Shown one piece after another: positions 1-64,000 of a DNA stretch of 64,000 bases; positions within the stretch are counted from its first letter, which is position 1, and every line of letters starts with the position of its first letter. The DNA comes from Nitrospirota bacterium. GTDB lineage: Bacteria > Nitrospirota > Thermodesulfovibrionia > Thermodesulfovibrionales > SM23-35. The stretch covers positions 79,500 to 143,499 of the forward strand of contig JBMOLW010000030.1 in the NCBI GenBank assembly GCA_049323875.1, in the 5' to 3' direction. The position numbers were made by a program, and so were the translations under genes. The notes under the pieces were generated by a model. That model ran no database searches. It was not told where the DNA came from and saw nothing but the letters and a program-made list of their open reading frames with translations.

Positions 1-879
1 CGGTGTCTTCCCGCCAGGCGCCAGACACTTCTGTTCTCCGCAACCATGCCCGATGATATCCGCAAGCTGGTACAGGAAGTACTCCGCGACCCGATTACCG
101 TGCAGGTGGGACATAGTGCGCCTGTGCATACGGTGTCGCACGCGCTTTATCCTGTAGACCAGCACCTCAAGACAGCGCTCCTTATGAAACTGCTGCATCA
201 GACAGACACCGGATCTGTACTGGTATTCACGCGCACCAAGCACAGGGCAAAGCGGGTGGGACAGCAACTGGAAAAAGCCGGATACCGTGCGGCGTCATTG
301 CAGGGGAACCTGTCGCAGAACAGACGTCAGGCTGCGCTTGACGGGTTTCGTGAAGGCGCTTTTCAGGTTCTCGTAGCAACAGATATTGCCGCACGCGGAA
401 TCGATGTATCAAACATTTCGCACGTTATCAATTACGATATCCCGGATACGGTAGACGCATATACCCACCGCATCGGACGGACGGGACGCGCTGAACATAC
501 CGGGGATGCATTCACCTTCATCACCCGTGAAGATGAAGACACGGTCCGCAGCATCGAGCGCATTCTCGGTGAAAAAATACGGAGACATATGATAGAAGGA
601 TTCGATTACAAAAAATCCGCTCCTGTACGCGATAAAGAGTTTTCCCGTCCGCCGCGCGAACCACAGCGCCGCAAAGAGCAAAAGAGGCCTGAACATGCCG
701 GTCCTTCCGCAAAAACCACCTATGGGAAAAGGGCGCACGAGAGCTGTTCTCCGAAATCCGAACAGAACGCTGCTCACCGGAATGCTTCCGGAGGTCGCCC
801 TCGGTCGGTAGCCCAACGGAACAAGGCTCACAAAACGGGAACATACAGAGCATCGCAGGAGCTGAGCAGCCGGCAATAA
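1..879 (+). CDS. DEAD-box ATP-dependent RNA helicase, C-terminal part (5' end lies upstream of the window)
   Basis: Frame 1 is open from base 1: RQTLLFSATMP (motif III, SAT) precedes the first Met at 46. ARGID (motif V) and HRIGRTGR (motif VI) are present. There is a long basic Arg/Lys/Gln-rich C-terminal tail, as in RhlE-type helicases. Confidence 0.9.
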   Translation, partial: RCLPARRQTLLFSATMPDDIRKLVQEVLRDPITVQVGHSAPVHTVSHALYPVDQHLKTALLMKLLHQTDTGSVLVFTRTKHRAKRVGQQLEKAGYRAASLQGNLSQNRRQAALDGFREGAFQVLVATDIAARGIDVSNISHVINYDIPDTVDAYTHRIGRTGRAEHTGDAFTFITREDEDTVRSIERILGEKIRRHMIEGFDYKKSAPVRDKEFSRPPREPQRRKEQKRPEHAGPSAKTTYGKRAHESCSPKSEQNAAHRNASGGRPRSVAQRNKAHKTGTYRASQELSSRQ

Positions 880-892
880 AGAGAGCAGGGTA

Positions 893-1087
893 ATGGCGGG
901 AAGAAATCGCTCTGATATAAGGCCGGGACTTCGTGTTTCGATCGTATTGAAGAAAGACCAGCGGACAGGAAAGCTCACCGAGGGAATTGTGAGAGATATC
1001 CTTACAAATTCTCCGTCACACCCCCATGGCATTAAGGTCCGCCTGCAAACCGGGGAGGTTGGCAGGGTTAAGAAACTGCTTGAATAG
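893..1087 (+). CDS. YwbE/DUF2196-family small protein
   Basis: 64-aa ORF starting 14 nt after the helicase stop. The pattern GLRVSIVLKKDQRTGKLTEGIV...HPHGIKVRL..GEVGRV matches the YwbE family as I remember it. Confidence 0.65.
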   Translation: MAGRNRSDIRPGLRVSIVLKKDQRTGKLTEGIVRDILTNSPSHPHGIKVRLQTGEVGRVKKLLE

Positions 1088-1284
1088 TAATCCGATAATA
1101 TGGTTATTCGCCCGGCCCCTTTTCTTATAGGAGTGTGTCCCTTTGTGCGATACAGGAAAAGTCCATAACCTGGATATTTCTGCTCTCCCTCCTGTTCAAT
1201 ATGGTTTTTTTGTGCTACTGTGTATCTCATAAGGCACTGAGGCAATACAGGAGAAGTTATTTCATTGAGGATTAAGGAGCAAGT

Positions 1285-1482
1285 ATGGCTAAATATACCG
1301 CCCCGATTAATGAAGATACCCGGCAGAGGATTCTTGCACTTCCGAGAGGTATACACTTCTCTGACTTTATGAGGAAAGCCATCTCGGTCTTCGTCGAAGA
1401 ACTGGAGAAGAATCCTGACCTGAAACCTGAAAATTTCGTTATCACAGTAACAGCAGGAAAAGACAGATCAGAGAGAAACTGA
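1285..1482 (+). CDS. Hypothetical small protein (65 aa), possibly ribbon-helix-helix-like
   Basis: ATG preceded by a good SD (ttAAGGAGcaagtATG). It sits in an otherwise empty 440-nt gap. I recognise no family; the RHH guess rests only on a short N-terminal strand followed by a helical pattern. Confidence 0.4.
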   Translation: MAKYTAPINEDTRQRILALPRGIHFSDFMRKAISVFVEELEKNPDLKPENFVITVTAGKDRSERN

Positions 1483-1548
1483 GCATCGGTTGCGAGAGGA
1501 GATGGGCAGAATTGCTTCCTGCTCCGCATGGGGCATCCGCATAACGAT

Positions 1549-2724
1549 ATGAAAAGAAGCAGGATTCTGGTCACCTGTGCAAAAGGAAACACCGCTTACC
1601 TGAGAGAGGAAATGCTTCAACTGGGATTTCCGGTGCTCTCTGCAACGGTTGCGGGCGTAGCGACTGAAGGGAGCCTGGAAGATACCTATCGCCTCAATCT
1701 CTTCCTCAGGACCGGACACCGTGTCCTTTTCCTCATCAGAGAATTCACTGCAGAAGACGCTGGTGTACTCTATGCAGAATTGACGAAGATAGCATGGGAG
1801 GAATACATCGATGAGGACGGCTATGTCTGCGTCACCTCCAGCGTGGATAATCCAAACATCAGGGACTCGCGCTATGCGAATGTGAAATGCAAAGACGCGA
1901 TTGTCGACAGGATAAGGGAAAAATGCAGACAGCGTCCTGATTCAGGCCCGCAGCAGGACAGAGTTGTGGTGAGCCTATACTGGAAAAATGAGCACTGCGC
2001 CGTATATTTCGATACCTCAGGGGAGCCTCTCTCCCGCCGGGGGTACAGAAAAATCCCCATGTCTGCACCCATGCAGGAAACGCTTGCCGCTGCAGTGCTT
2101 ATGGCTGCTGGTTGGGGAGGACAGGGAAATCTCATTAACCCCATGTGCGGAAGCGGGACCCTTGCCATTGAAGCTGCCCTCATCGCTCTGGACCGGGCTT
2201 CAGGAATGCTGCGAAACAATTTCGGATTCATGCACCTCAGGGGATTCGATAAATCGAAGTGGAATGCCCTGCGGACACAGGCAAAAAAAGACGCAAAGAG
2301 CAGAATTGATTGCAGGATCATTGCCACCGATATAAGCAGAAAGACGATAGACGCAGCAAAAAAGAATGCTGCCACGGCAGGAGTCGAACATCTTATTGAG
2401 TTTGCAGTATGCGATTTTCGCAAAACTGATATTCCTGACAGGAAGGGGATTGTGATCCTGAACCCTGAATACGGCGAGAGGATGGGCAAGATCAGGGAAC
2501 TCGAAGATGTATACAGGGGGATAGGAGATTTTTTCAAGCAGCAGTGCAAGGGGTATACGGGATATATTTTTACGGGAAATCCCGACCTTGCGAAGAAAGT
2601 AGGGTTGAAGGCGAAACAAAGGATCCCTTTTTTTAACGGTCCGATAGAATGCAGACTGCTTGAATATGAATTGTATGAGGGGAGCAGAAAGGTAGCACAG
2701 GGGGCGGAGGCTGAAAACAGATGA
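1549..2724 (+). CDS. THUMP-domain class I SAM-dependent RNA methyltransferase (RlmL/RlmK N-terminal type, COG0116)
   Basis: NPMCGSGTLAIEAA (SAM motif I) and LNPEYGERMG (NPPY-type motif IV). The N-terminus MKRSRILVTCAKG...LREEM is typical of the family. The ORF is open from ATG 1528, but Met-8 (1549) fits family N-termini better. Confidence 0.85.
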   Translation: MKRSRILVTCAKGNTAYLREEMLQLGFPVLSATVAGVATEGSLEDTYRLNLFLRTGHRVLFLIREFTAEDAGVLYAELTKIAWEEYIDEDGYVCVTSSVDNPNIRDSRYANVKCKDAIVDRIREKCRQRPDSGPQQDRVVVSLYWKNEHCAVYFDTSGEPLSRRGYRKIPMSAPMQETLAAAVLMAAGWGGQGNLINPMCGSGTLAIEAALIALDRASGMLRNNFGFMHLRGFDKSKWNALRTQAKKDAKSRIDCRIIATDISRKTIDAAKKNAATAGVEHLIEFAVCDFRKTDIPDRKGIVILNPEYGERMGKIRELEDVYRGIGDFFKQQCKGYTGYIFTGNPDLAKKVGLKAKQRIPFFNGPIECRLLEYELYEGSRKVAQGAEAENR

Positions 2725-2849
2725 AATCACACACCGGTTCCCATGATACTGTTGAGACAGATGAAGACTTAGCGATACAATAAATACAAGTGATTCGGGC
2801 AACCCCCTGGAGTATTCAGTCTACCACGCACGGGGTCATAAAGGAGAGT

Positions 2850-3854
2850 ATGCAGGAAGTCGACCAAACCGAACAAAAGCCATTGAACAGAGATGAGATC
2901 AATGAGCGGATCGCCCGCTTTCTCGGACCGGAACAAGTGCCGAAGCGATACAATATCGTCACCGATACTACTGATTTCTTCAGGGTTGAGTATGATGATG
3001 TTGTGGTTCTTGGAGGAAAACCCTATCTGATCAGGAACAATGAGCGGGAGGGACGTTTCGGAATAGACGAGCAGCAGAAATTCTGGGTAAAACGTGCAAG
3101 AGATCTTGCGGACGGCAGTGTAAAGATCATCAAGCTCGTATTCCACGAGCGCTTTCAGGCTAAGGTGGGAGATATCGTATTCGACTGTTTCAGAAGCCCC
3201 AAAAAGGAGGGACGAATCCTTGACCTTACCAGAGGGCATGCACGGTTTATGCAGGGTTTCTGGCTCACTGACGTTTCGGGCAACCTGATCAGGGTCATCG
3301 ATTTCATCAGGGGGAAGACACTCGCGGATGTGGTCGTGACCCTTGGCAAGGACCATGAAGAGTATTTCTTCGACTATTTCCCGTCGGTACTCGATGAATA
3401 TTTTGAACTGGCAGAAGCAATAGGGTTTCTCCATCAGCAGGGTGAAAAACATGGTGATATCAGAAGGGACCATATCATCAAGGATGCAGAGACGGGAAAC
3501 TGCCGCTGGATCGATTTCGATTTCAACTACCAGCACCGTGAGAACATGTTCGGCTATGACCTTTTCGGATTGGGGAATATTCTGGTATACCTCACCGGAC
3601 GCGGAGAGGTAACTGTTCAGGAGCTGCGGGAGTCGGGATCACCCGTATGCGGACAGTTGAAGTCATCCGACATGAACATCATATTCAACAACAGGGTGGT
3701 AAACCTGAAGAAAGTGTATCCCTATATTCCGGAATCACTGAACTTCGTCCTGCTTCATTTCTCTGCAGGAGCCAATGTCTTCTATGAGAATACTGACCAG
3801 CTCCTTCATGACCTTCACGAAGCAAGGGAGTATCTGAAAAACAGGCAATCTTAA
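2850..3854 (+). CDS. Atypical Hanks-type protein-kinase-like protein with a degenerate catalytic loop
   Basis: ATG 2850 is preceded by AAGGAGAG; the ORF is open from GTG 2790. Kinase-like landmarks are VKIIKL (VAIK-like Lys), HGDIRRDHI (HxDxxxxN with Asn replaced by His), IDFDF (DFG-like) and YDLFGLGNILVYLTG (subdomain IX DxWSxG-like). Confidence 0.6.
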   Translation: MQEVDQTEQKPLNRDEINERIARFLGPEQVPKRYNIVTDTTDFFRVEYDDVVVLGGKPYLIRNNEREGRFGIDEQQKFWVKRARDLADGSVKIIKLVFHERFQAKVGDIVFDCFRSPKKEGRILDLTRGHARFMQGFWLTDVSGNLIRVIDFIRGKTLADVVVTLGKDHEEYFFDYFPSVLDEYFELAEAIGFLHQQGEKHGDIRRDHIIKDAETGNCRWIDFDFNYQHRENMFGYDLFGLGNILVYLTGRGEVTVQELRESGSPVCGQLKSSDMNIIFNNRVVNLKKVYPYIPESLNFVLLHFSAGANVFYENTDQLLHDLHEAREYLKNRQS

Positions 3855-3874
3855 GAATGAGGGGGAATTAAGCG

Positions 3875-4342
3875 ATGGAATCAAAAAGAGCGAATAACCG
3901 AAATATCCTTATCGCAGTCGACGAATCAGAAAATGCCGCAAGGGCAGTGGCATATGTCCGGGATCTCCTCAACGGGCTGACCGGGTTCCGGATCAACCTT
4001 GTCACCATTATCCCCGAACCTTCGGAAGACTATTTTCAGTCAGGGAAAGAACGGACGGAATGGATGAAAGATAAAGATTCTTCTGCGCGGAGCCTGCTTG
4101 AAGGACATCGCCGGTTATTCACCGACGCAGGGTTCGGCGAGGAAGATATCAGGACGGATCTGGTGATCAGGGAATGCACCTCGATAGCGGAATGTATTCT
4201 CGATGAGCAGAAGAGACTGGACTGCGGGACTGTGGTCATAGGCCGGCGGGGGATCTCCAAGAAAGAAGAGTTTATCTTCGGGAGCACCTCCAGCAAGATA
4301 CTCCATACGGCAAAAGACTGCGCCGTCTGGGTTATCGAATAA
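3875..4342 (+). CDS. Universal stress protein (UspA family)
   Basis: ILIAVDESENAARAV at the N-terminus and VVIGRRGISKKEEFIFGSTSSKILHTAKDCAVWVIE at the C-terminus (the ATP-binding G-2x-G-9x-G(S/T) type motif). It starts 20 nt after the kinase-like gene. Confidence 0.85.
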   Translation: MESKRANNRNILIAVDESENAARAVAYVRDLLNGLTGFRINLVTIIPEPSEDYFQSGKERTEWMKDKDSSARSLLEGHRRLFTDAGFGEEDIRTDLVIRECTSIAECILDEQKRLDCGTVVIGRRGISKKEEFIFGSTSSKILHTAKDCAVWVIE

Positions 4343-4518
4343 AAAGTTCCCCGGAGTCTGTCTACAGAGCTCCCGTCCCGGAGGATAAACCATTGCGGAT
4401 GAGTACCTTCCCGGTGAAGCTTTCTCTGCTCCTGATAAAGCAAACGGATTCCCGCTCTTATGGGGCAAATAGAATGCTGTAGGTCATTCTGTCATTGCCC
4501 GATAGAGAGCGTTTCTGT

Positions 4519-5487
4519 TCAGACACTCATAACAACACGGTTTCTGCCTTGTCTCTTTGCCGTATACATTGCATCATCTGCTTTTTTAATGAAGGTATTC
4601 TCAGTATCTTCTTCCCTGAACTCTGCTGTCCCGCAACTTATTGTTATCCGGGGAAGATTGTCAAAAGTGAAGTTTTCGATATCCTTTCTGAGCCTTTCTG
4701 CCAATATGTATGCCTGCTTTTTATCAGTTTCCGGTGAGAGGATCAAGAATTCCTCGCCTCCCCATCGGATGAAGTAATCGATTTTCCGTATAGTCCTCTT
4801 AACTATGTTGGCAATTGTTTTCAAAACGGAATCGCCAACATGATGGCCAAACTTGTCATTAATTTTTTTGAAGTGATCGATATCAAACAGTAAGATAGAT
4901 AAGGGCTTGTTGTTCCTCTTCACTCTTTCTATCTCTCGGGTGATTATTTCATCAAACCCCATTCTGTTATAGGCTCCGGTGAGTATGTCCGTAGTCGCCA
5001 GCTCTTTGAGTTTTGCGTCCATCTTCTTCCGTTCGCTGATATCTATGAACGTTTCAAGGAGGTATTTGCGGTTTTTGAATGTTATGGGGACTACCGTTTT
5101 AATTATGGGAATTTTCCTCTGCTTTGCATTGATCAAGAACCGTTCTGAATTGTCTATAACCTGGTTGAGGTCAGTAATAGGACACCTGCCACGCTCTGCA
5201 GGGCAAACATACGCATGGCACTCTTTGCCGATGATCTTCTTTTTGGCAATGCCTATCAGTTCAGATGCTGCCCTGTTGATATCGACGATTCTGTGTTTTT
5301 CAACATCAATGACCATTACCCCGGCCTGTATGGAAGACATGATAGCTTTAAAATATGCCTCGCTGTCACGAAGATATATACCAGACTGCTTGAGCCTGGA
5401 TCGGGATTTATCGATCGCGGCAATACGGCGGCGCAATGTCTTCAATTCCTGTAGGAGGGCTGACTTGGTTTTTTTATCGTCTTCCAT
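4519..5487 (-). CDS. PAS-domain diguanylate cyclase (GGDEF)
   Basis: N-terminal coiled region, then a PAS-like segment (MVIDVEKHRIVDINRAASELIG), then a GGDEF domain with an intact active site RWGGEEFLIL and DIDHFKKINDKFGH. Confidence 0.9.
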   Translation of the reverse strand: MEDDKKTKSALLQELKTLRRRIAAIDKSRSRLKQSGIYLRDSEAYFKAIMSSIQAGVMVIDVEKHRIVDINRAASELIGIAKKKIIGKECHAYVCPAERGRCPITDLNQVIDNSERFLINAKQRKIPIIKTVVPITFKNRKYLLETFIDISERKKMDAKLKELATTDILTGAYNRMGFDEIITREIERVKRNNKPLSILLFDIDHFKKINDKFGHHVGDSVLKTIANIVKRTIRKIDYFIRWGGEEFLILSPETDKKQAYILAERLRKDIENFTFDNLPRITISCGTAEFREEDTENTFIKKADDAMYTAKRQGRNRVVMSV

Positions 5488-5528
5488 AACAATGTCCTCA
5501 TTACGGCCAATCCTGTCGAAACAGTGCC

Positions 5529-5553
5529 GCGGTTGCGTATTGAACGCATCCGC
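5529..5553 (-). terminator. Stem-loop between the MidA-like gene and the GGDEF gene (possible terminator/attenuator)
   Basis: gcggttgcgt-attga-acgcatccgc forms a 10-bp stem with one mismatch. It lies 17 nt downstream of the stop at 5570 and is followed on the minus strand by ggcactgtttcg, which is only weakly U-rich. Confidence 0.3.
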
Positions 5554-5569
5554 AGCTGTCGTAAAGAAA

Positions 5570-6697
5570 CTACAGTTTCCCCATCTGATTTTTTAAGGCA
5601 AACCCCCTCAGGGCCGGAGACCTTTCCCCTTTGTACTGAATGAGCACTTTGTGCGTCTCACCGAGGGTTCCCGGAAGGATCAGTCTTTTGATCCTGGCGA
5701 TCTCGAAGAGATAATCCTTTGAGTTTCTGTAGAGTTCGGCAATCATTTCATCGATGCCGAGCGATACCAGATATGTGCCCTGGGGGCAGAAACCGAGGGT
5801 GCGGAATCCGAGTTCTTCTCCCCATTTCTTCACCGCAGAGAAGTTCACATGGGCGGTGATATCCTGATCTCCGATATTGCTATAGGGGTCTTCGTTCGCC
5901 TGATGCCTGAAGTAGCACATGAGCGTTCCCCTGTTCCGCTCTTTACTGTAATATTCCGGTAACGTATGACCGTAGTCTATGGTAAGGATGAACCCTTCTG
6001 AAAGAAGATTCGAGACTGACCTGAGCCATCCCTGAACCCTGAGGCTTATCTCCGTCCTGTAGCCTGAGGGCAGCGAGAGGGTGAATTCTTCCAGATATCC
6101 GGCAAGTAAAGGGGTGCTTACCTCACCCTTTGCCTCCCTGAATTGGCCGTTTTCTGCAGTCACATAGACCTCTTTCAGGGTATCCTCCATCTCGACGAGA
6201 TGGACAGGGAAGGCGTCGAGCAGTTCATTCGACAGCACGCAGCCGGAGATGCTCCCCAAGTCCTCAAGGGAAGACACCCAATTGACTTTACCGGAGAAAC
6301 CCTTCAGGACTTTTTGCTGCTTCTCTTGCACGGAAGGATGAGGCTCTACGATCACATAGCTGATGGAATCATAGAACTCTTTTTGTGATGCATAAGTGAG
6401 GAGGTCCATACAGAGGTGGCCGGTTCCTGCACCGGGCTCGACTGCATAAAATACAGAGGGTTTCCCCATGATTTTCCACATCTCTTCGAGCTGCATCCCC
6501 AGAAGCGCCCCAAAAATCGGGTGGAGATGCTGGCTTGTGTAATAATCTCCTGCCTTGCCGATCTCGAGTTTGCCGGATGCGTAATAGCCGAGACGAGGTT
6601 CATACAGAGCCATATCCATGAAGGTTTCAAACGGCATAGGGCCTTCTCTGTTGATTTTTTCAAGAATCTTCTGTGCGAGTTGATTCATGGTCTGCAA
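5570..6697 (-). CDS. Class I SAM-dependent methyltransferase, MidA/NDUFAF7 (DUF185) family
   Basis: N-terminus GPMPFETFMDMALYEPRLGYYASG and EPGAGTGHL (SAM motif I) are characteristic of COG1565/DUF185. The start lies 8 nt after the addB-like stop. Confidence 0.85.
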   Translation of the reverse strand: MQTMNQLAQKILEKINREGPMPFETFMDMALYEPRLGYYASGKLEIGKAGDYYTSQHLHPIFGALLGMQLEEMWKIMGKPSVFYAVEPGAGTGHLCMDLLTYASQKEFYDSISYVIVEPHPSVQEKQQKVLKGFSGKVNWVSSLEDLGSISGCVLSNELLDAFPVHLVEMEDTLKEVYVTAENGQFREAKGEVSTPLLAGYLEEFTLSLPSGYRTEISLRVQGWLRSVSNLLSEGFILTIDYGHTLPEYYSKERNRGTLMCYFRHQANEDPYSNIGDQDITAHVNFSAVKKWGEELGFRTLGFCPQGTYLVSLGIDEMIAELYRNSKDYLFEIARIKRLILPGTLGETHKVLIQYKGERSPALRGFALKNQMGKL

Positions 6698-6704
6698 TTA
6701 TACC

Positions 6705-9530
6705 CTATATCCTCCGTGTCTTTACAATCCATTGCGTGCCGCACAGGTTTCGGTAATCGCAGTGCGGGCAGATATTCTTTTTGTCGGTGGCAGGACGAAA
6801 CGGCTCTTCAGGGTCAACAATCTCGTTGAGCAGCCGGAACAATATCATCTCCAGCATCGGGAAAAGTTTCTTCTGCTCCTCGCTGTCGAAAAGAGGAAGT
6901 TCGATATTACGGGTGATCAGAGCATGGCCGAGAAGAAGGAACATTGCGTCAGTATTGTCTGTATCCGCCCCTGTCTTTTCTGAATGCAGGAGGAGATATA
7001 GGGGCAACTGAAGGCTGCCGATGGCTTCGTTCCAGGTCTCCCGCATCCCGGGGTCAAGCTTCCGGAAGTTGATCTTCAGATACGACGGGTTTGATCCTGT
7101 CTTGTAATCGACAATAACCGTGCGTTCACCCCTCTGCTCGATGCTGTCAATGCGGCCTCTGAGACGAAAAGAGTGTTTCGCGATATGCATATCCACCTCT
7201 GTTCCGAGAATAGCAAGCGAGCCCTGTTCCATGATGTCATAATAGTATTGGGTGATGAGATCCCTGAGGTGTTTTTTGATCTGCCTTTTCAGGAGGTAGG
7301 CAGCGCCGGAAGGGTTTTTCCCGAATCTCTGTGCAAAGAGCCTCCCGATATGGATCTCCATGTCTTCCGGGGTCATGGTGCTCTTTTTCAGCAGTTTACC
7401 GGTCCTGTTCTGCATAAAGCCCGCGAGAACGGCATGGACGAATTCACCGATGTCAGTCCGCTCAATATCACCTGAAAAGTCGTCTCTGCTCTTGAGGTTG
7501 AGTACGTATGCATAGAAAAAGGCAAGCTGGCATCGCAGATAGGTGTCCAGACTCGTCGCGCTGTAGACGTACTTCCTCAGAAACTCTACCATCCCCTCCG
7601 TCTTGGGAATCTCACCGGGGTCTCTGTTCCCGAGGCTGACCCGGTACTGGACTGTATTGAGATATTTTCTCGCGTTCCGTTCCCTGTCCTTTTTCTGATT
7701 TTCCCAGAGAAGCTGTTCTGCAAAACGGGATTTTTCCTTCCTGTCGTTTTCCACAAAGAACAGATGACACTCTTTTGCTCCATGGAAAAGATTCTCAAAG
7801 TAATACGCAACAAGAGCATCCCTGTCCCGGTAGGTAGGGATTTTGAGTATCTCCCGGGCTTTCAGCGGGAGCAGGGAATCTTCTTTCTTTGTGTCGGGCA
7901 GAACTCCTTCGCTGGCGTCGAGCAAAAAGACCCTTTCGAACTGCAGGGCTCTCGTCTCGAGGAAGCCGAGAACCTGGAGTCCGTGCACCGGAACGCCTTC
8001 AAAGGGAGTATGACAGGTTGTAAGGTATTTTCTGAAAAAGAAGAAATACCCGTTGAGCTCGGAAAAGGTGATGTCCTTCATGAACGAACGTTGCATGCTG
8101 TCGAATACCTTGATGAACGTCTCGGAAAAAGGATGAAAAAGAGGGTGAACCCGTGCAGTGCTGTTCCGGTAAATGTACAGGAGGACCTCAGCACATTTTC
8201 CGGCAAAGTCCTTCACATTCTCGAACGAGAGGAATTTTTCTATGGTCTGTTCGTGGATAGTGCGAAGGTGACCGGTCATCCCGGCATACGGCACCTCTTC
8301 CCTGTCAGCACCAGCGGGGTAGATCTTCAGGGAAGAGACGGATTCTTCTACTTCCCGAAGGGTTGAGAAAGTTATCGTCCTGGAGCGGACCAGTTTTTCC
8401 TGTAATGCATGGAACAGTATCCTCGTGGGTTCAGACCTTCCGCGGTACTGGATGTTTTTTGTGTAGGGATGAAGTACAAACTTGAGGTAGTCGGGGATAT
8501 AAACGCGGTCGCCGTCCATATTCGCTACCAGTTCCATGAGGTTGTTGAAGAAGCTGAATACGGGGGTGCGTATGACAGGATACCCCATCGATACGTTATA
8601 GCTTTCTTCATCGAATGAAGAAAGGCACTGACGGAGGACCGGGAAGAGAGTTTCTGAAGAAGGGAGAACGACGACGGTTTTTTCATCCGGTTCGGGACGC
8701 AGGGTGTTCAGCATGCGGCTGAGGGCAAAGACCTGCCCGTGGGTGTCGGGGCTTGTACAGAAATGGACTGTCGGCCCTTCTTTCTCTCCGCTGCCGTCTC
8801 TGGAGGGGATACCCATAAATGAAATCTGCTCGCGGATTCCGGTGCCGTCCTGGAACAGAAACAGGCTCTCCTGCCGCAGGGAAAGTCTTTTGCATAACTT
8901 TTTTTCAGAGTTCGTAAACGCATAAAAACCGGTAAAGATGATCTTCCGGAAATTGTCCGGAATGCTCTCTGCCAGTTCAGATACGGATCGGTAGCGGAGT
9001 GACCGTGTCGAACAGCCGAGTTCCTGCACCCTCTGATAGAATTTCTCGTAAAAATGGGATAACGACTGGAGTCTTTTCGCTGAATGGACCGGGATATTCT
9101 CGCCGGCGAGGCCCTCCACCCCTTTGAATGCCGCAACAGAGACGCATTCAATAGAGAGCTCTTCGATGTCGTGGTAGATCTTTAGCCCGAGGGGGAAGAA
9201 ACTCTCCGGAGTCAGAAAGCCCTCCTTTCCGAGAGGTTTTGGTGAATCCCTGTGTATATCATAGAGGATTGCTATCGCGTCCATTGGTTCGATTCTTCTG
9301 TCAGACGAGACAGTTTCGTAGAGACGGTCTATGAACTCGTCCATTGACAGGATGCAGGGAGGAACGATGCTTCCCTTCACTCTGTCTGCAAGGGTTTTCC
9401 TCAGGAAATGGGCGGGCCTCTTTCCCGGGAACACAACAAGATTTGCCGAATAATCCAACCCGTCCCGGATGAGCTCGGAAGCAGTTTCTTCGATGAGACT
9501 GACGCCCCGGGGTGCGATACGGATGCTCAT
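6705..9530 (-). CDS. addB: AddB-like PD-(D/E)XK nuclease subunit with an inactive helicase-like N-terminus and an iron-staple Cys cluster
   Basis: The C-terminal nuclease motif is GRIDSIE...VIVDYKTG. The Cys set is YLRCQ... plus CPHCDYRNLC (Cx2Cx5C), as in AddB Fe-S nuclease domains. There is no canonical Walker A (FPGKRPAHF). ATG 9530 overlaps the addA-like TGA (ATGA); the ORF is open to 9575. Confidence 0.8.
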   Translation of the reverse strand: MSIRIAPRGVSLIEETASELIRDGLDYSANLVVFPGKRPAHFLRKTLADRVKGSIVPPCILSMDEFIDRLYETVSSDRRIEPMDAIAILYDIHRDSPKPLGKEGFLTPESFFPLGLKIYHDIEELSIECVSVAAFKGVEGLAGENIPVHSAKRLQSLSHFYEKFYQRVQELGCSTRSLRYRSVSELAESIPDNFRKIIFTGFYAFTNSEKKLCKRLSLRQESLFLFQDGTGIREQISFMGIPSRDGSGEKEGPTVHFCTSPDTHGQVFALSRMLNTLRPEPDEKTVVVLPSSETLFPVLRQCLSSFDEESYNVSMGYPVIRTPVFSFFNNLMELVANMDGDRVYIPDYLKFVLHPYTKNIQYRGRSEPTRILFHALQEKLVRSRTITFSTLREVEESVSSLKIYPAGADREEVPYAGMTGHLRTIHEQTIEKFLSFENVKDFAGKCAEVLLYIYRNSTARVHPLFHPFSETFIKVFDSMQRSFMKDITFSELNGYFFFFRKYLTTCHTPFEGVPVHGLQVLGFLETRALQFERVFLLDASEGVLPDTKKEDSLLPLKAREILKIPTYRDRDALVAYYFENLFHGAKECHLFFVENDRKEKSRFAEQLLWENQKKDRERNARKYLNTVQYRVSLGNRDPGEIPKTEGMVEFLRKYVYSATSLDTYLRCQLAFFYAYVLNLKSRDDFSGDIERTDIGEFVHAVLAGFMQNRTGKLLKKSTMTPEDMEIHIGRLFAQRFGKNPSGAAYLLKRQIKKHLRDLITQYYYDIMEQGSLAILGTEVDMHIAKHSFRLRGRIDSIEQRGERTVIVDYKTGSNPSYLKINFRKLDPGMRETWNEAIGSLQLPLYLLLHSEKTGADTDNTDAMFLLLGHALITRNIELPLFDSEEQKKLFPMLEMILFRLLNEIVDPEEPFRPATDKKNICPHCDYRNLCGTQWIVKTRRI

Positions 9531-12500
9531 GATATCCTCTTCATCTCTCCGGTATCCACATACACCAGCAGGCATTCAACTGTGCGTGCCGGGAACAATT
9601 CCTCTGCAATTTTCCGGTACCTCATCACCTGAATGATGGAAGCCTCTTCTGCGGAACGTTCTTTCCCGGTCTTGTAGTCAAGAATAGTAATCAGGTCTTT
9701 GTCGATGACTATCCTGTCCATCCTGTGAAGTCTGCCGGCCCGGTCAGTGACTTCCCACTCGGTCTTTACCACTCTTCCGGGCTTTCTCCTGAAATATCCG
9801 GAAATATCTTCACGCCGAACAAGCGAGACGATGAGGTCATGGATTTCCGGAACAGGGAAACCTGCGCCTGTTTCTCTCTTCACCTTGTGGGTGATTTCCA
9901 TGACTTTTTTTGAAATATCCCGGCCTGCATAATCGATGAGAGAAAGCGTCCGGTGAATGAACTCGCCTCTCTGCTTTTCATGGAGATTCAGCAATTCCTC
10001 CGGTCCCGCCCCGAACTCAATCTGTCCGGAAGCATGGAGAAGAGGCACGGGGGATGAAAAGTCATGCCTCGCACTTTCCGCATACGACGGCTTTTCTGCC
10101 GGAGGGAATTCGTCAGCAGGGAGGATATCGAGGGGATATCGGAGGGTTTTTCCGCGCACCCCGATAACATACAGTTCATACTGCGACCGGGTGAATCCAA
10201 CATACAGTGCATTCAGACTGTTAACCCTATCCCTGATCGTTTCTTTGTGATAGAGTTCAGCAGAATGAGGGTCATGGGAGGTGATATCCCTGGTGACTTT
10301 CAATAACCGGACATCGTTCTTGCCGTGTTCGATGATATAATCGAATCCCCGCGGAAACTCATCATAGAGGAGAAGAATTACCACCGGGAACCCGAGTCCC
10401 TTTGCCTTGTGGATCGTCATTACCCTGACTGCCTCGTAGTCCTTTGGCACGTTCATATCCCAGTCTGATTCCGCGATGTCACCAATCTGTCCTTCATCCG
10501 CAAAGAGGAGAAAATCGCCGATGCTGGAATATCCATTACCTTCAAGGTCCTTCACAGATTCAAGAATCTTGGCAAGCGTTGATTCTTCTTCGCCGAAAGT
10601 TTCAAACACCCTGAAAACGCAGAATATCTGGGTAACGAGGTCATACAGCGGCAAATACCCGGCGGACCTGAAGATGCCTGCGAAATAGGTATCCCAGAGT
10701 TCAGGAAATGTCTTCCGGAATGCCTTGTACAGGGGACGTTCATTTCTCCGGGAGAAGAGGAATTTCCTGATATCGCATTGCTCTTGCTCAGACTGTTCAT
10801 CAGCAATTCTCCTGCCGAATACCCCACCGGAAAGAAACGTGGCAAAGGAAAGATCTTCAGGAGGAGAGTCGAGGAATTTTAACAGGGAGAAAATTTCACC
10901 GGAAAGCTTCCGTCTCCGGATGTCGAGACTGCTGAAGGAGATGAAGTCTATGTCGATTTCATTCAGCCATGCAGTGACCCTGACTGCATCCTCGTTCCTC
11001 TGGGTGAGGACTGCGATATCCCCCAGGGAATATCCGCGGGTTCGGAGTTCCTGCATCAATTCCTGGATTTTCTGTTTTTCCGGAGGTGATTCATCATTTT
11101 TTTGGTGCAGGGTGACTTCAACATACCCTGAGGTACTTCCAGCATCACTCGGGGTCTGGGTATAGTCGGCAAGGCCGCTTCTTGTGGCAGCTTCATGATA
11201 CTGAGGATTCCCGGAAACCTTCCCCTGAAATACCCTGCGGGTAAAGTCGAGTATTCTGCTCCTGCTCCTGTAGTTGATGGTCAGTTCCCTTTCGAACGGG
11301 ATTGCGGAAGGGAAAGGATTCGTGGATATACAGTCTCTCATGATCGTGTAATCTGCATCCCTGAACCCGTAGATCGCCTGTTTCGTATCGCCGACTACAA
11401 AGAGACTGCCGCCCTGGGACAGGGAGTTGTCGATCAGGGGGATAAGGTTCTGCCATTGTATGGGAGAGGTGTCCTGGAATTCGTCGATAAGAAAATGGTA
11501 GACGATATCTCCAAGCCTGAAGTACACATCAGGGACGATATCACTGCGGAGATACTCTGCAAGATACCGGTTGATGTCTTCTATAAATACCTTGCCATGG
11601 AGTCTTTTTATCGATTCGATACTGTTTCTGAAAGACCCGTAAGCCAGCATATAGGGGATGCAGACAGAACGGCTATAAAGGGATGCAAACCGGCTCACAA
11701 GTCCCTGTAATTCTGACCAGTATGCGAGTATCTCCCTATATGAGTCATGAAGAGCCTGAGCCTTTCCCCCGGGTTTCTTTACCGGGGGAAGTTTAAGACC
11801 TCTGCTGAAAATATCGGTAAATTTGTTCTCATGGACAGCAGTCCGCACTGCATCGAATGAAGAATTGAGGCTTTTATCAAGTTGAGAATTATTGATAAGA
11901 TTATCAAGAAGATATGTAATTTGTTTCATCTTATTCTTTAAGATATCAATCTCTTTCCTCTCATCTTTGAGAAGAGGTCTTAAACTGGTGGCAGAAAGCT
12001 TTCTGGAGAGATTCTTCACCTCTTCAATGATTGTTTCCGTGGGATCCCAGAGATAAGATGCATCAGACCTTCTGTTTTCTCCGATGTCGTCGATAATCTG
12101 TTCAAAAAGTACTGATTCATAGGTATGTTCACTGATATTTCTAAAAATAAGGTTGAATGTATAATCAATAAGAGATTGATTATTAATGATAATATCAAAA
12201 TCAGGGGGGTATCCGAAATCAATTGCCGATGCTTTGAATACCGTTGCCATGAAACTGTCTATTGTCTTCACCTGGAAATCAGAGTAATTGCCCAGTATCT
12301 CTTCAAGAAGAGCGCCTGCCTGTTCACGCACCTGTTCGCGACTGACGGAAATAACCTGCAGGAGTTCATCAAGGACATCAGGCTCACCGAAGTACGCATC
12401 CTTAAGCTGTTCAAGGACCCGCTCTTTCATTTCTTTTGCGGCATTATTCGAGAACGTTATCGCGAGAATGTTCCTGAGGCTGTTATGGTGAACTCTTCCG

Positions 12501-12622
12501 GACAGAATAAACTGGACGAACCGCTGCGTAAGGGCGTAGGTTTTCCCGGAGCCTGCAGAGGCCTTGAGAATCATGAAATGAGGGAATGGGATATCGGTGT
12601 CTTTCTGTAAAACCGGATTCAT
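9527..12622 (-). CDS. addA: AddA-like UvrD/Rep-family helicase with a C-terminal PD-(D/E)XK nuclease
   Basis: Walker A ASAGSGKTYALT, DEFQDTSP (motif II), VGDTKQAIYGFR and TIHKAKGLGFP. The C-terminal nuclease motif is MDRIVID...ILDYKTGKE. Confidence 0.85.
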   Translation of the reverse strand: MNPVLQKDTDIPFPHFMILKASAGSGKTYALTQRFVQFILSGRVHHNSLRNILAITFSNNAAKEMKERVLEQLKDAYFGEPDVLDELLQVISVSREQVREQAGALLEEILGNYSDFQVKTIDSFMATVFKASAIDFGYPPDFDIIINNQSLIDYTFNLIFRNISEHTYESVLFEQIIDDIGENRRSDASYLWDPTETIIEEVKNLSRKLSATSLRPLLKDERKEIDILKNKMKQITYLLDNLINNSQLDKSLNSSFDAVRTAVHENKFTDIFSRGLKLPPVKKPGGKAQALHDSYREILAYWSELQGLVSRFASLYSRSVCIPYMLAYGSFRNSIESIKRLHGKVFIEDINRYLAEYLRSDIVPDVYFRLGDIVYHFLIDEFQDTSPIQWQNLIPLIDNSLSQGGSLFVVGDTKQAIYGFRDADYTIMRDCISTNPFPSAIPFERELTINYRSRSRILDFTRRVFQGKVSGNPQYHEAATRSGLADYTQTPSDAGSTSGYVEVTLHQKNDESPPEKQKIQELMQELRTRGYSLGDIAVLTQRNEDAVRVTAWLNEIDIDFISFSSLDIRRRKLSGEIFSLLKFLDSPPEDLSFATFLSGGVFGRRIADEQSEQEQCDIRKFLFSRRNERPLYKAFRKTFPELWDTYFAGIFRSAGYLPLYDLVTQIFCVFRVFETFGEEESTLAKILESVKDLEGNGYSSIGDFLLFADEGQIGDIAESDWDMNVPKDYEAVRVMTIHKAKGLGFPVVILLLYDEFPRGFDYIIEHGKNDVRLLKVTRDITSHDPHSAELYHKETIRDRVNSLNALYVGFTRSQYELYVIGVRGKTLRYPLDILPADEFPPAEKPSYAESARHDFSSPVPLLHASGQIEFGAGPEELLNLHEKQRGEFIHRTLSLIDYAGRDISKKVMEITHKVKRETGAGFPVPEIHDLIVSLVRREDISGYFRRKPGRVVKTEWEVTDRAGRLHRMDRIVIDKDLITILDYKTGKERSAEEASIIQVMRYRKIAEELFPARTVECLLVYVDTGEMKRIS

Positions 12623-12746
12623 GGCAATTCGTTGAACTCTCTATGACACTATACCTTTTTGGGGTGGTTTTTGCCAGGAGGAACCTGACAGAAATAGTGA
12701 TTGAAAGGATTATGAACCGGAGCAGGGAAGATGAGGGCCGGAAATC

Positions 12747-13031
12747 TTACGCTTTGTCCTGCTTTTTGAATTCCACGCCGACCTTTACAGAGCTGTCTCC
12801 CATGCTCATAGTCCAGCGCACGACTGCATACAGGGAATCATTTGTAAGGATTCCCCGTATCATGATCTCTTCACCATCTGCAAGGGGGTGGTTCGTGATC
12901 ATGCATAATCCGGCATGGCTGAAATCCTGTATTATTCCTTTCAGGACTTTATCGGCTGAATGTGCAATGCGGGAATATTCTATAATCTGGGAAAAATCAT
13001 ACCGTGAGTTTTTTCTTTGTCCGGTTGACAT
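12747..13031 (-). CDS. Stand-alone PilZ-domain c-di-GMP receptor
   Basis: 94 aa with both canonical motifs: RKNSR (RxxxR) near the N-terminus and DFSHAG (DxSxxG). The SD aaggga lies upstream of the ATG. Confidence 0.75.
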   Translation of the reverse strand: MSTGQRKNSRYDFSQIIEYSRIAHSADKVLKGIIQDFSHAGLCMITNHPLADGEEIMIRGILTNDSLYAVVRWTMSMGDSSVKVGVEFKKQDKA

Positions 13032-13052
13032 TCTGTCCCTTTGGTCACTCTA

Positions 13053-13082
13053 GTTATAAATAAAATGCTGCGCATTTGTCAA
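13053..13082 (-). promoter_or_regulatory. Sigma70-type promoter for the PilZ gene
   Basis: The minus strand reads TTGACA - 18 nt - TATAAC. The -10 ends about 21 nt upstream of the PilZ ATG. Confidence 0.45.
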
Positions 13083-13154
13083 ATTTCCCTGCAAACCCGG
13101 ATTATGCGTAAATGAATGACCAAGGAGAGCAGACGCAGTATATCGCTCATTCTT

Positions 13155-13185
13155 GTCCCGATCCCGAAGGTATTCGGGACGGGAC
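13155..13185 (-). terminator. GC-rich stem-loop downstream of dtd (possible terminator, no U-tract)
   Basis: gtcccgatcccgaa-ggta-ttcgggacgggac forms a 13-14 bp stem with one bulge, about 30 nt after the dtd stop. It is not followed by a T-run on either strand. Confidence 0.3.
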
Positions 13186-13214
13186 TCCGAGGTATCTCCC
13201 GAAAGCGTTGCGGA

Positions 13215-13658
13215 TTATTGCCTCGAGTCCAGCAGTATTGTCACCGGACCGTCATTTATCAGATGAACCTTCATGTGAACTCCGAATTTACCCGTGAAGG
13301 CTGTGAGTCCGGTCTCACGCAATCTCTCAGCAAGCCTGAGGTATAAAGCTTCGGCCTTTTCAGGACCTTCAGCATTGTCAAATGATGGGCGGTTGCCTTT
13401 CCTGCAGTCTGCAGAGAGGGTGAACTGTGACACAACAAGGACTTTCCCTTTGATATCCTGCACGGAAAGGTTCATTTTCTGTTGCTTGTCTTCGAATATC
13501 CTTGCCTGAGAGATTTTTTTGAGCAGATACTCCATATCCCTGTCCGTGTCACCCTTTTCGACGCCAAGGAACACGAGAAGGCCCTGTGCGATTTCTGAAA
13601 TGACGTTACCGTTTACGGTAACCCGTGCTTCTGATACCCGTTGCAACAGTGCTTTCAT
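13215..13658 (-). CDS. dtd: D-aminoacyl-tRNA (D-Tyr-tRNA) deacylase
   Basis: [15 protein letters not shown]...[12 protein letters not shown]...SQFTL...GNRPSF: full-length family signature over 147 aa. Confidence 0.9.
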
Positions 13659-13691
13659 GTCTTCTGATTATTCAGTTTAAACTTCTGACTC

Positions 13692-15869
13692 TTAATACCA
13701 GAGCATCGCTTCAAAATCAGGAGTCGGTACGGTAAGCGTTATGTGACCTCTCCCGGGACACCGTTCGATCTCCTCGCCCTCTTTGGTTATGCAGAGTGAA
13801 AAATTGACAACATCATTTTCCCGTGCGTGCAGGTCGCCGAACGGTATGCCGATCTCAAAGACATCACCAAATGCTACATCCGGAATGTCTTTCACTTTTT
13901 TCCAGTCGCTGTTCCTCTTCTCAAGCAGTGACGCAGAGAGCTCCGGCCTGACCGAAACAGAAACTTTCAGCATGGAAGGCTTCACAAAATCAATTGAGAA
14001 CGAAAGGTCTTCGGGGAATTCGTTAGAAGGAATCGCAGGGTCAGCTCTCAGGAAGAGTGTTTCCTTGTTGAACCCGTAATAAATGCCTGAGAGGAGACTC
14101 TCGGCCTTGTGCATACTTCCCCCTGACTTCCTGATATCCATCTGGGCAGCCTGGTACCATTCGTAGTAACTGGTGACGGTTCCGTCTATCTTCGGGTCGA
14201 TGAACCCGCGGATAGCGACGGTCGGAGCGATGCTCCTGTCTTCCCTGAGGACCGGCACGAAGAGAAAGGGCGGAATTTCCTTCCCCATTTCCCGGTAAAC
14301 GTTCATGAGGTTTGTCCTGAAGAGCTCATCAAAATCTTTCTGGGTCTCAGTGGTATGGTCGTCGCCGTACCACCAGTTCCAGTCACTCCCCTCTGCGATA
14401 TAGACTGACTTCCACGCTTCGGAAAGGTTTCTGTCAGGGTGGACAGCCTGGAACAGCTCCAGTTCCTTTCGTGTTTCAGCAAGGTAGTCCCATGCTGTAT
14501 TGTCTTCCTCATGTCCTATCCACACGGCGAAATTTCCATAGATCCATGACCCTGGATGGAGCTTGTCCAGATTGGAGCCCGGGCCATGGGTGTCGAGAAA
14601 TTCGGAGACAGTCACTGTCTGCAGCCGTTCATTGGTGGAGAGCCCTTCGTAGAGATAGTTCAGGAAATCGTATCCGTCGTTGGCATAGTATTCCCATGCA
14701 TTCTCGCCGTCAAGGATGAGGGATACGAGATACGGCTTGTCCTTGGGGATGCTCGCAGCAATTTCTTCCAGATGACGGATGAGGTCATTTGCCGCATTCA
14801 TCGGTTCCCATTTCGCGTAGACGAACCCGATACGGTCTGAAAGCAGGTGGTCGCGGAAAATGATCGAAACGTTTTCGAAGACATGGGGACTGTAAAGAGT
14901 CCGTGGGTCGAGGAGATTCCTTGCAGAATCCCGGAGGTGTCTTTCAATTGAGGCGGCAAGGATGTCTTCGTCGGTTGCAATCCATTGAATGCCGGCGTCT
15001 TTGGCAATCTTTACGACTTCTTCACTTACTGAACCTTCCGAAGGCCACATGCCGCGCGGACGATAGCCGAATATTTTGTCAAAATACTCCAGTCCGTCCC
15101 TGATCTGCTTTTCCGCATCCGCGGGATGCGAGAAACGCTGGCGCGGGAGGTGTATGTCCGGCTGCGCAATGCGTGCAATATTCGTATCGCAGAGCAGGGG
15201 CAGGATAGGGTGGTAGAACGGGGAACAGGAGAGTTCGATCTGTCCCTTCCCGAGCATTTCCCTGTACCGGGGTATGATCTGTCTCAGGATTGTATGCTGT
15301 TTTTCCAGAACAAGCCGTTTTTCTTCTTCGGAGAAGTCCCTGCCTTTTTCGGCGAGCGTTCTGAGGTCTGTGTCATTCCGCCTGAAAAGAGGGTCTATCC
15401 AGCACAGGTTGAAGAGCACCTGGAGGTCGAGAAAGTCCTGAACCCTGAAATAACGGGCAAGCCTTGCCAGATCGCTCCGGATGAGACGGGTTCCCCGCTT
15501 GGACAGGAGTTCGGAATAGCGCGGGAATGGTCTGATCATCGTCTCCCAGTTGGCAAGAAAAAAGTTTTCGAGAAGAAAAACCCTTTCCTCCTGGGAGAGA
15601 TCTGCTGCGTTCATCAAGCTGAGTTCCCGGTAGCGGTCCGTTGCATTGTTCTCTGTATAATCCGAAAGTTGTTCGAGGAGAGACGGGGTGAAATTGAAGG
15701 TCTGCCTGATTGCAGGGAATCCGCTTTGAATCTCTGCCATATCAAGGTAGTCTTTGGTGCCGTGAAGCCTTACCCAGGGAAGTCTGTACAAGCCGGTCAA
15801 AGGGTCTTTATAGAAAGGCTGGTGCATATGCCAGAGGAAAGCGACAGAGAGGGGGTTACCGGTCTTCAT
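13692..15869 (-). CDS. Glycoside hydrolase family 57 protein (alpha-amylase / 4-alpha-glucanotransferase type)
   Basis: The N-terminal FLWHMHQPFYKD, WPSEGSVS and GENAWEYY are GH57 conserved regions. A long C-terminal all-beta type extension follows. Confidence 0.85.
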   Translation of the reverse strand: MKTGNPLSVAFLWHMHQPFYKDPLTGLYRLPWVRLHGTKDYLDMAEIQSGFPAIRQTFNFTPSLLEQLSDYTENNATDRYRELSLMNAADLSQEERVFLLENFFLANWETMIRPFPRYSELLSKRGTRLIRSDLARLARYFRVQDFLDLQVLFNLCWIDPLFRRNDTDLRTLAEKGRDFSEEEKRLVLEKQHTILRQIIPRYREMLGKGQIELSCSPFYHPILPLLCDTNIARIAQPDIHLPRQRFSHPADAEKQIRDGLEYFDKIFGYRPRGMWPSEGSVSEEVVKIAKDAGIQWIATDEDILAASIERHLRDSARNLLDPRTLYSPHVFENVSIIFRDHLLSDRIGFVYAKWEPMNAANDLIRHLEEIAASIPKDKPYLVSLILDGENAWEYYANDGYDFLNYLYEGLSTNERLQTVTVSEFLDTHGPGSNLDKLHPGSWIYGNFAVWIGHEEDNTAWDYLAETRKELELFQAVHPDRNLSEAWKSVYIAEGSDWNWWYGDDHTTETQKDFDELFRTNLMNVYREMGKEIPPFLFVPVLREDRSIAPTVAIRGFIDPKIDGTVTSYYEWYQAAQMDIRKSGGSMHKAESLLSGIYYGFNKETLFLRADPAIPSNEFPEDLSFSIDFVKPSMLKVSVSVRPELSASLLEKRNSDWKKVKDIPDVAFGDVFEIGIPFGDLHARENDVVNFSLCITKEGEEIERCPGRGHITLTVPTPDFEAMLWY

Positions 15870-16185
15870 ATTTGAAGATATATTCGTCTGGTTTTGCTAA
15901 CCCGAAGTCCTCCCGCGCATGTTTTTCTCTCTCATAAGGGTCTTCCTTGAGAGATTGAATCTGCGACCTGAGTTGTTCATTCTCCAGAGCGATATCCCTG
16001 ATTTCACTTTCCGTGCGGAGCTTGTTTTGATACAGTTCCCTGTATTTCAGAATCCCCAGATCCCCGAAGATAATATTACCGAAAAGGTAGAGGAAGCTCA
16101 GGAAGACGACGGTATAGAAGACAAGTCTCCGTTTCCTCACCTCGGAGGCGACCTGTTGGCGCAGACGGTTGACGGGAGTTGCCAT
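15856..16185 (-). CDS. ftsB: Septum formation initiator (FtsB/DivIC family)
   Basis: 109 aa with one N-terminal TM helix (LVFYTVVFLSFLYLFGNIIF), then a coiled-coil with LRSQIQSLKEDPYEREKHAREDFGLAKPDE, the typical FtsB C-terminal motif. It overlaps the GH57 start by 14 nt. Confidence 0.7.
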   Translation of the reverse strand: MATPVNRLRQQVASEVRKRRLVFYTVVFLSFLYLFGNIIFGDLGILKYRELYQNKLRTESEIRDIALENEQLRSQIQSLKEDPYEREKHAREDFGLAKPDEYIFKYEDR

Positions 16186-16193
16186 TACTATAA

Positions 16194-16222
16194 ATTATAG
16201 AATGCTTTTCCGACTTTGTACA
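16194..16222 (-). promoter_or_regulatory. Candidate sigma70 promoter placed so that ftsB would be (nearly) leaderless
   Basis: The minus strand reads TGTACA - 17 nt - TATAAT. The -10 ends only 8 nt before the ftsB ATG (16185), and there is no SD between them. Confidence 0.35.
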
Positions 16223-16348
16223 CTGGAGATTTCGCCGGTTCTTCAGGCAGGGAATCCGGCCGTGCAGACGCAGGTTTTTTATCGGGAACAGCACCGGGAT
16301 TTATCCGCTTCTTCTCTCAGGGGAAACTATGTACTGCATTGGCAGTTG

Positions 16349-17734
16349 TTATTTTCTGCGCACATGGATTGCATCGCCGTGAACGTCTTCGGCAGCTTCC
16401 ATGAGAGCTTCGGAAAGGGTGGGGTGGGCATGGATAGTCTGCCCGATATCTTTCGTCGTCAGACCATTCCGGATTGCGACAGCCGCCTCATGGACCAGGA
16501 CCGAGGCAGAAGGTCCCATGATGTGAACACCGAGAACCCTGTCTGTTTTTTTGTCGGATACGACTTTTACAAAACCTTCGATCTCTCCGAGGACGTGCGC
16601 TTTGGCGAGTGATCTGAACTGAAAATGCCCGGTCTGTACCGGTAACCCCTGTTCAGAGGCCCGGCGCTCTGTGAGTCCGACAGAGGCTATTTCCGGGGAA
16701 GTGAAGATAGCGGAAGGAACTGCAGCGTAGTCCATTGTCTTTTTGCCGCCGAGCGCATTGGTCACCGCAGTGATCCCTTCCTGCGATGCGACATGCGCCA
16801 AGAGCAGTCCTCCTGTTACATCACCTACAGCATAAATCCCTGGGACTGAAGTTTCGAGATTGCTGTTTACGACAATTTCTCCGCGGGAACCTCTCCTGAC
16901 CCCAACTTCATCAAGCCCGATACCCTCACTGTTAAAAGCCCTTCCGGTAGCGACCAGGGCTTTTTCAGCCACGATTTTTCCTCCGCCGGGGAAGATGACA
17001 TGCACGCCGTCCTGCTCTGCGGTGATGCGGTCAACATTGGTTCTGGTGAATACCCGTATTTTCTTCTTCCTGAATTCCTGTTCGAGGAGCGCTGATATCT
17101 CATCATCTTCAGTGGCAAGAATGCCGGGGAGTCTCTCTATCAGGGATACTTCAGATCCGAGGTCCCTGAAGATGCAGGCAAATTCACAGCCGACGATGCC
17201 GCCGCCGACGATGAGAAGGCTCCTGGGGATTGCTGTGAGGTTCAGGATATCGTTGCTGGAGAGGATCTGTTTTCCGTCGAAAGGGAAGGAAGCAACCTGA
17301 TAAGGTCTTGAGCCGGTTGCAACAAGTATCCCGTCTGCCTCAAGGGTGTCGAGGGAACCGTCCCGTGACCGGACATGGAGCGTACGGGGTGAAGCAAGCG
17401 ATCCGTTTCCCTCCCTGAGGGTGATGCCCCGGTATTTGAAGAGGGAACGGATTCCCTGCACCTGTGTCCGTACAATTGCATTCTTCCTCTCGACTATCGA
17501 GACAATATCCGGCGTTATGACTCCGTCTCCGCGGAGCCCGAATGCTTCGAGATTTTTTGTTTTCGCGAACAGTCTTGCTGATGCAATGATTGCCTTGGTT
17601 GGAATACATCCCCAGTTAAGGCAGGTTCCTCCGACTTCCTCCTTCTCGATTACTGTGACCTTTGCCCCGAGATGGGCAGCCCGTATTGCAGCAATATAGC
17701 CTCCCGGACCTGCCCCGAGGATCGCTAAGTTCAT
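16349..17734 (-). CDS. lpd: Dihydrolipoyl dehydrogenase
   Basis: GAGPGGY (FAD), the redox disulfide GGTCLNWGCIPTK, GGGIVGCEFA (NAD) and the C-terminal HAHPTLSE. Confidence 0.9.
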   Translation of the reverse strand: MNLAILGAGPGGYIAAIRAAHLGAKVTVIEKEEVGGTCLNWGCIPTKAIIASARLFAKTKNLEAFGLRGDGVITPDIVSIVERKNAIVRTQVQGIRSLFKYRGITLREGNGSLASPRTLHVRSRDGSLDTLEADGILVATGSRPYQVASFPFDGKQILSSNDILNLTAIPRSLLIVGGGIVGCEFACIFRDLGSEVSLIERLPGILATEDDEISALLEQEFRKKKIRVFTRTNVDRITAEQDGVHVIFPGGGKIVAEKALVATGRAFNSEGIGLDEVGVRRGSRGEIVVNSNLETSVPGIYAVGDVTGGLLLAHVASQEGITAVTNALGGKKTMDYAAVPSAIFTSPEIASVGLTERRASEQGLPVQTGHFQFRSLAKAHVLGEIEGFVKVVSDKKTDRVLGVHIMGPSASVLVHEAAVAIRNGLTTKDIGQTIHAHPTLSEALMEAAEDVHGDAIHVRRK

Positions 17735-18117
17735 TTTGCCTCTTCTTCAACATATTTCAGATACTCGGATGCATCCATGAGGTCATCGGCCGCGGAAGGA
17801 TCATCAAGTTCGATCACAGCGATCCATCCCTTGCCGTAAGGGTCTTCATTGAGGATTTCGGGGGATTCGGAAAGGTCTTCATTTACCTCATGGACCTTGC
17901 CGGATACGGGTGAGATGATCGATGAGGTTGCCTTTGTTGATTCTATTTCGCCGATTTCGCTGTTTGCATCAATATCTGAATCCACCTCAGGAAGATCGAT
18001 ATAGACAATGTCGCCGAGCGCGTCCTGTGCATAGTCTGTAATCCCGATCGTAGCTTTTCTGCCGGTGATTTTTACCCATGTATGCTCTCTGTGAAATTTC
18101 AGGTCATCTGGATTCAT
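17731..18117 (-). CDS. gcvH: Glycine cleavage system H protein (lipoyl carrier)
   Basis: HTWVK...ATIGITDYAQDALGDIVYIDLPE and the lipoyl-lysine motif EIESTKA. There is a 4-nt overlap with lpd. Confidence 0.9.
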   Translation of the reverse strand: MNPDDLKFHREHTWVKITGRKATIGITDYAQDALGDIVYIDLPEVDSDIDANSEIGEIESTKATSSIISPVSGKVHEVNEDLSESPEILNEDPYGKGWIAVIELDDPSAADDLMDASEYLKYVEEEAK

Positions 18118-18242
18118 GTTTCCTCCTACATTTTGGATTACTCACCCAACACAGATTTCTTATCATAGGTTTTTCTTCTTTGTCAAGGAATGTTCGCAGA
18201 TGCTGTTGAAGCATACGGTATCTTGTAGTAAGATATAACCAA

Positions 18243-18821
18243 ATGAGGATTTCAGGCGGTTTCGCAAAGGGCAGGAGAACGTCATGGGAAAGGCTCCCGG
18301 AGGAAAACACCTCCGGAGGACGCCTCAGGCCGACGTCTTCAAAGGTCAGGGAAGCTCTTTTCGATATACTCAGGAACATACTTCAGGGGTCACGGTTCGT
18401 TGATCTTTATGCAGGAACCGGAACCGTTGGTCTCGAAGCCCTCTCACGGGGTGCGGGAAGCGTGGTCTTTGTCGAACCGGACGGGGTCAGAACCGCGATG
18501 ATCCATAAGAGCATCGAAGCTCTGGGGTTTTCCGGGAACGCGATTGTTAGCAAAATGTATGCAGAAAAATTTCTGCAGACAGCTTCACGTGAGCGCCTGG
18601 GGTTTGATATTTTTTTTCTCGACCCCCCCTATCAGTCGGAAGAGATCGGGAAGGTTCTCCCCCTTATCGGGAGCATCGGGATACTGAATAATGAGGGCAT
18701 TGTGATAGCAGAACATTTTTTCAAAAAACCGGTGCCCAGCATTGCCGGAAGCCTGATCCTCGCGAAACAGTACCGGTACGGAGATACGGTGCTGACTCTT
18801 TACCGGGAGGAGCCGGGGTGA
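18243..18821 (+). CDS. rsmD: 16S rRNA (guanine966-N2)-methyltransferase
   Basis: MRISGGFAKGRR...RPTSSKVREALFDIL, DLYAGTGTVGLEALSRGA and FLDPPY. Confidence 0.85.
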   Translation: MRISGGFAKGRRTSWERLPEENTSGGRLRPTSSKVREALFDILRNILQGSRFVDLYAGTGTVGLEALSRGAGSVVFVEPDGVRTAMIHKSIEALGFSGNAIVSKMYAEKFLQTASRERLGFDIFFLDPPYQSEEIGKVLPLIGSIGILNNEGIVIAEHFFKKPVPSIAGSLILAKQYRYGDTVLTLYREEPG

Positions 18822-19354
18822 GGACTATCGCGATTTATCCGGGTACGTTTGATCCGATAACAAACGGACATCTTGATCTCGTAAAAAGAGCCCTGAGGTT
18901 CTTTGATGAAGTGGTCATTGCAGTAGCCCCGAGCCTGAGGAAACAGACACTCTTTACCCTTGAAGAGAGGGTCGCTCTTATCCATGAATCGATACAAGGG
19001 ATGCCGGGGGCTGATGTGGAAGCTTTCCACGGGCTTCTTGTCGAATATGTGACAGAAAAGAAGGGGATAGCGATTATCCGGGGACTCAGGGCTGTATCTG
19101 ACTTTGAATATGAATTTCAGATTGCACATATGAACAGAAAACTCCGGAAAGATATCGAGACCGTATTCCTCATGCCGAGCGAGGAGTACAGCTTTCTGTC
19201 TTCAAGCATAATCAAGGAGGTCGCCTCATTCGGCGGATCGATAAAAGGCCTTGTGCCGAAAGCAGTCGAGAAGGCGATTAGCAGAAAATTCGGAAGAGAA
19301 AGAGGCAGGGAAAGAGGAAAGAGAGGTAAAGAGGAAAGGCAGGTAAAGGTATAA
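18818..19354 (+). CDS. coaD: Pantetheine-phosphate adenylyltransferase with a short Arg/Lys/Glu-rich C-terminal tail
   Basis: IAIYPGTFDPITNGHLD and SSSIIKEVASFGG. There is a 4-nt overlap with rsmD. An extra tail GRERGRERGKRGKEERQVKV is present. Confidence 0.9.
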   Translation: MRTIAIYPGTFDPITNGHLDLVKRALRFFDEVVIAVAPSLRKQTLFTLEERVALIHESIQGMPGADVEAFHGLLVEYVTEKKGIAIIRGLRAVSDFEYEFQIAHMNRKLRKDIETVFLMPSEEYSFLSSSIIKEVASFGGSIKGLVPKAVEKAISRKFGRERGRERGKRGKEERQVKV

Positions 19355-19441
19355 AAAACGAATATATGATTATTTTACTGTCTCATACTCTGCCTCTACC
19401 TGTGCCTTTTTTTTCTTAGTTAACCTTTTCACTGCCGGAGG

Positions 19442-20482
19442 ATGTGCATGTTCCGGAATGAGCTGCCGGTCCCGCCTCATTTTAACCCTGAGAAAGTCGG
19501 CGAAGTATGGAAAATCGCCTACGAGGAGATTGCGTCCAATGCCGAAGAATGGGCAGGGAAGTACGGTATCAGCCCCGCAGCAGAGGACCGGTTCAGAATA
19601 TGTCTTATCGGGGTTGATGTCCAGAATTCCTTCTGCATTCCGGGCTTCGAACTCTATGTCGGAGGCAGATCGGGGAAGGGCGCCGTTGATGACAACCTGC
19701 GCCTCTGTAAATTCATCTACAGGAACCTTGATGTTCTCACCCAGATCTGTCCTACCATGGATACCCATCAGGCCATGCAGATATTCCATGCTGTGTATCT
19801 GGTGAACGAAAAGGGCGAGCATCCTGCGCCGTTTACCATTATTACGGAGGAAGACGTACGGCAGGGCATATGGAAGTTCAACCCCCGCCTTAATTCCAGT
19901 TTTCCGGTAACAGAAGACTACGGACAGAGGCATCTCCTCCACTATGTAATGCAGTTGAGAAAAAGCGGGAAATATGACCTTACCGTATGGCCGTACCATG
20001 CGATGCTCGGGGGGATCGGTCATGCGCTTGTCCCGGCGGCGGAAGAAGCCATTTTTTTCCATACTCTTGCACGCTGCAGTCAGCCGCACTTCCTGGTAAA
20101 AGGGGACAGACCCTTCACTGAACATTATTCGGTCCTCGGACCCGAGGTGCTGGAAGGTCCTTCCGGAGAACCAATCGCGCAGAAAAACGATGTGTTTTTC
20201 AGGAAGATGTTCGAATTCGATGCGATTCTTATCGCAGGGCAGGCGAAGAGCCATTGTGTTGCATGGACGATCCAGGACCTTCTTGATGACATCCTCACCC
20301 AGGACAGGAGACTGGCTGAAAAGATATATCTCATGGAGGACTGCACCTCTCCGGTAGTTGTGCCGGGGATGATTGATTATACGGAGCAGGCTGATGCTGC
20401 ATTCAGACGTTTTGCAGAATCGGGGATGCATATCGTCCGCTCCACAGACCCTCTTGAACAATGGCCCGGAATAAGACTCTGA
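19442..20482 (+). CDS. Isochorismatase-like cysteine hydrolase family protein (enlarged, 346 aa)
   Basis: [10 protein letters not shown] (family D-x-Q-N-x-F motif) and [11 protein letters not shown] (catalytic Cys context). The SD GGAGG favours ATG 19448 over 19442. The 3' end overlaps the ppsR start by 22 nt. Confidence 0.6.
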
Positions 20483-21327
20483 AATCACCGAAGAAAAAAG
20501 TACAGGTGTTCATCATATCTGATGCCACAGGATTAACGGCTGAAATGGTAATCAGTGCAGCGCTGGTACAGTTCAGGGAGATCGAGCCGGTCTTTAAGAA
20601 ATTCCCTTACATCAGAACAGGGGAACAGATAAGCGCCATCTTTTCGCAGGCGGAAGCAGCGCACGGCATCGTAATATATTCGCTCGTTTCCCAGGACCTC
20701 AGGACATGGGTCCGCAGGGAAAAGAGAAAGAGGAACGTGTTTGCAGTCGATATCCTCGGATCGCTTATCGACCAGATTGGAAGAATATGGAATCTTATCC
20801 CGGAATTCAGTCCCGGCCTGCTTAACAGGGTGAGTGAAGAATCGATCCGCCTTGCGGAATCCATTGATTTCACCCTGAGGCATGATGACGGTCTGGGTGC
20901 TGATACGATCGAACAGGCTGATCTGATCCTGTTCGGGGTCTCAAGGACGTCCAAGACGCCGACAAGCCTTTATCTTTCCTGCAATCAGAACCTTAAGGTT
21001 GCGAATATCCCGATCATAGAGAACGTTGACCCTCCGGAGAAGGTTTATTCCCTCGGCATGCAGAAAGTGGGATTTACCATTTCAGCCGAGAGGCTTGCGT
21101 TCATACGGGAGAGGAGGATGAAATATGCGGAAGCGAATGACTATCTTGATCTTTCACATATCCGGGAGGAGATAGAATACAGCCACCGCATATACAGAAA
21201 GGTCCCGGGTATCCAGATTATCGATGTGACGCACAGCTCCATCGAAGAGGTTGCGAATAAGATCATGGAGTGGAGACAGGAACCCGTTAAAGATGGAAAG
21301 GAGGAAATGTCCGATGCAACGAAATGA
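20461..21327 (+). CDS. ppsR: PEP synthase regulatory protein (DUF299 kinase/pyrophosphorylase), copy 1
   Basis: [13 protein letters not shown] at the N-terminus, the P-loop [14 protein letters not shown] and the C-terminal SIEEVANKI. Confidence 0.85.
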
Positions 21328-23704
21328 TTTTGTGTTATGGTTCAAAGACCTTGGCAAGGAGGATATCCCGCGTGTCGGCGGCAAGTGCGCAAATCTTGGC
21401 GAGCTTCTGGGCAAGGTCGGTGTTCCCGTGCCCGACGGGTTTGCCGTTTCGGCAGGCACGTACAAACAGTTCCTCGAAAGGACACAGACGCATAAAACAA
21501 TACAAAAACTCCTCTCCGGCCTCGTTTCCACAGACATGGATGCGCTGAACAGGATTTCCGGAAAAATACGGAAGCATATCGAGGGAATTCCCATGCCGAA
21601 CGATATGGAAAAGGCTTTCCTCGCTGCATACCGGGAGCTCTGCAAGCGGACAGGGAAGAAGAACGTTCCGGTTGCGGTGAGGTCCTCTGCAACTGCCGAG
21701 GACCTGCCTGGCGCGAGTTTCGCAGGACAGCAGGACACCTTCCTGAATGTAACGGAGAAGACCCTTGTCAGCAGTATCAGGAAATGCTGGAGCTCCCTCT
21801 TTACACCCCGTGCCATCGTGTACCGGAAAGAGAAGGGGTTTTCCCATGATGATGTGCTCATCAGCGTAGCGGTACAGGAGCTTGTCTTCTCTGCCGCCTC
21901 CGGGGTCATGTTTACGCTGGAACCGGTAAGCGGAGATACCGGAAGGATCGTGATCAATGCTTCATGGGGCCTCGGAGAGGCGGTTGTGAGCGGACAGGTG
22001 ACGCCGGACGAATATGTTGTTGAGAAAGAGTCGATGAAGATCGTGGAAAAACATGTAGTCAGGAAAGACAGGCAGATTGTGTCTGATGCGAAGGGCGGAA
22101 CGAACTGGGTGAAAGTTCAGGAGCCGATGCAGAAACAGCCGGTGCTTGACGATGCTTCAATCGTCCGTCTCGCTGAATATGGCATCCAGATAGAGAAGCA
22201 TTACGGGGTACCCCAGGACATTGAATGGGCGGTTGATGATTCGGGCAGGCTGTTCATTCTCCAGGCCCGCCCGGAAACGGTCCACGGCGCTGAAGGAGCG
22301 CGGACAATCACAGAAGGGAAGGAGCATATGGAAAGAGATATCCTGTTGAGAGGCATCGGGGTGAGCCCCGGTCAGGCGTCAGGCAAAGTGAAAACCATTC
22401 TGGATGTGAAGAAGATATCCGGGTTCCGCGAGGGAGAAATTCTTGTCACGGAGATGACCACTCCTGACTGGGTTCCTGCAATGAAGATCGCAGCAGCTAT
22501 CGTGACGAACCTGGGAGGAAAGACCTGCCATGCAGCCATTGTCAGCAGGGAGCTTGGAGTCCCCTGCATTGTCGGCACGGAGAACGCGACAAAAGTCCTG
22601 AAAGACGGCCAAGTGATTACGGTTGACGGGCAGAGGGGACTGATCTACAGGGGTTCGGTAGCAAAGAAGGGGGAGCCGTCCGCGCCTGTACAGGGAGTGG
22701 CAGATATGTCGGCACAGATTGTTACAGCAACTAAAGTTTACGTAAATATCTCAATCCCTGAGATAGCGGACAGGATAGCGAAGGAGACGAATGCGGACGG
22801 CGTAGGGCTTCTTCGCGCAGAGCACCTCATGCTCAGCATAGGCAAGCATCCGAGACTTCTGCTTGAAGAAGGAGGGGAAAAGGTCATGCTCGATACCTTT
22901 GCGAACGGTGTCGGCAGGGTTGCGGAAGCGTTTTTCCCGAAACCCGTTGTGTACCGGTTTCTCGATTTCAAGCCGGATGAATTTCTCGAACTCCCCGGAG
23001 GGGAGAAATATGAAAGGAAGAACGTGGGCCCGAATCCGATGATCGGATACCGCGGAGAATACCGGTATTCCAAAGAGGATGATATCTTCAGGCTCGAATT
23101 ACGAGCGATCCGGCAGGCCCGGGAAAAGATGGGGCTGCATAACATCTGGGTCATGGTACCTTTCGTACGGACACTGGACATATTCAGAAAGACGGTCTCG
23201 ATCATGCGCGAAGAGGGTCTGGACAACCGGAATGACCCGGGTTTCCAGCTCTGGATAATGGTCGAGGTCCCGAGTGCGGTATTCATGATCAGGGAGTTCT
23301 GCAGGGAAGGGATCGACGGGGTGAGTTTCGGGACCAATGACCTTACCATGCTCGTCCTCGGCGTTGACAGAAATGATACTTCGGTGCAGGAACTGTACGA
23401 CGAACGGAACCTCGGCGTCCTCCGTGCAATTGCCTATACCATGGCGATATGCAGAAAACAGGGCGTGACGACCTCCATCTGCGGACAGGCCCCGAGCGTG
23501 TACCCTGACTATCTCGAGTTCATGATACGGTGCGGAGCCACTTCGATATCTGTGAATCCGGATACGGTCATTTCCTCAAGAAGAAGCGTGGCTGTGGTTG
23601 AACAGAAAATACAGATGGAAAAGGCGCTCGGTATTGTGACGAAACCGAAGATAGCAAAAATTCCCCTTGAAGAGGTGTTCTTTTGGAGAGGGATGGAAGA
23701 ATAG
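21314..23704 (+). CDS. ppsA: Phosphoenolpyruvate synthase (pyruvate, water dikinase)
   Basis: VGGKCANLGEL, SSATAEDLPGASFAGQQDT, the phospho-His region GGKTCHAAIVSRELGVPCIVG and the C-terminal PEP-utilising TIM domain (GVSFGTNDL). ATG 21314 is preceded by AAGGAGGA and overlaps the ppsR end. Confidence 0.9.
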   Translation: MQRNDFVLWFKDLGKEDIPRVGGKCANLGELLGKVGVPVPDGFAVSAGTYKQFLERTQTHKTIQKLLSGLVSTDMDALNRISGKIRKHIEGIPMPNDMEKAFLAAYRELCKRTGKKNVPVAVRSSATAEDLPGASFAGQQDTFLNVTEKTLVSSIRKCWSSLFTPRAIVYRKEKGFSHDDVLISVAVQELVFSAASGVMFTLEPVSGDTGRIVINASWGLGEAVVSGQVTPDEYVVEKESMKIVEKHVVRKDRQIVSDAKGGTNWVKVQEPMQKQPVLDDASIVRLAEYGIQIEKHYGVPQDIEWAVDDSGRLFILQARPETVHGAEGARTITEGKEHMERDILLRGIGVSPGQASGKVKTILDVKKISGFREGEILVTEMTTPDWVPAMKIAAAIVTNLGGKTCHAAIVSRELGVPCIVGTENATKVLKDGQVITVDGQRGLIYRGSVAKKGEPSAPVQGVADMSAQIVTATKVYVNISIPEIADRIAKETNADGVGLLRAEHLMLSIGKHPRLLLEEGGEKVMLDTFANGVGRVAEAFFPKPVVYRFLDFKPDEFLELPGGEKYERKNVGPNPMIGYRGEYRYSKEDDIFRLELRAIRQAREKMGLHNIWVMVPFVRTLDIFRKTVSIMREEGLDNRNDPGFQLWIMVEVPSAVFMIREFCREGIDGVSFGTNDLTMLVLGVDRNDTSVQELYDERNLGVLRAIAYTMAICRKQGVTTSICGQAPSVYPDYLEFMIRCGATSISVNPDTVISSRRSVAVVEQKIQMEKALGIVTKPKIAKIPLEEVFFWRGMEE

Positions 23705-24249
23705 AGGATTTCACAGCGTATATCGCAGAAAGATACCGGTCCGTTGCAGAAATCGGGATCGGACATTACCCCGATGTAGCCTATGCCCTGAAGAACAGGG
23801 GAGTGCGGGTTTTCGCAACGGATGTAAGGCCGTTTTCATACGACGGACTCAGGGTCGTGCATGACGATATAACCGGGCCTGAGATTGGATTGTATGAAGG
23901 CGTACAACTCCTCTATTCCCTGAGGACGCCTTCTGAGCTTGTCCCATACATGGAAACACTGGCGAGGGCGATTTCAGCCGATTTGATGATAAAACCCCTT
24001 TCTTCTGAATTTCTGAGCGGGAAAATAGTCAGGAACGGGGGCATAACATTCTATCTCTGGAAGTTTTCACTGCCTTCTCAAATACCGTGTCTGACTCGGA
24101 ACCCTGTTTCTGATTATTCAGAAGGAGGGAACGGGACGCTGCAATATATTCAGCATGACAGACAAAAAGGCCGGATAAATGAAAAAAACACAGACACAGA
24201 CAAAAAAGAGACCCTCAGCGAAGAAAAAAGTTATCTATCTCGTCGGTGA
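23683..24249 (+). CDS. UPF0146-family protein (archaeal-type, Rossmann/SAM-methyltransferase-like)
   Basis: VAEIGIGHYPDVAYALKNRGVRVFATDV...VHDDITGPEIGLYEGVQLLYSLRTPSELVPYM...LMIKPLSSE follows the UPF0146 pattern (E-x-G-x-G, DDI..P, IYSIRPP.EL, I.PL) as I recall it. It has a TTG start with an upstream GAAGAGG and overlaps ppsA (22 nt) and ppsR' (71 nt). Confidence 0.6.
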   Translation: MERDGRIEDFTAYIAERYRSVAEIGIGHYPDVAYALKNRGVRVFATDVRPFSYDGLRVVHDDITGPEIGLYEGVQLLYSLRTPSELVPYMETLARAISADLMIKPLSSEFLSGKIVRNGGITFYLWKFSLPSQIPCLTRNPVSDYSEGGNGTLQYIQHDRQKGRINEKNTDTDKKETLSEEKSYLSRR

Positions 24250-25033
24250 GGGAACGGGTGATACGATCAGCAAGATTGCACGCGCTGCACTTGCACAGTT
24301 TCACCATGAACAGGTGGAAGTGAAGAATTTTTTCATGGTAACGGAAGAAACGTATATATCGCATATCATGAAAACAGCCGCTTCAGACGACGCTCTGGTG
24401 GCATTTAGTATTGTCCAGCCTCCTCTCAGGGATTTCCTTATCCATGAGGCAGAGCGGAGGGGGATTAAGGCGATTGACGTGATAGGGAACTTCATCATAC
24501 AGTTGTCGATATTCCTCAGGGAAAAGCCCCTTGAGATTCCGGGGAGGCAGTACATCCTTGATGAACATTATTTCAGACGGATAGAGGCGATCAATTTCGC
24601 AGTGAAACATGACGACGGGAAACTGCCCGGCGGGATGAAACACGCCGATATAATCCTTACAGGGTTGTCGAGGACAGGGAAGACGCCGCTGGCAACGTAT
24701 CTTGCGAACCAGGGTTGGAAAGTGGCAAATGTCCCGATCCATCCGGATATGGAACCCCCTCGTGAACTTTTCGAGGTGGATCAGCAGAAGGTCTTCGCGC
24801 TGATCATCAATGTTGAAAGTCTCGTTAAGCTGCGGGAGGCAAGGCTCGAACAGCTCGGACTCGAACCGGATGCAAAGTATGCAGACCCGGTGTATGTCGA
24901 GCAGGAGATCGAATGGTGCGAAGAATTTTTCGCCAGGCATCCCAAATGGAAGATCATGAACGTCTCGAACAAGGCTATCGAGGAAGTCGCAGCAAGTATT
25001 GTAAGTACCTTCAGGAACGGTAAGGCCCATTAG
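24179..25033 (+). CDS. Second DUF299 kinase/pyrophosphorylase (PpsR/PDRP paralog)
   Basis: VIYLVGEGTGDT at the N-terminus and the P-loop GLSRTGKTPLATYL. It has the same architecture and the same basic N-terminal leader as copy 1. Confidence 0.85.
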   Translation: MKKTQTQTKKRPSAKKKVIYLVGEGTGDTISKIARAALAQFHHEQVEVKNFFMVTEETYISHIMKTAASDDALVAFSIVQPPLRDFLIHEAERRGIKAIDVIGNFIIQLSIFLREKPLEIPGRQYILDEHYFRRIEAINFAVKHDDGKLPGGMKHADIILTGLSRTGKTPLATYLANQGWKVANVPIHPDMEPPRELFEVDQQKVFALIINVESLVKLREARLEQLGLEPDAKYADPVYVEQEIEWCEEFFARHPKWKIMNVSNKAIEEVAASIVSTFRNGKAH

Positions 25034-25264
25034 CCGGGATTATTCACAGACCATTCCTGTCCCTGTTCATGGGCTTACTCCTTGAAGACGGGCTGGAGAA
25101 CCATACCGCTGATTCCCTCACAGACAGTATAGAGTGAATACCCGGCATGCCGCCGCAGCAGAATGGTTTTCCGGTATCCTCTTTCCTGAAACCTGATATA
25201 ATTATGCTGAATACAACAGAGAATTACCGGGAGACTGTCCATCGATCAATGGGGGTGAGTTGTC

Positions 25265-25612
25265 ATGCAGGACATGGTTAAGCTGATAGCAAATTATATC
25301 GCGGTATCGGCAGAAGCGATAGCAGTAATTTTTATCGTCACAGGTATTCTCGGAGCCCTGGCAATCTATACAAGAAAAGCGTTTCTCTTTCGTCATGAGT
25401 ATAAGGCAATGACGGAAAGCAGAACGCATCTCGGACACTCATTGTCAGTTGCCCTCGAGTTCCTGATAGCTGCTGATGTTCTGAAAACAGCAATTGCCCC
25501 GACATGGGAAGACATTGGTAAACTTGCAGCTATTGTAGGTATACGGACAGTTTTGAACTATTTCCTCCACAGGGAACTGAAGGAGATGGAAGCAACCTCC
25601 AAAATCATATAG
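25265..25612 (+). CDS. Small integral membrane protein (DUF1622-like)
   Basis: 115 aa with hydrophobic helices (IAVSAEAIAVIFIVTGILGALAI; LSVALEFLIAADVL; LAAIVGIRTVLNYFL). The SD ggggtgag precedes the ATG. The family name comes from memory of the DUF1622 pattern. Confidence 0.55.
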   Translation: MQDMVKLIANYIAVSAEAIAVIFIVTGILGALAIYTRKAFLFRHEYKAMTESRTHLGHSLSVALEFLIAADVLKTAIAPTWEDIGKLAAIVGIRTVLNYFLHRELKEMEATSKII

Positions 25613-25698
25613 CCTGCTCATGGTTGCTCCCTATACAAAAAACTGTTTTTGTAATACCATGATTCCCTGCTCATAAGAAAGGAACCGGCCGAAAAAAC

Positions 25699-27324
25699 AT
25701 GAAAAATGCTGTAATGGTAAACAATGCTGAAGGTCTGTTTCCGGATACTTCTGATATCCCGGAACGGGTTCGCATGAACGGGCCGATAATGCAGCATGAA
25801 TACCTGATCAATGGTGAATTAAGGATATGGACCGGTGAAATGCAGGAAGTCAGGTCGCCGATACTCCTGAAGAGTCCGTCGGGCCTGATGAGCCCGCTGG
25901 TGGGTTCCTATCCTCTGCTCACGGAAAAAGAATCGATGGAAGCCCTTGTTTCCGCGATCTCTGCATATGATCAGGGAAGAGGACGCTGGCCCTCGATGTC
26001 TGTCCGCAACAGAATCGCATGTATTGAAGGCTTTCTGGAAGAGATGCTCTCAAAGAAGGAAGAGATACTGACGCTCTTCATGTGGGAGATCGGCAAATCT
26101 CTGGAAGGCGCATTGCAGGAATTCGACCGGACAACCGAATATATCCGGAACACTCTTGACGCGCTCAAAAGCATGGACCGTTCTTCTGCGGAGTGCGTGA
26201 GGGAGCAGGGAATCCTCGGGTATATCCGGAGAGCGCCGCTGGGAGTTGTGCTCTGCATGGGGCCGTATAATTATCCTCTGAATGAGACCCTGTCTATCCT
26301 TATCCCGGCACTGGTAATGGGAAACACTGCGGTCATTAAACCTCCGAAACTTGGCGTCCTCCTTCACTCTCCGCTGCTCAGGGCATTCCGGAGTTCTTTC
26401 CCCCCGGGTGTTGTGAATATCGTGTATGGGGACGGGAAGCAGATCATTCCTCCACTCTTGCGAACCGGCAAGGTGGATGTGCTGGCTTTTATCGGATCGA
26501 GCAGGGTCGCTGAGAAACTGAAGGGCATGCACCCGAAACCACACAGGCTCCGTTCCATATTGGGACTGGAGGCAAAAAACCCGGGGATCATCCTCCCGGA
26601 GGCAGACATGGAGACCGCGGTACAGGAATGCATTCAGGGGAGTCTGGCATTCAACGGACAACGTTGCACAGCCCTGAAAATACTCTTTGTGCACTCCAGG
26701 GTTGTGCGAACGTTTCTTGAGGGTTTTGCAGAAGAGATGGAACGCTTGCAGTGCGGCATGCCGTGGGAAGGGGGTGTCGTAATCACTCCTCTTGCGGAAC
26801 CCGCAAGGGTGTCATTCCTGAAGGAACTTGTGCAGGATGCTGAACAACACGGAGCTCATGTCATGAACAGGTCAGGCGGAGTTGTCCTGGGAACCCTATT
26901 CTGTCCGACCCTGCTTTATCCTGTGAATGAACATATGAGAATCTACCGTGAGGAGCAGTTCGGGCCTGTAGTGCCGGTCGTTCCTTTTGACGATATTGAA
27001 ACGCCGATACGCTATATTATTGAATCGAGCTACGGCCAGCAGGCGAGTATTTTCGGTAAGGATCATGAGACAATGCGGAAACTGACTGATATCCTGGTCA
27101 CTCAGGTATGCCGGGTGAATATCAACTCTCTGTGTCAGAGAGGCCCTGATGTGTTTCCTTTTGCCGGAAGGAAGGATTCGGGAGAGGGAACGCTTTCCGT
27201 GTCTGACGCGCTACAGGTGTTTTCGATCCGCACAATGGTTACTACCCGGGATTTTAAGGACAATGAGGAAGTGCTCGCAGCTATTGTAAGGGGTAGCGCC
27301 TCAGAAATAGATCCCGCCAACTGA
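25699..27324 (+). CDS. Aldehyde dehydrogenase, non-phosphorylating glyceraldehyde-3-phosphate dehydrogenase (GapN)-like
   Basis: ALDH fold with GLEAKNPGII (catalytic Glu region), FNGQRCTALK (catalytic Cys in the GQRCTA context typical of GapN) and EEQFGPV. Confidence 0.75.
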   Translation: MKNAVMVNNAEGLFPDTSDIPERVRMNGPIMQHEYLINGELRIWTGEMQEVRSPILLKSPSGLMSPLVGSYPLLTEKESMEALVSAISAYDQGRGRWPSMSVRNRIACIEGFLEEMLSKKEEILTLFMWEIGKSLEGALQEFDRTTEYIRNTLDALKSMDRSSAECVREQGILGYIRRAPLGVVLCMGPYNYPLNETLSILIPALVMGNTAVIKPPKLGVLLHSPLLRAFRSSFPPGVVNIVYGDGKQIIPPLLRTGKVDVLAFIGSSRVAEKLKGMHPKPHRLRSILGLEAKNPGIILPEADMETAVQECIQGSLAFNGQRCTALKILFVHSRVVRTFLEGFAEEMERLQCGMPWEGGVVITPLAEPARVSFLKELVQDAEQHGAHVMNRSGGVVLGTLFCPTLLYPVNEHMRIYREEQFGPVVPVVPFDDIETPIRYIIESSYGQQASIFGKDHETMRKLTDILVTQVCRVNINSLCQRGPDVFPFAGRKDSGEGTLSVSDALQVFSIRTMVTTRDFKDNEEVLAAIVRGSASEIDPAN

Positions 27325-27325
27325 G

Positions 27326-28612
27326 CTAGAGCAGCCCGGTCGCATACCGCAGGCGGATTCCGGACAGGACGGCATCGTATACTGCGTTGTAATAATTACT
27401 GTAGCTCCTGACCCGCAGCGTTTCCGCATCGAGCACTTCCGTATTCGTGCCGACTCCCTCGCGGTACCGTTCCTTTACAACCTTGAGGTTTTCCTCGGCC
27501 TGCGACATGGCCTCACGGGTGACCTCTATGCGCATGAGTGTTTCGTTGAGGTCGAGGAACGCCTGGCGTACCTGAAGGGCGATGACCGAGGAGATGTCCG
27601 CTCTCTGTTTTTCGACAGACTCGGATTTCAGGATGAGCGCCGCGGCGTTATGGCGTGCGGATCCTCCGTCGAACAGTTCCCATCTCAGACCAAGGGTGGC
27701 AGACCAGAGGTCTTCATATACCTGGTACCTGTTTTCTGTATAACTATAGCTCCCCCTGAAGAGCAGCTGTGGCAAAACTGATGATCGGGCCTGAGTTGCC
27801 TGGAAACGGAGGGCCTTTGACTGCTCTTCAAGGGACGACAACTCGGGCCTTTTTCCAAGGGCAATCGCAGTGAGGTCGCTCAAAGGCATCTTTTCGGGTT
27901 CAGCGGAAAGCTCGTCGAGGGTAACTGCTCCGTCGAGCGGCCTGCCGGTCAGTCTGTTATACGAAGCTTTTGCGATGTGCAGGGTGTTTTCCGCCTGGAA
28001 GAAACGCTGGCGTGCATCAGACAATTCAACCTGTGCGGCCAGGAGATCGTTTTTTGTAATCATACCCTGATCATAGAAATTGGCTACATCGCGGGTATAC
28101 GCAACAAGGCTGCTGACATTACTCTCGGCAACCTCAACGAGATGGCGGGCACGGAGAACAGCGATATAGGATTCAGCAACCCTGAGTTTGAGGTCGAGTA
28201 CGGTCTTCATTTCGTTCCGGAGTTCGGCCCTGAAACCCGAAGCTGCTGCGGCTATCCCGCTGCTGATGCGACCGCTGGTAAAAAGAGGGAGCGAGAGCGA
28301 AGCCGAATAGGACAGGCTCTTGTCTTCGGACATAGGAATCTGACTGAAGGGCAGAAGAGGATTATCGAGGGCAGCGGCGGGACTCTGGTTGAGTATTGTA
28401 TAGCTGCTCTCGAGAGTCAATGATGGAAACCGCAACGCTTCCGAAGCATCGAGGCGCCTTGCAGAATATTCGACATCCTTTTTTGCTGCGAGCAGGCGGT
28501 TGTCAGCTGCAAGAGCCCTTTCCCATCCCTCTTCCAGTGTTTCGGCAGCAACGAAACAGGGAAGGAGGAAAAGAGCAGCTGCTGTGGCAATACCCCTTAT
28601 GAGCTTTACCAT
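27326..28612 (-). CDS. TolC-family outer membrane efflux protein
   Basis: The signal peptide MVKLIRGIATAAALFLLPCFVAAE begins at the ATG at 28612 (ORF open to 28645). Two repeated TolC halves show the typical A...Y.P.L and long coiled helices. Confidence 0.8.
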   Translation of the reverse strand: MVKLIRGIATAAALFLLPCFVAAETLEEGWERALAADNRLLAAKKDVEYSARRLDASEALRFPSLTLESSYTILNQSPAAALDNPLLPFSQIPMSEDKSLSYSASLSLPLFTSGRISSGIAAAASGFRAELRNEMKTVLDLKLRVAESYIAVLRARHLVEVAESNVSSLVAYTRDVANFYDQGMITKNDLLAAQVELSDARQRFFQAENTLHIAKASYNRLTGRPLDGAVTLDELSAEPEKMPLSDLTAIALGKRPELSSLEEQSKALRFQATQARSSVLPQLLFRGSYSYTENRYQVYEDLWSATLGLRWELFDGGSARHNAAALILKSESVEKQRADISSVIALQVRQAFLDLNETLMRIEVTREAMSQAEENLKVVKERYREGVGTNTEVLDAETLRVRSYSNYYNAVYDAVLSGIRLRYATGLL

Positions 28613-28633
28613 TCCGGATACCTCTCGAAACAA

Positions 28634-28642
28634 TGGTATAAT
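28634..28642 (+). promoter_or_regulatory. Extended -10 promoter element upstream of the histidine kinase gene
   Basis: TGGTATAAT (TGnTATAAT) lies 43 nt upstream of ATG 28685. There is no convincing -35. Confidence 0.3.
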
Positions 28643-28684
28643 CATTATAACAGGTCACCCCAGGGTAATTGTGGGAACATCCGC

Positions 28685-31141
28685 ATGCTGAAAAAAAAGA
28701 ACGCCAGAAATTCTAACCAGGCAGGTCCTCCAGGCACTCCCCTGATCAAGAAACCCTGCAAGCCTGCCCCCCGGAGAACACCCTGTTTGATCAGGATGTG
28801 CCGGCAGGAGGCTGAAGCGCTGTTCGCAGGAGTCCGGGCCGTACTGGAAACCCATAATTTCCAGGATTCTGCTGAAGCTATTTTCCAATCGTGCAAGAAA
28901 CTCACCCGGGCAAGGGCAGGATATATCGCACTCGTGAGTGAGGACGGCACCCGGAATGAAGTTGCATACCTTGATTCCGGAGGGATGCCGTGCAGTGTTG
29001 ATCCTGATCATCCCATGCCGATCCGGGGGCTGAGGGGAAAAGTATACCGGAGTGGAACATCCTCCTGTGAAAACGATTTTGCCCGTTCTGAGCATCAGCG
29101 GTACATCCCTGAGGGCCATGCTGCCTTGAAGAATGTTCTCATGGTGCCTATGAAGATAAGGGGGAAAGTCGTAGGATTGCTGGGGCTTGCAAATAAACGG
29201 ACAGACTTCACTGGTGACGATATCCGGGTGGCGGAGAGGTTCGGAGAACTTGCAGCCGTTGCACTGATGAACAAGAGGAACGAGGAAGTGCTCAGAAGCA
29301 CGCATGAGATGATGGAGAGACGCATACAGGAGAGGACAGAGGAGCTGATGAATGCAAACCAGGCCCTCATGAAAAGCGAGCAGAAATACCGGATGCTCAT
29401 CGAACAGGCTTCGGATGGCATATTCATCCTCGACCGGCAGGGGAACATCGACGAAGTGAATACGACTGCATGCCATATGCTCGGCTACGACCGGGATGAA
29501 CTCATCAGGCTTACTATACTGGACATTATTCCGGAAGAGGATCTGCGTCGGCATCCTCTGAAGATCAGCGAAGTGCTTGCGGGGGAGAGGGTTGTTATCC
29601 AGAGGAGATTCAGGAAGCAGGACGGGACATTTATAGACGTGGAAGTGAGCGCAAAAAAGATCGAAACAGACAGACTCCAGACGATCGTGCGTGATCTTAC
29701 AGAACGGAAAAAAGCCCAGGAAGCTCTCCGCGCAAGTGAAGAGCGCCTGGCTGAAGCTCAGAAGATAGCACACCTGGGCAACTGGGACTGGGACATCCGG
29801 ACGAATGAACTGTACTGGTCGGAGGAGATTTACAGCATCTTCGGACTCACTCCCGGACAATTTGCCTCAACGTATGACGCATTTCTCAGCTCCGTTCATC
29901 CCGACGACAGGCAGCTGGTGAACAGCTCTGTGAATGAAGCGCTCTATGGCGCTCCTTACAGTATCGACCACAGGATTGTGCTCCCTGACGGGAGCATTCG
30001 TCATGTGCATGAACAGGCGAAGGTATTATTCGGAGAAAGCGGTGAACCGGTGCGTATGATCGGAACAGTGCAGGATATAACCGTGCGGAAAGAAGCGGAA
30101 AAAGCCCTTCAGGATTCAAAGGCAAAATATCAGGCGATCGTAGAGGGGTTCGACGGATATATCTATATCTGCAACGATCAGAACGATATAGAGTTCATGA
30201 ACGAACGGCTGACCGGTCATCTGGGATACTCTGCGGTCGGCGAAAAATGCTACCGGGCCCTCCACGGGTTTGAAAATATCTGTCCGTGGTGCCAGAACAG
30301 GAGACGGGAGCATGATGAGGTAATCAGGGGAGAACTGAACAACCCGGAGAACAACCGGTGGTATTATGTTGTGAGTACCCCGATTCGCAACGAGGACGGA
30401 ACGGTTTCCTCCATGATGATGCTCCAGGATATTACGGAAAAAAAGGAGAACGAAGTCCGTCTCCTCATGAGTGAAAAGCTGGCCGCACTCGGCCAGATGG
30501 CCTCCGGCATTGCGCATGAACTCAACAACCCCCTCGCAACAATTTCCGCGTGTACGGAAGGACTTCTGAACCGTATCAGGAAAGGTTCTGTTGACAGGGA
30601 ACTCTTCGAAAGCTATCTGCAGATCATCAATGAGGAAGTCAGCCGGAGCAAAGGGATAACAACAAACATGCTCTCTTTTGTGAGAAAGACCGGCACAGAA
30701 AAAAAGGAATCGGACCTCAACGCGATGCTGGACAAGACGCTCGAACTGATAGGCTTTCAGGGCAGACTGAAGAATGTTGAGGTCGTCAGGCATTATACGG
30801 AGAGAGTATCCGTCAGGGTCAACGAGGGAGAAATGCGCCAGGTGCTCCTCTCGCTGATCGCGAATGCGCTTGATTCCATGGAAGACAGAGGCACCCTTAC
30901 ACTTTCGACGGGGATCAGGGACCAGGCTGCGTTGATTGAGATCGCTGATACAGGCCCGGGGATTCCGCCCGAACTGGTTAACAAGATATTCGATCCCTTT
31001 TTCACTACTCGCTCGGACCGGGGGGGGACAGGCCTCGGGCTTTCCATTGCGAAAAAAATACTCGATGATTCCGGAGGAACCCTCGATGTTCAGACCGGAG
31101 GGGGGCATGGGGTTACCTTCAGGATCGTTATCCCCCTCTGA
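28685..31141 (+). CDS. Multi-sensor histidine kinase (GAF, three PAS, HisKA-HATPase); cytoplasmic
   Basis: GAF (VVGLLGLANK), PAS repeats (ASDGIFILDRQGNIDEVN; NWDWDIRTNELYWSEE; GFDGYIYICND), H-box GIAHELNNPLATI, N-box LIANALDS, and G-boxes DTGPGIP and GGTGLGLSIAK. No TM segment is seen. The true start may be Met-38 (28796). Confidence 0.85.
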   Translation: MLKKKNARNSNQAGPPGTPLIKKPCKPAPRRTPCLIRMCRQEAEALFAGVRAVLETHNFQDSAEAIFQSCKKLTRARAGYIALVSEDGTRNEVAYLDSGGMPCSVDPDHPMPIRGLRGKVYRSGTSSCENDFARSEHQRYIPEGHAALKNVLMVPMKIRGKVVGLLGLANKRTDFTGDDIRVAERFGELAAVALMNKRNEEVLRSTHEMMERRIQERTEELMNANQALMKSEQKYRMLIEQASDGIFILDRQGNIDEVNTTACHMLGYDRDELIRLTILDIIPEEDLRRHPLKISEVLAGERVVIQRRFRKQDGTFIDVEVSAKKIETDRLQTIVRDLTERKKAQEALRASEERLAEAQKIAHLGNWDWDIRTNELYWSEEIYSIFGLTPGQFASTYDAFLSSVHPDDRQLVNSSVNEALYGAPYSIDHRIVLPDGSIRHVHEQAKVLFGESGEPVRMIGTVQDITVRKEAEKALQDSKAKYQAIVEGFDGYIYICNDQNDIEFMNERLTGHLGYSAVGEKCYRALHGFENICPWCQNRRREHDEVIRGELNNPENNRWYYVVSTPIRNEDGTVSSMMMLQDITEKKENEVRLLMSEKLAALGQMASGIAHELNNPLATISACTEGLLNRIRKGSVDRELFESYLQIINEEVSRSKGITTNMLSFVRKTGTEKKESDLNAMLDKTLELIGFQGRLKNVEVVRHYTERVSVRVNEGEMRQVLLSLIANALDSMEDRGTLTLSTGIRDQAALIEIADTGPGIPPELVNKIFDPFFTTRSDRGGTGLGLSIAKKILDDSGGTLDVQTGGGHGVTFRIVIPL

Positions 31142-31234
31142 CAGGACAGGGCAATTTGCCATAGATCAGGAAATTTTGCCGTAATTGTTTCGAATATCCG
31201 TCCTGAAAACCCGCATAAATTACCAAAAAACATG

Positions 31235-31250
31235 TGGCATCAATTTTGCA
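31235..31250 (+). promoter_or_regulatory. Sigma54 (-24/-12) promoter
   Basis: TGGCATcaattTTGCA matches TGGCAC-N5-TTGCW with exact GG/GC spacing. An 11-bp palindrome ggcaaTttgcc (31150-31160) and a related aaattttgcc (31171-31180) lie about 60-85 nt upstream, as expected for an enhancer-binding-protein site. Confidence 0.5.
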
Positions 31251-31272
31251 AAGTTTTAGGAGAAGGTCGGCT

Positions 31273-31524
31273 ATGGGTTTTCTGGCACGAAAAGAACAGG
31301 GCTCAGGAGTGCAGCATCTCGCGGAGGCTGTCATCTTACAGTCAATGGCTGATCTCTGTGAGAGGAGACACCGTCAGGAATGCAGGAAATTTTTCAGGGG
31401 AGAGGGATTTGCAGTATGGGCGGACCTTGCACGATTAAGCTCATTGGACCAGATACGCATCCTTTTCATGCTCAGGGGGAAAATACACAACCATGAATAT
31501 GACACTGAATATCCTGTTAGCTGA
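31273..31524 (+). CDS. Hypothetical 83-aa protein between the kinase and receiver genes
   Basis: ATG 31273 is preceded by tAGGAGAAGG, and the predicted sigma54 start site falls just upstream. No family is recognised. It overlaps the receiver gene start by 32 nt. Confidence 0.35.
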   Translation: MGFLARKEQGSGVQHLAEAVILQSMADLCERRHRQECRKFFRGEGFAVWADLARLSSLDQIRILFMLRGKIHNHEYDTEYPVS

Positions 31525-31855
31525 GGACGACAGAAATTTAGGCTTCATCATAAAAAAAGAACTTGAAGAGGAGGAGTATACCGTAGACCTCGTCCACGAC
31601 GGGGTGCAGGCTGTACTGATGTTCCTGAAGAACAGATATGATGTGTTGCTGTTCGATATAAGAATGCCGCATCTGGACGGCATCAATGCACTCAGGATCA
31701 TCAGGGAAATAAATGCTGATATTCACGCCATCACCTTTTCAGGGAATGCAGGCGATGATACGATTGAGGAGGCACTCAACGCCGGCTCCTCGGTCTTCAT
31801 CGCGAAGCCTTTTGAGATCCGGAAAGTGAAGGAATGTCTCAGAGAGTTCTGCTGA
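31493..31855 (+). CDS. Single-domain response regulator (CheY-like receiver only)
   Basis: ILLAEDD, the phospho-acceptor context LLFDIRMPHLDG, ITFSG and KPF. There is no output domain (120 aa). Confidence 0.85.
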   Translation: MNMTLNILLAEDDRNLGFIIKKELEEEEYTVDLVHDGVQAVLMFLKNRYDVLLFDIRMPHLDGINALRIIREINADIHAITFSGNAGDDTIEEALNAGSSVFIAKPFEIRKVKECLREFC

Positions 31856-31863
31856 GGAAAACT

Positions 31864-33660
31864 TCAGCGCAGTTTTCCCAGCTTCCGGGCCAGTGCAATC
31901 GTCTGATCGAGAAGACGTCCGATCTCATTGAGTCCCTGGTCCCAGAATGCCCTGTCGGTAATATCGATCCCCATTCTGCGGAAGATCGCCCGGGGAGATT
32001 CTGAAAGGCCGGCTCCAAGAAAATGTTTCACTTTTTCGATGAAGCGGGGATTCTCCTTCACTGAACGCTGCAGTGATTTCGAGATCAGAAGACCGCTTGC
32101 ATATGAGTAGACATAGAAGAAACTTCTGATATGACTCCAGTATATCCACCAGTTCTCGGAGCCGGGAGACTGTGCAACCGCCTTCCCCATGTATGCGTTC
32201 ATGTTTTTCCGGAAGATGCCCCCGATCTCTTCTCTGGAAAGGTAGCCTTTTTCCCTGAATATGCGATGAAGTTCCTGCTCGAAACGGTAGCAGGCGATCT
32301 GCCTGAAAATTGTCGATACATCATCATTGAGTTTCTTCACCATGATTGCGAGTTTTCTCGCGTCATCCGCGCCGGTCAGTATTTCCTCGAGCACGAAATC
32401 CTCCAGAAATGTGCTCGCAACTTCGGCAGTTGATGTAGGCGTTCCGAAATTCAGGGCGTGCTGCCTCTCCCTGATCAGTTCATTGTTGATCCCGTGGCCG
32501 AGTTCATGTGCCAGGGTGAGTACATCGTTCAGCCTGTCCGTATGGTTCAGGAGGATATAGGTGGGTTGCGAGATGAGCTGATGTGAACAGAAAGCACCAC
32601 TTGTTTTCCCCTTCCGGGGATATACGTCGAACTGTCCGTTCCGAATCAATCCGTCCAGGATATCGAGAAAATTCCCGTCGAGTCTCTTCAGCACGGTGCG
32701 GATGAGTTTTATGGAGACGGGGAACGTAAATTTCCCCGGAATATCACCGTATTCCACATTTCTCTCATGGTACTCAATCTGCCTCACGTTCAGGAGTCGT
32801 GCCTTGAATGCATAATACCGCTGTGAGAGTGAGAAACGGGCTGAAACGGATTCTACCAGTGTATCGACCACTTCTGTTTCGATGTCATCACTGATGTGGC
32901 GGGCAAGGTCAGGCCGCGGAATCTTTCTGATGTCGTCGTCCACTTTCTTGTTTTCGAGAACGGAATTTATCTCGGCTTCCGCTACGTCCGCGTGGGATGC
33001 AAGGATTTCGTTGAACGCCCGTGCCGCAATATCCCGCACTCTCTTTTTTCTGCTGTTCATGAGGCTCAGGATATCAGAAAACGATTTCCGTCTGCGGGTG
33101 CCGTCTTCGAGCAGCACGCTCCGTTCTTCTTTTGCAAGGAAACTCGAAGTCATTCTGACCCAGTTGGAATATGAAGTCGATGACTTGAGGTTCATAATCC
33201 GTTCTTCCGGATCGCTGAGCAGATAGCGTGCCTCAGCAAAGATCCTTGCAAGAAAGTGACGGTACATGCCGAGTTCAGGATGTCTGAGGAAAATACGCTG
33301 TTCTCTGAAAGGGATTTTTGAGAGGCGGAGATGAAAGAACTGCATATCGTTCAGGATTTTCCTGCTGAAATAGTCAATCGTATTGAATTTTGCCCTCAGG
33401 GACGCATTGTTCTGCTCCTGGGACATCCTCAGCCAGAAATAGTATCCCGGGTCTCCGTCAGAACCGTACAACCGTCTCCAGCGCTCGTAATCGTCAAGAG
33501 CCTGTTTCAGCGAAGACGGGTTTTGCAGGTAATCGTCTCTCTTCCGCCATTTTCTGATAAAATGGGCGCTCTCCCGTTCTACGGCATTTTTCTTCTTTTC
33601 AGCCTGGGGGTCATCGTCATGCAGCAGCAGCGGGCTGAGATTCCACAGAATCTGTTTCAT
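31864..33660 (-). CDS. pepF: Oligoendopeptidase F (M3B metallopeptidase)
   Basis: The Zn motif is TLAHELGHGINNE, and the 598-aa length and helical architecture are typical of PepF. It is convergent with the receiver gene, with an 8-nt gap. Confidence 0.8.
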   Translation of the reverse strand: MKQILWNLSPLLLHDDDPQAEKKKNAVERESAHFIRKWRKRDDYLQNPSSLKQALDDYERWRRLYGSDGDPGYYFWLRMSQEQNNASLRAKFNTIDYFSRKILNDMQFFHLRLSKIPFREQRIFLRHPELGMYRHFLARIFAEARYLLSDPEERIMNLKSSTSYSNWVRMTSSFLAKEERSVLLEDGTRRRKSFSDILSLMNSRKKRVRDIAARAFNEILASHADVAEAEINSVLENKKVDDDIRKIPRPDLARHISDDIETEVVDTLVESVSARFSLSQRYYAFKARLLNVRQIEYHERNVEYGDIPGKFTFPVSIKLIRTVLKRLDGNFLDILDGLIRNGQFDVYPRKGKTSGAFCSHQLISQPTYILLNHTDRLNDVLTLAHELGHGINNELIRERQHALNFGTPTSTAEVASTFLEDFVLEEILTGADDARKLAIMVKKLNDDVSTIFRQIACYRFEQELHRIFREKGYLSREEIGGIFRKNMNAYMGKAVAQSPGSENWWIYWSHIRSFFYVYSYASGLLISKSLQRSVKENPRFIEKVKHFLGAGLSESPRAIFRRMGIDITDRAFWDQGLNEIGRLLDQTIALARKLGKLR

Positions 33661-33870
33661 AAACCATTCTCCTCACTTTCACTGTTTCCTTGCGGGTTTT
33701 CCGGACGCACTCCGTCCGCAAAAATCGACAGGGCAAGCAGCTTGCCTTGCAGGATTAAGGTTGTATTATAGGGATATAAAAGGGGAAATGCCAGTTCATG
33801 CAGAGGGAGAAGCGATACAGTGAAGACAGTCCAGAAGCGGAAGACTGAAGAAAAACAGCAATAATGATAT

Positions 33871-33899
33871 CTTCCCCGCCCCTCAGGGGGGCGGGGAAG
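33871..33899 (-). terminator. Rho-independent terminator of the OmpA-like gene
   Basis: cttccccgcccc-tcagg-ggggcggggaag forms a perfect 12-bp GC-rich stem starting 27 nt after the stop at 33926. It is followed on the minus strand by the T-rich atatcattattgctgttttt. Confidence 0.6.
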
Positions 33900-33925
33900 G
33901 CTTGCTCTGTCCCTCCTTTGAAAAA

Positions 33926-34585
33926 TTAATCTCCGAGGATAAGAATCTCTACTCTCCTGTTCTGGAACCTGCCATCCCATGTTTTATTCGAGGCGACAGG
34001 GTTTGATTCTCCGTATCCAACCGTAGAAATTCCTGAGGATTCTATCTTCCCTTTTGTTACCAGATAATTCTTTGCAGCGAGAGCCCTCCGTTCAGAGAGA
34101 CGCTGATTATATTGTTCGGTCCCTGTCCAGTCAGTATGCCCCTCCAGTCTGATCTTATGGCCAGGGTATTTTTTGATGAATTCTATCGCTTTCCTCAGTT
34201 CCGCAACGTCCGCTTTCCGGATGGTCGCTTTATCAAAGTCGAAATTGATGGTTAGCGTAAATTTATCGATGACCTTTGCGCAGAGGGCGTTTGCCCTTTT
34301 TGTAGCATCCTTTGCCATGCTGATCGCTTCTTTGTCCCTGCATGACCAGTATGTCTCGTATGCCTTCTGCTTCAGGTCTTTTACTTCATTGTACGTCCGC
34401 GGGCATTCCTTTTCCTTCCCTGCGATCTTGGCGTTTATGACCGCCTTCTTTGCCTCGACCAGCTCTTTCGGGTAATACCAGATGCCGTTCTTCGGAGAAA
34501 ATTCCATCCCTGCGCACCCAAGCACGAACAGGAATGAAAAAAGAACAGCTCCGATCAGAAGTCTCCTTGCAACAAATACATTCAT
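33926..34585 (-). CDS. OmpA-family lipoprotein (C-terminal peptidoglycan-binding OmpA domain)
   Basis: ATG 34585 is preceded by GAGGAGGG. The lipoprotein signal is MNVFVARRLLIGAVLFSFLFVLGC, and the OmpA motif is LEGHTDWTGTEQYNQRLSERRALAAKNYL. The ORF is open to 34639. Confidence 0.8.
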   Translation of the reverse strand: MNVFVARRLLIGAVLFSFLFVLGCAGMEFSPKNGIWYYPKELVEAKKAVINAKIAGKEKECPRTYNEVKDLKQKAYETYWSCRDKEAISMAKDATKRANALCAKVIDKFTLTINFDFDKATIRKADVAELRKAIEFIKKYPGHKIRLEGHTDWTGTEQYNQRLSERRALAAKNYLVTKGKIESSGISTVGYGESNPVASNKTWDGRFQNRRVEILILGD

Positions 34586-34684
34586 CTTAACCCTCCTCAA
34601 TTCTGAAGATAATACCACTGAGCATCTCTTTTCGTTCATAGACCACCCCCTTTAGATTGAAGAAATATAGTTTATGAAAATGTC

Positions 34685-34713
34685 TTGAACGTACTTTGTG
34701 AAAATTATATCAT
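34685..34713 (+). promoter_or_regulatory. Sigma70-type promoter upstream of the DUF296 gene
   Basis: TTGAAC - 17 nt - TATCAT. The TTG that opens the long ORF-track ORF is actually the -35 hexamer. Confidence 0.35.
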
Positions 34714-34792
34714 ACTTTTGCGGAATGGTAAAATAGCAGAGACTTTATTGCAGGTCACGCAAAGCACATACGTGCGGATTGAGGAGGGAACC

Positions 34793-35227
34793 ATGCAGTA
34801 CCGGGTAGGGAAGACCGGAAGGGTTATCGTGGCACGGTTTGAAGACAGAGAGGATATTCTCGAAAACATCACCACTCTTGCGAGGAGGGAGAATATCAGA
34901 AGCGCTGTCCTCCATCTGATAGGAGGCATCAAGAAGGGCAGGGTTGTGGTAGGTCCTGAGGAAGAGCAACTTCCGCCCGTACCTGTTTGGAGGGAAATCC
35001 AGGGAAGCAGCGAGGTCATCGGCACCGGGACCATATTTTGGGAGGGAGAGGAACCGAAAATTCACTTCCACGGTGCGTTCGGAAAGAGGGACACGGTCAG
35101 GGTAGGGTGTCTCAGGGGAGATTCGGAAACATTCCTTGTGCTCGAAGCGGTGATCATCGAGATCGAAGGGATTGACGCAAAGAGAGAGCTTGATCCGGTC
35201 TCCGGACTGGTGCTTCTGAAGCTATGA
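34793..35227 (+). CDS. PPC/DUF296-domain protein
   Basis: ATG 34793 is preceded by GAGGAGGG. The pattern ...VIVARFEDREDILENITTLARRENIRSAVLHLIGGI... and ...GEEPKIHFHGAF...EAVIIEIEG follows the DUF296 pattern. Confidence 0.7.
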   Translation: MQYRVGKTGRVIVARFEDREDILENITTLARRENIRSAVLHLIGGIKKGRVVVGPEEEQLPPVPVWREIQGSSEVIGTGTIFWEGEEPKIHFHGAFGKRDTVRVGCLRGDSETFLVLEAVIIEIEGIDAKRELDPVSGLVLLKL

Positions 35228-35312
35228 GGAATTCCGGTTTTTGACGGGATGCAAAAAAAAGTTGCCATATCCCTCCCTGGCAGGGATAATAGAGTATGCA
35301 GGTGAGTTTCCT

Positions 35313-35843
35313 ATGATATCACGGAGAAAATTCCTGAAAGCAGTCGCTGCAGGGATTGCACTCTCTTCCTTCGGCGGATTCCCCGCATTTGCCTATCAGG
35401 ATACCCAGAGCAGAACTCTCAGCATGTATCACATCCATACCGGTGAAGAGCTGAATGTCACGTATTGCATCTCAGGACGGTATGACCGGGATGCGCTGGA
35501 TAATATCAATTATTTTCTCCGGTGTCATTATACGAATGAGGTGATAGAGATTGACGTGGGAGTAATCGACCTGCTCTGTGATATCAAGGATGAGATGGAG
35601 GCGGATCACCGGATCCAGATCATATCAGGATACCGTTCGCCTGCCTATAACGACCTCCTGCTCTGCCAGGGGAAAGGAGTGGCAAAGAACAGTCTCCACC
35701 GGTACGGACTGGCTATCGATTTTTCCCTGGAGGGGATCGATACCTCCGATATCTTCCGGCTCGCGAAATCCTTCCATGCCGGAGGGGTAGGCCTCTACCC
35801 TGAATTCGTGCATATCGACGTCGGCAAGGTGCGCTCCTGGTAA
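35313..35843 (+). CDS. DUF882 / peptidase M15A-family protein (YcbK-like) with a Tat signal
   Basis: The Tat signal is MISRRKFLKAVAAGIALSSFGGFPAFA. The Zn-ligand contexts are SGYRSPAYN, HRYGLAIDF and EFVHIDV. Confidence 0.8.
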   Translation: MISRRKFLKAVAAGIALSSFGGFPAFAYQDTQSRTLSMYHIHTGEELNVTYCISGRYDRDALDNINYFLRCHYTNEVIEIDVGVIDLLCDIKDEMEADHRIQIISGYRSPAYNDLLLCQGKGVAKNSLHRYGLAIDFSLEGIDTSDIFRLAKSFHAGGVGLYPEFVHIDVGKVRSW

Positions 35844-35942
35844 GGGCTGCCGGCAACTGCCACAGAGAATTCCTTCCTCATAGAAGACTAAGGCAGGGAG
35901 AACCAGCGTGATTCCGGATCCATCGATAAGGACCTCAAATAC

Positions 35943-36998
35943 ATGAATTTGGGAGATCTGGGATTTGACCAATGGTTTGAAGCTCATTCCGCTCAGTTCC
36001 GCCGGGAGGGTTGCAGCTTTGCCCGCATATCCGCAGTTGACCGCGGCTCATATCTTATAAGAAACGAATTGGGAGAAGTCCCGGCTGGGCTAACAGGGAA
36101 GCTTTCTTATCACATGGGAAGTTCTGTCGATCTGCCCTGTGTCGGAGATTGGGTGACGGCAGACTATTACAACAATGACACGGCAGCCATCATCAACATG
36201 GTGTTTCCGCGAAAGACGTTCTTGCGACGCAAGACCGCGGGTAAAAACGTCAGCTACCAGATGATCGCAGCCAACATAGATATCGCTTATATTATTCAAT
36301 CATGCCATTTTGACTTTAATCCACGACGTTTGGATCGGTACCTTGTAATGGTGGCTGACGGACGTGCTGAGCCGGTTGTCGTACTCACTAAAACGGATTT
36401 GATCTCCCGCAATGAATTAGACCAGAAGATTGCGATCATCAGATCTCTCACCAAAACAAAAGTGATTGCCCTGAGCAACATCACCGGTATCGGGTTTGAT
36501 GAGTTTCAACAGACGCTCTCCCCGGGAAAAACGTACTGTCTGCTTGGTTCATCGGGTGTCGGGAAAACGACTCTCATCAACCGCCTTCTGGGCCGGGAAA
36601 CCTTTCACACAAAAGCCGTCAGCGGTACGGGAGAAGGCACCCATACGACTTCCCGGCGGCAGCTCATTGTTCTCAGCCAGGGCGCTATGTTGATTGATAC
36701 CCCTGGTATGAGAGAGTTGGGCATTGTTGGCGCCGGGGATGGGGTCAACATGGGTTTTGAAGAACTTGTCATGCTTTCCGCAAAGTGTCGATATCCGAAT
36801 TGCAGCCATGAACACGAACCGGACTGTGCCGTCCGGGCCGCGGTCGAGAATGGTGAATTATCTGAAGATCGCTATGCAAGCTATATCAAGATCAAAAAAG
36901 AGTCGGAGTACCACGGGATGTCATATCTGGACAAACGAAAAAAAGATAAGGCCTTTGGTCGATTTATCAAATCGGCAAAAAAAACTATGAAGGGCTGA
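35943..36998 (+). CDS. rsgA: Ribosome small-subunit-dependent GTPase A
   Basis: Circularly permuted GTPase motifs TKTDL ... GSSGVGKTTLINRL ... DTPG, and the C-terminal Zn knuckle CRYPNCSHEHEPDC. Confidence 0.9.
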   Translation: MNLGDLGFDQWFEAHSAQFRREGCSFARISAVDRGSYLIRNELGEVPAGLTGKLSYHMGSSVDLPCVGDWVTADYYNNDTAAIINMVFPRKTFLRRKTAGKNVSYQMIAANIDIAYIIQSCHFDFNPRRLDRYLVMVADGRAEPVVVLTKTDLISRNELDQKIAIIRSLTKTKVIALSNITGIGFDEFQQTLSPGKTYCLLGSSGVGKTTLINRLLGRETFHTKAVSGTGEGTHTTSRRQLIVLSQGAMLIDTPGMRELGIVGAGDGVNMGFEELVMLSAKCRYPNCSHEHEPDCAVRAAVENGELSEDRYASYIKIKKESEYHGMSYLDKRKKDKAFGRFIKSAKKTMKG

Positions 36999-37073
36999 AA
37001 CACGGGCACTGATGTTTGATGCTTCGTATTGCATTGAGGAACAGTGGCATGGTGTTCTCAGAAAAATATTGTG

Positions 37074-37991
37074 TCATAGTTCCGCACCCCCCATTGCTGC
37101 GATGAAACTCACCACCGCTTTTGTCACCTTCAGCATGAAGCTGAAATCAAGCGTCTCGAAGCGGTCGTGTTTCGTATGATAATACGGATTTCTGAACATG
37201 GCGGTATCGGTGAGCATGAGGGAAGGGTAACCGTGCTTCCAGAACGACGCGTGGTCGCTGAACCGGGTTTCGGGAATGAAATACCCTGACATCGGTACTT
37301 TATAGGGAACCAAAATCAGTTCCGGAACATGCCTGTTCGCATGGACGAGGAAGGAGCGCATCATTTTCTCGGAACGGGCATTCGCAATGACGCCGAGGAA
37401 ATTTCCTGTTCTCGGGACCTTCGCCCTGACGAGCACAGGGACAATCTGGCTTCCTTCTGTGTGGTCGGTATACCCGACAGACTCCAGAATCAACGCCGCC
37501 TGATATCTCCTCTCTCCCTCTCGTGCTGCGCATGCAAAATAGTCGCTGCCGATCAGGAAATTGATCGTCTGCGCCTGGGGTTCCTCGAGGGTGAAGGCGA
37601 CAAACTGCACGGTTCTCTTTAGCTCCTGCTTGCAGAGAATCCGGGCTGCTTCAAGGAGAACTGCAACCCCGCTTGCATTGTCGTCAGCGCCCGGACTGCC
37701 CCATGCAGCGTCATAATGCGCCCCCAGGAGCAGCCAGTCTTTCTCCTGCGTTGTCCCCGTGAGCGTAGCGATGATATTGCGGAATGTTCTCCCGTGGAAA
37801 GGAACCTCCTGACTTTCTGTTGAAAGCCCGAATGAACGGAAAGTTTCTTCAAGGAAAACCGCCCGTTTCTCCAGGGCGGCAGTGTTTTCCCATCCGTGGC
37901 GGAGGCCTTCGAGGGTTTTTACAGAAGCACTCAGTTTTTCCTGATTGATACGGGACAGAAGGTCATGCATGGGAAGAATTACCGACGACAC
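37074..37991 (-). CDS. M28-family aminopeptidase
   Basis: LLGAHYDAAWGSPGADDNASGVAVLLEAARIL, FVAFTLEE and DHASFWKHGYPSLMLTD. The start is uncertain (GTG 37991 or ATG 37970). Confidence 0.8.
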   Translation of the reverse strand: MSSVILPMHDLLSRINQEKLSASVKTLEGLRHGWENTAALEKRAVFLEETFRSFGLSTESQEVPFHGRTFRNIIATLTGTTQEKDWLLLGAHYDAAWGSPGADDNASGVAVLLEAARILCKQELKRTVQFVAFTLEEPQAQTINFLIGSDYFACAAREGERRYQAALILESVGYTDHTEGSQIVPVLVRAKVPRTGNFLGVIANARSEKMMRSFLVHANRHVPELILVPYKVPMSGYFIPETRFSDHASFWKHGYPSLMLTDTAMFRNPYYHTKHDRFETLDFSFMLKVTKAVVSFIAAMGGAEL

Positions 37992-38094
37992 GGGATAGAA
38001 ACAGAGAACTCAGCAATCGCATACAGTCCATAGACATGATTATCCCGTATTCATACTGAATAGTCAAAACTTTAAGCATGATTTTTTGATGCTC

Positions 38095-38123
38095 TTGACT
38101 CTCACCATACCGTCTGATACTAT
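38095..38123 (+). promoter_or_regulatory. Near-consensus sigma70 promoter upstream of the HD-GYP gene
   Basis: TTGACT - 17 nt - TACTAT. The -10 ends 20 nt before the first in-frame ATG (38144), which suggests a very short leader or use of Met-8/Met-11. Confidence 0.4.
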
Positions 38124-38143
38124 TAAGCAATAGCTATAAGTTA

Positions 38144-40855
38144 ATGCGGTTATCCCGGACCCCGATGCTTTGTATGGCCAAGGGGAGAAATGCAGAACAG
38201 GTACCAGTGAACGACGCAGAAGAAACATCTTCAGGAAAGAGCGATCCCCGGTCATCCCGACCGATCCGGTCCGAGGGGATCGATGGCCAGGGGAAGAAAT
38301 GCCGGGAAATCCTGGAATGCAGGGAAATGAAGTGTCCTGCCTATGAACTGTCAACCCTGCAGTGCTGGCTCATTCCCCAAACCCTTTGCTACAATGCGAT
38401 CCAGGGTAATTTCCTCGACAAGATTGAATTGTGCATCGGATGCCGGGTCTTTGCAGAAAATATCGACCGCGAGTCCATTAAGGATACCCTCAAGATCGTA
38501 GACAGACAATTCCGTGAATTCCGGACGATTGTGGAAGAACACGACCGTGAAATGGAAAGGATAGGCATCGAACTCTCGATAAGCCTTTCAGAAGTGTTCG
38601 AGGCATTGCGCAGGATCGCAAAAGGTGATCCGTCGGTAGTGATTCCCGAAGACTCATCGATAGAACTTATCAGCATGCTCAAGCGGGTGGTGAACAGGAC
38701 AGCGGAAGACCTGAAGGAGAATGTGAACCTTTGCCATGAGTTTGCCATAGGCCTTGCGGAACATTTCGATGTCCTCCACCGGGTATCGAAAGGCGATCTT
38801 ACTGCCCGGGTGACCGGCGGTTCTGATATGGAACTCCTCGATTCACTGAAAAACGTTACAAACGATATGATTGCAAACATATCCGAAGAGATTACGAAAC
38901 GGAGAAAGGCGGAAGAGGAGCACAAACAACTGGAGACAAAATACCGGATTATCTTCGAAAATGCAGGCGCCCCTACGATAATTTTTGAAGACCATATGAA
39001 AATATGCATGGCGAACAAGGCATTTGAGCGGTTTTCAGGATATAGGAAAGAGGATGTCGAGGATAAGAGGGACCTCTACCATTTCATTCTCCAGGATGAT
39101 CTGGAGAAGATGAAAAACTTTTTTGAGGAAGGGGCGTCTCTCCGGTCCGCCAACAAAACTCTTGAGTTCCGCTTCATCGGCAGCAGGGGCAACGTGAAGC
39201 ATGTGATGGCTATAATATCTCACATTCCCGGCAGTAGTATGAGTGTTGCCTCCCTCCTGGAAATAACTGAGTTCAAACAGAGAGAGATGGAAGCGATCGC
39301 CTCCATCACAACTGCCCTTCGTTCAGCGCAGACCCGGGCGGACATGATGACGGTAATTATCGATCAGCTTATGGAATTCATGCGGGCTGACGGGGTGTCT
39401 CTCGCAATGCGCGACCCGGCAAGCGGGGAGGCTGTCATCGAGATATCGAAAGGAGACTGGGCTAACTGGACAGGGGTAAGATTGCATGCAGGGGAAGGAA
39501 TAAGCGGGTCCGTAATCGAAACAGGAAAGCCCTATGTAAACAATTCAGCCCTCTCGAGCACCCGCTTTGCCCGTCCGGACCTGATCGGCGATCTCAAGGC
39601 AGTTGCCTGTGTTCCCCTGATGACCCAGGGTCAGACCATCGGTGCGATATGGGTAGGGAGGAGGTCGGACATCGAAGGATATGAAATCAAACTGCTGACT
39701 GCCATAGGTGAAATTGCGGCAAATGCCATCCAGCGAACGACTCTCCATGAGCAGACAGAGCAGCGTCTCCAGCGTCTTTACGCCCTTCACGCAATAGACA
39801 TGGCAATCAGTGCAAGCCTTGATCTCCGGGTGACACTGAATATCCTGCTCGAGCATGTGACTACCCAGCTGCATACCGACGCGGCAACTGTCCTTCTTCT
39901 GAATTCTTCAACCGGAATCCTTGAATATGCAGCAAGCCGGGGATTCCGTTCCCGCACCATAAAACAGACGCGGCTGAGGATAGGGGAGGGGCATGCCGGG
40001 AGGGCGGTGCTCGAAAGACGGATTATCAATGTTCCGAACGTTATGAAAACGGATGATCCGTGCGTGCGTTCACAGATCCTTGCGGGCGAGGTATTTTTGG
40101 CCCATCATGCCGTTCCCCTTATCATCAAGGGGCATGTGAAAGGGGTGCTCGAAGTTTTTCACAGGACTGAACTGGACCCTGACCCTGAGTGGCTCGAATT
40201 CTTCGAAGCCCTTGCTGCGCAGGCTGCCATCGCGATAGACAACGCATCGCTTTTCGATGAACTGCAGCGCTCCAACATAGAACTGACGCTTGCCTATGAC
40301 ACTACCCTCGAAGGATGGTCGCATGCGCTCGACATGCGCGACAAGGAAACAGAAGGCCATACTCTCCGCGTCACCGAGATGACGGTAAAACTCGCGAGGA
40401 GCATGGGAATGAGTGAACCGGAGATCGTGCATATCAGGAGGGGCGCTCTCCTGCACGATATCGGCAAGATGGCGATTTCCGATACGGTGCTCCTCAAGCC
40501 GGGTCCTCTGAATAAAGACGAGTATGAAATTATGTGCAGGCACCCGGCCTATGCCTATGAAATGCTTAAGCCGATTTTGTTCCTGAGGCACGCACTCAAC
40601 ATCCCTTACTGCCACCATGAGAAGTGGGACGGCACAGGATACCCGCGAATGCTGAAGGGCGAGCAGATACCGCTCGAGGCCCGTATTTTTGCGGTAGTCG
40701 ACGTGTGGGACGCCCTGCGCTCGGACCGTCCATACCGTCCGGCGTGGTCTGAACAGCAGACCCTTGAATATATCCTGAACGAATCAGGGAGGCATTTCGA
40801 TCCGAAAGTAGTAAAAGCTTTTGTCGTCATCATGAAGAGCCAGGAGACCCTGTAA
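38144..40855 (+). CDS. Multidomain HD-GYP c-di-GMP phosphodiesterase (Cys-rich two-CW-like domain, helical linker, PAS, two GAF, HD-GYP)
   Basis: The seven-Cys block spans aa 53-100. PAS (YRIIFENAGAPTIIFED), two GAF domains (GQTIGAIWVGRR; GHVKGVLEVFH), and HD-GYP motifs HALDMRD...GHTLRV, LLHDIGK and HHEKWDGTGYP. The start codon is uncertain (38144, 38165 or 38174). Confidence 0.85.
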   Translation: MRLSRTPMLCMAKGRNAEQVPVNDAEETSSGKSDPRSSRPIRSEGIDGQGKKCREILECREMKCPAYELSTLQCWLIPQTLCYNAIQGNFLDKIELCIGCRVFAENIDRESIKDTLKIVDRQFREFRTIVEEHDREMERIGIELSISLSEVFEALRRIAKGDPSVVIPEDSSIELISMLKRVVNRTAEDLKENVNLCHEFAIGLAEHFDVLHRVSKGDLTARVTGGSDMELLDSLKNVTNDMIANISEEITKRRKAEEEHKQLETKYRIIFENAGAPTIIFEDHMKICMANKAFERFSGYRKEDVEDKRDLYHFILQDDLEKMKNFFEEGASLRSANKTLEFRFIGSRGNVKHVMAIISHIPGSSMSVASLLEITEFKQREMEAIASITTALRSAQTRADMMTVIIDQLMEFMRADGVSLAMRDPASGEAVIEISKGDWANWTGVRLHAGEGISGSVIETGKPYVNNSALSSTRFARPDLIGDLKAVACVPLMTQGQTIGAIWVGRRSDIEGYEIKLLTAIGEIAANAIQRTTLHEQTEQRLQRLYALHAIDMAISASLDLRVTLNILLEHVTTQLHTDAATVLLLNSSTGILEYAASRGFRSRTIKQTRLRIGEGHAGRAVLERRIINVPNVMKTDDPCVRSQILAGEVFLAHHAVPLIIKGHVKGVLEVFHRTELDPDPEWLEFFEALAAQAAIAIDNASLFDELQRSNIELTLAYDTTLEGWSHALDMRDKETEGHTLRVTEMTVKLARSMGMSEPEIVHIRRGALLHDIGKMAISDTVLLKPGPLNKDEYEIMCRHPAYAYEMLKPILFLRHALNIPYCHHEKWDGTGYPRMLKGEQIPLEARIFAVVDVWDALRSDRPYRPAWSEQQTLEYILNESGRHFDPKVVKAFVVIMKSQETL

Positions 40856-40912
40856 GTAACCGGTTCATTATTTGTCTTGAAATCTTCCCGTAAATCTGGT
40901 ATCCAATACACT

Positions 40913-42214
40913 ATGCAACGCACGCGCAAGATCCCTGTCTCCGAAGAACATCTGCGAAACCTCGAACAGAAGGTGGAAGACCTCAGGATACTTGCTGAGA
41001 TATCCGCACTCATCTCTTCGACCCTTGATCTCAGCGAACTCATGACGCTTGTCATTGAAAAAGCAAAAACCCTCATGGATGCCGAGGCATGTTCAATCCT
41101 GCTCTATAACAGAAGCACGCACAAGCTCGAGTTCGAGGTCGCTTTCTGCAGGGAGACCACCGCGACAGATATCCTGAAAGAGACGATCACGCTCGATATC
41201 GGACAGGGCATAGCAGGATGGGTGGCAAAACATCAGAAAGTGCTGATTATCAATGATGTGCAGAAGGACAAACGCTTCTATCAGGAAGCCGACAAGGCGA
41301 CCGGATTTCTGACCAGGCGGATGATCGCGGTCCCTCTGGTCGGGAGGAGGGGGCTCATCGGCGTGGCAGAGATTCTGAACCCCCGGAAGGAAACGTACGA
41401 CAGCGAGGTGCTGGAGATACTCGCGAGGCATTTTGCGATCGCTATCGAAAACGCACTCTATTACCGGGATTCTCTTGAGAAGGAGCGGCTGAAGCAGGAG
41501 ATCGAGATAGCGGCTGTCCTGCAGAGGAGTTTTCTTCCGGAAAACCCTTTTTACCGCAAGGGGAACGTTACGGTCTCGGCAATCAATATTCCTGCAAAGC
41601 AGGTCGGGGGCGACCTCTATGATTTTGTCGAGCAGGTCGGGGGCAAACTCGGGGTTTTTATCGGAGATATTTCGGGAAAAGGGGTGTCAGCGGCTCTCTA
41701 CATGGCGAAGATCATCAGTGATTTCCGCAACTTCTCTCGTATGCAGGAAACACCGGATCTGGTCATGAACAGTCTGAACGATATACTCTCCAGAGCGCCA
41801 AGGGGGATGTTCCTTACCGCGCAGTATATTCTGGTAGACACCCTGACGGGAGAAATGAGCGTATCTGATGCCGGACATCCCCCTTTTCTCCTGGTCAGAA
41901 AAAGAGAAGTGAGGGTAATATCCGGACTGTGTGGCCCTCCCCTCGGGATTGTGCCCCTGCGCTATCCGGTAAGTACCTACTCCCTGAAGAGAGGAGACAG
42001 GCTGCTCTTCGTAACTGACGGGGTGTTTGAAGCAAAAAACCGGGAAGGGAAGCGCCTTGGTTTTGATTCCCTGGTCGCATACGTCAGGAAAAAGAAGGGC
42101 GGGGAGCGGCTCATGGAAAAGGTTGCGGAGTATGTGCAAAAATTTTCGAAGGGAGCAGAAGTTGCCGATGACCTTACTCTGGTGGAGCTCTGTTTTCTGG
42201 GTGAGAAGGAATGA
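40913..42214 (+). CDS. GAF-domain PP2C (SpoIIE/RsbU-type) serine phosphatase
   Basis: GAF (GIAGWVAKHQKVLIINDV...GVAEILN) followed by PP2C motifs AAVLQRSFLP, GGDLYDF, FIGDISGKGVSAALYMA, DAGHPP, FVTDGVFEA and DDLTLVEL. The first ATG is 40913; the ORF is open from TTG 40877. Confidence 0.85.
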   Translation: MQRTRKIPVSEEHLRNLEQKVEDLRILAEISALISSTLDLSELMTLVIEKAKTLMDAEACSILLYNRSTHKLEFEVAFCRETTATDILKETITLDIGQGIAGWVAKHQKVLIINDVQKDKRFYQEADKATGFLTRRMIAVPLVGRRGLIGVAEILNPRKETYDSEVLEILARHFAIAIENALYYRDSLEKERLKQEIEIAAVLQRSFLPENPFYRKGNVTVSAINIPAKQVGGDLYDFVEQVGGKLGVFIGDISGKGVSAALYMAKIISDFRNFSRMQETPDLVMNSLNDILSRAPRGMFLTAQYILVDTLTGEMSVSDAGHPPFLLVRKREVRVISGLCGPPLGIVPLRYPVSTYSLKRGDRLLFVTDGVFEAKNREGKRLGFDSLVAYVRKKKGGERLMEKVAEYVQKFSKGAEVADDLTLVELCFLGEKE

Positions 42215-42215
42215 G

Positions 42216-42632
42216 ATGAAAGAATCCCTGAGAATCTCGGTCCCCTCACATCCAAAGTACCTCTCTCTTCTCAGATCGGTCACCGCCAGAATGGCGGAAC
42301 TCTGCGGGTTCGGGGAGGAAGTATCCGAAAATATCAAGCTGGCCGTGGATGAAGCATGCACGAATGTGATCAGACATGCGTATCAGGGCGACACATCGAA
42401 AAAGATTGTTCTACAATATACGATCACGGCAACACAGTTTATGATCATTCTGGAAGACAGGGGTCAAAAGGCTGATATCCGATCGATACAGGGGAGAGAC
42501 CTTGAGGACATAAGGCCCGGAGGACTGGGCGTACACTTTATCAGAAGGATATTTGACGTTGTTGAATACCATGAAAAAAAGAAAAACGGCAACAGGCTTA
42601 TCCTCAGGAAACATCTTGGCAGGGAAAAATGA
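42216..42632 (+). CDS. RsbW/SpoIIAB-type anti-sigma-factor-like serine kinase (HATPase_c_2)
   Basis: N-box VDEACTNVIRHAY, and G-boxes EDRGQ and PGGLGVHFIRR. The ATG lies 1 nt after the phosphatase stop. Confidence 0.85.
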   Translation: MKESLRISVPSHPKYLSLLRSVTARMAELCGFGEEVSENIKLAVDEACTNVIRHAYQGDTSKKIVLQYTITATQFMIILEDRGQKADIRSIQGRDLEDIRPGGLGVHFIRRIFDVVEYHEKKKNGNRLILRKHLGREK

Positions 42633-42958
42633 ACATAGGGGTTGTTGAGGAGCAGGGGAGGAAAGTGCTCACCCTTTCGGGTGAAATCGACATGTATTCT
42701 TCGCCCGAACTCAGACAGGAACTGATGGCTATTCTCGCGGAGAAGGTCCCGGTCCTCCTGATTGATTTCAGGGAAGTCTCCTATATCGACAGTTCCGGAA
42801 TCGCAACGTTTGTCGAAGGGCTGAAATACGTCAAAACATACGGGGGAAAGCTCCAATTTTTCAGCATACCCACGGGGATTATGGATATTTTCAGATTCTC
42901 CAAACTCGACAGGGTATTCGAGATTTATGGAACTCTTGACGATGCCATCAAGAGCTGA
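42629..42958 (+). CDS. STAS-domain protein (RsbV/SpoIIAA-type anti-anti-sigma; positionally MlaB-like)
   Basis: 109 aa with LTLSGEIDMYSSPELRQEL and the phospho-serine motif SYIDSSGIATFVEG. There is a 4-nt overlap with the kinase, and its 3' end overlaps the mlaE start. Confidence 0.85.
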   Translation: MNIGVVEEQGRKVLTLSGEIDMYSSPELRQELMAILAEKVPVLLIDFREVSYIDSSGIATFVEGLKYVKTYGGKLQFFSIPTGIMDIFRFSKLDRVFEIYGTLDDAIKS

Positions 42959-43748
42959 AACCCTTTTCGGTCGTTTCGGGAAAAAAGCCAATTCTGTGTT
43001 CCGTGATATCCATGATGCGTCAAAAATCATCAATGAGATATTCTACTGGTCGTGCATGTCGCCGCTCAGAGGGAAGCCTGTCCGCTTCAGGGCAAGCATT
43101 TATGAAATGGTCAAGGCCGGCTATAATTCTGTCCCCATTATTGCGGTCATATCGTTTTTTATCGGAATAATACTCGCCTTTCAGGCGGCATACCAGTTGA
43201 AGAAGGTCGGCGCCCTGATCTATGTGGCGAACCTTGTGGGAGTATCTATCACCCGTGAACTCGGGCCGATCATTACCGCGATTATCGTATCGGGAAGGAG
43301 CGGGTCTGCCTATGCTGCTGAGATCGGCTCGATGAAGGCTGCCGAAGAGGTCGACGCACTCATCAGCATGGGCATTAACCCGGTGCGCTTTATCGTCGTC
43401 CCGAAACTGGTAGCCCTGGCAGTCATGGTGCCTGCACTCACGCTGTTTTCAGACCTTATCGGGATAGCCGGCGGCTTTGTTCTGTCCGTCTCAGTGCTTG
43501 AGATCCATCCGTACAATTATTTTCAGCAGACAGTAAACGCTCTCCTGGTGAAAGATGTCCTTACGGGCCTAATGAAGGCCGGGGCTTTCGGGGTGATCAT
43601 AACCGTTGTCGGGGCATATCAGGGTTTTAAGGTTACCGGAGGCGCCGAAGAAGTGGGGCGGAGAACGACTGCAGCGGTAGTGGCCTCCATATTTCTGGTG
43701 ATAGTATTTGATCTTTTATTTACTGCGCTGTTTTTCTATTTTACCTGA
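42927..43748 (+). CDS. mlaE: MlaE-type ABC transporter permease
   Basis: SVPIIAVISFFIGIILAFQ, ITRELGPIITAIIVSGRSGSAYAAEIGSMKAAEEVDAL and five or more TM segments. The start is ATG 42927 or 42942. Confidence 0.85.
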   Translation: MELLTMPSRAETLFGRFGKKANSVFRDIHDASKIINEIFYWSCMSPLRGKPVRFRASIYEMVKAGYNSVPIIAVISFFIGIILAFQAAYQLKKVGALIYVANLVGVSITRELGPIITAIIVSGRSGSAYAAEIGSMKAAEEVDALISMGINPVRFIVVPKLVALAVMVPALTLFSDLIGIAGGFVLSVSVLEIHPYNYFQQTVNALLVKDVLTGLMKAGAFGVIITVVGAYQGFKVTGGAEEVGRRTTAAVVASIFLVIVFDLLFTALFFYFT

Positions 43749-43752
43749 AACT

Positions 43753-44538
43753 ATGGAAACGGCAATTGAAGTCAGGAACCTTATAACCCACTACGGGGAC
43801 AGGGAGATCCTCAGGAACATATCATTTTCGATCCCGAGGAGAAAAACCTCGGTAATCCTCGGGGGGAGCGGATGCGGGAAGAGCACGCTCCTGAAGCATC
43901 TCATCGGGCTTCTGAAACCCACATCAGGGGAGATCCTGATCAACGGCAATGACATTGCCGGGATGAACGAAGAAGCATTGAACGGAGTAAGAAAGAAAAT
44001 GGGTGTCCTCTTCCAGGGAGCAGCGCTCCTCAATTCAATGACCGTTGCAGAAAATGTCGCTCTCCCACTCCGTGAACACACAAAACTCAATGCTTCCACC
44101 GTCGGTATCATGGTCCGTATGAAACTCGACCTTGTAGGCCTTTCGGGATTTGACAAGTTTTATCCCTCACAGCTCTCAGGTGGGATGAAGAAGAGGGCAG
44201 GGCTGGCGAGGGCTATAGCCCTCGACCCGGAAATCCTGTTTTTCGACGAACCATCGGCGGGGCTCGATCCGGTGACTGCCGCAGGACTCGACGAGCTGAT
44301 CGTGAACCTGAGGAACGTATTCGGAATGACGATCATCGTCGTAACCCACGAGCTTCCGAGTGTATTCACCATTGCTGATTATGTTATCATGCTTGACAAG
44401 GGTCTGGTTATCTTTGCCGGAACGCTCGATGAACTCAGGGTGTCGGATAACCCGAGGATCAGAATGTTCCTGGACAGGAAACCGGAACAGGAAATGTACT
44501 CGCCCGAAGATTACTTCAGGATAATCGTGGGCGAATGA
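43753..44538 (+). CDS. mlaF: MlaF-type ABC transporter ATP-binding protein
   Basis: Walker A GGSGCGKST, Q-loop, signature LSGGMKKRAGLARA, Walker B ILFFDEPSAGLDP and H-loop VVTHEL. Confidence 0.9.
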   Translation: METAIEVRNLITHYGDREILRNISFSIPRRKTSVILGGSGCGKSTLLKHLIGLLKPTSGEILINGNDIAGMNEEALNGVRKKMGVLFQGAALLNSMTVAENVALPLREHTKLNASTVGIMVRMKLDLVGLSGFDKFYPSQLSGGMKKRAGLARAIALDPEILFFDEPSAGLDPVTAAGLDELIVNLRNVFGMTIIVVTHELPSVFTIADYVIMLDKGLVIFAGTLDELRVSDNPRIRMFLDRKPEQEMYSPEDYFRIIVGE

Positions 44539-44568
44539 CTACTGCATGCTGACGGTGCGAAGGAAACC

Positions 44569-45465
44569 ATGAAGGACGAGATCAAGGCAGGGATAATAAT
44601 CGTAAGCTCAGTCGTGATTCTGAGCGCCTTCATTATCCTGATCGGCGGCGGTCAGTTTTTCGAAGAGTTCGACACCTATACCATAGAGGTCATGAATGCG
44701 GCAGGCCTGGAGCCGGGAGCACAGGTAAGGCTCGGGGGAGTCAGGGTGGGAAGGGTGCTTGCTATTCATGCACCCGTAAAACCGGGAGAACCCGTAACCA
44801 TCAAGGTAGGGGTAAAGAAGGGGACTCTGCTCTATAAGGGGACGAAAGCCCTTATTACCCAGGTCGGCTTTGTAGGAGATATTTATCTCCTGCTCTCTGT
44901 GAATGATACCGTTGACGGGGTTATTCAGGCCGGATCGGTAATCCCTTCCGAGGAAAAGGTGCCGATGGACGTGCTCATGGCAAAACTCAACGGGCTATCT
45001 GAGTCTGTCGACAGACTGATTACTGATATCGATAAGCTCTTTAACGAGAAGAACCTGAAGAATGTTGAAGCCCTTATTGGAAATACCAACACGGCGATTG
45101 TTGCAGGCTCGGCAAATATCGAAAAGATCGCATCAGGACTCAAGGCAACAACCGAAAAACTGGAGGGAGTTCTCGGCGAGATAGATACAATCGTCAGGGA
45201 AAACAGCGGAGAGATATCCCTGCTGGTAAAGAAAGCGCGCGAAGACATCGAAAGGGCAGGGGAGATGATCAGGAGCATAGAGTCAACGGCAAAGTCTGTT
45301 GAGAAGACTTCAAGGACAGCTGACAGAACGATTGAGTACCAGTCGAGGAATATCGAGAACCTGATTCTTGCAATGACGAAAACTACGGAAGAAATGCAGG
45401 ACCTCCTCCAGGAGATCAAACACAAACCCTGGAGCGTATTGTACAAGGAACGAGGGGGAGAGTGA
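44569..45465 (+). CDS. mlaD: MlaD/MCE-domain substrate-binding protein with a long helical C-terminus
   Basis: An N-terminal TM anchor (IIIVSSVVILSAFIILIGG), the MCE core AGLEPGAQVRLGGVRVGRV, and a coiled-coil tail. Confidence 0.8.
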   Translation: MKDEIKAGIIIVSSVVILSAFIILIGGGQFFEEFDTYTIEVMNAAGLEPGAQVRLGGVRVGRVLAIHAPVKPGEPVTIKVGVKKGTLLYKGTKALITQVGFVGDIYLLLSVNDTVDGVIQAGSVIPSEEKVPMDVLMAKLNGLSESVDRLITDIDKLFNEKNLKNVEALIGNTNTAIVAGSANIEKIASGLKATTEKLEGVLGEIDTIVRENSGEISLLVKKAREDIERAGEMIRSIESTAKSVEKTSRTADRTIEYQSRNIENLILAMTKTTEEMQDLLQEIKHKPWSVLYKERGGE

Positions 45466-45469
45466 GACG

Positions 45470-46045
45470 ATGAAAAGAGTGTTGCTCACCGTAGGTATTC
45501 TTGTTGCAACAACTGCGTGCAGCATGCCTGAAACAAGGATTTATAGCCTCATGCTCCCCGGTACGGTGAAGGTTAACCAGCAGAGTCACGAGAGGCAGGC
45601 ATCTCTTGTCATTGTCATGGATGCTCCCCGGCATCTCAGTCAATCGTATATCGTGTACAGGGTTTCCCCGTATCAGCTCCGGATTTCGCGGTATGCGAAA
45701 TGGGAATCACCGCCGGATGAGATCGTACGGAGGGCTATCCGGGATACCCTGGCCGGTACAGGCAGATTCAGGGATGTCAGGGCCGCTTCCCTGGTCTCTG
45801 AAGGGTCGTATGTGCTCGAGATCAATCTGAAAAGATTCGAGAGGACAGAGAGCGAAAACGATGTCTTTGGTGAACTCTCGTTCGATATGAAACTAGTTTC
45901 TCCTGAAGAGGCCGAGCTCTCTTATGCAGCAATCACGAAAAAAGTGAAACTCGAAGACGGGAATTTTCTCAGTCTTGCCCGGGGGTTGAGCGCTGCCCTT
46001 GGAGAAGCCCTGGAGGAAGTGCAGGCAGAGGTTAGTAAGCCTTAG
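45470..46045 (+). CDS. PqiC/YmbA-like (DUF330) transport-auxiliary lipoprotein
   Basis: Lipobox LVATTAC, about 190 aa, starting 4 nt after mlaD. This placement is typical of ABC-type transport auxiliary lipoproteins. Confidence 0.65.
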   Translation: MKRVLLTVGILVATTACSMPETRIYSLMLPGTVKVNQQSHERQASLVIVMDAPRHLSQSYIVYRVSPYQLRISRYAKWESPPDEIVRRAIRDTLAGTGRFRDVRAASLVSEGSYVLEINLKRFERTESENDVFGELSFDMKLVSPEEAELSYAAITKKVKLEDGNFLSLARGLSAALGEALEEVQAEVSKP

Positions 46046-46063
46046 CCTTTCTACCACATATAA

Positions 46064-47362
<1,299 letters not shown>

Positions 47363-47463
47363 GGCAGGATGTATCTGAAGAGAATATTAGAATGCCGGGG
47401 TTTGCCATCGATATGAAAATACCCCTGTCCATAGATCTACAGGCATTTTGTTAGGAGTACGAA

Positions 47464-49122
47464 ATGAAACTCCATGAACTCGCAGGCAAACCAGCGCCGA
47501 GATCGCTGCTCGCCAATATCCCGAGACTCATTGCGGCCTATTATGCGTACAAGCCGGATGCCGATGAAACAACCCATCAGGTGTCGTTCGGCACGTCCGG
47601 ACACCGGGGTTCTTCCCTGAGACACAGCTTCAATGAAGCACATATCCTCGCAATCAGTCAGGCCATATGCGAATACAGAAAAACGAACCGCATCAGGGGG
47701 CCCCTGTTCCTGGGAATGGACACCCATGCATTGTCAGAACCTGCGCGGGTGAGCGCACTCGAGGTCTTTGCAGCGAACAAGATACCGGTTCTGGTGCAGC
47801 AGGGGTTCCGGTATACCCCAACCCCGGTAATCTCACATGCTATCCTTACGTATAACAAAAAGATCCGCGGGATCAGAGGCCGCTCCGATGGTGTGGTCAT
47901 TACTCCTTCCCATAATCCACCCGAGGATGGAGGGTTCAAGTACAACCCCCCCCACGGCGGTCCTGCCGATGACGGCACCACCAGGAGAATCGAGGAAAAG
48001 GCAAACGAGCTGCTCGCCAGGGGACTCAAAGGCGTCAGGAGGATGCCGTACGAAAGGGCAGTAAAGAGCGGATCCATTTCCGAATATGATTATATATCTC
48101 CTTATGTAGACGACCTTGTCAATATCATAGACATGGAGTGTATTTCATCCGCAGGGTTGAAGATCGGTGTGGACCCGCTGGGAGGGGCTGCGATCGATTT
48201 TTGGGAGCCTATTGCAGACCGCTACGGAATTGCACTTGAGGTGGTCAATACGGTTATCGATCCTGCATTCTCCTTTATGACTTTGGACAAGGACGGAAAG
48301 ATCAGGATGGACTGCTCGTCACCCTATGCAATGGAGCGTCTCATACGGTTAAAAGATAGATACGATATTGCCTTTGGAAACGATACGGATGTGGACCGCC
48401 ACGGGATCGTAACGAGAGAGGCAGGTCTCATGAACCCGAACCATTATCTGTCAGCAGCACTATGGTTTCTCCTCCAGAACAGGACGGATTGGAGAAAAGA
48501 CGCAATGGTAGGGAAGACTCTTGTTTCGACCTCCATGATCGACAGAGTTGCCGGAGCGCTCGGGAGGAGAGTCTCGGAGGTGCCTGTTGGATTCAAATGG
48601 TTTGTTGAAGGACTTATCGATGGCTCATACGCGTTTGGGGGAGAAGAGAGCGCAGGAGCTTCTTTTGTGAGGAAGAACGGAACGGTATGGACAACGGACA
48701 AGGACGGCATCATCATGGACCTCCTTGCCTGTGAAATCACTGCCGGAACGGGGAAGGACCCCGCTTTCCTCTATCAAGAGCTTGAGGAAAGGTTCGGCAG
48801 ACCGTCATATATTCGTATTGATGCGCCGGCAACGTCTGAACAGAAGGCTGTTCTGAAAAAACTCTCTCCTGAAATGGTTACTTCACATGAACTTGCAGGG
48901 GAGCCCATAACTGCAAAATTGACCCGTGCTCCGGGCAATAATGCTGAAATCGGGGGGCTGAAGGTTATTACCCAAAACGGATGGTTTGCTGCGCGTCCTT
49001 CAGGCACGGAGGATATTTACAAAATTTATGCAGAGAGTTTCCTTGGCAGGGAACATCTCGAGAAGATACAGGATGAGGCTCTAGCAATTGTCAGCGACGC
49101 ATTCGTCCGGGCAGGCGTCTGA
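47464..49122 (+). CDS. pgm: Phosphoglucomutase (alpha-D-glucose-phosphate-specific, E. coli Pgm type)
   Basis: FGTSGHRG, the phosphoserine loop [36 protein letters not shown] and a length of 552 aa. Confidence 0.9.
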
Positions 49123-49131
49123 GAGAACTCT

Positions 49132-49575
49132 ATGAAAATTTTGACAACTCCGCGGATGGAACGATGCATAGGATGTCATTCCTGTTCTCTTGCCTGCGCA
49201 CGGCTGGTGCATAAGAGGCTTTCGTGGGACACCGCAGGGATACGGATCCGCACATCGGGCGGACTCTCGACAGGGTTTGAGGCGAAGAGCTGTCTTGCCT
49301 GCAACCCAGCTCCCTGCGCCGAGGCCTGCCCGACCGGAGCCTATTCCCAGAGAAAAGGGGGAGGGGTTCTCGTCAGAAAAAAACTCTGCATCAGATGTGG
49401 TGAATGCGCAAGGGCATGTCCGGTCGACGCTATCTATCTCGATCCTTCAGGAGAGCCGTTTGTCTGCATTCATTGCGGCCGCTGTGTGCAGTTCTGCCCC
49501 CATGACTGTCTCGAGATGAGGGAAGTGAAAGAAGAGTACAGCGTTCAGGGATCTGAAGGGGAGGAGCAGGGATGA
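49132..49575 (+). CDS. Polyferredoxin-like protein with four [4Fe-4S]-type Cys motifs (AOR electron-transfer subunit-like)
   Basis: CIGCHSCSLAC, CLACNPAPCAEACP, CIRCGECARACP and CIHCGRCVQFCP (16 Cys). It starts 9 nt after pgm and has an ATGA overlap with the AOR gene. Confidence 0.8.
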   Translation: MKILTTPRMERCIGCHSCSLACARLVHKRLSWDTAGIRIRTSGGLSTGFEAKSCLACNPAPCAEACPTGAYSQRKGGGVLVRKKLCIRCGECARACPVDAIYLDPSGEPFVCIHCGRCVQFCPHDCLEMREVKEEYSVQGSEGEEQG

Positions 49576-51338
49576 TCCGCGACCATTTCAGGGTCCTTGC
49601 ACTTGATCTTATCACAGGACGGGGCAATATTATTGAGGTGGAAGGACGGAACGAAACAGCAGGGGGGAGCGGCCTTGCCGCGGTCCTTTTTGGCAGGTTC
49701 GGGCACTCTGGAAAACCATGGAATGATCCGGAACAGCCTCTCATCTTCACTATCGGCCCGCTTACCGGATATTTCCCCCTCATGAGCAAGACAGTGTGTG
49801 CATTCAAGTCACCTTTCCATGGTCAGTATGCTGAAAGTCACGGGGGAGGCAGGTCCGCTCTTGCCCTCAGGTTTGCTGACCTTGATGCGCTCGTGATAAC
49901 CGGCAAGGCTGCGAAACCTGTTTGCGTAGCTGTCGGTTCACGCCATCTCGCCATCCGGGAAGTCCACTATCTCTGGGGCATGGATGTCTTTGCAGCGGGC
50001 AAATATCTCAGGAATATGTACCGGGGGTCGGGGCACCGGAGCATTCTCCGCATCGGCCCTGCAGGTGAAAAGGGTTCACCAATGGCCTGTATCAACGCAG
50101 ATACCTACCGTCATTTCGGCAGGCTTGGCGGAGGAGCAGTAATGGGTGCGAAAAACCTTAAGGCCATAGTCATCCAGGGAGATGCATCATTCATGCTTCC
50201 CGGGAATACGGAATATCCGAAACTTTTCCAGGAGGTGCACAGACGGCTTACCGATACGGACATGATGAGCAAATACCATAACCTCGGAACACCGGCGAAC
50301 GTAATGCTCCTGAACAATCTGAAGGCATTGCCGGTAAGAAATCTCCGGCAGACAACAGATCCTCGTATTGAGGGAATATCAGGCGAGAAGTTTGCAGAAG
50401 TCGCACTGCTCAGGAACAATGCATGCTCGGGATGTCCTGTCGGGTGCATCCATATAGGCTTTGTCAGGGAAAGGTTCCATGAGGAGAACAGATACCTGTA
50501 CCGTCAGGTGGCGTACGATCATGAGCCGATTTTTGCGACAGGTTCCATGCTCGGGGTGTTTGACTGTTTCGCAGTGCTCGGCATCATGGACATAGTGGAA
50601 AGGATGGGACTCGATGTGATGTCAGCAGGGGTAGCTCTTGCCTGGGCCACAGAAGCCTTTGAGAAAGGGCTTATCTCTGAAGCAGAGACGCTGATCCCCC
50701 TGAAATTCGGTGATGCGGAGGGTTACCGGAGGGCTATACAGCACCTTGCAAACGGAACCAATGAATTCTATCAGCTTCTTGGAAAGGGGACCATGGTTGC
50801 AGCGGAGCGGTATAGCGGGAAAGACTTTGCCTGTGTCCTTGGGCAGGAGATGGCAGGGTATGCTACCGGCGAGGTATTTTTCGCTTCGCAGGCCCTTGGG
50901 TTCAGACATTCACATCTGGATTCAGCGGGATATTCCTTTGACCAGAAGACCGGAGAGAAGAATGCCGGAAAAGCGGTTGATTTTCTCGTACAGGATGAAC
51001 AGGGGAGGGTTTTTCTCACCTCAATGGTAGCCTGTCTGTTCGCCCGCAGCGTATACAACGATGAACTGCTCGGCAAATGCCTGGAATCCCTCGGCTACGG
51101 AGAACTTGCAGCGAAGATGCCGGAGGTGTCCCGTTTTATCCAGAGGCTCCGCTGGAAAACGAGGATTTTGACTGGTTTCGACCCAGGGTCCGTTTCAATC
51201 CCGAAGAGGTTTACCGAAGTCGTGAACTGGAAGGGTCCGGTTGATGCAGAATACCTGAATGCTGTCAGGGAAGAATATGCAGTGAGAATTCTCGATATGG
51301 GTAGCGATGGAGAGACTGGGCGGGAAGGAACATCCTGA
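49572..51338 (+). CDS. Aldehyde:ferredoxin oxidoreductase (AOR) family tungsto/molybdopterin enzyme
   Basis: The AOR N-terminal domain (GGSGLAAVLF, GPLTG, FKSPFHG, ESHGGG, GPAGEK), the [4Fe-4S] motif CSGCPVGC, and the C-terminal pterin-binding domains (EMAGYATGE). Length 588 aa. Confidence 0.9.
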   Translation: MIRDHFRVLALDLITGRGNIIEVEGRNETAGGSGLAAVLFGRFGHSGKPWNDPEQPLIFTIGPLTGYFPLMSKTVCAFKSPFHGQYAESHGGGRSALALRFADLDALVITGKAAKPVCVAVGSRHLAIREVHYLWGMDVFAAGKYLRNMYRGSGHRSILRIGPAGEKGSPMACINADTYRHFGRLGGGAVMGAKNLKAIVIQGDASFMLPGNTEYPKLFQEVHRRLTDTDMMSKYHNLGTPANVMLLNNLKALPVRNLRQTTDPRIEGISGEKFAEVALLRNNACSGCPVGCIHIGFVRERFHEENRYLYRQVAYDHEPIFATGSMLGVFDCFAVLGIMDIVERMGLDVMSAGVALAWATEAFEKGLISEAETLIPLKFGDAEGYRRAIQHLANGTNEFYQLLGKGTMVAAERYSGKDFACVLGQEMAGYATGEVFFASQALGFRHSHLDSAGYSFDQKTGEKNAGKAVDFLVQDEQGRVFLTSMVACLFARSVYNDELLGKCLESLGYGELAAKMPEVSRFIQRLRWKTRILTGFDPGSVSIPKRFTEVVNWKGPVDAEYLNAVREEYAVRILDMGSDGETGREGTS

Positions 51339-51402
51339 TCCATGAGGAGAGCCCAGGGGCAGATGCTGGGGGAGATATCCTGTGCGAGAGGAGGACGATG
51401 CT

Positions 51403-53070
51403 ATGCTCGATAAGATTGATCCGTCAGAAACCCGTGCGTGGAAAAAACTTCTCAGTCATTTCAGGAGGATGAGAAAAAAGCATATGCGGGATATGTTTCA
51501 GAAAGACCCGGCAAGGTTTTCCCGGTTCTCTCTGACATTCGAGGATATTACAGTAGACTTTTCCAAGAACATCATATCAGGCAGAACCATGAAGCTGCTT
51601 CTGGAACTCGCAGAGGAATGCCGGCTCAGGGAAGCGATCGGATGCATGTTCAACGGGGACAAAATCAATGAGACTGAAGGCCGTGCCGTGCTCCATGTTG
51701 CTCTCAGAAACCGTGCGAATGTCCCTGTCTTTGTTGATGGAAGGGACGTAATGCCTGAGGTAAATGCTGTCCTCGACCAGATGAAGAGGTTTTCTGAAGC
51801 CGTCATCAACGGTGAATGGAGAGGCTATACAGGCAAGCCTGTTTCCGATATTGTGAATATCGGTATCGGCGGATCGGACCTCGGTCCTCACCTGGTGACT
51901 GAGGCGCTGCAACCATACAGGAAAGCTCATCTTCGCACGCATTTTGTCTCGAATGTTGACGGAACCCATATCACCGAGACCTTGAAGGGACTGTCACCCG
52001 AAACCACGCTTTTCCTGGTCGTTTCCAAGACCTTCACCACCCAGGAGACGATGAGAAATGCCCGGACTGCGCGGCAGTGGTTTCTTGATGCAGCCCGGAA
52101 CGAGGGATTCATCAGAAATCATTTCGTGGCGGTTTCCACGAATACAGACGAAGTCCTGAAATTCGGTGTGGATACTTCCCATATGTTCAGGTTCTGGGAC
52201 TGGGTGGGCGGCAGGTATTCTCTCTGGTCAGCTGTCGGCCTCTCGATCGCCTGTTCGCTGGGGTTTGAGAATTTCCTCGCGCTCCTTGAAGGGGCTCATG
52301 CGGTAGACGTTCACTTCCGGGCCACCCCGTTCGAAAAGAACATCCCGGTAATCCTCGCCCTGATCGGGATCTGGTACGGAAGTTTTTTCGGAGCCGAGAC
52401 CGAAGCGGTCCTTCCCTATGATCAGTATATGCACAAATTCCCCGCATATTTGCAGCAGTGCAACATGGAGAGCAACGGAAAGTCCGCAGACAGGACAGGG
52501 AATAAGGTTACCTATCAGACCGGTCCCATAATCTGGGGGCAGCCGGGGACAAACGGCCAGCACGCCTTCTACCAGCTTATCCATCAGGGCACGAAGACAA
52601 TCCCCTGTGATTTTCTTGCACCTGCGCTGAGTCATAACCCGGTCGGAGATCATCACGATATACTGGTATCAAATTTCTTTGCGCAGACAGAGGCGATGAT
52701 GAAAGGAAAAACAAGGGAAGAGGTGAGTGCCGAACTCCGGGCATCGGGCATGAGCGATGAACAAGTGCGGTTTCTTGCTCCGTTCAAAATATTTCACGGC
52801 AACGTCCCGACCAACTCGATACTGTTCCACAAACTTACTCCAAGGACACTGGGGAGTCTCATCGCGCTTTACGAACACAAGATCTTTGTGCAGGGCATTC
52901 TCTGGAATATATACAGTTTCGACCAGTGGGGAGTTGAATTGGGCAAGCAGCTTGCTAACAGAATCCTGCCTGAACTGGGCGACCGGAATCCCGTCTCCGG
53001 GCATGATTCATCGACGAACGGACTGATAAACAGGTATAAGGAACTGCGCTCACAGGATACGGCTTCATAG
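51403..53070 (+). CDS. pgi: Glucose-6-phosphate isomerase
   Basis: [37 protein letters not shown] and ESNGK signatures. ATG 51403 is preceded by GAGGAGGA; the ORF is open from GTG 51382. Confidence 0.9.
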
Positions 53071-53106
53071 ACGAAGAACGGTTTAAAGGATGGCTGGAGG
53101 ATATCC

Positions 53107-54537
53107 ATGAAATTACCTGCAAACAAGACAAAGATCGTATGCACCATAGGGCCCGCATCCCGTTCACCTGATATTATGGAAAAGATGCTGCTGGCCGGAA
53201 TGAATGTGGCGCGGCTCAATTTCTCGCATGGTGACCTGAGCGAACATGGCAGGGTGATACAGGATCTCCGTGAAACTGCCCGAGCGCTCGGCAGGCGGGT
53301 TACGATCATGGCAGACCTTCCGGGACCGAAAATCAGAATCGGACATCTTTCACACGAGCCGGTATATGTGAAGGCCGGTGATAATATGGTTTTAACAACC
53401 GACACCATTACCGGAGATGCGAGCAGGGTCTCTGTTAGTTTCGACAGACTTCCCGCCGCAGTAAAACCCGGAGATACCCTGTTCCTCAACGACGGCATGA
53501 TCAGCCTTGAGGTGGTAAACGTCAGCGGGAGGGAAGTTTACTGCCGGGTTCTCGTGGGGGGAGAACTCAGGTCAAGGAAGGGACTCAACCTGCCGGGGAT
53601 CGACCTGGGGATCAGTGCCTTTACCAGATACGACCATGATTGCCTGAAATTCGCCCTGGAGCAAGGAATAGATGCCGTCAGTCAGTCATTTGTGGAAGAC
53701 GCCGCTGACATACAGGCTGTAAGAGAAGCCGCTGCTTCTCTGGGACATCAGCCGTTTATCATAGCGAAGATCGAAAGGGCAAGGGCGCTGGATCATATCG
53801 ATGAAGTGATTGATGCGGCAGACGGGATCATGATTGCGAGGGGCGATCTCGGAGTAGAACTTCCCATAGAACGGATCGCGGTGGTCCAGAAACAGCTTAT
53901 GCGCAAAGCGAACATGCGGGCCAAACCAGTGGTAACTGCCACCCATATGCTCGAATCGATGATCTCCAATCGCCGCCCGACCCGCGCGGAGTCAACTGAT
54001 GTGGCAAACGCCATCCTTGACGGGACTGACTGTGTCATGCTTTCCGGCGAATCGGCCATGGGTAACTTTCCGGTTGAGTCGGTCGAGATGCTTGCGAGGA
54101 TTGCCGCAGCGATTGAACCGTACCGCGTCAGGATGAGCGCAAAAGAGATGTTCCAGGGGCTTGTCCTTACGGGGGATGTGCCCCCGGCAAGGCTTGTTGA
54201 CCTGAGTGTGGAAACAGTCCTTGAATACGCGAAGCCTGCAGCGGTATTTGTTCCGACCCGCAGTGGGTTTACCGCAAGGAGTATCGGGCGTTTCAGGCTT
54301 CCGGTGTGGATTGTTGCAATCAGTTCACAGGATGCCACCTGTCAGAGGCTGCAATTCTCTTCAGGAGTATATCCTGTGCTGGAAAAAGAGCACCCTGAGA
54401 ACTGGAAACCCTATGTGAGTGATTGGTTGACCAGACATGAAATCCCCGGAAAGTTTATTGTGCTTACTGAGGGGCCGTCGTCAAAACATCCCGATGCAAA
54501 CCACCGCATGGAGATCCTCGATATCAGGACTTCCTGA
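53107..54537 (+). CDS. pyk: Pyruvate kinase
   Basis: KTKIVCTIGPAS, GMNVARLNFSHG, MIARGDLGVELP and ATHMLESM. The stop overlaps the alaS stop region (convergent 14-nt overlap). Confidence 0.9.
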   Translation: MKLPANKTKIVCTIGPASRSPDIMEKMLLAGMNVARLNFSHGDLSEHGRVIQDLRETARALGRRVTIMADLPGPKIRIGHLSHEPVYVKAGDNMVLTTDTITGDASRVSVSFDRLPAAVKPGDTLFLNDGMISLEVVNVSGREVYCRVLVGGELRSRKGLNLPGIDLGISAFTRYDHDCLKFALEQGIDAVSQSFVEDAADIQAVREAAASLGHQPFIIAKIERARALDHIDEVIDAADGIMIARGDLGVELPIERIAVVQKQLMRKANMRAKPVVTATHMLESMISNRRPTRAESTDVANAILDGTDCVMLSGESAMGNFPVESVEMLARIAAAIEPYRVRMSAKEMFQGLVLTGDVPPARLVDLSVETVLEYAKPAAVFVPTRSGFTARSIGRFRLPVWIVAISSQDATCQRLQFSSGVYPVLEKEHPENWKPYVSDWLTRHEIPGKFIVLTEGPSSKHPDANHRMEILDIRTS

Positions 54538-57148
54538 TGATATCGTACAAGGCATCCAGGGCCTCATCAAGTTTCCCTATGTCTTTTGTTCCGCCCTGCG
54601 CCATTTCAGGTTTGCCGCCGCCTTTGCCCCCGGTGATTTTCGCAAGAGCCTTCACGATCTCTCCTGCGTGATAGCGTTGCGTGAGGTCTTTGGTTACCAT
54701 ACAGACGATACCGGCCTGACCGTCCAGGACAGAAGACACAACGATAATGCCTGATTGTAGCCGGTCGCGAACATTGTCAGCGAAGATGCGGAGTTCGTTC
54801 GGGGTGAGCCCGTCATTCCTGACCGAGACGATCATTATTCCGTCGATCTCACGGGCATTCCGGACAGCATCAGATATGGCATCCCGCGAAGAACCGGTTC
54901 TCAGCTTCTGAATCTCCTTCTCCATAGTCCGTGCCTCATGGAGAAGCTTTTCAACCTTTTCCGCAGGTTTTTCGGATTTCAATAAGCTTTGAATTTCTCC
55001 AAGCACGGCCCTTTTCTCCCTGAGATAGGAGAGGGCCTGTTTCCCGGTAAGAGCTTCGATCCTCCGAATCCCTGAAGCAACGCTTCCCTCTGAGGTAATC
55101 ACGAACAGGCCGATCTCCCCGGTTGCACTGCAATGGGTACCTCCGCACAGTTCTCTGCTGAACCCGCCTGAAGACACAACCCTGACCTTTTCCCCGTATT
55201 TTTCGTCGAACAAGGCGACCGCGCCGGAATTTACTGCGTCACTGACACTCATGACCTCTGTTTTTACCGGGAGGTTCTCGATAATCTTTTCGTTCACGAT
55301 ATCCTCGATCTGCCGGATCTCATCATCACGGACTGCGGAAAAATGCGTGAAGTCAAACCTGAGTCTTTCGGGGTCTACCACAGAGCCTGACTGTTTCACG
55401 TGATCTCCAAGAACCATCCGTAAAGCTTTATGGAGGAGATGGGTTGCAGTATGGTTCCTCATGGTGGATTTTCTCAGGGAATCGTTTACGATGCAAGTAA
55501 CCTTCTCGCCTTTTGAGAACATTCCCCTGTCGACTTTTACCAGGTGAACGGTAAAATCAGGGTTAGGTTTTATCGTATCAACTACCGTTGCTGAAGAAGA
55601 TTCAGACCGGAGTATTCCGGTATCTCCCGCCTGCCCGCCGGATTCTCCGTAGAAAGGCGTTTTGTCGAGGACTATTTCTCCCTCTCCATTTTCTGCCAGG
55701 GTAGCAACTTCTTCTCCGTCTTTGAAGAGTGATACAATAACAGCTTCTGATGTCGTGGTATCATATCCGACAAATTCAGTCTTGACGAGTTGTCCCCCAG
55801 TCATTTCGATTTTCGGCATTGGAAGAGTGATTTTGATGACTGCACCTTTTGACTTGTCCCGGTGCGCTTCCATCTCCCGGTTAAAAGCGTCTTCATCGAT
55901 AACGAGTCCGGAATCGAGCGCGATATCTTTCGCAAAGTCCAGCGGCAGTCCATGAGTCTGCTGGAGCCGCGCAACCTCTTCGCCGGGAACCGTCTTGAGG
56001 CCGCTTTCCTTTGTTTTCCTGATGATGTCATCGAATACGAACATTGCGGTCTCGACTGTCCTGTGGAAATTTTCCTCCTCCATGAGCAGCAACTTGGCGG
56101 TTCTGGCTTTTTCACGGACGATTTCAGGATAGGCCTGCCCCATTGCATCTGACACTGCATCGGTCAGCCGGAAGAGGCATGGTTCATGAATTTGGAGGAG
56201 CTTAGCATGTCTCGAGGCTCTTCGGATGATTCTCCTTAGGACATAACCACGCCCTTCGTTCGAGGGGACAAGACCTTCCGAGAGCATGAAGACCGAAGCA
56301 CGGATATGATCGGCGATGACCCTCATGGAAGTGTCCGAGTCAGAGGACGATCCATAGGGAATATTTGCGATTGAAGCTATATCCCGGAGGATTAATTCGA
56401 AAAGGTCTGTATCGAAATTGCTCGTTTTACCCTGAAGCACGGCGCTGATCCGTTCGAGCCCCATGCCGGTATCAATACTTGGTTTTGGAAGGGGGTCGAG
56501 CCTTCCGGATTCGTCCCTGTTGAACTGCATGAAGACCAGGTTCCAGAGTTCGAGAAAACGGTCACAATCGCAGCCTACGGTGCATTCCTTCTTCCCGCAT
56601 CCGATATGGCTTCCCTGGTCAATGATGATCTCCGAGCACGGTCCGCACGGTCCTGTATCGCCCATCTGCCAGAAGTTGTCTTTTGCCCCGAGCCTCACAA
56701 TCCTGTCCCTGGGAATTCCGATAAGCGCGTGCCACAACGCTTCCGCCTCGTCGTCCTGCTCATATACCGACACGTAGAGTCTGTCCCTGGGAAGTATAAA
56801 TATTTCCGTAAGAAGCTCCCAGCCGAAAAGGATCGCATCCTTCTTGAAATAATCGCCAAACGAAAAGTTGCCAAGCATTTCGAAGAACGTATGATGACGG
56901 GAAGTGTGGCCTACATTTTCGAGGTCGCTGTGTTTCCCTCCTGCTCTCATGCATTTCTGACAGGTGACGGCGCGGGTATAATCTCTTCGCTCTTCGCCCA
57001 GGAAGGTCCTTTTGAACTGTACCATACCCGCGTTGACAAACAGGAGGGTAGGGTCGTTCCAGGGTATAAGGGGAGAACTCGGCACAATGGTATGCCCTTT
57101 TTTCCTGAAATACTCCAGAAATGCCGATCGTATGTCCTGACTGTTCAT
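54524..57148 (-). CDS. alaS: Alanine--tRNA ligase
   Basis: FLEYFRKKGHTIVPSSPLIP, FVNAGMVQFK, the class II core, the editing-domain HxxxH/CxxxH (HTATHLLH ... CGGTHC) and the C-terminal DHHA1 region. Length 874 aa. Confidence 0.95.
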   Translation of the reverse strand: MNSQDIRSAFLEYFRKKGHTIVPSSPLIPWNDPTLLFVNAGMVQFKRTFLGEERRDYTRAVTCQKCMRAGGKHSDLENVGHTSRHHTFFEMLGNFSFGDYFKKDAILFGWELLTEIFILPRDRLYVSVYEQDDEAEALWHALIGIPRDRIVRLGAKDNFWQMGDTGPCGPCSEIIIDQGSHIGCGKKECTVGCDCDRFLELWNLVFMQFNRDESGRLDPLPKPSIDTGMGLERISAVLQGKTSNFDTDLFELILRDIASIANIPYGSSSDSDTSMRVIADHIRASVFMLSEGLVPSNEGRGYVLRRIIRRASRHAKLLQIHEPCLFRLTDAVSDAMGQAYPEIVREKARTAKLLLMEEENFHRTVETAMFVFDDIIRKTKESGLKTVPGEEVARLQQTHGLPLDFAKDIALDSGLVIDEDAFNREMEAHRDKSKGAVIKITLPMPKIEMTGGQLVKTEFVGYDTTTSEAVIVSLFKDGEEVATLAENGEGEIVLDKTPFYGESGGQAGDTGILRSESSSATVVDTIKPNPDFTVHLVKVDRGMFSKGEKVTCIVNDSLRKSTMRNHTATHLLHKALRMVLGDHVKQSGSVVDPERLRFDFTHFSAVRDDEIRQIEDIVNEKIIENLPVKTEVMSVSDAVNSGAVALFDEKYGEKVRVVSSGGFSRELCGGTHCSATGEIGLFVITSEGSVASGIRRIEALTGKQALSYLREKRAVLGEIQSLLKSEKPAEKVEKLLHEARTMEKEIQKLRTGSSRDAISDAVRNAREIDGIMIVSVRNDGLTPNELRIFADNVRDRLQSGIIVVSSVLDGQAGIVCMVTKDLTQRYHAGEIVKALAKITGGKGGGKPEMAQGGTKDIGKLDEALDALYDIIRKS

Positions 57149-57357
57149 AGAGCTCCTCGGTAATTTACAGAATCTGCCGCAACAGTGTTTTTTCAGGCGC
57201 TGCCGTCCTGAATGCTTTCGGGATCAAACCGGGAACGGGCGACAATGCCCCGCCTGCTCTTCTTCATTCTCGATTTGCAAATAATCCGGGCTGATGCTCG
57301 TACAGAAAACTCTAACGGATTCAGATTTCCTCAGTGAGATTTCACCCGATCGTGCAG

Positions 57358-57681
57358 CTATTTTATATAGACAAGCTTTCCGTCGTAGAAGAAGAGAACC
57401 TTATAGGTAATCACCCCGAGCGTCTCCTTGAAAGCATAGGTCCACTCTTCACGGCTCTTGTTTTCGAACGATTCAAGGAACTTTATGGAATCAGGCGCGC
57501 CCCACGCATACCGCACCTGCTCCTGCGACATTCCGAGCGCGATCTGTCCCTTCCTTACATGCTCCTTGATCTCATCGGGAAACGTCCTTATCTCGTCTTC
57601 GGTATAACGGATAGACTTGGCGCATCCGAGAACGAAAAAAAGCGATACAGACAAGAACAGCAACAGCAATTTTTTCATCAT
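57358..57681 (-). CDS. BamE/SmpA_OmlA-like small lipoprotein
   Basis: Lipoprotein signal MMKKLLLLFLSVSLFFVLGC and GMSQEQVRYAWGAPD (SmpA/OmlA-type motif). The ATG overlaps the recX TGA (ATGA). Confidence 0.55.
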   Translation of the reverse strand: MMKKLLLLFLSVSLFFVLGCAKSIRYTEDEIRTFPDEIKEHVRKGQIALGMSQEQVRYAWGAPDSIKFLESFENKSREEWTYAFKETLGVITYKVLFFYDGKLVYIK

Positions 57682-58181
57682 GTGTCCTCCTCCTTGCAAA
57701 AATAATTGTCCTTCAACGCCGCCCGTATTGTCACGGAAGCATACCCTTTCCGTGAAAGAACATTATACAACCTCCGTCTGATTATTTCCGGATCGTGGTT
57801 CTTGAGAGATTTCATTTTTTTTTCGATTATCCGCTTCGCATTCGCAAGGTCGGATTTTTCGTCGTCAGAAAGAGTCGCATCGATTATGTGGCGCGGGACA
57901 CCCCTCCCGAGCATATAGAGTCTCGCCCCGCTGCGGCTCAGCATCTTCCTCGAGAAAGCCTCCCGTTTCAGGTTTTCGGCCAATGCGGCATCATCGAGAA
58001 ACCCGGATATCCTGAGAGCCTCGATGGTCTGTGCAGCAGTTTCCGGGGGAAACCCCTTCTGGGTCAGCCTTTGATGCATTTCTTTTTCACTCCTCCCCCG
58101 GTAACTGAGGAGTTTCAGGGCATAGTGTCTCGCAGCTTCACAAGATGACGGTTTTTTCCCCTTACTTTGCAAACCGGTCAA
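57678..58181 (-). CDS. recX: RecA regulator RecX
   Basis: Three-repeat helical pattern ARHYALKLLSYRGRSEKEMHQRLTQKGF ... The only possible start is TTG (58181 or 58172). It overlaps the pilT 3' end by up to 20 nt. Confidence 0.8.
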   Translation of the reverse strand: MTGLQSKGKKPSSCEAARHYALKLLSYRGRSEKEMHQRLTQKGFPPETAAQTIEALRISGFLDDAALAENLKREAFSRKMLSRSGARLYMLGRGVPRHIIDATLSDDEKSDLANAKRIIEKKMKSLKNHDPEIIRRRLYNVLSRKGYASVTIRAALKDNYFCKEEDT

Positions 58182-59325
58182 TTTTCATCTCATCCTTCTT
58201 GTCTTCCCTATCCGGACGGATCGAAAGCTGTTCTTCAATCGAGAGCTCGCTCGTTGACTGTATGCCTTTTACCTTCAGGACGAAATCATCAGGATTGGAT
58301 GCCCTCCGCAATGCCTCTTCATAGGTTATCAGGCCGGACTTGTAAAGACTGAACAGTGACTGGTCGAATGTCTGCATGCTGTAATGAATCGCTCCCTGCT
58401 CGATCACATCCTGGATGGATTTCGTCTTGTCGGGATCGAGGATACAGTCCTTTATCGTGGCTGTTGCGATGAGCACCTCGACTGCAGGCACTCTCCCTTT
58501 CCCGTCGGCTCTCGGCATGAGGCGCATCGATATAATTGCCTTCAGGACGGACGAAAGTTGCATGCGTACCTGTTTATGCTGATACGGGGGGAATACCGCG
58601 ATGATCCTGTTCACTGTCTCCGTAGCGTCGATGGTATGGAGAGTGCTCAGCACCAGATGTCCTGTTTCTGCCGCGACGAGCGATGTCTGTATTGTTTCGA
58701 AATCGCGCATTTCGCCGACGAGAATGACGTCCGGGTCCTGTCTCAGCGCCTGCCTCAGGGCCTTGCTGAAGGATTCGGTATCGCTTCCGATCTCCCTCTG
58801 GTTCACAATACTCTTCTTGTCACGGTGGAGATATTCTATCGGGTCTTCGATCGTCATGATATGTTCGGTACGCTGTGAATTGATCACGTCGATCATGGAT
58901 GCAAGCGTTGTGGATTTCCCGCTGCCGGTGGTCCCGGTAACGAGAATCAGCCCTCTTGGCTCGGCAGCAATCTTCTTGATCACTTCAGGCAGGTTCAGTT
59001 CCTCGATCGTCGGGATCCTCATGGGAATGACCCTGAAGACGAGCCCGACCGTGCCCCTCTGCATGAAGATATTGCACCTGAACCTTCCCAGTCCGGGAAC
59101 GCTGTATGCGAGATCGATATCGTTCTTCTTTTTGAATACCTCAGTCTGCCCGGGAGTCATGACGGCAAGGGCTATTTTGGTCGCATCTTCATGGCTGATC
59201 CTTTTCTCTGTGGTAAGAGGCGCCAGGTCTCCATGAATCCTGAGTATGGGCGGCGAACCCACTTTTATGTGGAGATCCGAAGCCTCCAATGCATGCGCCT
59301 GTTTCAAGAGATCGTTGATATCCAT
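58162..59325 (-). CDS. pilT: PilT-family type IV pilus retraction ATPase
   Basis: ASDLHIKVGSPPILRIHGDL, Walker A GTTGSGKSTTLASMID, Asp box, Walker B DPDVILVGEMRD and His box GHLVLSTLHT. The ATG lies 2 nt after the recA TAA, and a perfect SD AAGGAGG is embedded in the last recA codons. Confidence 0.9.
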   Translation of the reverse strand: MDINDLLKQAHALEASDLHIKVGSPPILRIHGDLAPLTTEKRISHEDATKIALAVMTPGQTEVFKKKNDIDLAYSVPGLGRFRCNIFMQRGTVGLVFRVIPMRIPTIEELNLPEVIKKIAAEPRGLILVTGTTGSGKSTTLASMIDVINSQRTEHIMTIEDPIEYLHRDKKSIVNQREIGSDTESFSKALRQALRQDPDVILVGEMRDFETIQTSLVAAETGHLVLSTLHTIDATETVNRIIAVFPPYQHKQVRMQLSSVLKAIISMRLMPRADGKGRVPAVEVLIATATIKDCILDPDKTKSIQDVIEQGAIHYSMQTFDQSLFSLYKSGLITYEEALRRASNPDDFVLKVKGIQSTSELSIEEQLSIRPDREDKKDEMKIDRFAK

Positions 59326-59327
59326 GC

Positions 59328-60326
59328 TTACCTCCTTAGCTTGAACTCCTCGATAATTTTCTGTTCTATTTCCCGGGCTATCTCACTGTTCTGCTTCAGA
59401 AACTCCCTGGCGTTTTCGCGGCCCTGACCGATCCTGTTCCCCCCATAACTGTACCAGGACCCGGATTTTTCTATAATCCCTTTTTCAGATCCCAGGTCTA
59501 CCAGTTCGCCGGCCCGTGAAATTCCTTCGTTGAAATAGATATCAAACTCAGCCTGCCTGAAAGGAGGAGCTACCTTGTTCTTGACAACTTTTACCCTGAC
59601 CCTGCCGCCGATAGCTTCCTGGTTTTCCTTAATATTTTCGATCCTCCGGATATCGAGCCTCATGGAGGAATAAAACTTGAGGGCTGTACCGCCGGTGGTG
59701 GTCTCCGGATTTCCGAACATGACCCCGATCTTTATCCGTATCTGATTGATGAAGATGACGGTCGTATGGGATTTTGAGATCGCGGCAGTGAGCTTTCGCA
59801 GTGCCTGGCTCATAAGTCTGGCCTGGAGGCCGGGGAGTGAATCTCCCATATCGCCTTCTATTTCCGCTTTCGGGACCAGTGCGGCAACTGAGTCTATGAC
59901 CACGATGTCTACTGCTCCGCTCCGCACCAGGACTTCAGCGACTTCAAGCGCCTGTTCCCCGGTGTCCGGCTGGGAGACGAGGAGCTCATCGATATTCACT
60001 CCGAGCTTCTGCGCATAGATAACATCAAGGGCGTGTTCTGCGTCGATGAACGCGGCAGTCCCGCCTGCTTTTTGGGCCTGAGCAAGGGCATTTAACGCAA
60101 GGGTAGTTTTCCCGGAAGATTCAGGCCCGAAAATTTCGACCACTCTCCCTCTGGGAAATCCACCGATCCCTGTTGCAATATCGAGTGATAGTGAACCGGT
60201 CGGGATTGCCTGTATCCCTTCTGCGGCCCCCTCAGAGCCGAGACGCATAATCGCACCCTTGCCAAAACTCTTTTCTATCTGGGTAATGGCAACTTCAAGC
60301 GCCCTGCTTTTGTCCTTGTTCGTCAT
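59328..60326 (-). CDS. recA: Recombinase RecA
   Basis: [13 protein letters not shown]-loop [21 protein letters not shown] and the L1/L2 loop regions. Length 332 aa. Confidence 0.95.
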
Positions 60327-60401
60327 TCTTCCTCCAATCTCAATGGTATTTCACCGTGTTTTTGTAATCTACACTACGCATAAATCTCTTACTCCCTGCG
60401 C

Positions 60402-60411
60402 ACACATGTGT
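60402..60411. promoter_or_regulatory. Perfect 10-bp palindrome ACACATGTGT in the recA upstream region (candidate operator)
   Basis: It is self-complementary and extends to 12 of 14 bp (gcACACATGTGTac). It lies immediately 3' of the thpR stop and about 80 nt upstream of the recA ATG. The loop would be too short for a stable hairpin, so a protein-binding site is more plausible. Confidence 0.25.
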
Positions 60412-60412
60412 A

Positions 60413-60991
60413 CTATGAACTATTCCCGGAACCGAGAGGGATTCCGGAGATGCACGTGTATTCCGGACCCTGAGGTCTCAGTTCGCTTTTCATGAGTTTT
60501 ACCGTATCGACTTGCAGTCTTCCGAATAGTGTCTCCCTGAAAGAATCGAGCTTGAGAAGCGTTGTGATGATTCCCTTTTGAGAGCGAACCCTGCCCAGGG
60601 TGAGATGAGGAGCGAAGTCCCTGTCTTCTTTCTGATAACCGTAAGTCGTCATGGCGTTCTCGATGTCCTGTTTCAGGTTTTTCATGGTTTCTGAATCCTC
60701 TATCCCAGCCCAGATTACCCTCGGATGTTTTCGGTTGGGAAAGACCCCTGTCCCATATATTGTAATACAAAAAGGCGGGCAAGATGATACCACACTCCTT
60801 AAGGAATCCTGAATTCCGTGAATTGCTGTTTCAGCAGTGTTTCCGAGGAATTTGAGCGTGATATGAATGTGTGAGACATCGACCCACTTGATGTCCCCGC
60901 CGCATTTCCTCATGCTGTCAATAACCTGCCTGACCTCTGACTTGACACCGTCAGGGAGGTCAATTGCGATGAAGCACCGCAGATGTTTCAT
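60413..60991 (-). CDS. thpR: RNA 2',3'-cyclic phosphodiesterase (2H family, ThpR/LigT)
   Basis: Two HxTxxF/R motifs, HITLKF and HLTLGR. The N-terminus MKHLRCFIAIDLP is family-typical. The first ATG is 60991; the ORF is open from TTG 61012. Confidence 0.8.
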   Translation of the reverse strand: MKHLRCFIAIDLPDGVKSEVRQVIDSMRKCGGDIKWVDVSHIHITLKFLGNTAETAIHGIQDSLRSVVSSCPPFCITIYGTGVFPNRKHPRVIWAGIEDSETMKNLKQDIENAMTTYGYQKEDRDFAPHLTLGRVRSQKGIITTLLKLDSFRETLFGRLQVDTVKLMKSELRPQGPEYTCISGIPLGSGNSS

Positions 60992-61086
60992 GCCTGTATG
61001 TTCTTTGTTCAATTGTATTTCTCTGGTGACTGTTTCCCCTGTATTCTCTCAGCCACCTCTCTCCCGCTCTCGATCAGGAGCGGGGG

Positions 61087-61539
61087 TCAGAACATCTGGT
61101 TCCCTATCTGGAGGATGATATTTGCATACATGCCCGCGATGATATCGTCGGCCATGATGCCAAGTCCGCCGCTGAATACAGTCTCGAATTTCCTGGCGGG
61201 AAATGGTTTTAGTATATCGAAAATTCGGAATAAAAAAAAGGCTGCAATGCAATACCCGATGCTGAAGGGAACGAAGAATACAGAGATGAGAAATCCGCAT
61301 GCCTCGTCTATGACGATATGTTTGCTGTCTTTTCTGTTCAACGTGCGCTCAGCAGAAGAGGATGCTGTAATTCCCAAAGGGATAAGGAACAGCAGCAGGA
61401 TCCCCTGAATGATGACTGACGGTTCCAGGACAATGTATAAGAGTAAGGCTGCAAGAGAGCCCCATGTCCCCGGAGCAACCGGCAGGTGGCCAATAGGGCC
61501 GAGGGTTGCAATATGTTTGAGGAATGCATCCCGTGTCAA
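61087..61539 (-). CDS. pgpA: Phosphatidylglycerophosphatase A
   Basis: LGPIGHLPVAPGTWGSLAAL and DEACGF...FRIFDILKP...GLGIMADD. It has a TTG start. Confidence 0.8.
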   Translation of the reverse strand: MTRDAFLKHIATLGPIGHLPVAPGTWGSLAALLLYIVLEPSVIIQGILLLFLIPLGITASSSAERTLNRKDSKHIVIDEACGFLISVFFVPFSIGYCIAAFFLFRIFDILKPFPARKFETVFSGGLGIMADDIIAGMYANIILQIGNQMF

Positions 61540-61552
61540 GAAAAATCCCTGC

Positions 61553-61969
61553 TTATTCCTGTATGATTTTGTACGAATATGCTATCTTTGCGGCCCCTTC
61601 AAGTGATGCTTTCACCGAGCAGTATTTTGTCATGGAAAGTTCTATCGCACGTTTAACCGCAGGCTCTTCGATCCGGTTTCCCTTTACGATGAATTCCAGC
61701 GTAATCTCTGTGAATTTTTTCGGATACGTTTCCGCCTTTTTTCCTGAAACATTGATTTCAAGACCAGTTACGTCCTGTTTCTTCTTTTTCAGTATGGAAA
61801 TAACATCCATGCCGGAGCATCCCCCTGCGGCAATAAGGAGAAGTTCCATGGGGCGTGGACCGGTGTCTGTGCCACCGGCTGGTCTGTCTCCGTCCATAAT
61901 CAATGCATGACCGGATTCGGCATCTCCGATAAACTGCAGGTCTTTCACATAGGTAACCTTCGTATTCAT
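61553..61969 (-). CDS. OsmC/Ohr-family peroxiredoxin-like protein
   Basis: GPRPMELLLIAAGGCSGMDVISILKK and MTKYCSVKASL show the two conserved Cys contexts of OsmC-like proteins. Confidence 0.8.
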   Translation of the reverse strand: MNTKVTYVKDLQFIGDAESGHALIMDGDRPAGGTDTGPRPMELLLIAAGGCSGMDVISILKKKKQDVTGLEINVSGKKAETYPKKFTEITLEFIVKGNRIEEPAVKRAIELSMTKYCSVKASLEGAAKIAYSYKIIQE

Positions 61970-62097
61970 ATCAGGACCTCCCGGGAATTTTCCGTTACTT
62001 TATGCAAGCTGTCATGGTTTGTCAAGGGAATATCGTTTACTTACAACATCTTTTATCTTGTAAATGAAAGTGATTTTTGAATACACTATGAAGAGCC

Positions 62098-62685
62098 ATG
62101 GATGGGGTAATTCTGGCAGGCGGGGAAAATACGAGGATGCCTTTTCTCAAGGGATTTCTTGAGTTTGGAGGGAAACAGATCCTTGTATCGAATATTTCAC
62201 TTCTCGGGGGAATTTTCAGAAACACCTTTATCGTAACGAATGAGCCGGCCCGCTATTTCTCTCTTGAAGCACACCTTGTCGGCGACGTCATAAAGGGGAA
62301 AGGACCGCTTGGCGGTATATTGTCTTCGCTGATCCTGCCTGAGGTGTCGGAGGTTTTCGTTACGGCATGCGATATGCCCTTTATAAATGTTATACTTATA
62401 CAATATATGGCCGATAAATGGGATGGAAAAAGTGATGCCCTTGTCCCTCTTTACGGGGGAAGGCCGCAACCGCTTTTTGGCATTTATTCGAAAAAAGTTG
62501 TTACACTGATAGAAAAGTATATTGCAGGCGGAAGGAAGAGTGTGAGGGAATTTCTCGGGAACATACGGGTGCTGTATATCGGGCAGGATGAAGTGGCAGC
62601 AATAGACCCGGAAGGAAGGTCGTTTGTGAATATAAATACCATGGAAGATGTAACCAGAGAGGGGGGTAGAGTATGTTTGGGTTAG
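62098..62685 (+). CDS. mobA: Molybdenum cofactor guanylyltransferase
   Basis: MDGVILAGGENTRM, GPLGGILS and ACDMPF. Confidence 0.8.
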   Translation: MDGVILAGGENTRMPFLKGFLEFGGKQILVSNISLLGGIFRNTFIVTNEPARYFSLEAHLVGDVIKGKGPLGGILSSLILPEVSEVFVTACDMPFINVILIQYMADKWDGKSDALVPLYGGRPQPLFGIYSKKVVTLIEKYIAGGRKSVREFLGNIRVLYIGQDEVAAIDPEGRSFVNINTMEDVTREGGRVCLG

Positions 62686-62882
62686 GAACGCAGGAACTGT
62701 TTATCATAATGATAATCGTTGTTGTCCTCTTCGGGGCAACGCGTCTCCCGCAGATCGGAAGCGGGATAGGAAAGGCGATTTCGAATTTCAAGAAGGGTGT
62801 TCGTGAGGGTGAAGAGATCGACGTGACGCCCGATAAAGAGACGAAAGAGAAGAAAAAAGAAGTAGACAAAGAAGGTGAATAG
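62673..62882 (+). CDS. tatA: Twin-arginine translocase TatA/E-family protein
   Basis: MFGLGTQELFIIMIIVVVLFGATRLPQIGSGIGKAISNFKKG: a TM helix, hinge Gly, an amphipathic helix and an acidic/lysine-rich tail. Confidence 0.85.
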   Translation: MFGLGTQELFIIMIIVVVLFGATRLPQIGSGIGKAISNFKKGVREGEEIDVTPDKETKEKKKEVDKEGE

Positions 62883-63987
62883 AGGAGCTATTGCAGAGAT
62901 CAGTCTTTCTGCGATAGCTCACAATTTTCGAACAGTCAAACAGATGGTGAAAGACCGTCCGGTCATAGCTGTTGTCAAGGCTGACGCGTACGGTCACGGA
63001 GCAGTTGAAGTATCTGCCAGGCTCCTGAAGGAAGGGGCTGAATACCTCGCAGTTGCATACCTCGGTGAAGCTGTCACGTTGCGGGAAGCAGGCATTGAAG
63101 CACCCGTACTCCTGCTTTTTGACAGGCTGCATCTCGATGAATATATCCATTTCAGGCTTACCCCTGTTCTTCATTCAGCTGCCTGCGCCTTTGAACTTTC
63201 ACAAGAAGCAAGCAGGAAAAAGGTCCTCATACCGGTTCATGTCAAAATCGATACCGGTATGGGGCGGCTGGGATTGCACAATACCCATGCCGCATCTGAG
63301 GTGTGCGCCCTTTCCGAACTGCCCGGCATCCGTATTGAAGGGCTGCTCAGCCATTTTTCGGAAGCTGACCTTGCCGACCGGTCTTTTGCAAGAGAGCAAC
63401 TTGCCAGGTTTGCCGCAATACGGGATGCGCTCGCCCGGAAAGTAAACCGGAAGATATTCTCGCATATCGCAAACAGCGCTGCTGTCCTTGGTTTTGAAGA
63501 CGCATATCTGGATGCAGTCCGGCCTGGCATAATGCTTTACGGATATTCACCGTTCGTTGATCAGTCTGCAGGGGTTCGGTTGCTGCCCGCAATGACGCTC
63601 AAGACCAGAATACTTTCTCTGCGGAATCTGCCCGCCGGAACACCGGTCAGTTATGGCAGGACTTTCATAACAAAAAAGCCGGCAAGGATAGGGGTGCTTC
63701 CCCTCGGATATGCAGACGGATATTCACGGTTATTTTCCAACAATGCAGAGGTCATTGTAAACGGGAGGAGGGCGCCGGTAGCAGGAAGGGTCTGCATGGA
63801 TACTACCATGATAGATCTGACAGGAGTAGACGGGGCGGAAGAGGACGATGAGGTTGTGATTCTGGGAAGACAGGGTGATGAGACAGTCACTGCTGACGAA
63901 CTTGCTGAAAAATCCGGTACAATCTCGTATGATATAGTAACTTCTCTGGGAAACAGGTCGCAGCGTTTCTATGTTGAAAATCATTGA
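62875..63987 (+). CDS. alr: Alanine racemase
   Basis: The PLP-lysine motif is AVVKADAYGHGA. Also HVKIDTGMGRLG, SHFSEAD, YGRTF and CMDTTMIDL. The GTG start overlaps the tatA end. Confidence 0.9.
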   Translation: MNRGAIAEISLSAIAHNFRTVKQMVKDRPVIAVVKADAYGHGAVEVSARLLKEGAEYLAVAYLGEAVTLREAGIEAPVLLLFDRLHLDEYIHFRLTPVLHSAACAFELSQEASRKKVLIPVHVKIDTGMGRLGLHNTHAASEVCALSELPGIRIEGLLSHFSEADLADRSFAREQLARFAAIRDALARKVNRKIFSHIANSAAVLGFEDAYLDAVRPGIMLYGYSPFVDQSAGVRLLPAMTLKTRILSLRNLPAGTPVSYGRTFITKKPARIGVLPLGYADGYSRLFSNNAEVIVNGRRAPVAGRVCMDTTMIDLTGVDGAEEDDEVVILGRQGDETVTADELAEKSGTISYDIVTSLGNRSQRFYVENH

Positions 63988-64000
63988 ACTCTTCGGAAAA

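Follow-up and report, generated by a model that had tools for sequence, protein, structure and literature searches.

Seven genes on the forward strand of the window, by which we mean the whole 64-kb stretch of DNA analysed, from a Thermodesulfovibrionales bacterium (Nitrospirota), would in our reading form a single machine, namely an Mpc-type trans-envelope lipid ABC transporter together with a dedicated partner switch that acts on it. We think it fairly probable that reversible phosphorylation of Ser55 in the STAS protein gates this transporter. A phospho-switchable STAS protein gating an Mla-type transporter, with a PP2C sensor as input, had been proposed in the first-pass annotation of this DNA, and every comparative test that we ran supports such an arrangement. 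All the related genomes that we examined keep the layout, and this points to a transporter switched by phosphorylation.

Gene layout and domain content

The genes run in the order GAF-PP2C phosphatase, RsbW-like kinase, STAS, MlaE, MlaF, long MCE protein and PqiC-like lipoprotein (Table 1), and each either overlaps the next or is separated from it by 1-30 nt. The TGA stop codon of the phosphatase gene (42212-42214) precedes the kinase ATG at 42216, the kinase and STAS genes overlap in an ATGA (42629-42632), and the STAS stop codon (42956-42958) lies inside mlaE, for which ATG 42927 and ATG 42942 are candidate starts. Judged by the relatives and by the 268-aa cluster representatives, 42942 is the probable start, which would give a 17-nt overlap with the STAS gene. 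Gaps of 4, 30 and 4 nt separate mlaE from mlaF, mlaF from mlaD, and mlaD from the lipoprotein gene. These ORFs and junctions had been described before, and on re-reading the coordinates we found every detail correct.

Table 1. Features of the seven-gene locus and its upstream neighbour (positions in the window)
Feature	Position	Strand	Basis
Two-CW/PAS/GAF/GAF/HD-GYP protein, context only	38144..40855	+	Pfam HD_5 1.7e-35, GAF, PAS; NCBIfam two-CW
GAF-PP2C (SpoIIE-type) serine phosphatase, proposed signal input	40913..42214	+	Pfam SpoIIE + GAF_2
RsbW/SpoIIAB-like GHKL serine kinase, 138 aa	42216..42632	+	Pfam HATPase_c_2
RsbV-type STAS protein, 109 aa, proposed switchable transporter subunit	42629..42958	+	TIGR00377
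Ser55 codon, predicted phospho-acceptor (D54-S55-S56-G57)	42791..42793	+	Alignment to RsbV/TM1442
MlaE-family permease, overlaps STAS 3' end	42942..43748 (alternative start 42927)	+	Pfam MlaE, TIGR00056
MlaF-like ABC ATPase, C-terminal tail ~20 aa	43753..44538	+	NCBIfam MlaF best model
MCE protein, 298 aa, MpcD-like	44569..45465	+	Pfam MlaD, TIGR00996
PqiC/MpcA-like outer-membrane lipoprotein (ABC_trans_aux)	45470..46045	+	Pfam PF03886

Domain calls were made by Pfam and NCBIfam profile searches. The phosphatase matches Pfam SpoIIE (1.8e-43, residues 243-427) and GAF_2 (4.5e-16, residues 38-179), and its metal-binding motifs GGDLYD, GDISGKG, TDG and DD show no variation among 71 orthologues, in agreement with the earlier observation that PP2C metal motifs are kept behind a GAF domain. 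The kinase matches HATPase_c_2 in Pfam (7.7e-28); its best NCBIfam models are RsbW, at 80.6 and 72.9 bits, both below the model cutoffs, and 78 sequences share its N-box DEAxxN..H and G-box GGLG. The motifs YIDSSGI, EACTNVIRHA and GGLGVHF, also pointed out before, are present here and invariant or nearly so across 70-78 orthologues.

Among the transporter proteins, the permease is assigned to MlaE by Pfam (1.1e-75) and by TIGR00056 (240.5 bits, cutoff 212.2). Of the NCBIfam models, MlaF scores highest with the ATPase (245 bits, under the equivalog cutoff of 441), and in the PDB the ATPase most resembles the MlaF proteins of A. baumannii, E. coli and P. aeruginosa (~1e-62 to 1e-63); its alignment with the P. 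aeruginosa protein reaches residue 259 of 261, into the C-terminal tail, which is partly conserved among orthologues. The MCE protein (Pfam MlaD 1.7e-11 at residues 36-107; TIGR00996 MCE 1.2e-17) consists of an N-terminal TM helix, one MCE domain and a helix of ~150 aa. Its AF2 model has a helix at 2-28, strands at 34-118 and helices at 133-285, and the low confidence of the helical part (mean pLDDT 58) is expected of a single chain from an oligomer. The lipoprotein scores 51.1 bits with PF03886 (cutoff 26) and weakly with NCBIfam pqiC (22.9 bits), has weak matches to PDB PqiC 8q2c and YmbA 6osx, and carries a Cys in its signal-peptide region (VATTACS); 62 of 80 loci contain its gene. As a whole, the transporter fits the Mla-Pqi chimeric (Mpc) type of Brucella (PMC12436622) better than it fits classical Mla.

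The STAS protein and the search for a sigma factor

The STAS protein (Pfam 1.5e-18) scores 69.9 bits with the anti-sigma antagonist model TIGR00377 (cutoff 53.45), as against 21.4 bits with mlaB_1 (cutoff 90). Its AF2 model (pLDDT 96) has the complete RsbV fold, with a fifth strand and a last helix that are both absent from MlaB, and Foldseek places RsbV 6m36 at the top (TM 0.85-0.92) and MlaB at ranks 40-48. The profile comparison of MlaB with RsbV/SpoIIAA that the first-pass annotation had suggested thus goes against an MlaB assignment: membership of the MlaB family was rejected, and the protein is RsbV-type by both HMM and fold. It is also at least as close to anti-sigma antagonists (54 bits to TM1442, a true one) as to fused STAS domains (41 bits to the best), so that similarity gives no support for a shared ancestry with either MlaB or the fused domains. 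From Nitrospirota through Acidobacteriota, the stretch Y-I/V-D-S-S-G-I-A-x-x-V-E does not vary. Ser55 aligns with the 'DS(T/A)G' of RsbV and TM1442, and its site with D51-T52 of E. coli MlaB. In MlaB, Thr52 is located where the protein meets MlaF; binding is weakened by T52E, and ATPase activity is lost in T52A (PMC7367683, PMC5016091).

In sequence and in fold, RsbV and SpoIIAA match the STAS protein best, and both it and the kinase are closest by HMM or fold to the sigma-controlling pairs RsbV/RsbW and SpoIIAA/SpoIIAB. This favours an ordinary partner switch whose true target, a sigma factor or other regulator, is encoded elsewhere, and which is co-transcribed with the transporter but makes no contact with it. 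We regard this alternative as unlikely. Four tblastn probes found no sigma-70-family gene in the 64-kb window, bearing out the earlier statement to that effect, and the same probes gave scattered matches in 5 of 164 related loci (1.9 Mb), so they do detect sigma genes in other loci. Within the window and these 164 loci, then, no sigma factor is linked to the module, though a group-3 sigma factor may be encoded at a distance from it. The gene order, kinase-STAS-mlaE with an overlapping junction, also differs from the canonical STAS-kinase-sigma.

Conservation of the arrangement

As relatives we used 80 species-level loci chosen by MlaE similarity alone, 77 of which had sufficient upstream DNA. 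Kinase and STAS genes lie directly 5' of mlaE in all 77 of these informative Nitrospirota loci, which is far beyond chance, and 74 of them also have a phosphatase gene upstream in the same orientation, while the outer flanks of the module differ between relatives. The 17-nt STAS/mlaE overlap is retained in 59 of 79 loci and, together with the tight coupling, fits stoichiometric co-production. Five loci (L032, L062, L063, L079 and L080) have no mlaF or mlaD downstream and still contain PP2C-kinase-STAS-mlaE whole, from which the tightest link would be that of STAS to MlaE. Loci L079 and L080 are from Magnetobacterium.

An HD-GYP gene had been noted upstream. It is indeed on the same strand, with 57 nt between its stop codon and the PP2C ATG. 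Of the relatives, however, no more than the five closest (L001-L004 and L006) have it upstream, and HD-GYP and enolase neighbours are retained only in the closest 3-5 loci, which places the gene outside the module. The arrangement of PP2C, RsbW-like kinase and STAS 5' of mlaE, on the other hand, is not unique to the source genome: it is kept across Thermodesulfovibrionia, and the order kinase-STAS-MlaE-MlaF-MCE recurs in Acidobacteriota and further lineages. That the link persists in two phyla, although every other neighbour is different, argues against a distal target.

The sensors on phosphatases linked to kinase-STAS-MlaE loci vary (GAF, FHA-GAF, CHASE2, PAS), those of the Acidobacteriota loci being FHA-GAF, CHASE2 or PAS. 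Partner switches usually vary their input in this way, by an exchange of the phosphatase sensor. PP2C is missing within 8 kb of the kinase at some of the loci, which counts against the reading that we prefer.

STAS-MlaE fusions and the distribution of the kinase

Among the 150 nearest MlaE representatives (50%-identity clusters), 120 carry an N-terminal extension, in which a STAS domain was recognised in at least 96 by Pfam and in 110 by iterated HMM. The same fusion was reported by Thong 2016 (PMC5016091) and in the Brucella Mpc paper (PMC12436622). Its dominance among the nearest MlaE relatives is a Rosetta-stone link suggesting that the STAS position belongs physically to the transporter, in line with the published Brucella MpcE (PMC12436622), and such fusions in sister transporters also speak against a target elsewhere. 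In 69 diverse metagenome loci, STAS was directly 5' of MlaE or fused to it in 63, comprising 24 with a kinase (all with free STAS), 24 fused and 15 free without a kinase; the kinase thus occurs only with free STAS and beside none of the 24 fused domains. Four contigs that were selected only for the similarity of their kinase, from Acidobacteriota by their source names, all have HATPase_c_2-STAS-MlaE-ABC_tran, and three continue with MlaD. The kinase family therefore appears dedicated to the MlaE-transporter context, and a distal target is hard to reconcile with blindly picked kinase relatives adjoining MlaE every time.

Strict co-occurrence of kinase and transporter would also be expected if the kinase itself held MlaF (or MlaE) inactive, as RsbW does sigma B, and unphosphorylated STAS captured the kinase and freed the transporter. 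The target of STAS would then be the kinase, according to canonical RsbW/SpoIIAB logic, for which the locus has an intact kinase, STAS protein and PP2C. We nevertheless find this quite unlikely, since the domain fused to MlaE is STAS and not the kinase, the overlapping junction is that of STAS and mlaE, many related transporters (the 15 free and 24 fused cases above) have STAS and no kinase, and the MlaF-binding subunit of E. coli is a STAS protein (PMC7367683).

Lastly, STAS might be a constitutive MlaB-like structural subunit, with the kinase and phosphatase acting elsewhere, or with Ser55 serving catalysis or assembly, and the association reflecting shared envelope-stress expression only. 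All 101 kinase-linked STAS proteins have S or T at the Ser55 site, versus 108 of 148 kinase-less or fused domains, the latter having A, G, D or L in ~27%. The ~73% that keep Ser/Thr with no kinase favour a constitutive role, as does the loss of ATPase activity in E. coli MlaB T52A, for which no kinase is known (PMC5016091), and the serine/kinase correlation is non-significant once phylogeny is considered, with just 3-4 independent contrasts (sign test p = 1). Against this, DSSG (100 of 101) and the following helix are kept wherever the kinase is present, fused STAS is always without it, most loci have an overlap of 4 to 26 nt between the kinase and STAS genes, and STAS serines are the only known substrates of such kinases. 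On balance we consider a purely constitutive subunit very unlikely.

Discussion

Ser55-dependent gating, the reading that we favour, would work as follows. The transporter comprises the MlaE permease, the MlaF ATPase, the long MCE 'needle' and the PqiC-like outer-membrane lipoprotein, and the 109-aa STAS protein would be the free-standing equivalent of the MlaE-fused STAS domain and of E. coli MlaB. When unphosphorylated, it would dock on the cytoplasmic face of MlaF/MlaE via helix alpha2 (residues 55-70) and support transporter assembly and ATPase activity. The RsbW-like kinase would bind the same face and phosphorylate Ser55, whereupon STAS would leave the transporter and switch it off; the GAF-PP2C phosphatase, on binding a small ligand, would dephosphorylate STAS and turn transport on again. 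Gene context and sequence show the gene content with its coupling and conservation, the link through fusions, catalytic and acceptor motifs that are intact, and no linked sigma factor; the contact of STAS with MlaF/E, the phosphorylation of Ser55, the direction of the switch, a lipid as substrate and the GAF signal are what we infer.

The MlaFEDB complexes of E. coli, A. baumannii and P. aeruginosa (PDB 6xgy, 6xbd, 7ch8, 7d06; PMC7367683, PMC5016091), compared here via their STAS subunit MlaB, share with this locus the MlaE permease, MlaF with a C-terminal tail, an MCE protein, a small operon-encoded STAS protein and a Ser/Thr after a conserved Asp (S55 here, T52 in MlaB). In contrast to those systems, the STAS protein has a full RsbV-type fold rather than the minimal MlaB one, its gene is 5' of mlaE whereas mlaB is at the operon end, and the operon has no mlaC/mlaA but a long MCE protein followed by the PqiC-like lipoprotein. 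It also has a dedicated kinase and PP2C phosphatase, and we know of none in any Mla system described so far. More similar is MpcEFDA of Brucella abortus (EMBO J 2025, PMC12436622), which likewise has a STAS-associated MlaE-like permease, an ATPase resembling MlaF, an MCE protein of ~300 aa that ends in a long helical part, a PqiC-like lipoprotein gene in last place and no MlaC/MlaA, and whose MpcE, F, D and A co-purify as one complex. The Brucella STAS domain is fused to the permease, however, and a kinase or phosphatase is not reported, while here both precede a separate STAS gene.

With the Bacillus subtilis switches RsbU/RsbP-RsbV-RsbW-sigmaB and SpoIIE-SpoIIAA-SpoIIAB-sigmaF (PDB 6m36, 1th8) the locus shares three parts, namely a PP2C with a variable sensor, a GHKL serine kinase and a STAS protein with a DS(S/T)G serine, whose phosphorylation is here predicted. 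It differs in the order PP2C-kinase-STAS-transporter, in having no sigma factor in the operon and in its proposed output. Partner switches that control non-sigma processes through STAS, kinase and phosphatase are Bordetella BtrU/V/W (type III secretion), Vibrio fischeri SypE/SypA (biofilm) and a cyanobacterial heterocyst-polysaccharide module (PMC8256260, PMC4517449, bioRxiv 10.64898/2026.04.08.717354); none has an ABC or MCE lipid transporter as output.

A 2021 review of STAS-only proteins nowhere mentions Mla or ABC transporters, and in the literature searched we found no description of a partner switch acting on an Mla/MCE transporter. To our knowledge, the idea that MlaB is phosphoregulated has never been tied to an enzyme. 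It was raised as an open question in the E. coli work (PMC7367683, PMC5016091). If our reading is true, this module would be a partner switch with a membrane lipid transporter, and not RNA polymerase, as its output.

Gene content and junctions of the module

Seven open reading frames on the plus strand, spanning 40913-46045, make up the module, and their Pfam and NCBIfam assignments agree with the first-pass annotation. The junctions likewise agreed exactly with that account: a single nucleotide separates the phosphatase and kinase genes, the kinase and STAS genes overlap in an ATGA, the STAS stop codon falls within mlaE, and the mlaE-mlaF and mlaD-lipoprotein gaps are 4 nt each. The mlaF-mlaD gap is 30 nt. 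For mlaE, the start at 42942 is favoured by relatives and by 268-aa cluster representatives, and with this start the overlap with the STAS gene is 17 nt.

Genes of the module, their positions in the window and the models that identify them
Feature	Position	Strand	Family assignment
GAF + SpoIIE/PP2C phosphatase	40913-42214	+	PF07228 SpoIIE 1.8e-43, plus GAF
RsbW-like kinase	42216-42632	+	PF13581 HATPase_c_2 7.7e-28
STAS protein	42629-42958	+	TIGR00377 69.9 bits, cutoff 53.45
MlaE permease	42927/42942-43748	+	TIGR00056 240.5 bits, cutoff 212.2
ABC ATPase	43753-44538	+	top NCBIfam model MlaF
MCE/MlaD protein, 298 aa	44569-45465	+	Pfam/NCBIfam
PqiC-like lipoprotein, ABC_trans_aux	45470-46045	+	PF03886 51.1 bits, cutoff 26

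A scan of the window for promoters and terminators gave nothing usable; every terminator-like match on the plus strand lay inside a gene, and the sequencing runs containing the stretch are DNA from biofilm metagenomes, with no RNA run among them. On the 3' side, the enolase gene begins 30 nt after the lipoprotein gene and is followed by phosphoglucomutase, all on the same strand (46076-54537), and no terminator-like site separates the three genes. The transporter operon may be co-transcribed with these glycolytic genes, an arrangement limited to this genome and its three closest relatives.

A transporter with the anatomy of Brucella Mpc

Among solved structures, the closest relatives of the ATPase are MlaF of A. 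baumannii, E. coli and P. aeruginosa (about 1e-62 to 1e-63), with the mycobacterial Mce ATPase fusion protein (PDB 8fed) little behind. Beyond the ABC domain, the protein has a partly conserved tail of about 20 residues that lies within the alignment to P. aeruginosa MlaF; in E. coli MlaF, the equivalent tail grips the adjacent MlaF-MlaB pair. In the MCE protein, a TM helix precedes the MCE domain (residues 36-107), and a helical stretch of about 150 residues (133-285) follows it; secondary structure alone was taken from the AF2 monomer model because of its low confidence (pLDDT 58). Between the MCE gene and enolase we found the PqiC-like lipoprotein gene alone, and the operon contains neither mlaC nor mlaA.

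This composition resembles the 'Mla-Pqi chimera' (Mpc) of Brucella abortus, in which MlaE/F-like parts are combined with a ~330-aa MCE protein bearing a long helical needle and with a PqiC-like lipoprotein, without MlaC/MlaA, and in which the STAS-fused permease MpcE co-purifies with MpcF, D and A as one complex (PMC12436622). The window shares with Mpc the MlaF-like ATPase, the single-MCE protein with a helical C-terminal extension, the terminal PqiC-like lipoprotein gene and the lack of mlaC and mlaA from the operon, but its STAS protein is encoded by a separate gene that overlaps the permease gene, whereas in Brucella it is fused to the permease. Judged by its sequence, the transporter appears to have the same anatomy as Mpc. 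The top, though weak, solved matches of the lipoprotein (PDB 13hr, 13hs, 13hq) are entitled 'ABC-type transport auxiliary lipoprotein component domain-containing protein' and may be structures of an Mpc-like system.

The STAS protein is of the RsbV type

The first-pass annotation had proposed that the STAS protein acts as an MlaB-like subunit, and comparison of HMMs upheld an RsbV-type identity and not membership of the MlaB family. The single-domain protein passes the anti-sigma antagonist superfamily model TIGR00377, while the MlaB family model NF033618 gives it 21.4 bits, below the cutoff of 90. A sequence search of the PDB returned TM1442 (1.9e-13) and RsbV (6e-13), with MlaB chains only at about 0.02-0.04. 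The AF2 model (pLDDT 96) has the complete RsbV/SpoIIAA fold, and its top PDB matches in Foldseek were RsbV in the RsbV-RsbW complex (TM 0.85-0.92), SpoIIAA and other antagonists, with MlaB chains at ranks 40-48 (TM 0.57-0.69). As HMM, fold search and sequence search all favour RsbV and the antagonists, we place the protein outside the MlaB family.

The predicted phospho-acceptor, Ser55, was also found as claimed. The motif D54-S55-S56-G57 aligns with that of RsbV and TM1442 and does not vary among 78 sequences; Ser55 itself aligns with the serine that is phosphorylated in RsbV and SpoIIAA, and in the model it stands at the beginning of helix 55-70 (alpha2). Ser55 further aligns with what we take to be Thr52 of E. 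coli MlaB. Like MlaB, the STAS protein is thus encoded in a transporter operon and carries a hydroxyl residue, here Ser, at the presumed Thr52 position, but unlike MlaB it fails the family model and retains a fifth strand (98-100) and a last helix (103-108) that the minimal MlaB fold misses. In the E. coli complex, Thr52 sits in the middle of the surface that contacts MlaF; binding becomes weaker with T52E, and ATPase activity is lost with T52A (PMC7367683, PMC5016091). Between STAS proteins of Nitrospirota and Acidobacteriota, the stretch Y-I/V-D-S-S-G-I-A-x-x-V-E is invariant at an overall identity of only about 30%, a pattern in keeping with a single face that is used by two partners.

The Ser55 position is Ser or Thr in 101/101 kinase-linked STAS proteins, with DSSG in all but one of these, whereas among kinase-less or fused STAS domains the position is Ser/Thr in 108 of 148 and otherwise A, G, D or L. 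A real correlation between the presence of a kinase and retention of the acceptor is suggested, albeit not demonstrated, by these counts, since no more than 3-4 contrasts in the tree are independent (sign test, p = 1). Certain fused STAS-MlaE proteins (among L081-L160, the metagenome loci, and P0124-P0270) have Asp at the acceptor site, in a DDFG motif, and others Gly or Ala; Asp would imitate a STAS locked in its phosphorylated state, a puzzling feature if that state is the 'off' one.

Kinase, phosphatase and c-di-GMP neighbours

Both catalytic partners appear intact, in agreement with the first-pass annotation. In the orthologue alignment, the kinase conserves DEACTNVIRH (the N-box), D81xG83 and GGLG (the G-box), and the Asp motifs of the PP2C domain, which Pfam places with a GAF sensor, are invariant. 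The top NCBIfam models of the kinase are RsbW and SpoIIAB, all under their equivalog cutoffs (RsbW 80.6 bits, cutoff 145), and we therefore call it RsbW-like and not an RsbW orthologue. It is improbable, in our judgement, that this kinase is itself a transporter-binding 'anti-factor'.

The linked phosphatases vary in placement and in sensor. In Nitrospirota they lie upstream on the same strand, and in seven acidobacterial-type loci they are convergent and immediately follow the lipoprotein gene; in several other kinase-bearing loci, no phosphatase was detected within 8 kb. The sensor is GAF in the window, FHA-GAF in L081:5366-7132, CHASE2 in L116:4939-6855 and PAS in L111:3000-4130, all three of the latter being metagenome loci. 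The CHASE2 sensor is membrane/periplasmic, and in L111 the PAS-PP2C and STAS genes stand ahead of mlaE with no kinase detected.

The 57 nt between the end of the HD-GYP gene and the phosphatase ATG, on the same strand, are as first described, but a conserved link to the module was rejected, as HD-GYP lies upstream in the five closest relatives only. The gene (38144-40855) encodes a PAS-GAF-GAF-HD-GYP c-di-GMP phosphodiesterase, and on L163, an acidobacterial-type contig, a GAF-PAS-GGDEF diguanylate cyclase gene (7026-8987) separates mlaE from the ABC ATPase gene. Two different c-di-GMP enzymes hence neighbour this module, one in each of two phyla, whether by coincidence or through an association that recurs.

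No linked sigma factor

As in the RsbU/V/W and SpoIIE/AA/AB partner switches, a phosphatase with a sensor, a GHKL kinase and a DSSG STAS protein are all present in the window, but in contrast to those modules there is no linked sigma factor. Four probes for sigma-70-family genes found none in the 64-kb window, in accordance with the first-pass annotation, while the same probes detected RpoD and ECF sigma genes in other loci; scattered and non-adjacent matches were seen in only 5/164 loci. A distal sigma factor, or some other protein, as the target of the module would accord with the RsbV/RsbW likeness of its parts, and we consider it unlikely beside a switch whose genes run into those of a transporter.

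The first-pass annotation knew of no partner switch acting on an MCE/Mla transporter, and the literature that we searched, with incomplete coverage of subscription journals, likewise contained no paper that links partner switches to MlaE, to MlaB kinases or to ABC transport of lipids. A 2021 review of STAS-only proteins makes no mention of Mla or ABC transporters.

Conservation among Nitrospirota relatives

Species-representative genomes were scanned with MlaE alone as query, which yielded 80 loci, all from Thermodesulfovibrionia/Nitrospirota (including Magnetobacterium, Sulfobium and Dissulfurispiraceae) and with MlaE identities of 67-94%. The survey of these relatives bore out the proposed arrangement: by tblastn with the window proteins, the genes immediately 5' of mlaE are those for kinase and STAS in 77/77 loci with sufficient contig, and the phosphatase lies upstream in 74 of the 77. 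In the same loci, HD-GYP is found upstream in five only and enolase downstream in three only. The 17-nt STAS/mlaE overlap is retained in 59/79 loci and the kinase/STAS overlap in most, and the STAS stretch YIDSSGIATFVEGL, the kinase N-box and GGLG box and the PP2C Asp motifs are invariant or nearly so in 70-78 orthologues.

In five loci (L032, L062, L063, L079, L080), mlaE is followed by neither mlaF nor mlaD, yet PP2C, kinase, STAS and mlaE are intact, and the tightest tie is therefore that of the switch to the permease gene. These five come from Magnetobacterium and some other Nitrospirota; 3' of mlaE, L062 has an HlyD/AcrB RND pump (10907-15086) and L079 a 1121-aa DUF5684/DUF4124 protein (11086-14451). 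Another relative in Nitrospirota has an insertion of about 3.2 kb that parts mlaE from mlaF (L051:7674-10853).

STAS-MlaE fusions and spread beyond Nitrospirota

MlaE was used as an HMMER query in an exhaustive search of sequences clustered at 50% identity, with a single representative for each cluster, and gave 11,468 relatives. Among the best 150 of these (38-77% identity), 120 have a length of 320-410 aa, and their MlaE domain begins near residue 100-170. All ten long representatives tested with Pfam were STAS + MlaE; over all 120, Pfam found STAS_2 in 96 and STAS in 77, and an iterated HMM built from our own alignments found STAS in 110 of the best 150. Most of the permease's nearest relatives, within these best 150, thus carry covalently the STAS domain that the window encodes in a separate, overlapping gene. 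Fusion in at least 96 of the 150 also lends indirect support to a possible contact of STAS with the helical subdomain and C-terminal tail of MlaF, as MlaB makes it. The fusion itself is already on record, having been noted from Pfam by Thong et al. 2016 (PMC5016091) and in Brucella (PMC12436622).

Metagenome contigs were scanned with A3, an alignment of 26 unfused MlaE representatives that do not belong to the clade of the window, and the resulting 80 diverse loci, which carry no taxonomy, were scored with home-built, iterated HMMs from orthologue alignments. In 69 of these loci the contig extends 450 nt or more upstream of MlaE; of the 69, 24 have a kinase and a free STAS, 15 a free STAS only, 24 a fused STAS, and 6 neither STAS nor kinase; by these HMMs, none of the 24 fused-STAS loci has a kinase. 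We regard it as very unlikely that STAS is a constitutive subunit to which the kinase is unrelated. In the MlaE tree, every free-STAS and kinase locus falls in one clade (SH-aLRT 99), with kinase loci in several of its deep branches and fused forms in separate branches.

A profile built from the kinases outside Nitrospirota matched 6,057 proteins at E <= 1e-10, and those matches that carry a source name are from Terriglobia or Acidoferrum (Acidobacteriota); a second kinase query, from the L085 metagenome lineage, again gave Acidobacteriota names. The module is confirmed in two named phyla, Nitrospirota and Acidobacteriota. Four contigs chosen by kinase similarity alone all proved to have HATPase_c_2-STAS-MlaE by independent gene calls and Pfam labels, with an ABC ATPase and then MlaD directly after MlaE in three, and ABC_trans_aux next in two of these; in L163, the remaining contig, the GAF-PAS-GGDEF gene intervenes before the ATPase.

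Discussion

Comparative genomics supports the proposal of the first-pass annotation that a phospho-switchable STAS protein gates the transporter, with two corrections, namely that the STAS protein is RsbV-type and the transporter Mpc-type. From the gene content and coupling, their conservation, the fusion link, the intact motifs and the lack of a linked sigma factor, we infer the following contacts, direction of switching, substrate and signal. Free, unphosphorylated STAS would dock on MlaF/MlaE and help an Mpc-type lipid conduit across the envelope to assemble and to hydrolyse ATP. The kinase would compete for the same STAS face and phosphorylate Ser55, so that STAS is released and the transporter silenced, and the GAF-PP2C phosphatase would undo this phosphorylation when its ligand is present.

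This mechanism is the reading that we favour, as somewhat more likely than not. A bolder reading, which we rate at somewhat less than even odds, is that of a widespread, undescribed class of partner switches that directly gates an MCE/Mpc lipid transporter post-translationally instead of acting on transcription. An RsbV-type STAS would alternate between a serine kinase and the cytoplasmic face of MlaF/MlaE, PP2Cs with interchangeable sensors (GAF, FHA-GAF, CHASE2, PAS) would set its state, and the arrangement may be ancestral to a whole clade of 'split-STAS' MlaE transporters. In that case, fused STAS and the MlaB of Proteobacteria would be its descendants or relatives, without a kinase and constitutively 'on'. 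Both parent kinds are known; what appears to be new is their union, a partner switch with a transporter as its output or, equally, an Mla/Mpc transporter with a kinase-controlled STAS.

To our knowledge, no kinase is known for MlaB. Two eLife papers on E. coli MlaFEDB openly pose the question whether MlaB is regulated by phosphorylation of Thr52, and by which enzyme (PMC5016091, PMC7367683). This locus and its many relatives provide natural cases of a putative STAS subunit accompanied by a kinase and a phosphatase of its own, and make the MlaB question directly testable. Our data also suggest that the labels 'anti-sigma factor' and 'anti-sigma antagonist' are often misleading in Nitrospirota and Acidobacteriota. 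If the favoured reading is true, this would be the first partner switch with an ABC transporter as its output; it would provide a mechanism by which lipid traffic from membrane to membrane is turned on and off quickly, and would explain why STAS domains accompany Mla/Mpc transporters.

Follow-up and report, generated by a model that had tools for sequence, protein, structure and literature searches.

The closest described counterpart of the locus reported here is the glyceraldehyde-3-phosphate (GAP):ferredoxin oxidoreductase (GOR) of Caldicellulosiruptor bescii, on which Scott et al. reportedly published work in JBC in 2019. This bacterial two-subunit enzyme, formerly called XOR (Athe_0820/0821), falls into clade 20 of the class II WORs (PMC13328260, PMC12096430). 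Archaeal GAPOR of Pyrococcus furiosus and Methanococcus maripaludis, a class I WOR of clade 23, shares the reaction and the physiological logic that we propose below for a bacterial gene pair. GAPOR and GOR belong to unrelated clades, and GAPOR lacks a conserved Tyr/His region (PMC12096430). Clade 20 is used here as the published label for C. bescii GOR; the pair under study was placed by superclade and not by that numbering.

We analyzed a stretch of 64,000 nucleotides from a Nitrospirota genome of the order Thermodesulfovibrionales (the window), in which eno, pgm, a ferredoxin gene, an AOR-family gene, pgi and pyk form one tight string on the forward strand, with every gene confirmed by Pfam and NCBIfam profiles. 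The first glycolytic gene of the string encodes enolase (eno, 46076..47362, 428 aa; TIGR01060, 690 bits vs. a cut-off of 300; Pfam Enolase_N and Enolase_C). It is followed by pgm (47464..49122, 552 aa; TIGR01132, 900 bits vs. 778; PGM_PMM domains I–IV), a name given in the first-pass annotation that holds in the precise sense of an alpha-D-glucose-1,6-bisphosphate-dependent phosphoglucomutase, not a phosphoglycerate mutase, and whose product joins glycogen-derived glucose-1-P to glucose-6-P. The small subunit, a WorS or GOR-S-like ferredoxin of 147 aa (49132..49575; Fer4 family matches), and the large subunit, a WorL or GOR-L-like pterin protein of 588 aa (49572..51338; AFOR_N and AFOR_C matches), come next, ahead of glucose-6-phosphate isomerase (pgi, 51403..53070; NF001211, 850 bits vs. 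492; Pfam PGI) and pyruvate kinase (pyk, 53107..54537, 476 aa; TIGR01064, 490 bits vs. 306; Pfam PK and PK_C), which closes the string and is convergent with alaS. The first-pass annotation had thus correctly described an oxidoreductase pair flanked on the same strand by eno and pyk.

Its reading of the junctions was also borne out. The ferredoxin ORF starts 9 nt after pgm, and an ATGA overlap joins the two subunit genes, with the large-subunit ATG at 49572–49574 and the ferredoxin TGA at 49573–49575. The 64-nt spacing between the large-subunit gene and pgi follows if the latter starts at ATG 51403, the most likely start, which is preceded by an RBS-like gagaggagga at 51386–51395; an in-frame GTG at 51382 is a second open start. 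No terminator-like site was detected in that gap or in any of the three intergenic gaps, and the count of such sites in the region was not above that in shuffles. The genes adjoining the pair are pgm and pgi, with no NAD/FAD, membrane or WorN-like subunit gene beside it.

WorL (P0002) is encoded by the sole, single-copy AFOR_N gene of the genome. The reference genome used for comparison, which we take to be that of C. bescii DSM 6725, has three giant GH48 ORFs clustered together; its single AFOR_N gene precedes MoeB-like, TupA/B/C and MoeA genes and, as the only one there, corresponds to GOR-L. WorL matched this protein over its full length (42.4% identity, 481 bits), whereas matches to solved AOR, FOR and WOR5 chains reached 105–164 bits at ~30% identity, with P. 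furiosus AOR at 164 bits, and BamB scored 56 bits. AOR-family members at 42% identity can differ in substrate, as do P. furiosus AOR and FOR. WorS and WorL are a textbook pair, and WorS showed 44.8% identity over 134 aa to the protein encoded immediately 5' of C. bescii GOR-L, the two sharing one layout of 17 cysteines. The initial description of a 16-Cys polyferredoxin therefore applies to the residues in the four [4Fe-4S] motifs, while the total is 17. In 86 of 94 superclade loci, the large-subunit gene has a WorS-like ORF immediately upstream. Apparent fused large subunits of ~700 aa at some loci were rejected as out-of-frame ORF read-through of the WorS gene.

The locus had been proposed as a GAPOR-like bypass, and while a non-phosphorylating GAP step is supported, the fitting comparator is C. 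bescii GOR rather than archaeal GAPOR. Reading the protein as a bacterial version of archaeal GAPOR would fit the same proposed reaction in another AOR-family protein, but this can practically be dismissed: WorL scored 25.7 bits against GAPOR_Arch (NF040818, cut-off 1300), with a match over residues 51–121 only, and, at 588 aa and with a WorS gene overlapping its own, it differs from the ~650-aa archaeal monomer, which is without WorS. The clades are moreover unrelated, and the Tyr/His region reported as missing in GAPOR (PMC12096430) is present in the window's protein.

Phylogenetic placement was assessed with a main tree of 96 rows, including 14 generic AOR representatives (IQ-TREE, LG+C20). 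WorL and C. bescii GOR-L shared a superclade apart from the 14 generic representatives (SH-aLRT 100), one of which, P0177, is AOR sensu stricto (492 bits to P. furiosus AOR) and lies outside the superclade with the same value. Below this branch, IQ-TREE nested the window's clade in a 38-row group with Bacillota and Caldicellulosiruptor (SH-aLRT 98), on a long stem of 0.89 changes per site and with a weakly supported exact sister group (SH-aLRT 81), whereas a FastTree LG tree made it sister to all other superclade members. The FastTree and site-heterogeneous IQ-TREE results disagree below the superclade branch, and we relied on that branch alone for placement. To our knowledge, C. bescii GOR is the only enzyme of the superclade with a known substrate.

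These results bear on whether the pair might be a broad-specificity aldehyde:ferredoxin oxidoreductase, serving detoxification or the reduction of acids such as acetate to acetaldehyde, with its operon position incidental. Most characterized AOR-family enzymes are broad-range, database names read just ‘aldehyde ferredoxin oxidoreductase’, and in one Nitrospirota family the relatives share their islands with genes for acetate kinase and lactate dehydrogenase. We nevertheless judge this explanation decidedly unlikely, since WorL grouped with none of AOR sensu stricto, FOR, WOR5 and Aromatoleum AOR. It scored 130–164 bits against P. furiosus AOR and FOR and Aromatoleum AOR, compared with 481 bits against GOR-L, and the clades are divided by a branch with SH-aLRT 100. 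Grouping with broad AOR or FOR was the outcome named beforehand as counting against a glycolytic role, and it was not seen.

Residue conservation likewise points to membership in the GOR lineage. The ligands of the [4Fe-4S] cluster (C285/C288/C292/C488) and second-shell T240, E318 and H448 are kept in columns conserved family-wide, and Y430 aligns with Tyr427 of P. furiosus AOR in a pairwise alignment. All 44 positions that are conserved across the superclade but different in generic AORs are retained in WorL (44/44); they include positions flanking catalytic residues in sequence (K234/H236, Y315/D316, T432/G433 and H446/S447/D450) and the basic positions R94, R156, R160, R299, R479 and R492. 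The window's clade also carries 22 fixed differences from the rest of the superclade, of which a few are non-conservative (L to R26, Y to C118, FE to D263-P264 and H to A431). Together with the long stem, these substitutions would fit a substrate shift within the sub-lineage to a different sugar-derived aldehyde, such as non-phosphorylated glyceraldehyde, glycolaldehyde, erythrose-4-P or another phospho-aldehyde, and some loci of the window's type lie beside tricarboxylate/citrate transporters and a PrpR-type activator, without glycolysis genes. Such a shift appears unlikely given the full set of superclade signatures, including those adjoining the catalytic Thr, Glu, Tyr and His, and the distribution and neighborhood data given below argue against it as well.

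The window's sub-lineage is 66–86% conserved across Nitrospirota, Desulfobacterota and Planctomycetota. Among 401 Nitrospirota genomes, its type was present in 19 and the other GOR-like type in about 31, both being represented in the window's own family; no genome contained the two together (0/401), which suggests that they are equivalent and speaks against a changed substrate. GOR-like pairs occurred in Thermotogota, Synergistota, Atribacterota, Nitrospirota, Desulfobacterota, Bacillota, Methanothrix, Bathyarchaeia and further groups, and a literature search on GOR or GAPOR in Nitrospirota or Thermodesulfovibrio returned nothing relevant.

The operon context recurs among relatives, in line with the conserved linkage that the first-pass annotation had asked for. 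Glycolysis or glycogen genes lay within seven genes of the pair at 11 of the 17 genome loci that carry the window's type, a count drawn from related and hence non-independent genomes; such a gene is present in only 5.5% of 15-kb segments taken at random from the window's own genome. At least six arrangements were represented (where SL denotes the WorS-WorL pair: eno-pgm-SL-pgi-pyk; pyk-SL; pyk-dPGM-SL; PFK..dPGM-SL; ackA-pyk-eno-gap-SL..glgX; LDH-dPGM-SL-glgX), and the linked genes comprised dPGM, eno, pyk, gap, pfk, pgi, pgm and glgX. Linkage was not universal, being absent at 6 of the 17 genome loci and on 3 further contigs. Association in several arrangements, far above background, argues against an incidental position of a broad-specificity enzyme, and the commonest neighbors, dPGM, enolase and pyruvate kinase, are consumers of 3-phosphoglycerate, which argues against an altered aldehyde substrate.

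As the first-pass annotation had stated, gap, pgk, tpi, fba and pfk are absent from the window. The genome encodes gap, pgk, tpi, an fba-like gene and two pfk genes elsewhere, with glycolytic genes on contigs C39, C47, C42 and C37 and on C30 at 423–520 kb, as well as two full-length glycogen phosphorylases. With gap and pgk in the genome, a GOR route would be parallel to GAPDH/PGK and not a replacement, which refines the earlier proposal of a glycolytic bypass. The suggestion that a GapN-like aldehyde dehydrogenase at 25699–27324 supplies a second non-phosphorylating route was not supported, as this ALDH-family protein reached no curated cut-off (192 bits vs. 780 for archaeal GAPN; 209 vs. 650 for lactaldehyde dehydrogenase). 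Searches with C. bescii neighbors (tblastn) located a tupABC-like locus on contig C1 at 87–90 kb and two moeA genes, which represent a possible tungsten supply, not proof of the metal in the enzyme.

Gene structure, family and clade membership, retained cofactor ligands and signature residues, and recurrent glycolytic linkage are the observations from which we propose, with a probability of about 0.65, that the pair is a heterodimeric class II tungsten-type oxidoreductase of the GOR lineage converting GAP to 3-phosphoglycerate, in an operon parallel to GAPDH/PGK. The ferredoxin-linked AOR-family enzyme with a predicted glycolytic GAP step that was put forward initially is supported by phylogeny, signature residues, subunit architecture and gene linkage. 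In the proposed mechanism, WorL would hold one pterin-metal site, with tungsten the presumed metal, and one [4Fe-4S] cluster, and WorS four [4Fe-4S] clusters. The enzyme would oxidize glyceraldehyde-3-phosphate directly to 3-phosphoglycerate and pass electrons through the five clusters to low-potential ferredoxin, the probable partner, so that the 1,3-bisphosphoglycerate step and its ATP would be bypassed. If the pair shares a transcript with the genes for phosphoglucomutase, glucose-6-P isomerase, enolase and pyruvate kinase, it would be part of an operon taking glycogen-derived glucose-1-P to pyruvate with a yield of reduced ferredoxin, while NAD-dependent GAPDH/PGK would operate alongside.

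The oxidative direction is predicted from the same context. In Methanothrix and Methanocellales a related pair adjoins gluconeogenic FBP aldolase/phosphatase and form III RuBisCO, and acid reduction by AOR-family enzymes supplied with donors of very low potential has been described (PMC9295118); both would fit an enzyme that runs in reverse, reducing 3-phosphoglycerate with ferredoxin and saving ATP in gluconeogenesis. We consider this reverse role very improbable here: pyruvate kinase and phosphoglucomutase are catabolic neighbors, PEP synthase is encoded apart at 21251–23704, and acid/aldehyde couples lie well below the ferredoxin potential. Archaeal GAPOR and C. bescii GOR are both described as glycolytic (PMC13328260).

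Judged from its sequence, the pair is a plausible member of the known GOR lineage, predicted to oxidize GAP without forming ATP. The comparator is an already characterized bacterial GOR, so the idea of a bacterial GAP:ferredoxin step is not new, and no new kind of system is revealed. If our reading is correct, non-phosphorylating, ferredoxin-linked GAP oxidation would be widely available to anaerobic bacteria and archaea and no mere oddity of hyperthermophilic archaea and Caldicellulosiruptor. The operon context in this Nitrospirota lineage ties the enzyme to glycogen use, which yields a prediction for the balance of ATP yield against low-potential reducing power, and the pair offers a mesophile-type GOR candidate for biochemical work. 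Possible but on balance doubtful is the further proposal that the sub-lineage represents a distinct, laterally spread form of GOR in at least three phyla (66–86% identity) that displaced the older GOR-like type in several anaerobe lineages and became wired to glycogen breakdown and lower glycolysis. Were this so, ATP-sacrificing, ferredoxin-reducing glycolysis would be the default mode of glycogen burning in these sulfate reducers and fermenters, and compared with C. bescii GOR the enzyme might have another metal, ferredoxin partner, mode of regulation or sugar-aldehyde substrate.

Compared with known systems, the window's protein belongs to the same AFOR_N/AFOR_C fold family as AOR (1AOR), FOR (1B25), WOR5/ASOR (6X1O) and Aromatoleum AOR (8C0Z). 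It has in common with these solved chains the Cys ligands of the cluster, and likewise their catalytic Glu and His. A four-cluster WorS-type subunit occurs in WOR5/ASOR and Aromatoleum AOR too; all of these solved enzymes, however, lie outside the window's superclade, and Aromatoleum AOR has an FAD/NAD subunit, AorC, whereas no AorC-like gene adjoins the window's pair. Relative to C. bescii GOR, the window's protein falls in a separate long-stem sub-lineage (Nitrospirota, Desulfobacterota and Planctomycetota), and the pair is located inside a glycolysis/glycogen operon, unlike the C. bescii genes, which have no glycolytic neighbor and lie beside tupABC and pterin-cofactor genes. The hosts differ too, the window's being a mesophile-like genome of ~51% G+C from a biofilm metagenome and C. 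bescii a cellulolytic Firmicute growing at 78 °C. No RNA dataset was listed as containing the window's stretch, and the one DNA dataset that does is this biofilm metagenome, which may be the source sample. What the two systems have in common is a pair of overlapping or adjacent genes encoding a four-[4Fe-4S] small subunit of ~136–147 aa and then a large subunit of ~586–589 aa, with 42% (large) and 45% (small) full-length identity and the same superclade, the 44 signature positions along with all four of the second-shell residues, and status as the sole AOR-family gene of a genome that also encodes GAPDH/PGK and tungstate-transporter-like genes.

We used ORF listing and family scans to confirm the same-strand string described by the first-pass annotation, which comprises eno (46076-47362), pgm (47464-49122), a 147-aa ferredoxin small subunit (49132-49575), a 588-aa AOR-family protein (49572-51338), pgi (51382 or 51403 to 53070) and pyk (53107-54537, converging on alaS). 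The 9-nt gap between pgm and the ferredoxin gene and the ATGA overlap of the ferredoxin and AOR genes were borne out, as was the 64-nt gap before pgi when counted to its likely start at ATG 51403, preceded by a gagaggagga motif. The first-pass annotation saw no hairpin or T-run ahead of pgi; a consensus scan likewise found zero terminator-like sites between the genes, and such sites were no more frequent in the region than in shuffled sequence. G+C content was even throughout. The supposed 16-Cys polyferredoxin does have 16 cysteines in four cluster motifs, but its total is 17. Phosphoglycerate mutase was rejected as the identity of pgm, since TIGR01132, above cut-off, identifies a phosphoglucomutase.

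Judged by sequence, the best reading of the ferredoxin-AOR pair (WorS and WorL, 49132-51338) is a GOR-type enzyme. The large subunit, P0002, scored 105-164 bits at ~30% identity against Pyrococcus furiosus AOR and FOR, WOR5/ASOR, Aromatoleum AOR and Haloferax WOR83, and 56 bits against BamB. Archaeal GAPOR was rejected, with 25.7 bits on the equivalog model against a cut-off of 1300. The bacterial GAPOR-like bypass proposed earlier therefore survives as a predicted GOR-type enzyme but not as archaeal GAPOR, and is in effect a type already known: one characterised bacterial GAP:ferredoxin oxidoreductase has been described, the Caldicellulosiruptor bescii GOR, a WorL/WorS heterodimer of clade 20 that is unrelated to archaeal GAPOR and keeps all four second-shell residues (PMC13328260; PMC12096430). 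The reference sequence was reached by searching 401 sampled genomes of Wukongibacter's phylum with the Wukongibacter homologue, which returned 589-aa homologues in six complete genomes of 2.4-2.9 Mb. In genome G203, three giant GH48 ORFs cluster together and there is a single AFOR_N gene; a 136-aa four-cluster ferredoxin precedes that gene, and MoeB-like, TupA, TupB, TupC and MoeA genes come after it. This locus agrees with the XOR/GOR locus of C. bescii as reportedly described by Scott et al. 2015, and on the GH48 cluster, lone AFOR_N gene and these neighbours G203 is C. bescii DSM 6725.

Phylogenetic placement, which the first-pass annotation had proposed as a check, was assessed with IQ-TREE (LG+C20 PMSF, 96 rows, 588 columns, SH-aLRT support). 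P0002 fell with C. bescii GOR-L in a superclade separated at support 100 from 14 generic AOR representatives, one of them AOR sensu stricto. A long stem (0.89) leads to its own tight clade plus representatives P0122 and P0124, nested within 38 rows (support 98) that also hold Bacillota sequences and three Caldicellulosiruptor GOR-L; the closest grouping was with Caldicellulosiruptor and the Wukongibacter group at a weak support of 81, and FastTree alternatively placed the clade as sister to all other superclade members. We regard superclade membership as the sole firm placement of P0002.

A broad-range AOR is a possible alternative reading of the enzyme. P0002 keeps the family-wide columns, among them C285, C288, C292, C488, T240, E318 and H448, and its Y430 pairs with PfAOR Tyr427 in the alignment. 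At 44 positions the superclade, C. bescii included, is conserved and differs from generic AORs, and P0002 keeps 44/44. Signature positions near catalytic residues include K234/H236 before T240, Y315/D316 before E318, T432/G433 after Y430 and H446/S447/D450 around H448, while R94, R156, R160, H294, R299, R479 and R492 are basic; we infer that signature residues would make up a phosphate site. Another 22 positions are fixed otherwise in the window's clade, with mostly conservative changes, and this sub-lineage might possibly act on a shifted sugar-aldehyde substrate.

Relatives of P0002 at 70-86% identity were numerous in metagenomes, the named ones being Nitrospirota, Deltaproteobacteria/Syntrophobacterales and Planctomycetota. 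When 50%-identity representatives were searched exhaustively, ~16 full-length clusters scored 316-730 bits (33-56% identity), followed by a step down to ~200 bits for all other AOR-family clusters. Scanning species genomes with a profile built from these clusters returned at least 80 named loci; those listed include Thermotogota, Synergistota, Caldisericota, Atribacterota, Nitrospirota (with Thermodesulfovibrio), Desulfobacterota, Chloroflexota and Spirochaetota among bacteria, and Methanothrix and other Methanotrichaceae, Bathyarchaeia and Thermoproteota among archaea. A four-cluster ferredoxin ORF lay directly upstream of the large subunit at 86 of 94 loci examined, which makes the group as a whole class II (WorL+WorS) as Putumbaka et al. 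2026 use the term (PMC13328260). Sampling 401 genomes from the window's phylum gave 19 with the window's type (66-75% identity), ~31 with another GOR-like type (39-44%) and none with both; within the window's own family either type occurs, in different genera. The two Nitrospirota lineages are ~42% identical to each other (e.g. G679:C58:50835-52472 vs G660:C6:19462-21222), and their mutual exclusion fits a scenario in which a laterally acquired enzyme took the place of an equivalent one.

Gene neighbours of 95 loci were clustered without prior labels, and recurrent clusters were then named by Pfam. Glycolysis or glycogen genes lay within seven genes at 11 of 17 genome loci of the window's type and 18 of 78 in the rest of the superclade, counts that are descriptive because the genomes, being related, lack independence. 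Genes of this panel occurred in only 5.5% of random 15-kb windows drawn from the window's own genome. Such neighbours were absent from another three metagenome contigs and from one Deltaproteobacteria genome with the window's type. The first-pass annotation had proposed testing whether the pgm-fdx-aor-pgi order is conserved; the linkage in relatives takes at least six arrangements, including eno-pgm-S-L-pgi-pyk, pyk-S-L, pyk-dPGM-S-L, PFK..dPGM-S-L, ackA-pyk-eno-gap-S-L..glgX and LDH-dPGM-S-L-glgX (S, WorS; L, WorL). This variety argues against simple inherited synteny. At three loci of Nitrospirota family f25 (L129, L130, L151), pairs of the window's type adjoin carboxylate transporters (TctABC and CitMHS) instead of glycolysis genes, with a PrpR-type sigma-54 activator and a hybrid-cluster (Prismane) protein encoded close by.

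Elsewhere in the superclade, PFK was a neighbour in one Bacillota, one Desulfobacteria and one Nitrospirota genome, and pyk in Desulfurella. In Methanothrix, Methanotrichaceae and Methanocellales the GOR-like pair occurs near archaeal FBP aldolase/phosphatase (FBPase_3; two genes away at L035:6583-9178, with the same setting at L036, L040-L042, L044, L049, L059 and L077), with a form III RuBisCO large subunit and a sugar-phosphate nucleotidyltransferase nearby, which hints that RuBisCO-derived 3-phosphoglycerate is linked there to GAP and hexose synthesis or breakdown. The window enzyme could possibly be a reverse 3-phosphoglycerate reductase; the most frequent neighbours of its type are dPGM, enolase and pyruvate kinase, which lead from 3-phosphoglycerate to pyruvate.

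The window's genome (2.79 Mb, 99.6% complete; window at C30:79500-143499) contains one AFOR_N gene, that of the pair. On contig C39 gap adjoins pgk, and C30 has two more Gp_dh_C matches; the AOR-family enzyme therefore exists alongside a conventional GAPDH/PGK route. Also encoded are tpi, an fba-like gene, two pfk and two full-length glycogen phosphorylases. One phosphorylase (C30:173973-176111) lies ~30 kb past the window end, and a second gap gene and a glgX-like debranching enzyme are ~4 kb apart at C30:519444-526321, also outside the window, so glycogen genes are scattered over the same contig. Two panel members that adjoin the pair in relatives, the dPGM-type (His_Phos_1) mutase and acetate kinase, gave zero matches in this genome. 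Using neighbours of C. bescii GOR as tblastn queries, we found two moeA genes and a tupABC-like locus with two TupA-like binding-protein genes side by side (C1:87133-90306, outside the window), possibly the tungstate supply for the sole AOR-family enzyme. The ALDH at 25699-27324, earlier called GapN-like and a second non-phosphorylating route, could not be named GapN: it matched many ALDH equivalogs far below their curated cut-offs, lactaldehyde and succinic-semialdehyde dehydrogenase best. Only one sequencing run, a biofilm metagenome, contained the window stretch.

As a GOR-type enzyme, the pair would convert GAP + H2O + 2 oxidised ferredoxin to 3-phosphoglycerate + 2 reduced ferredoxin, and would be co-expressed with glycogen-entry (Pgm, Pgi) and lower glycolytic (Eno, Pyk) steps. 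C. bescii GOR-L is 42.4% identical to P0002 over its full length (481 bits), compared with just 228 bits against P. furiosus AOR, and GOR-S is 44.8% identical to the window ferredoxin with the same cysteine layout. The predicted step would run parallel to GAPDH/PGK, as in C. bescii.
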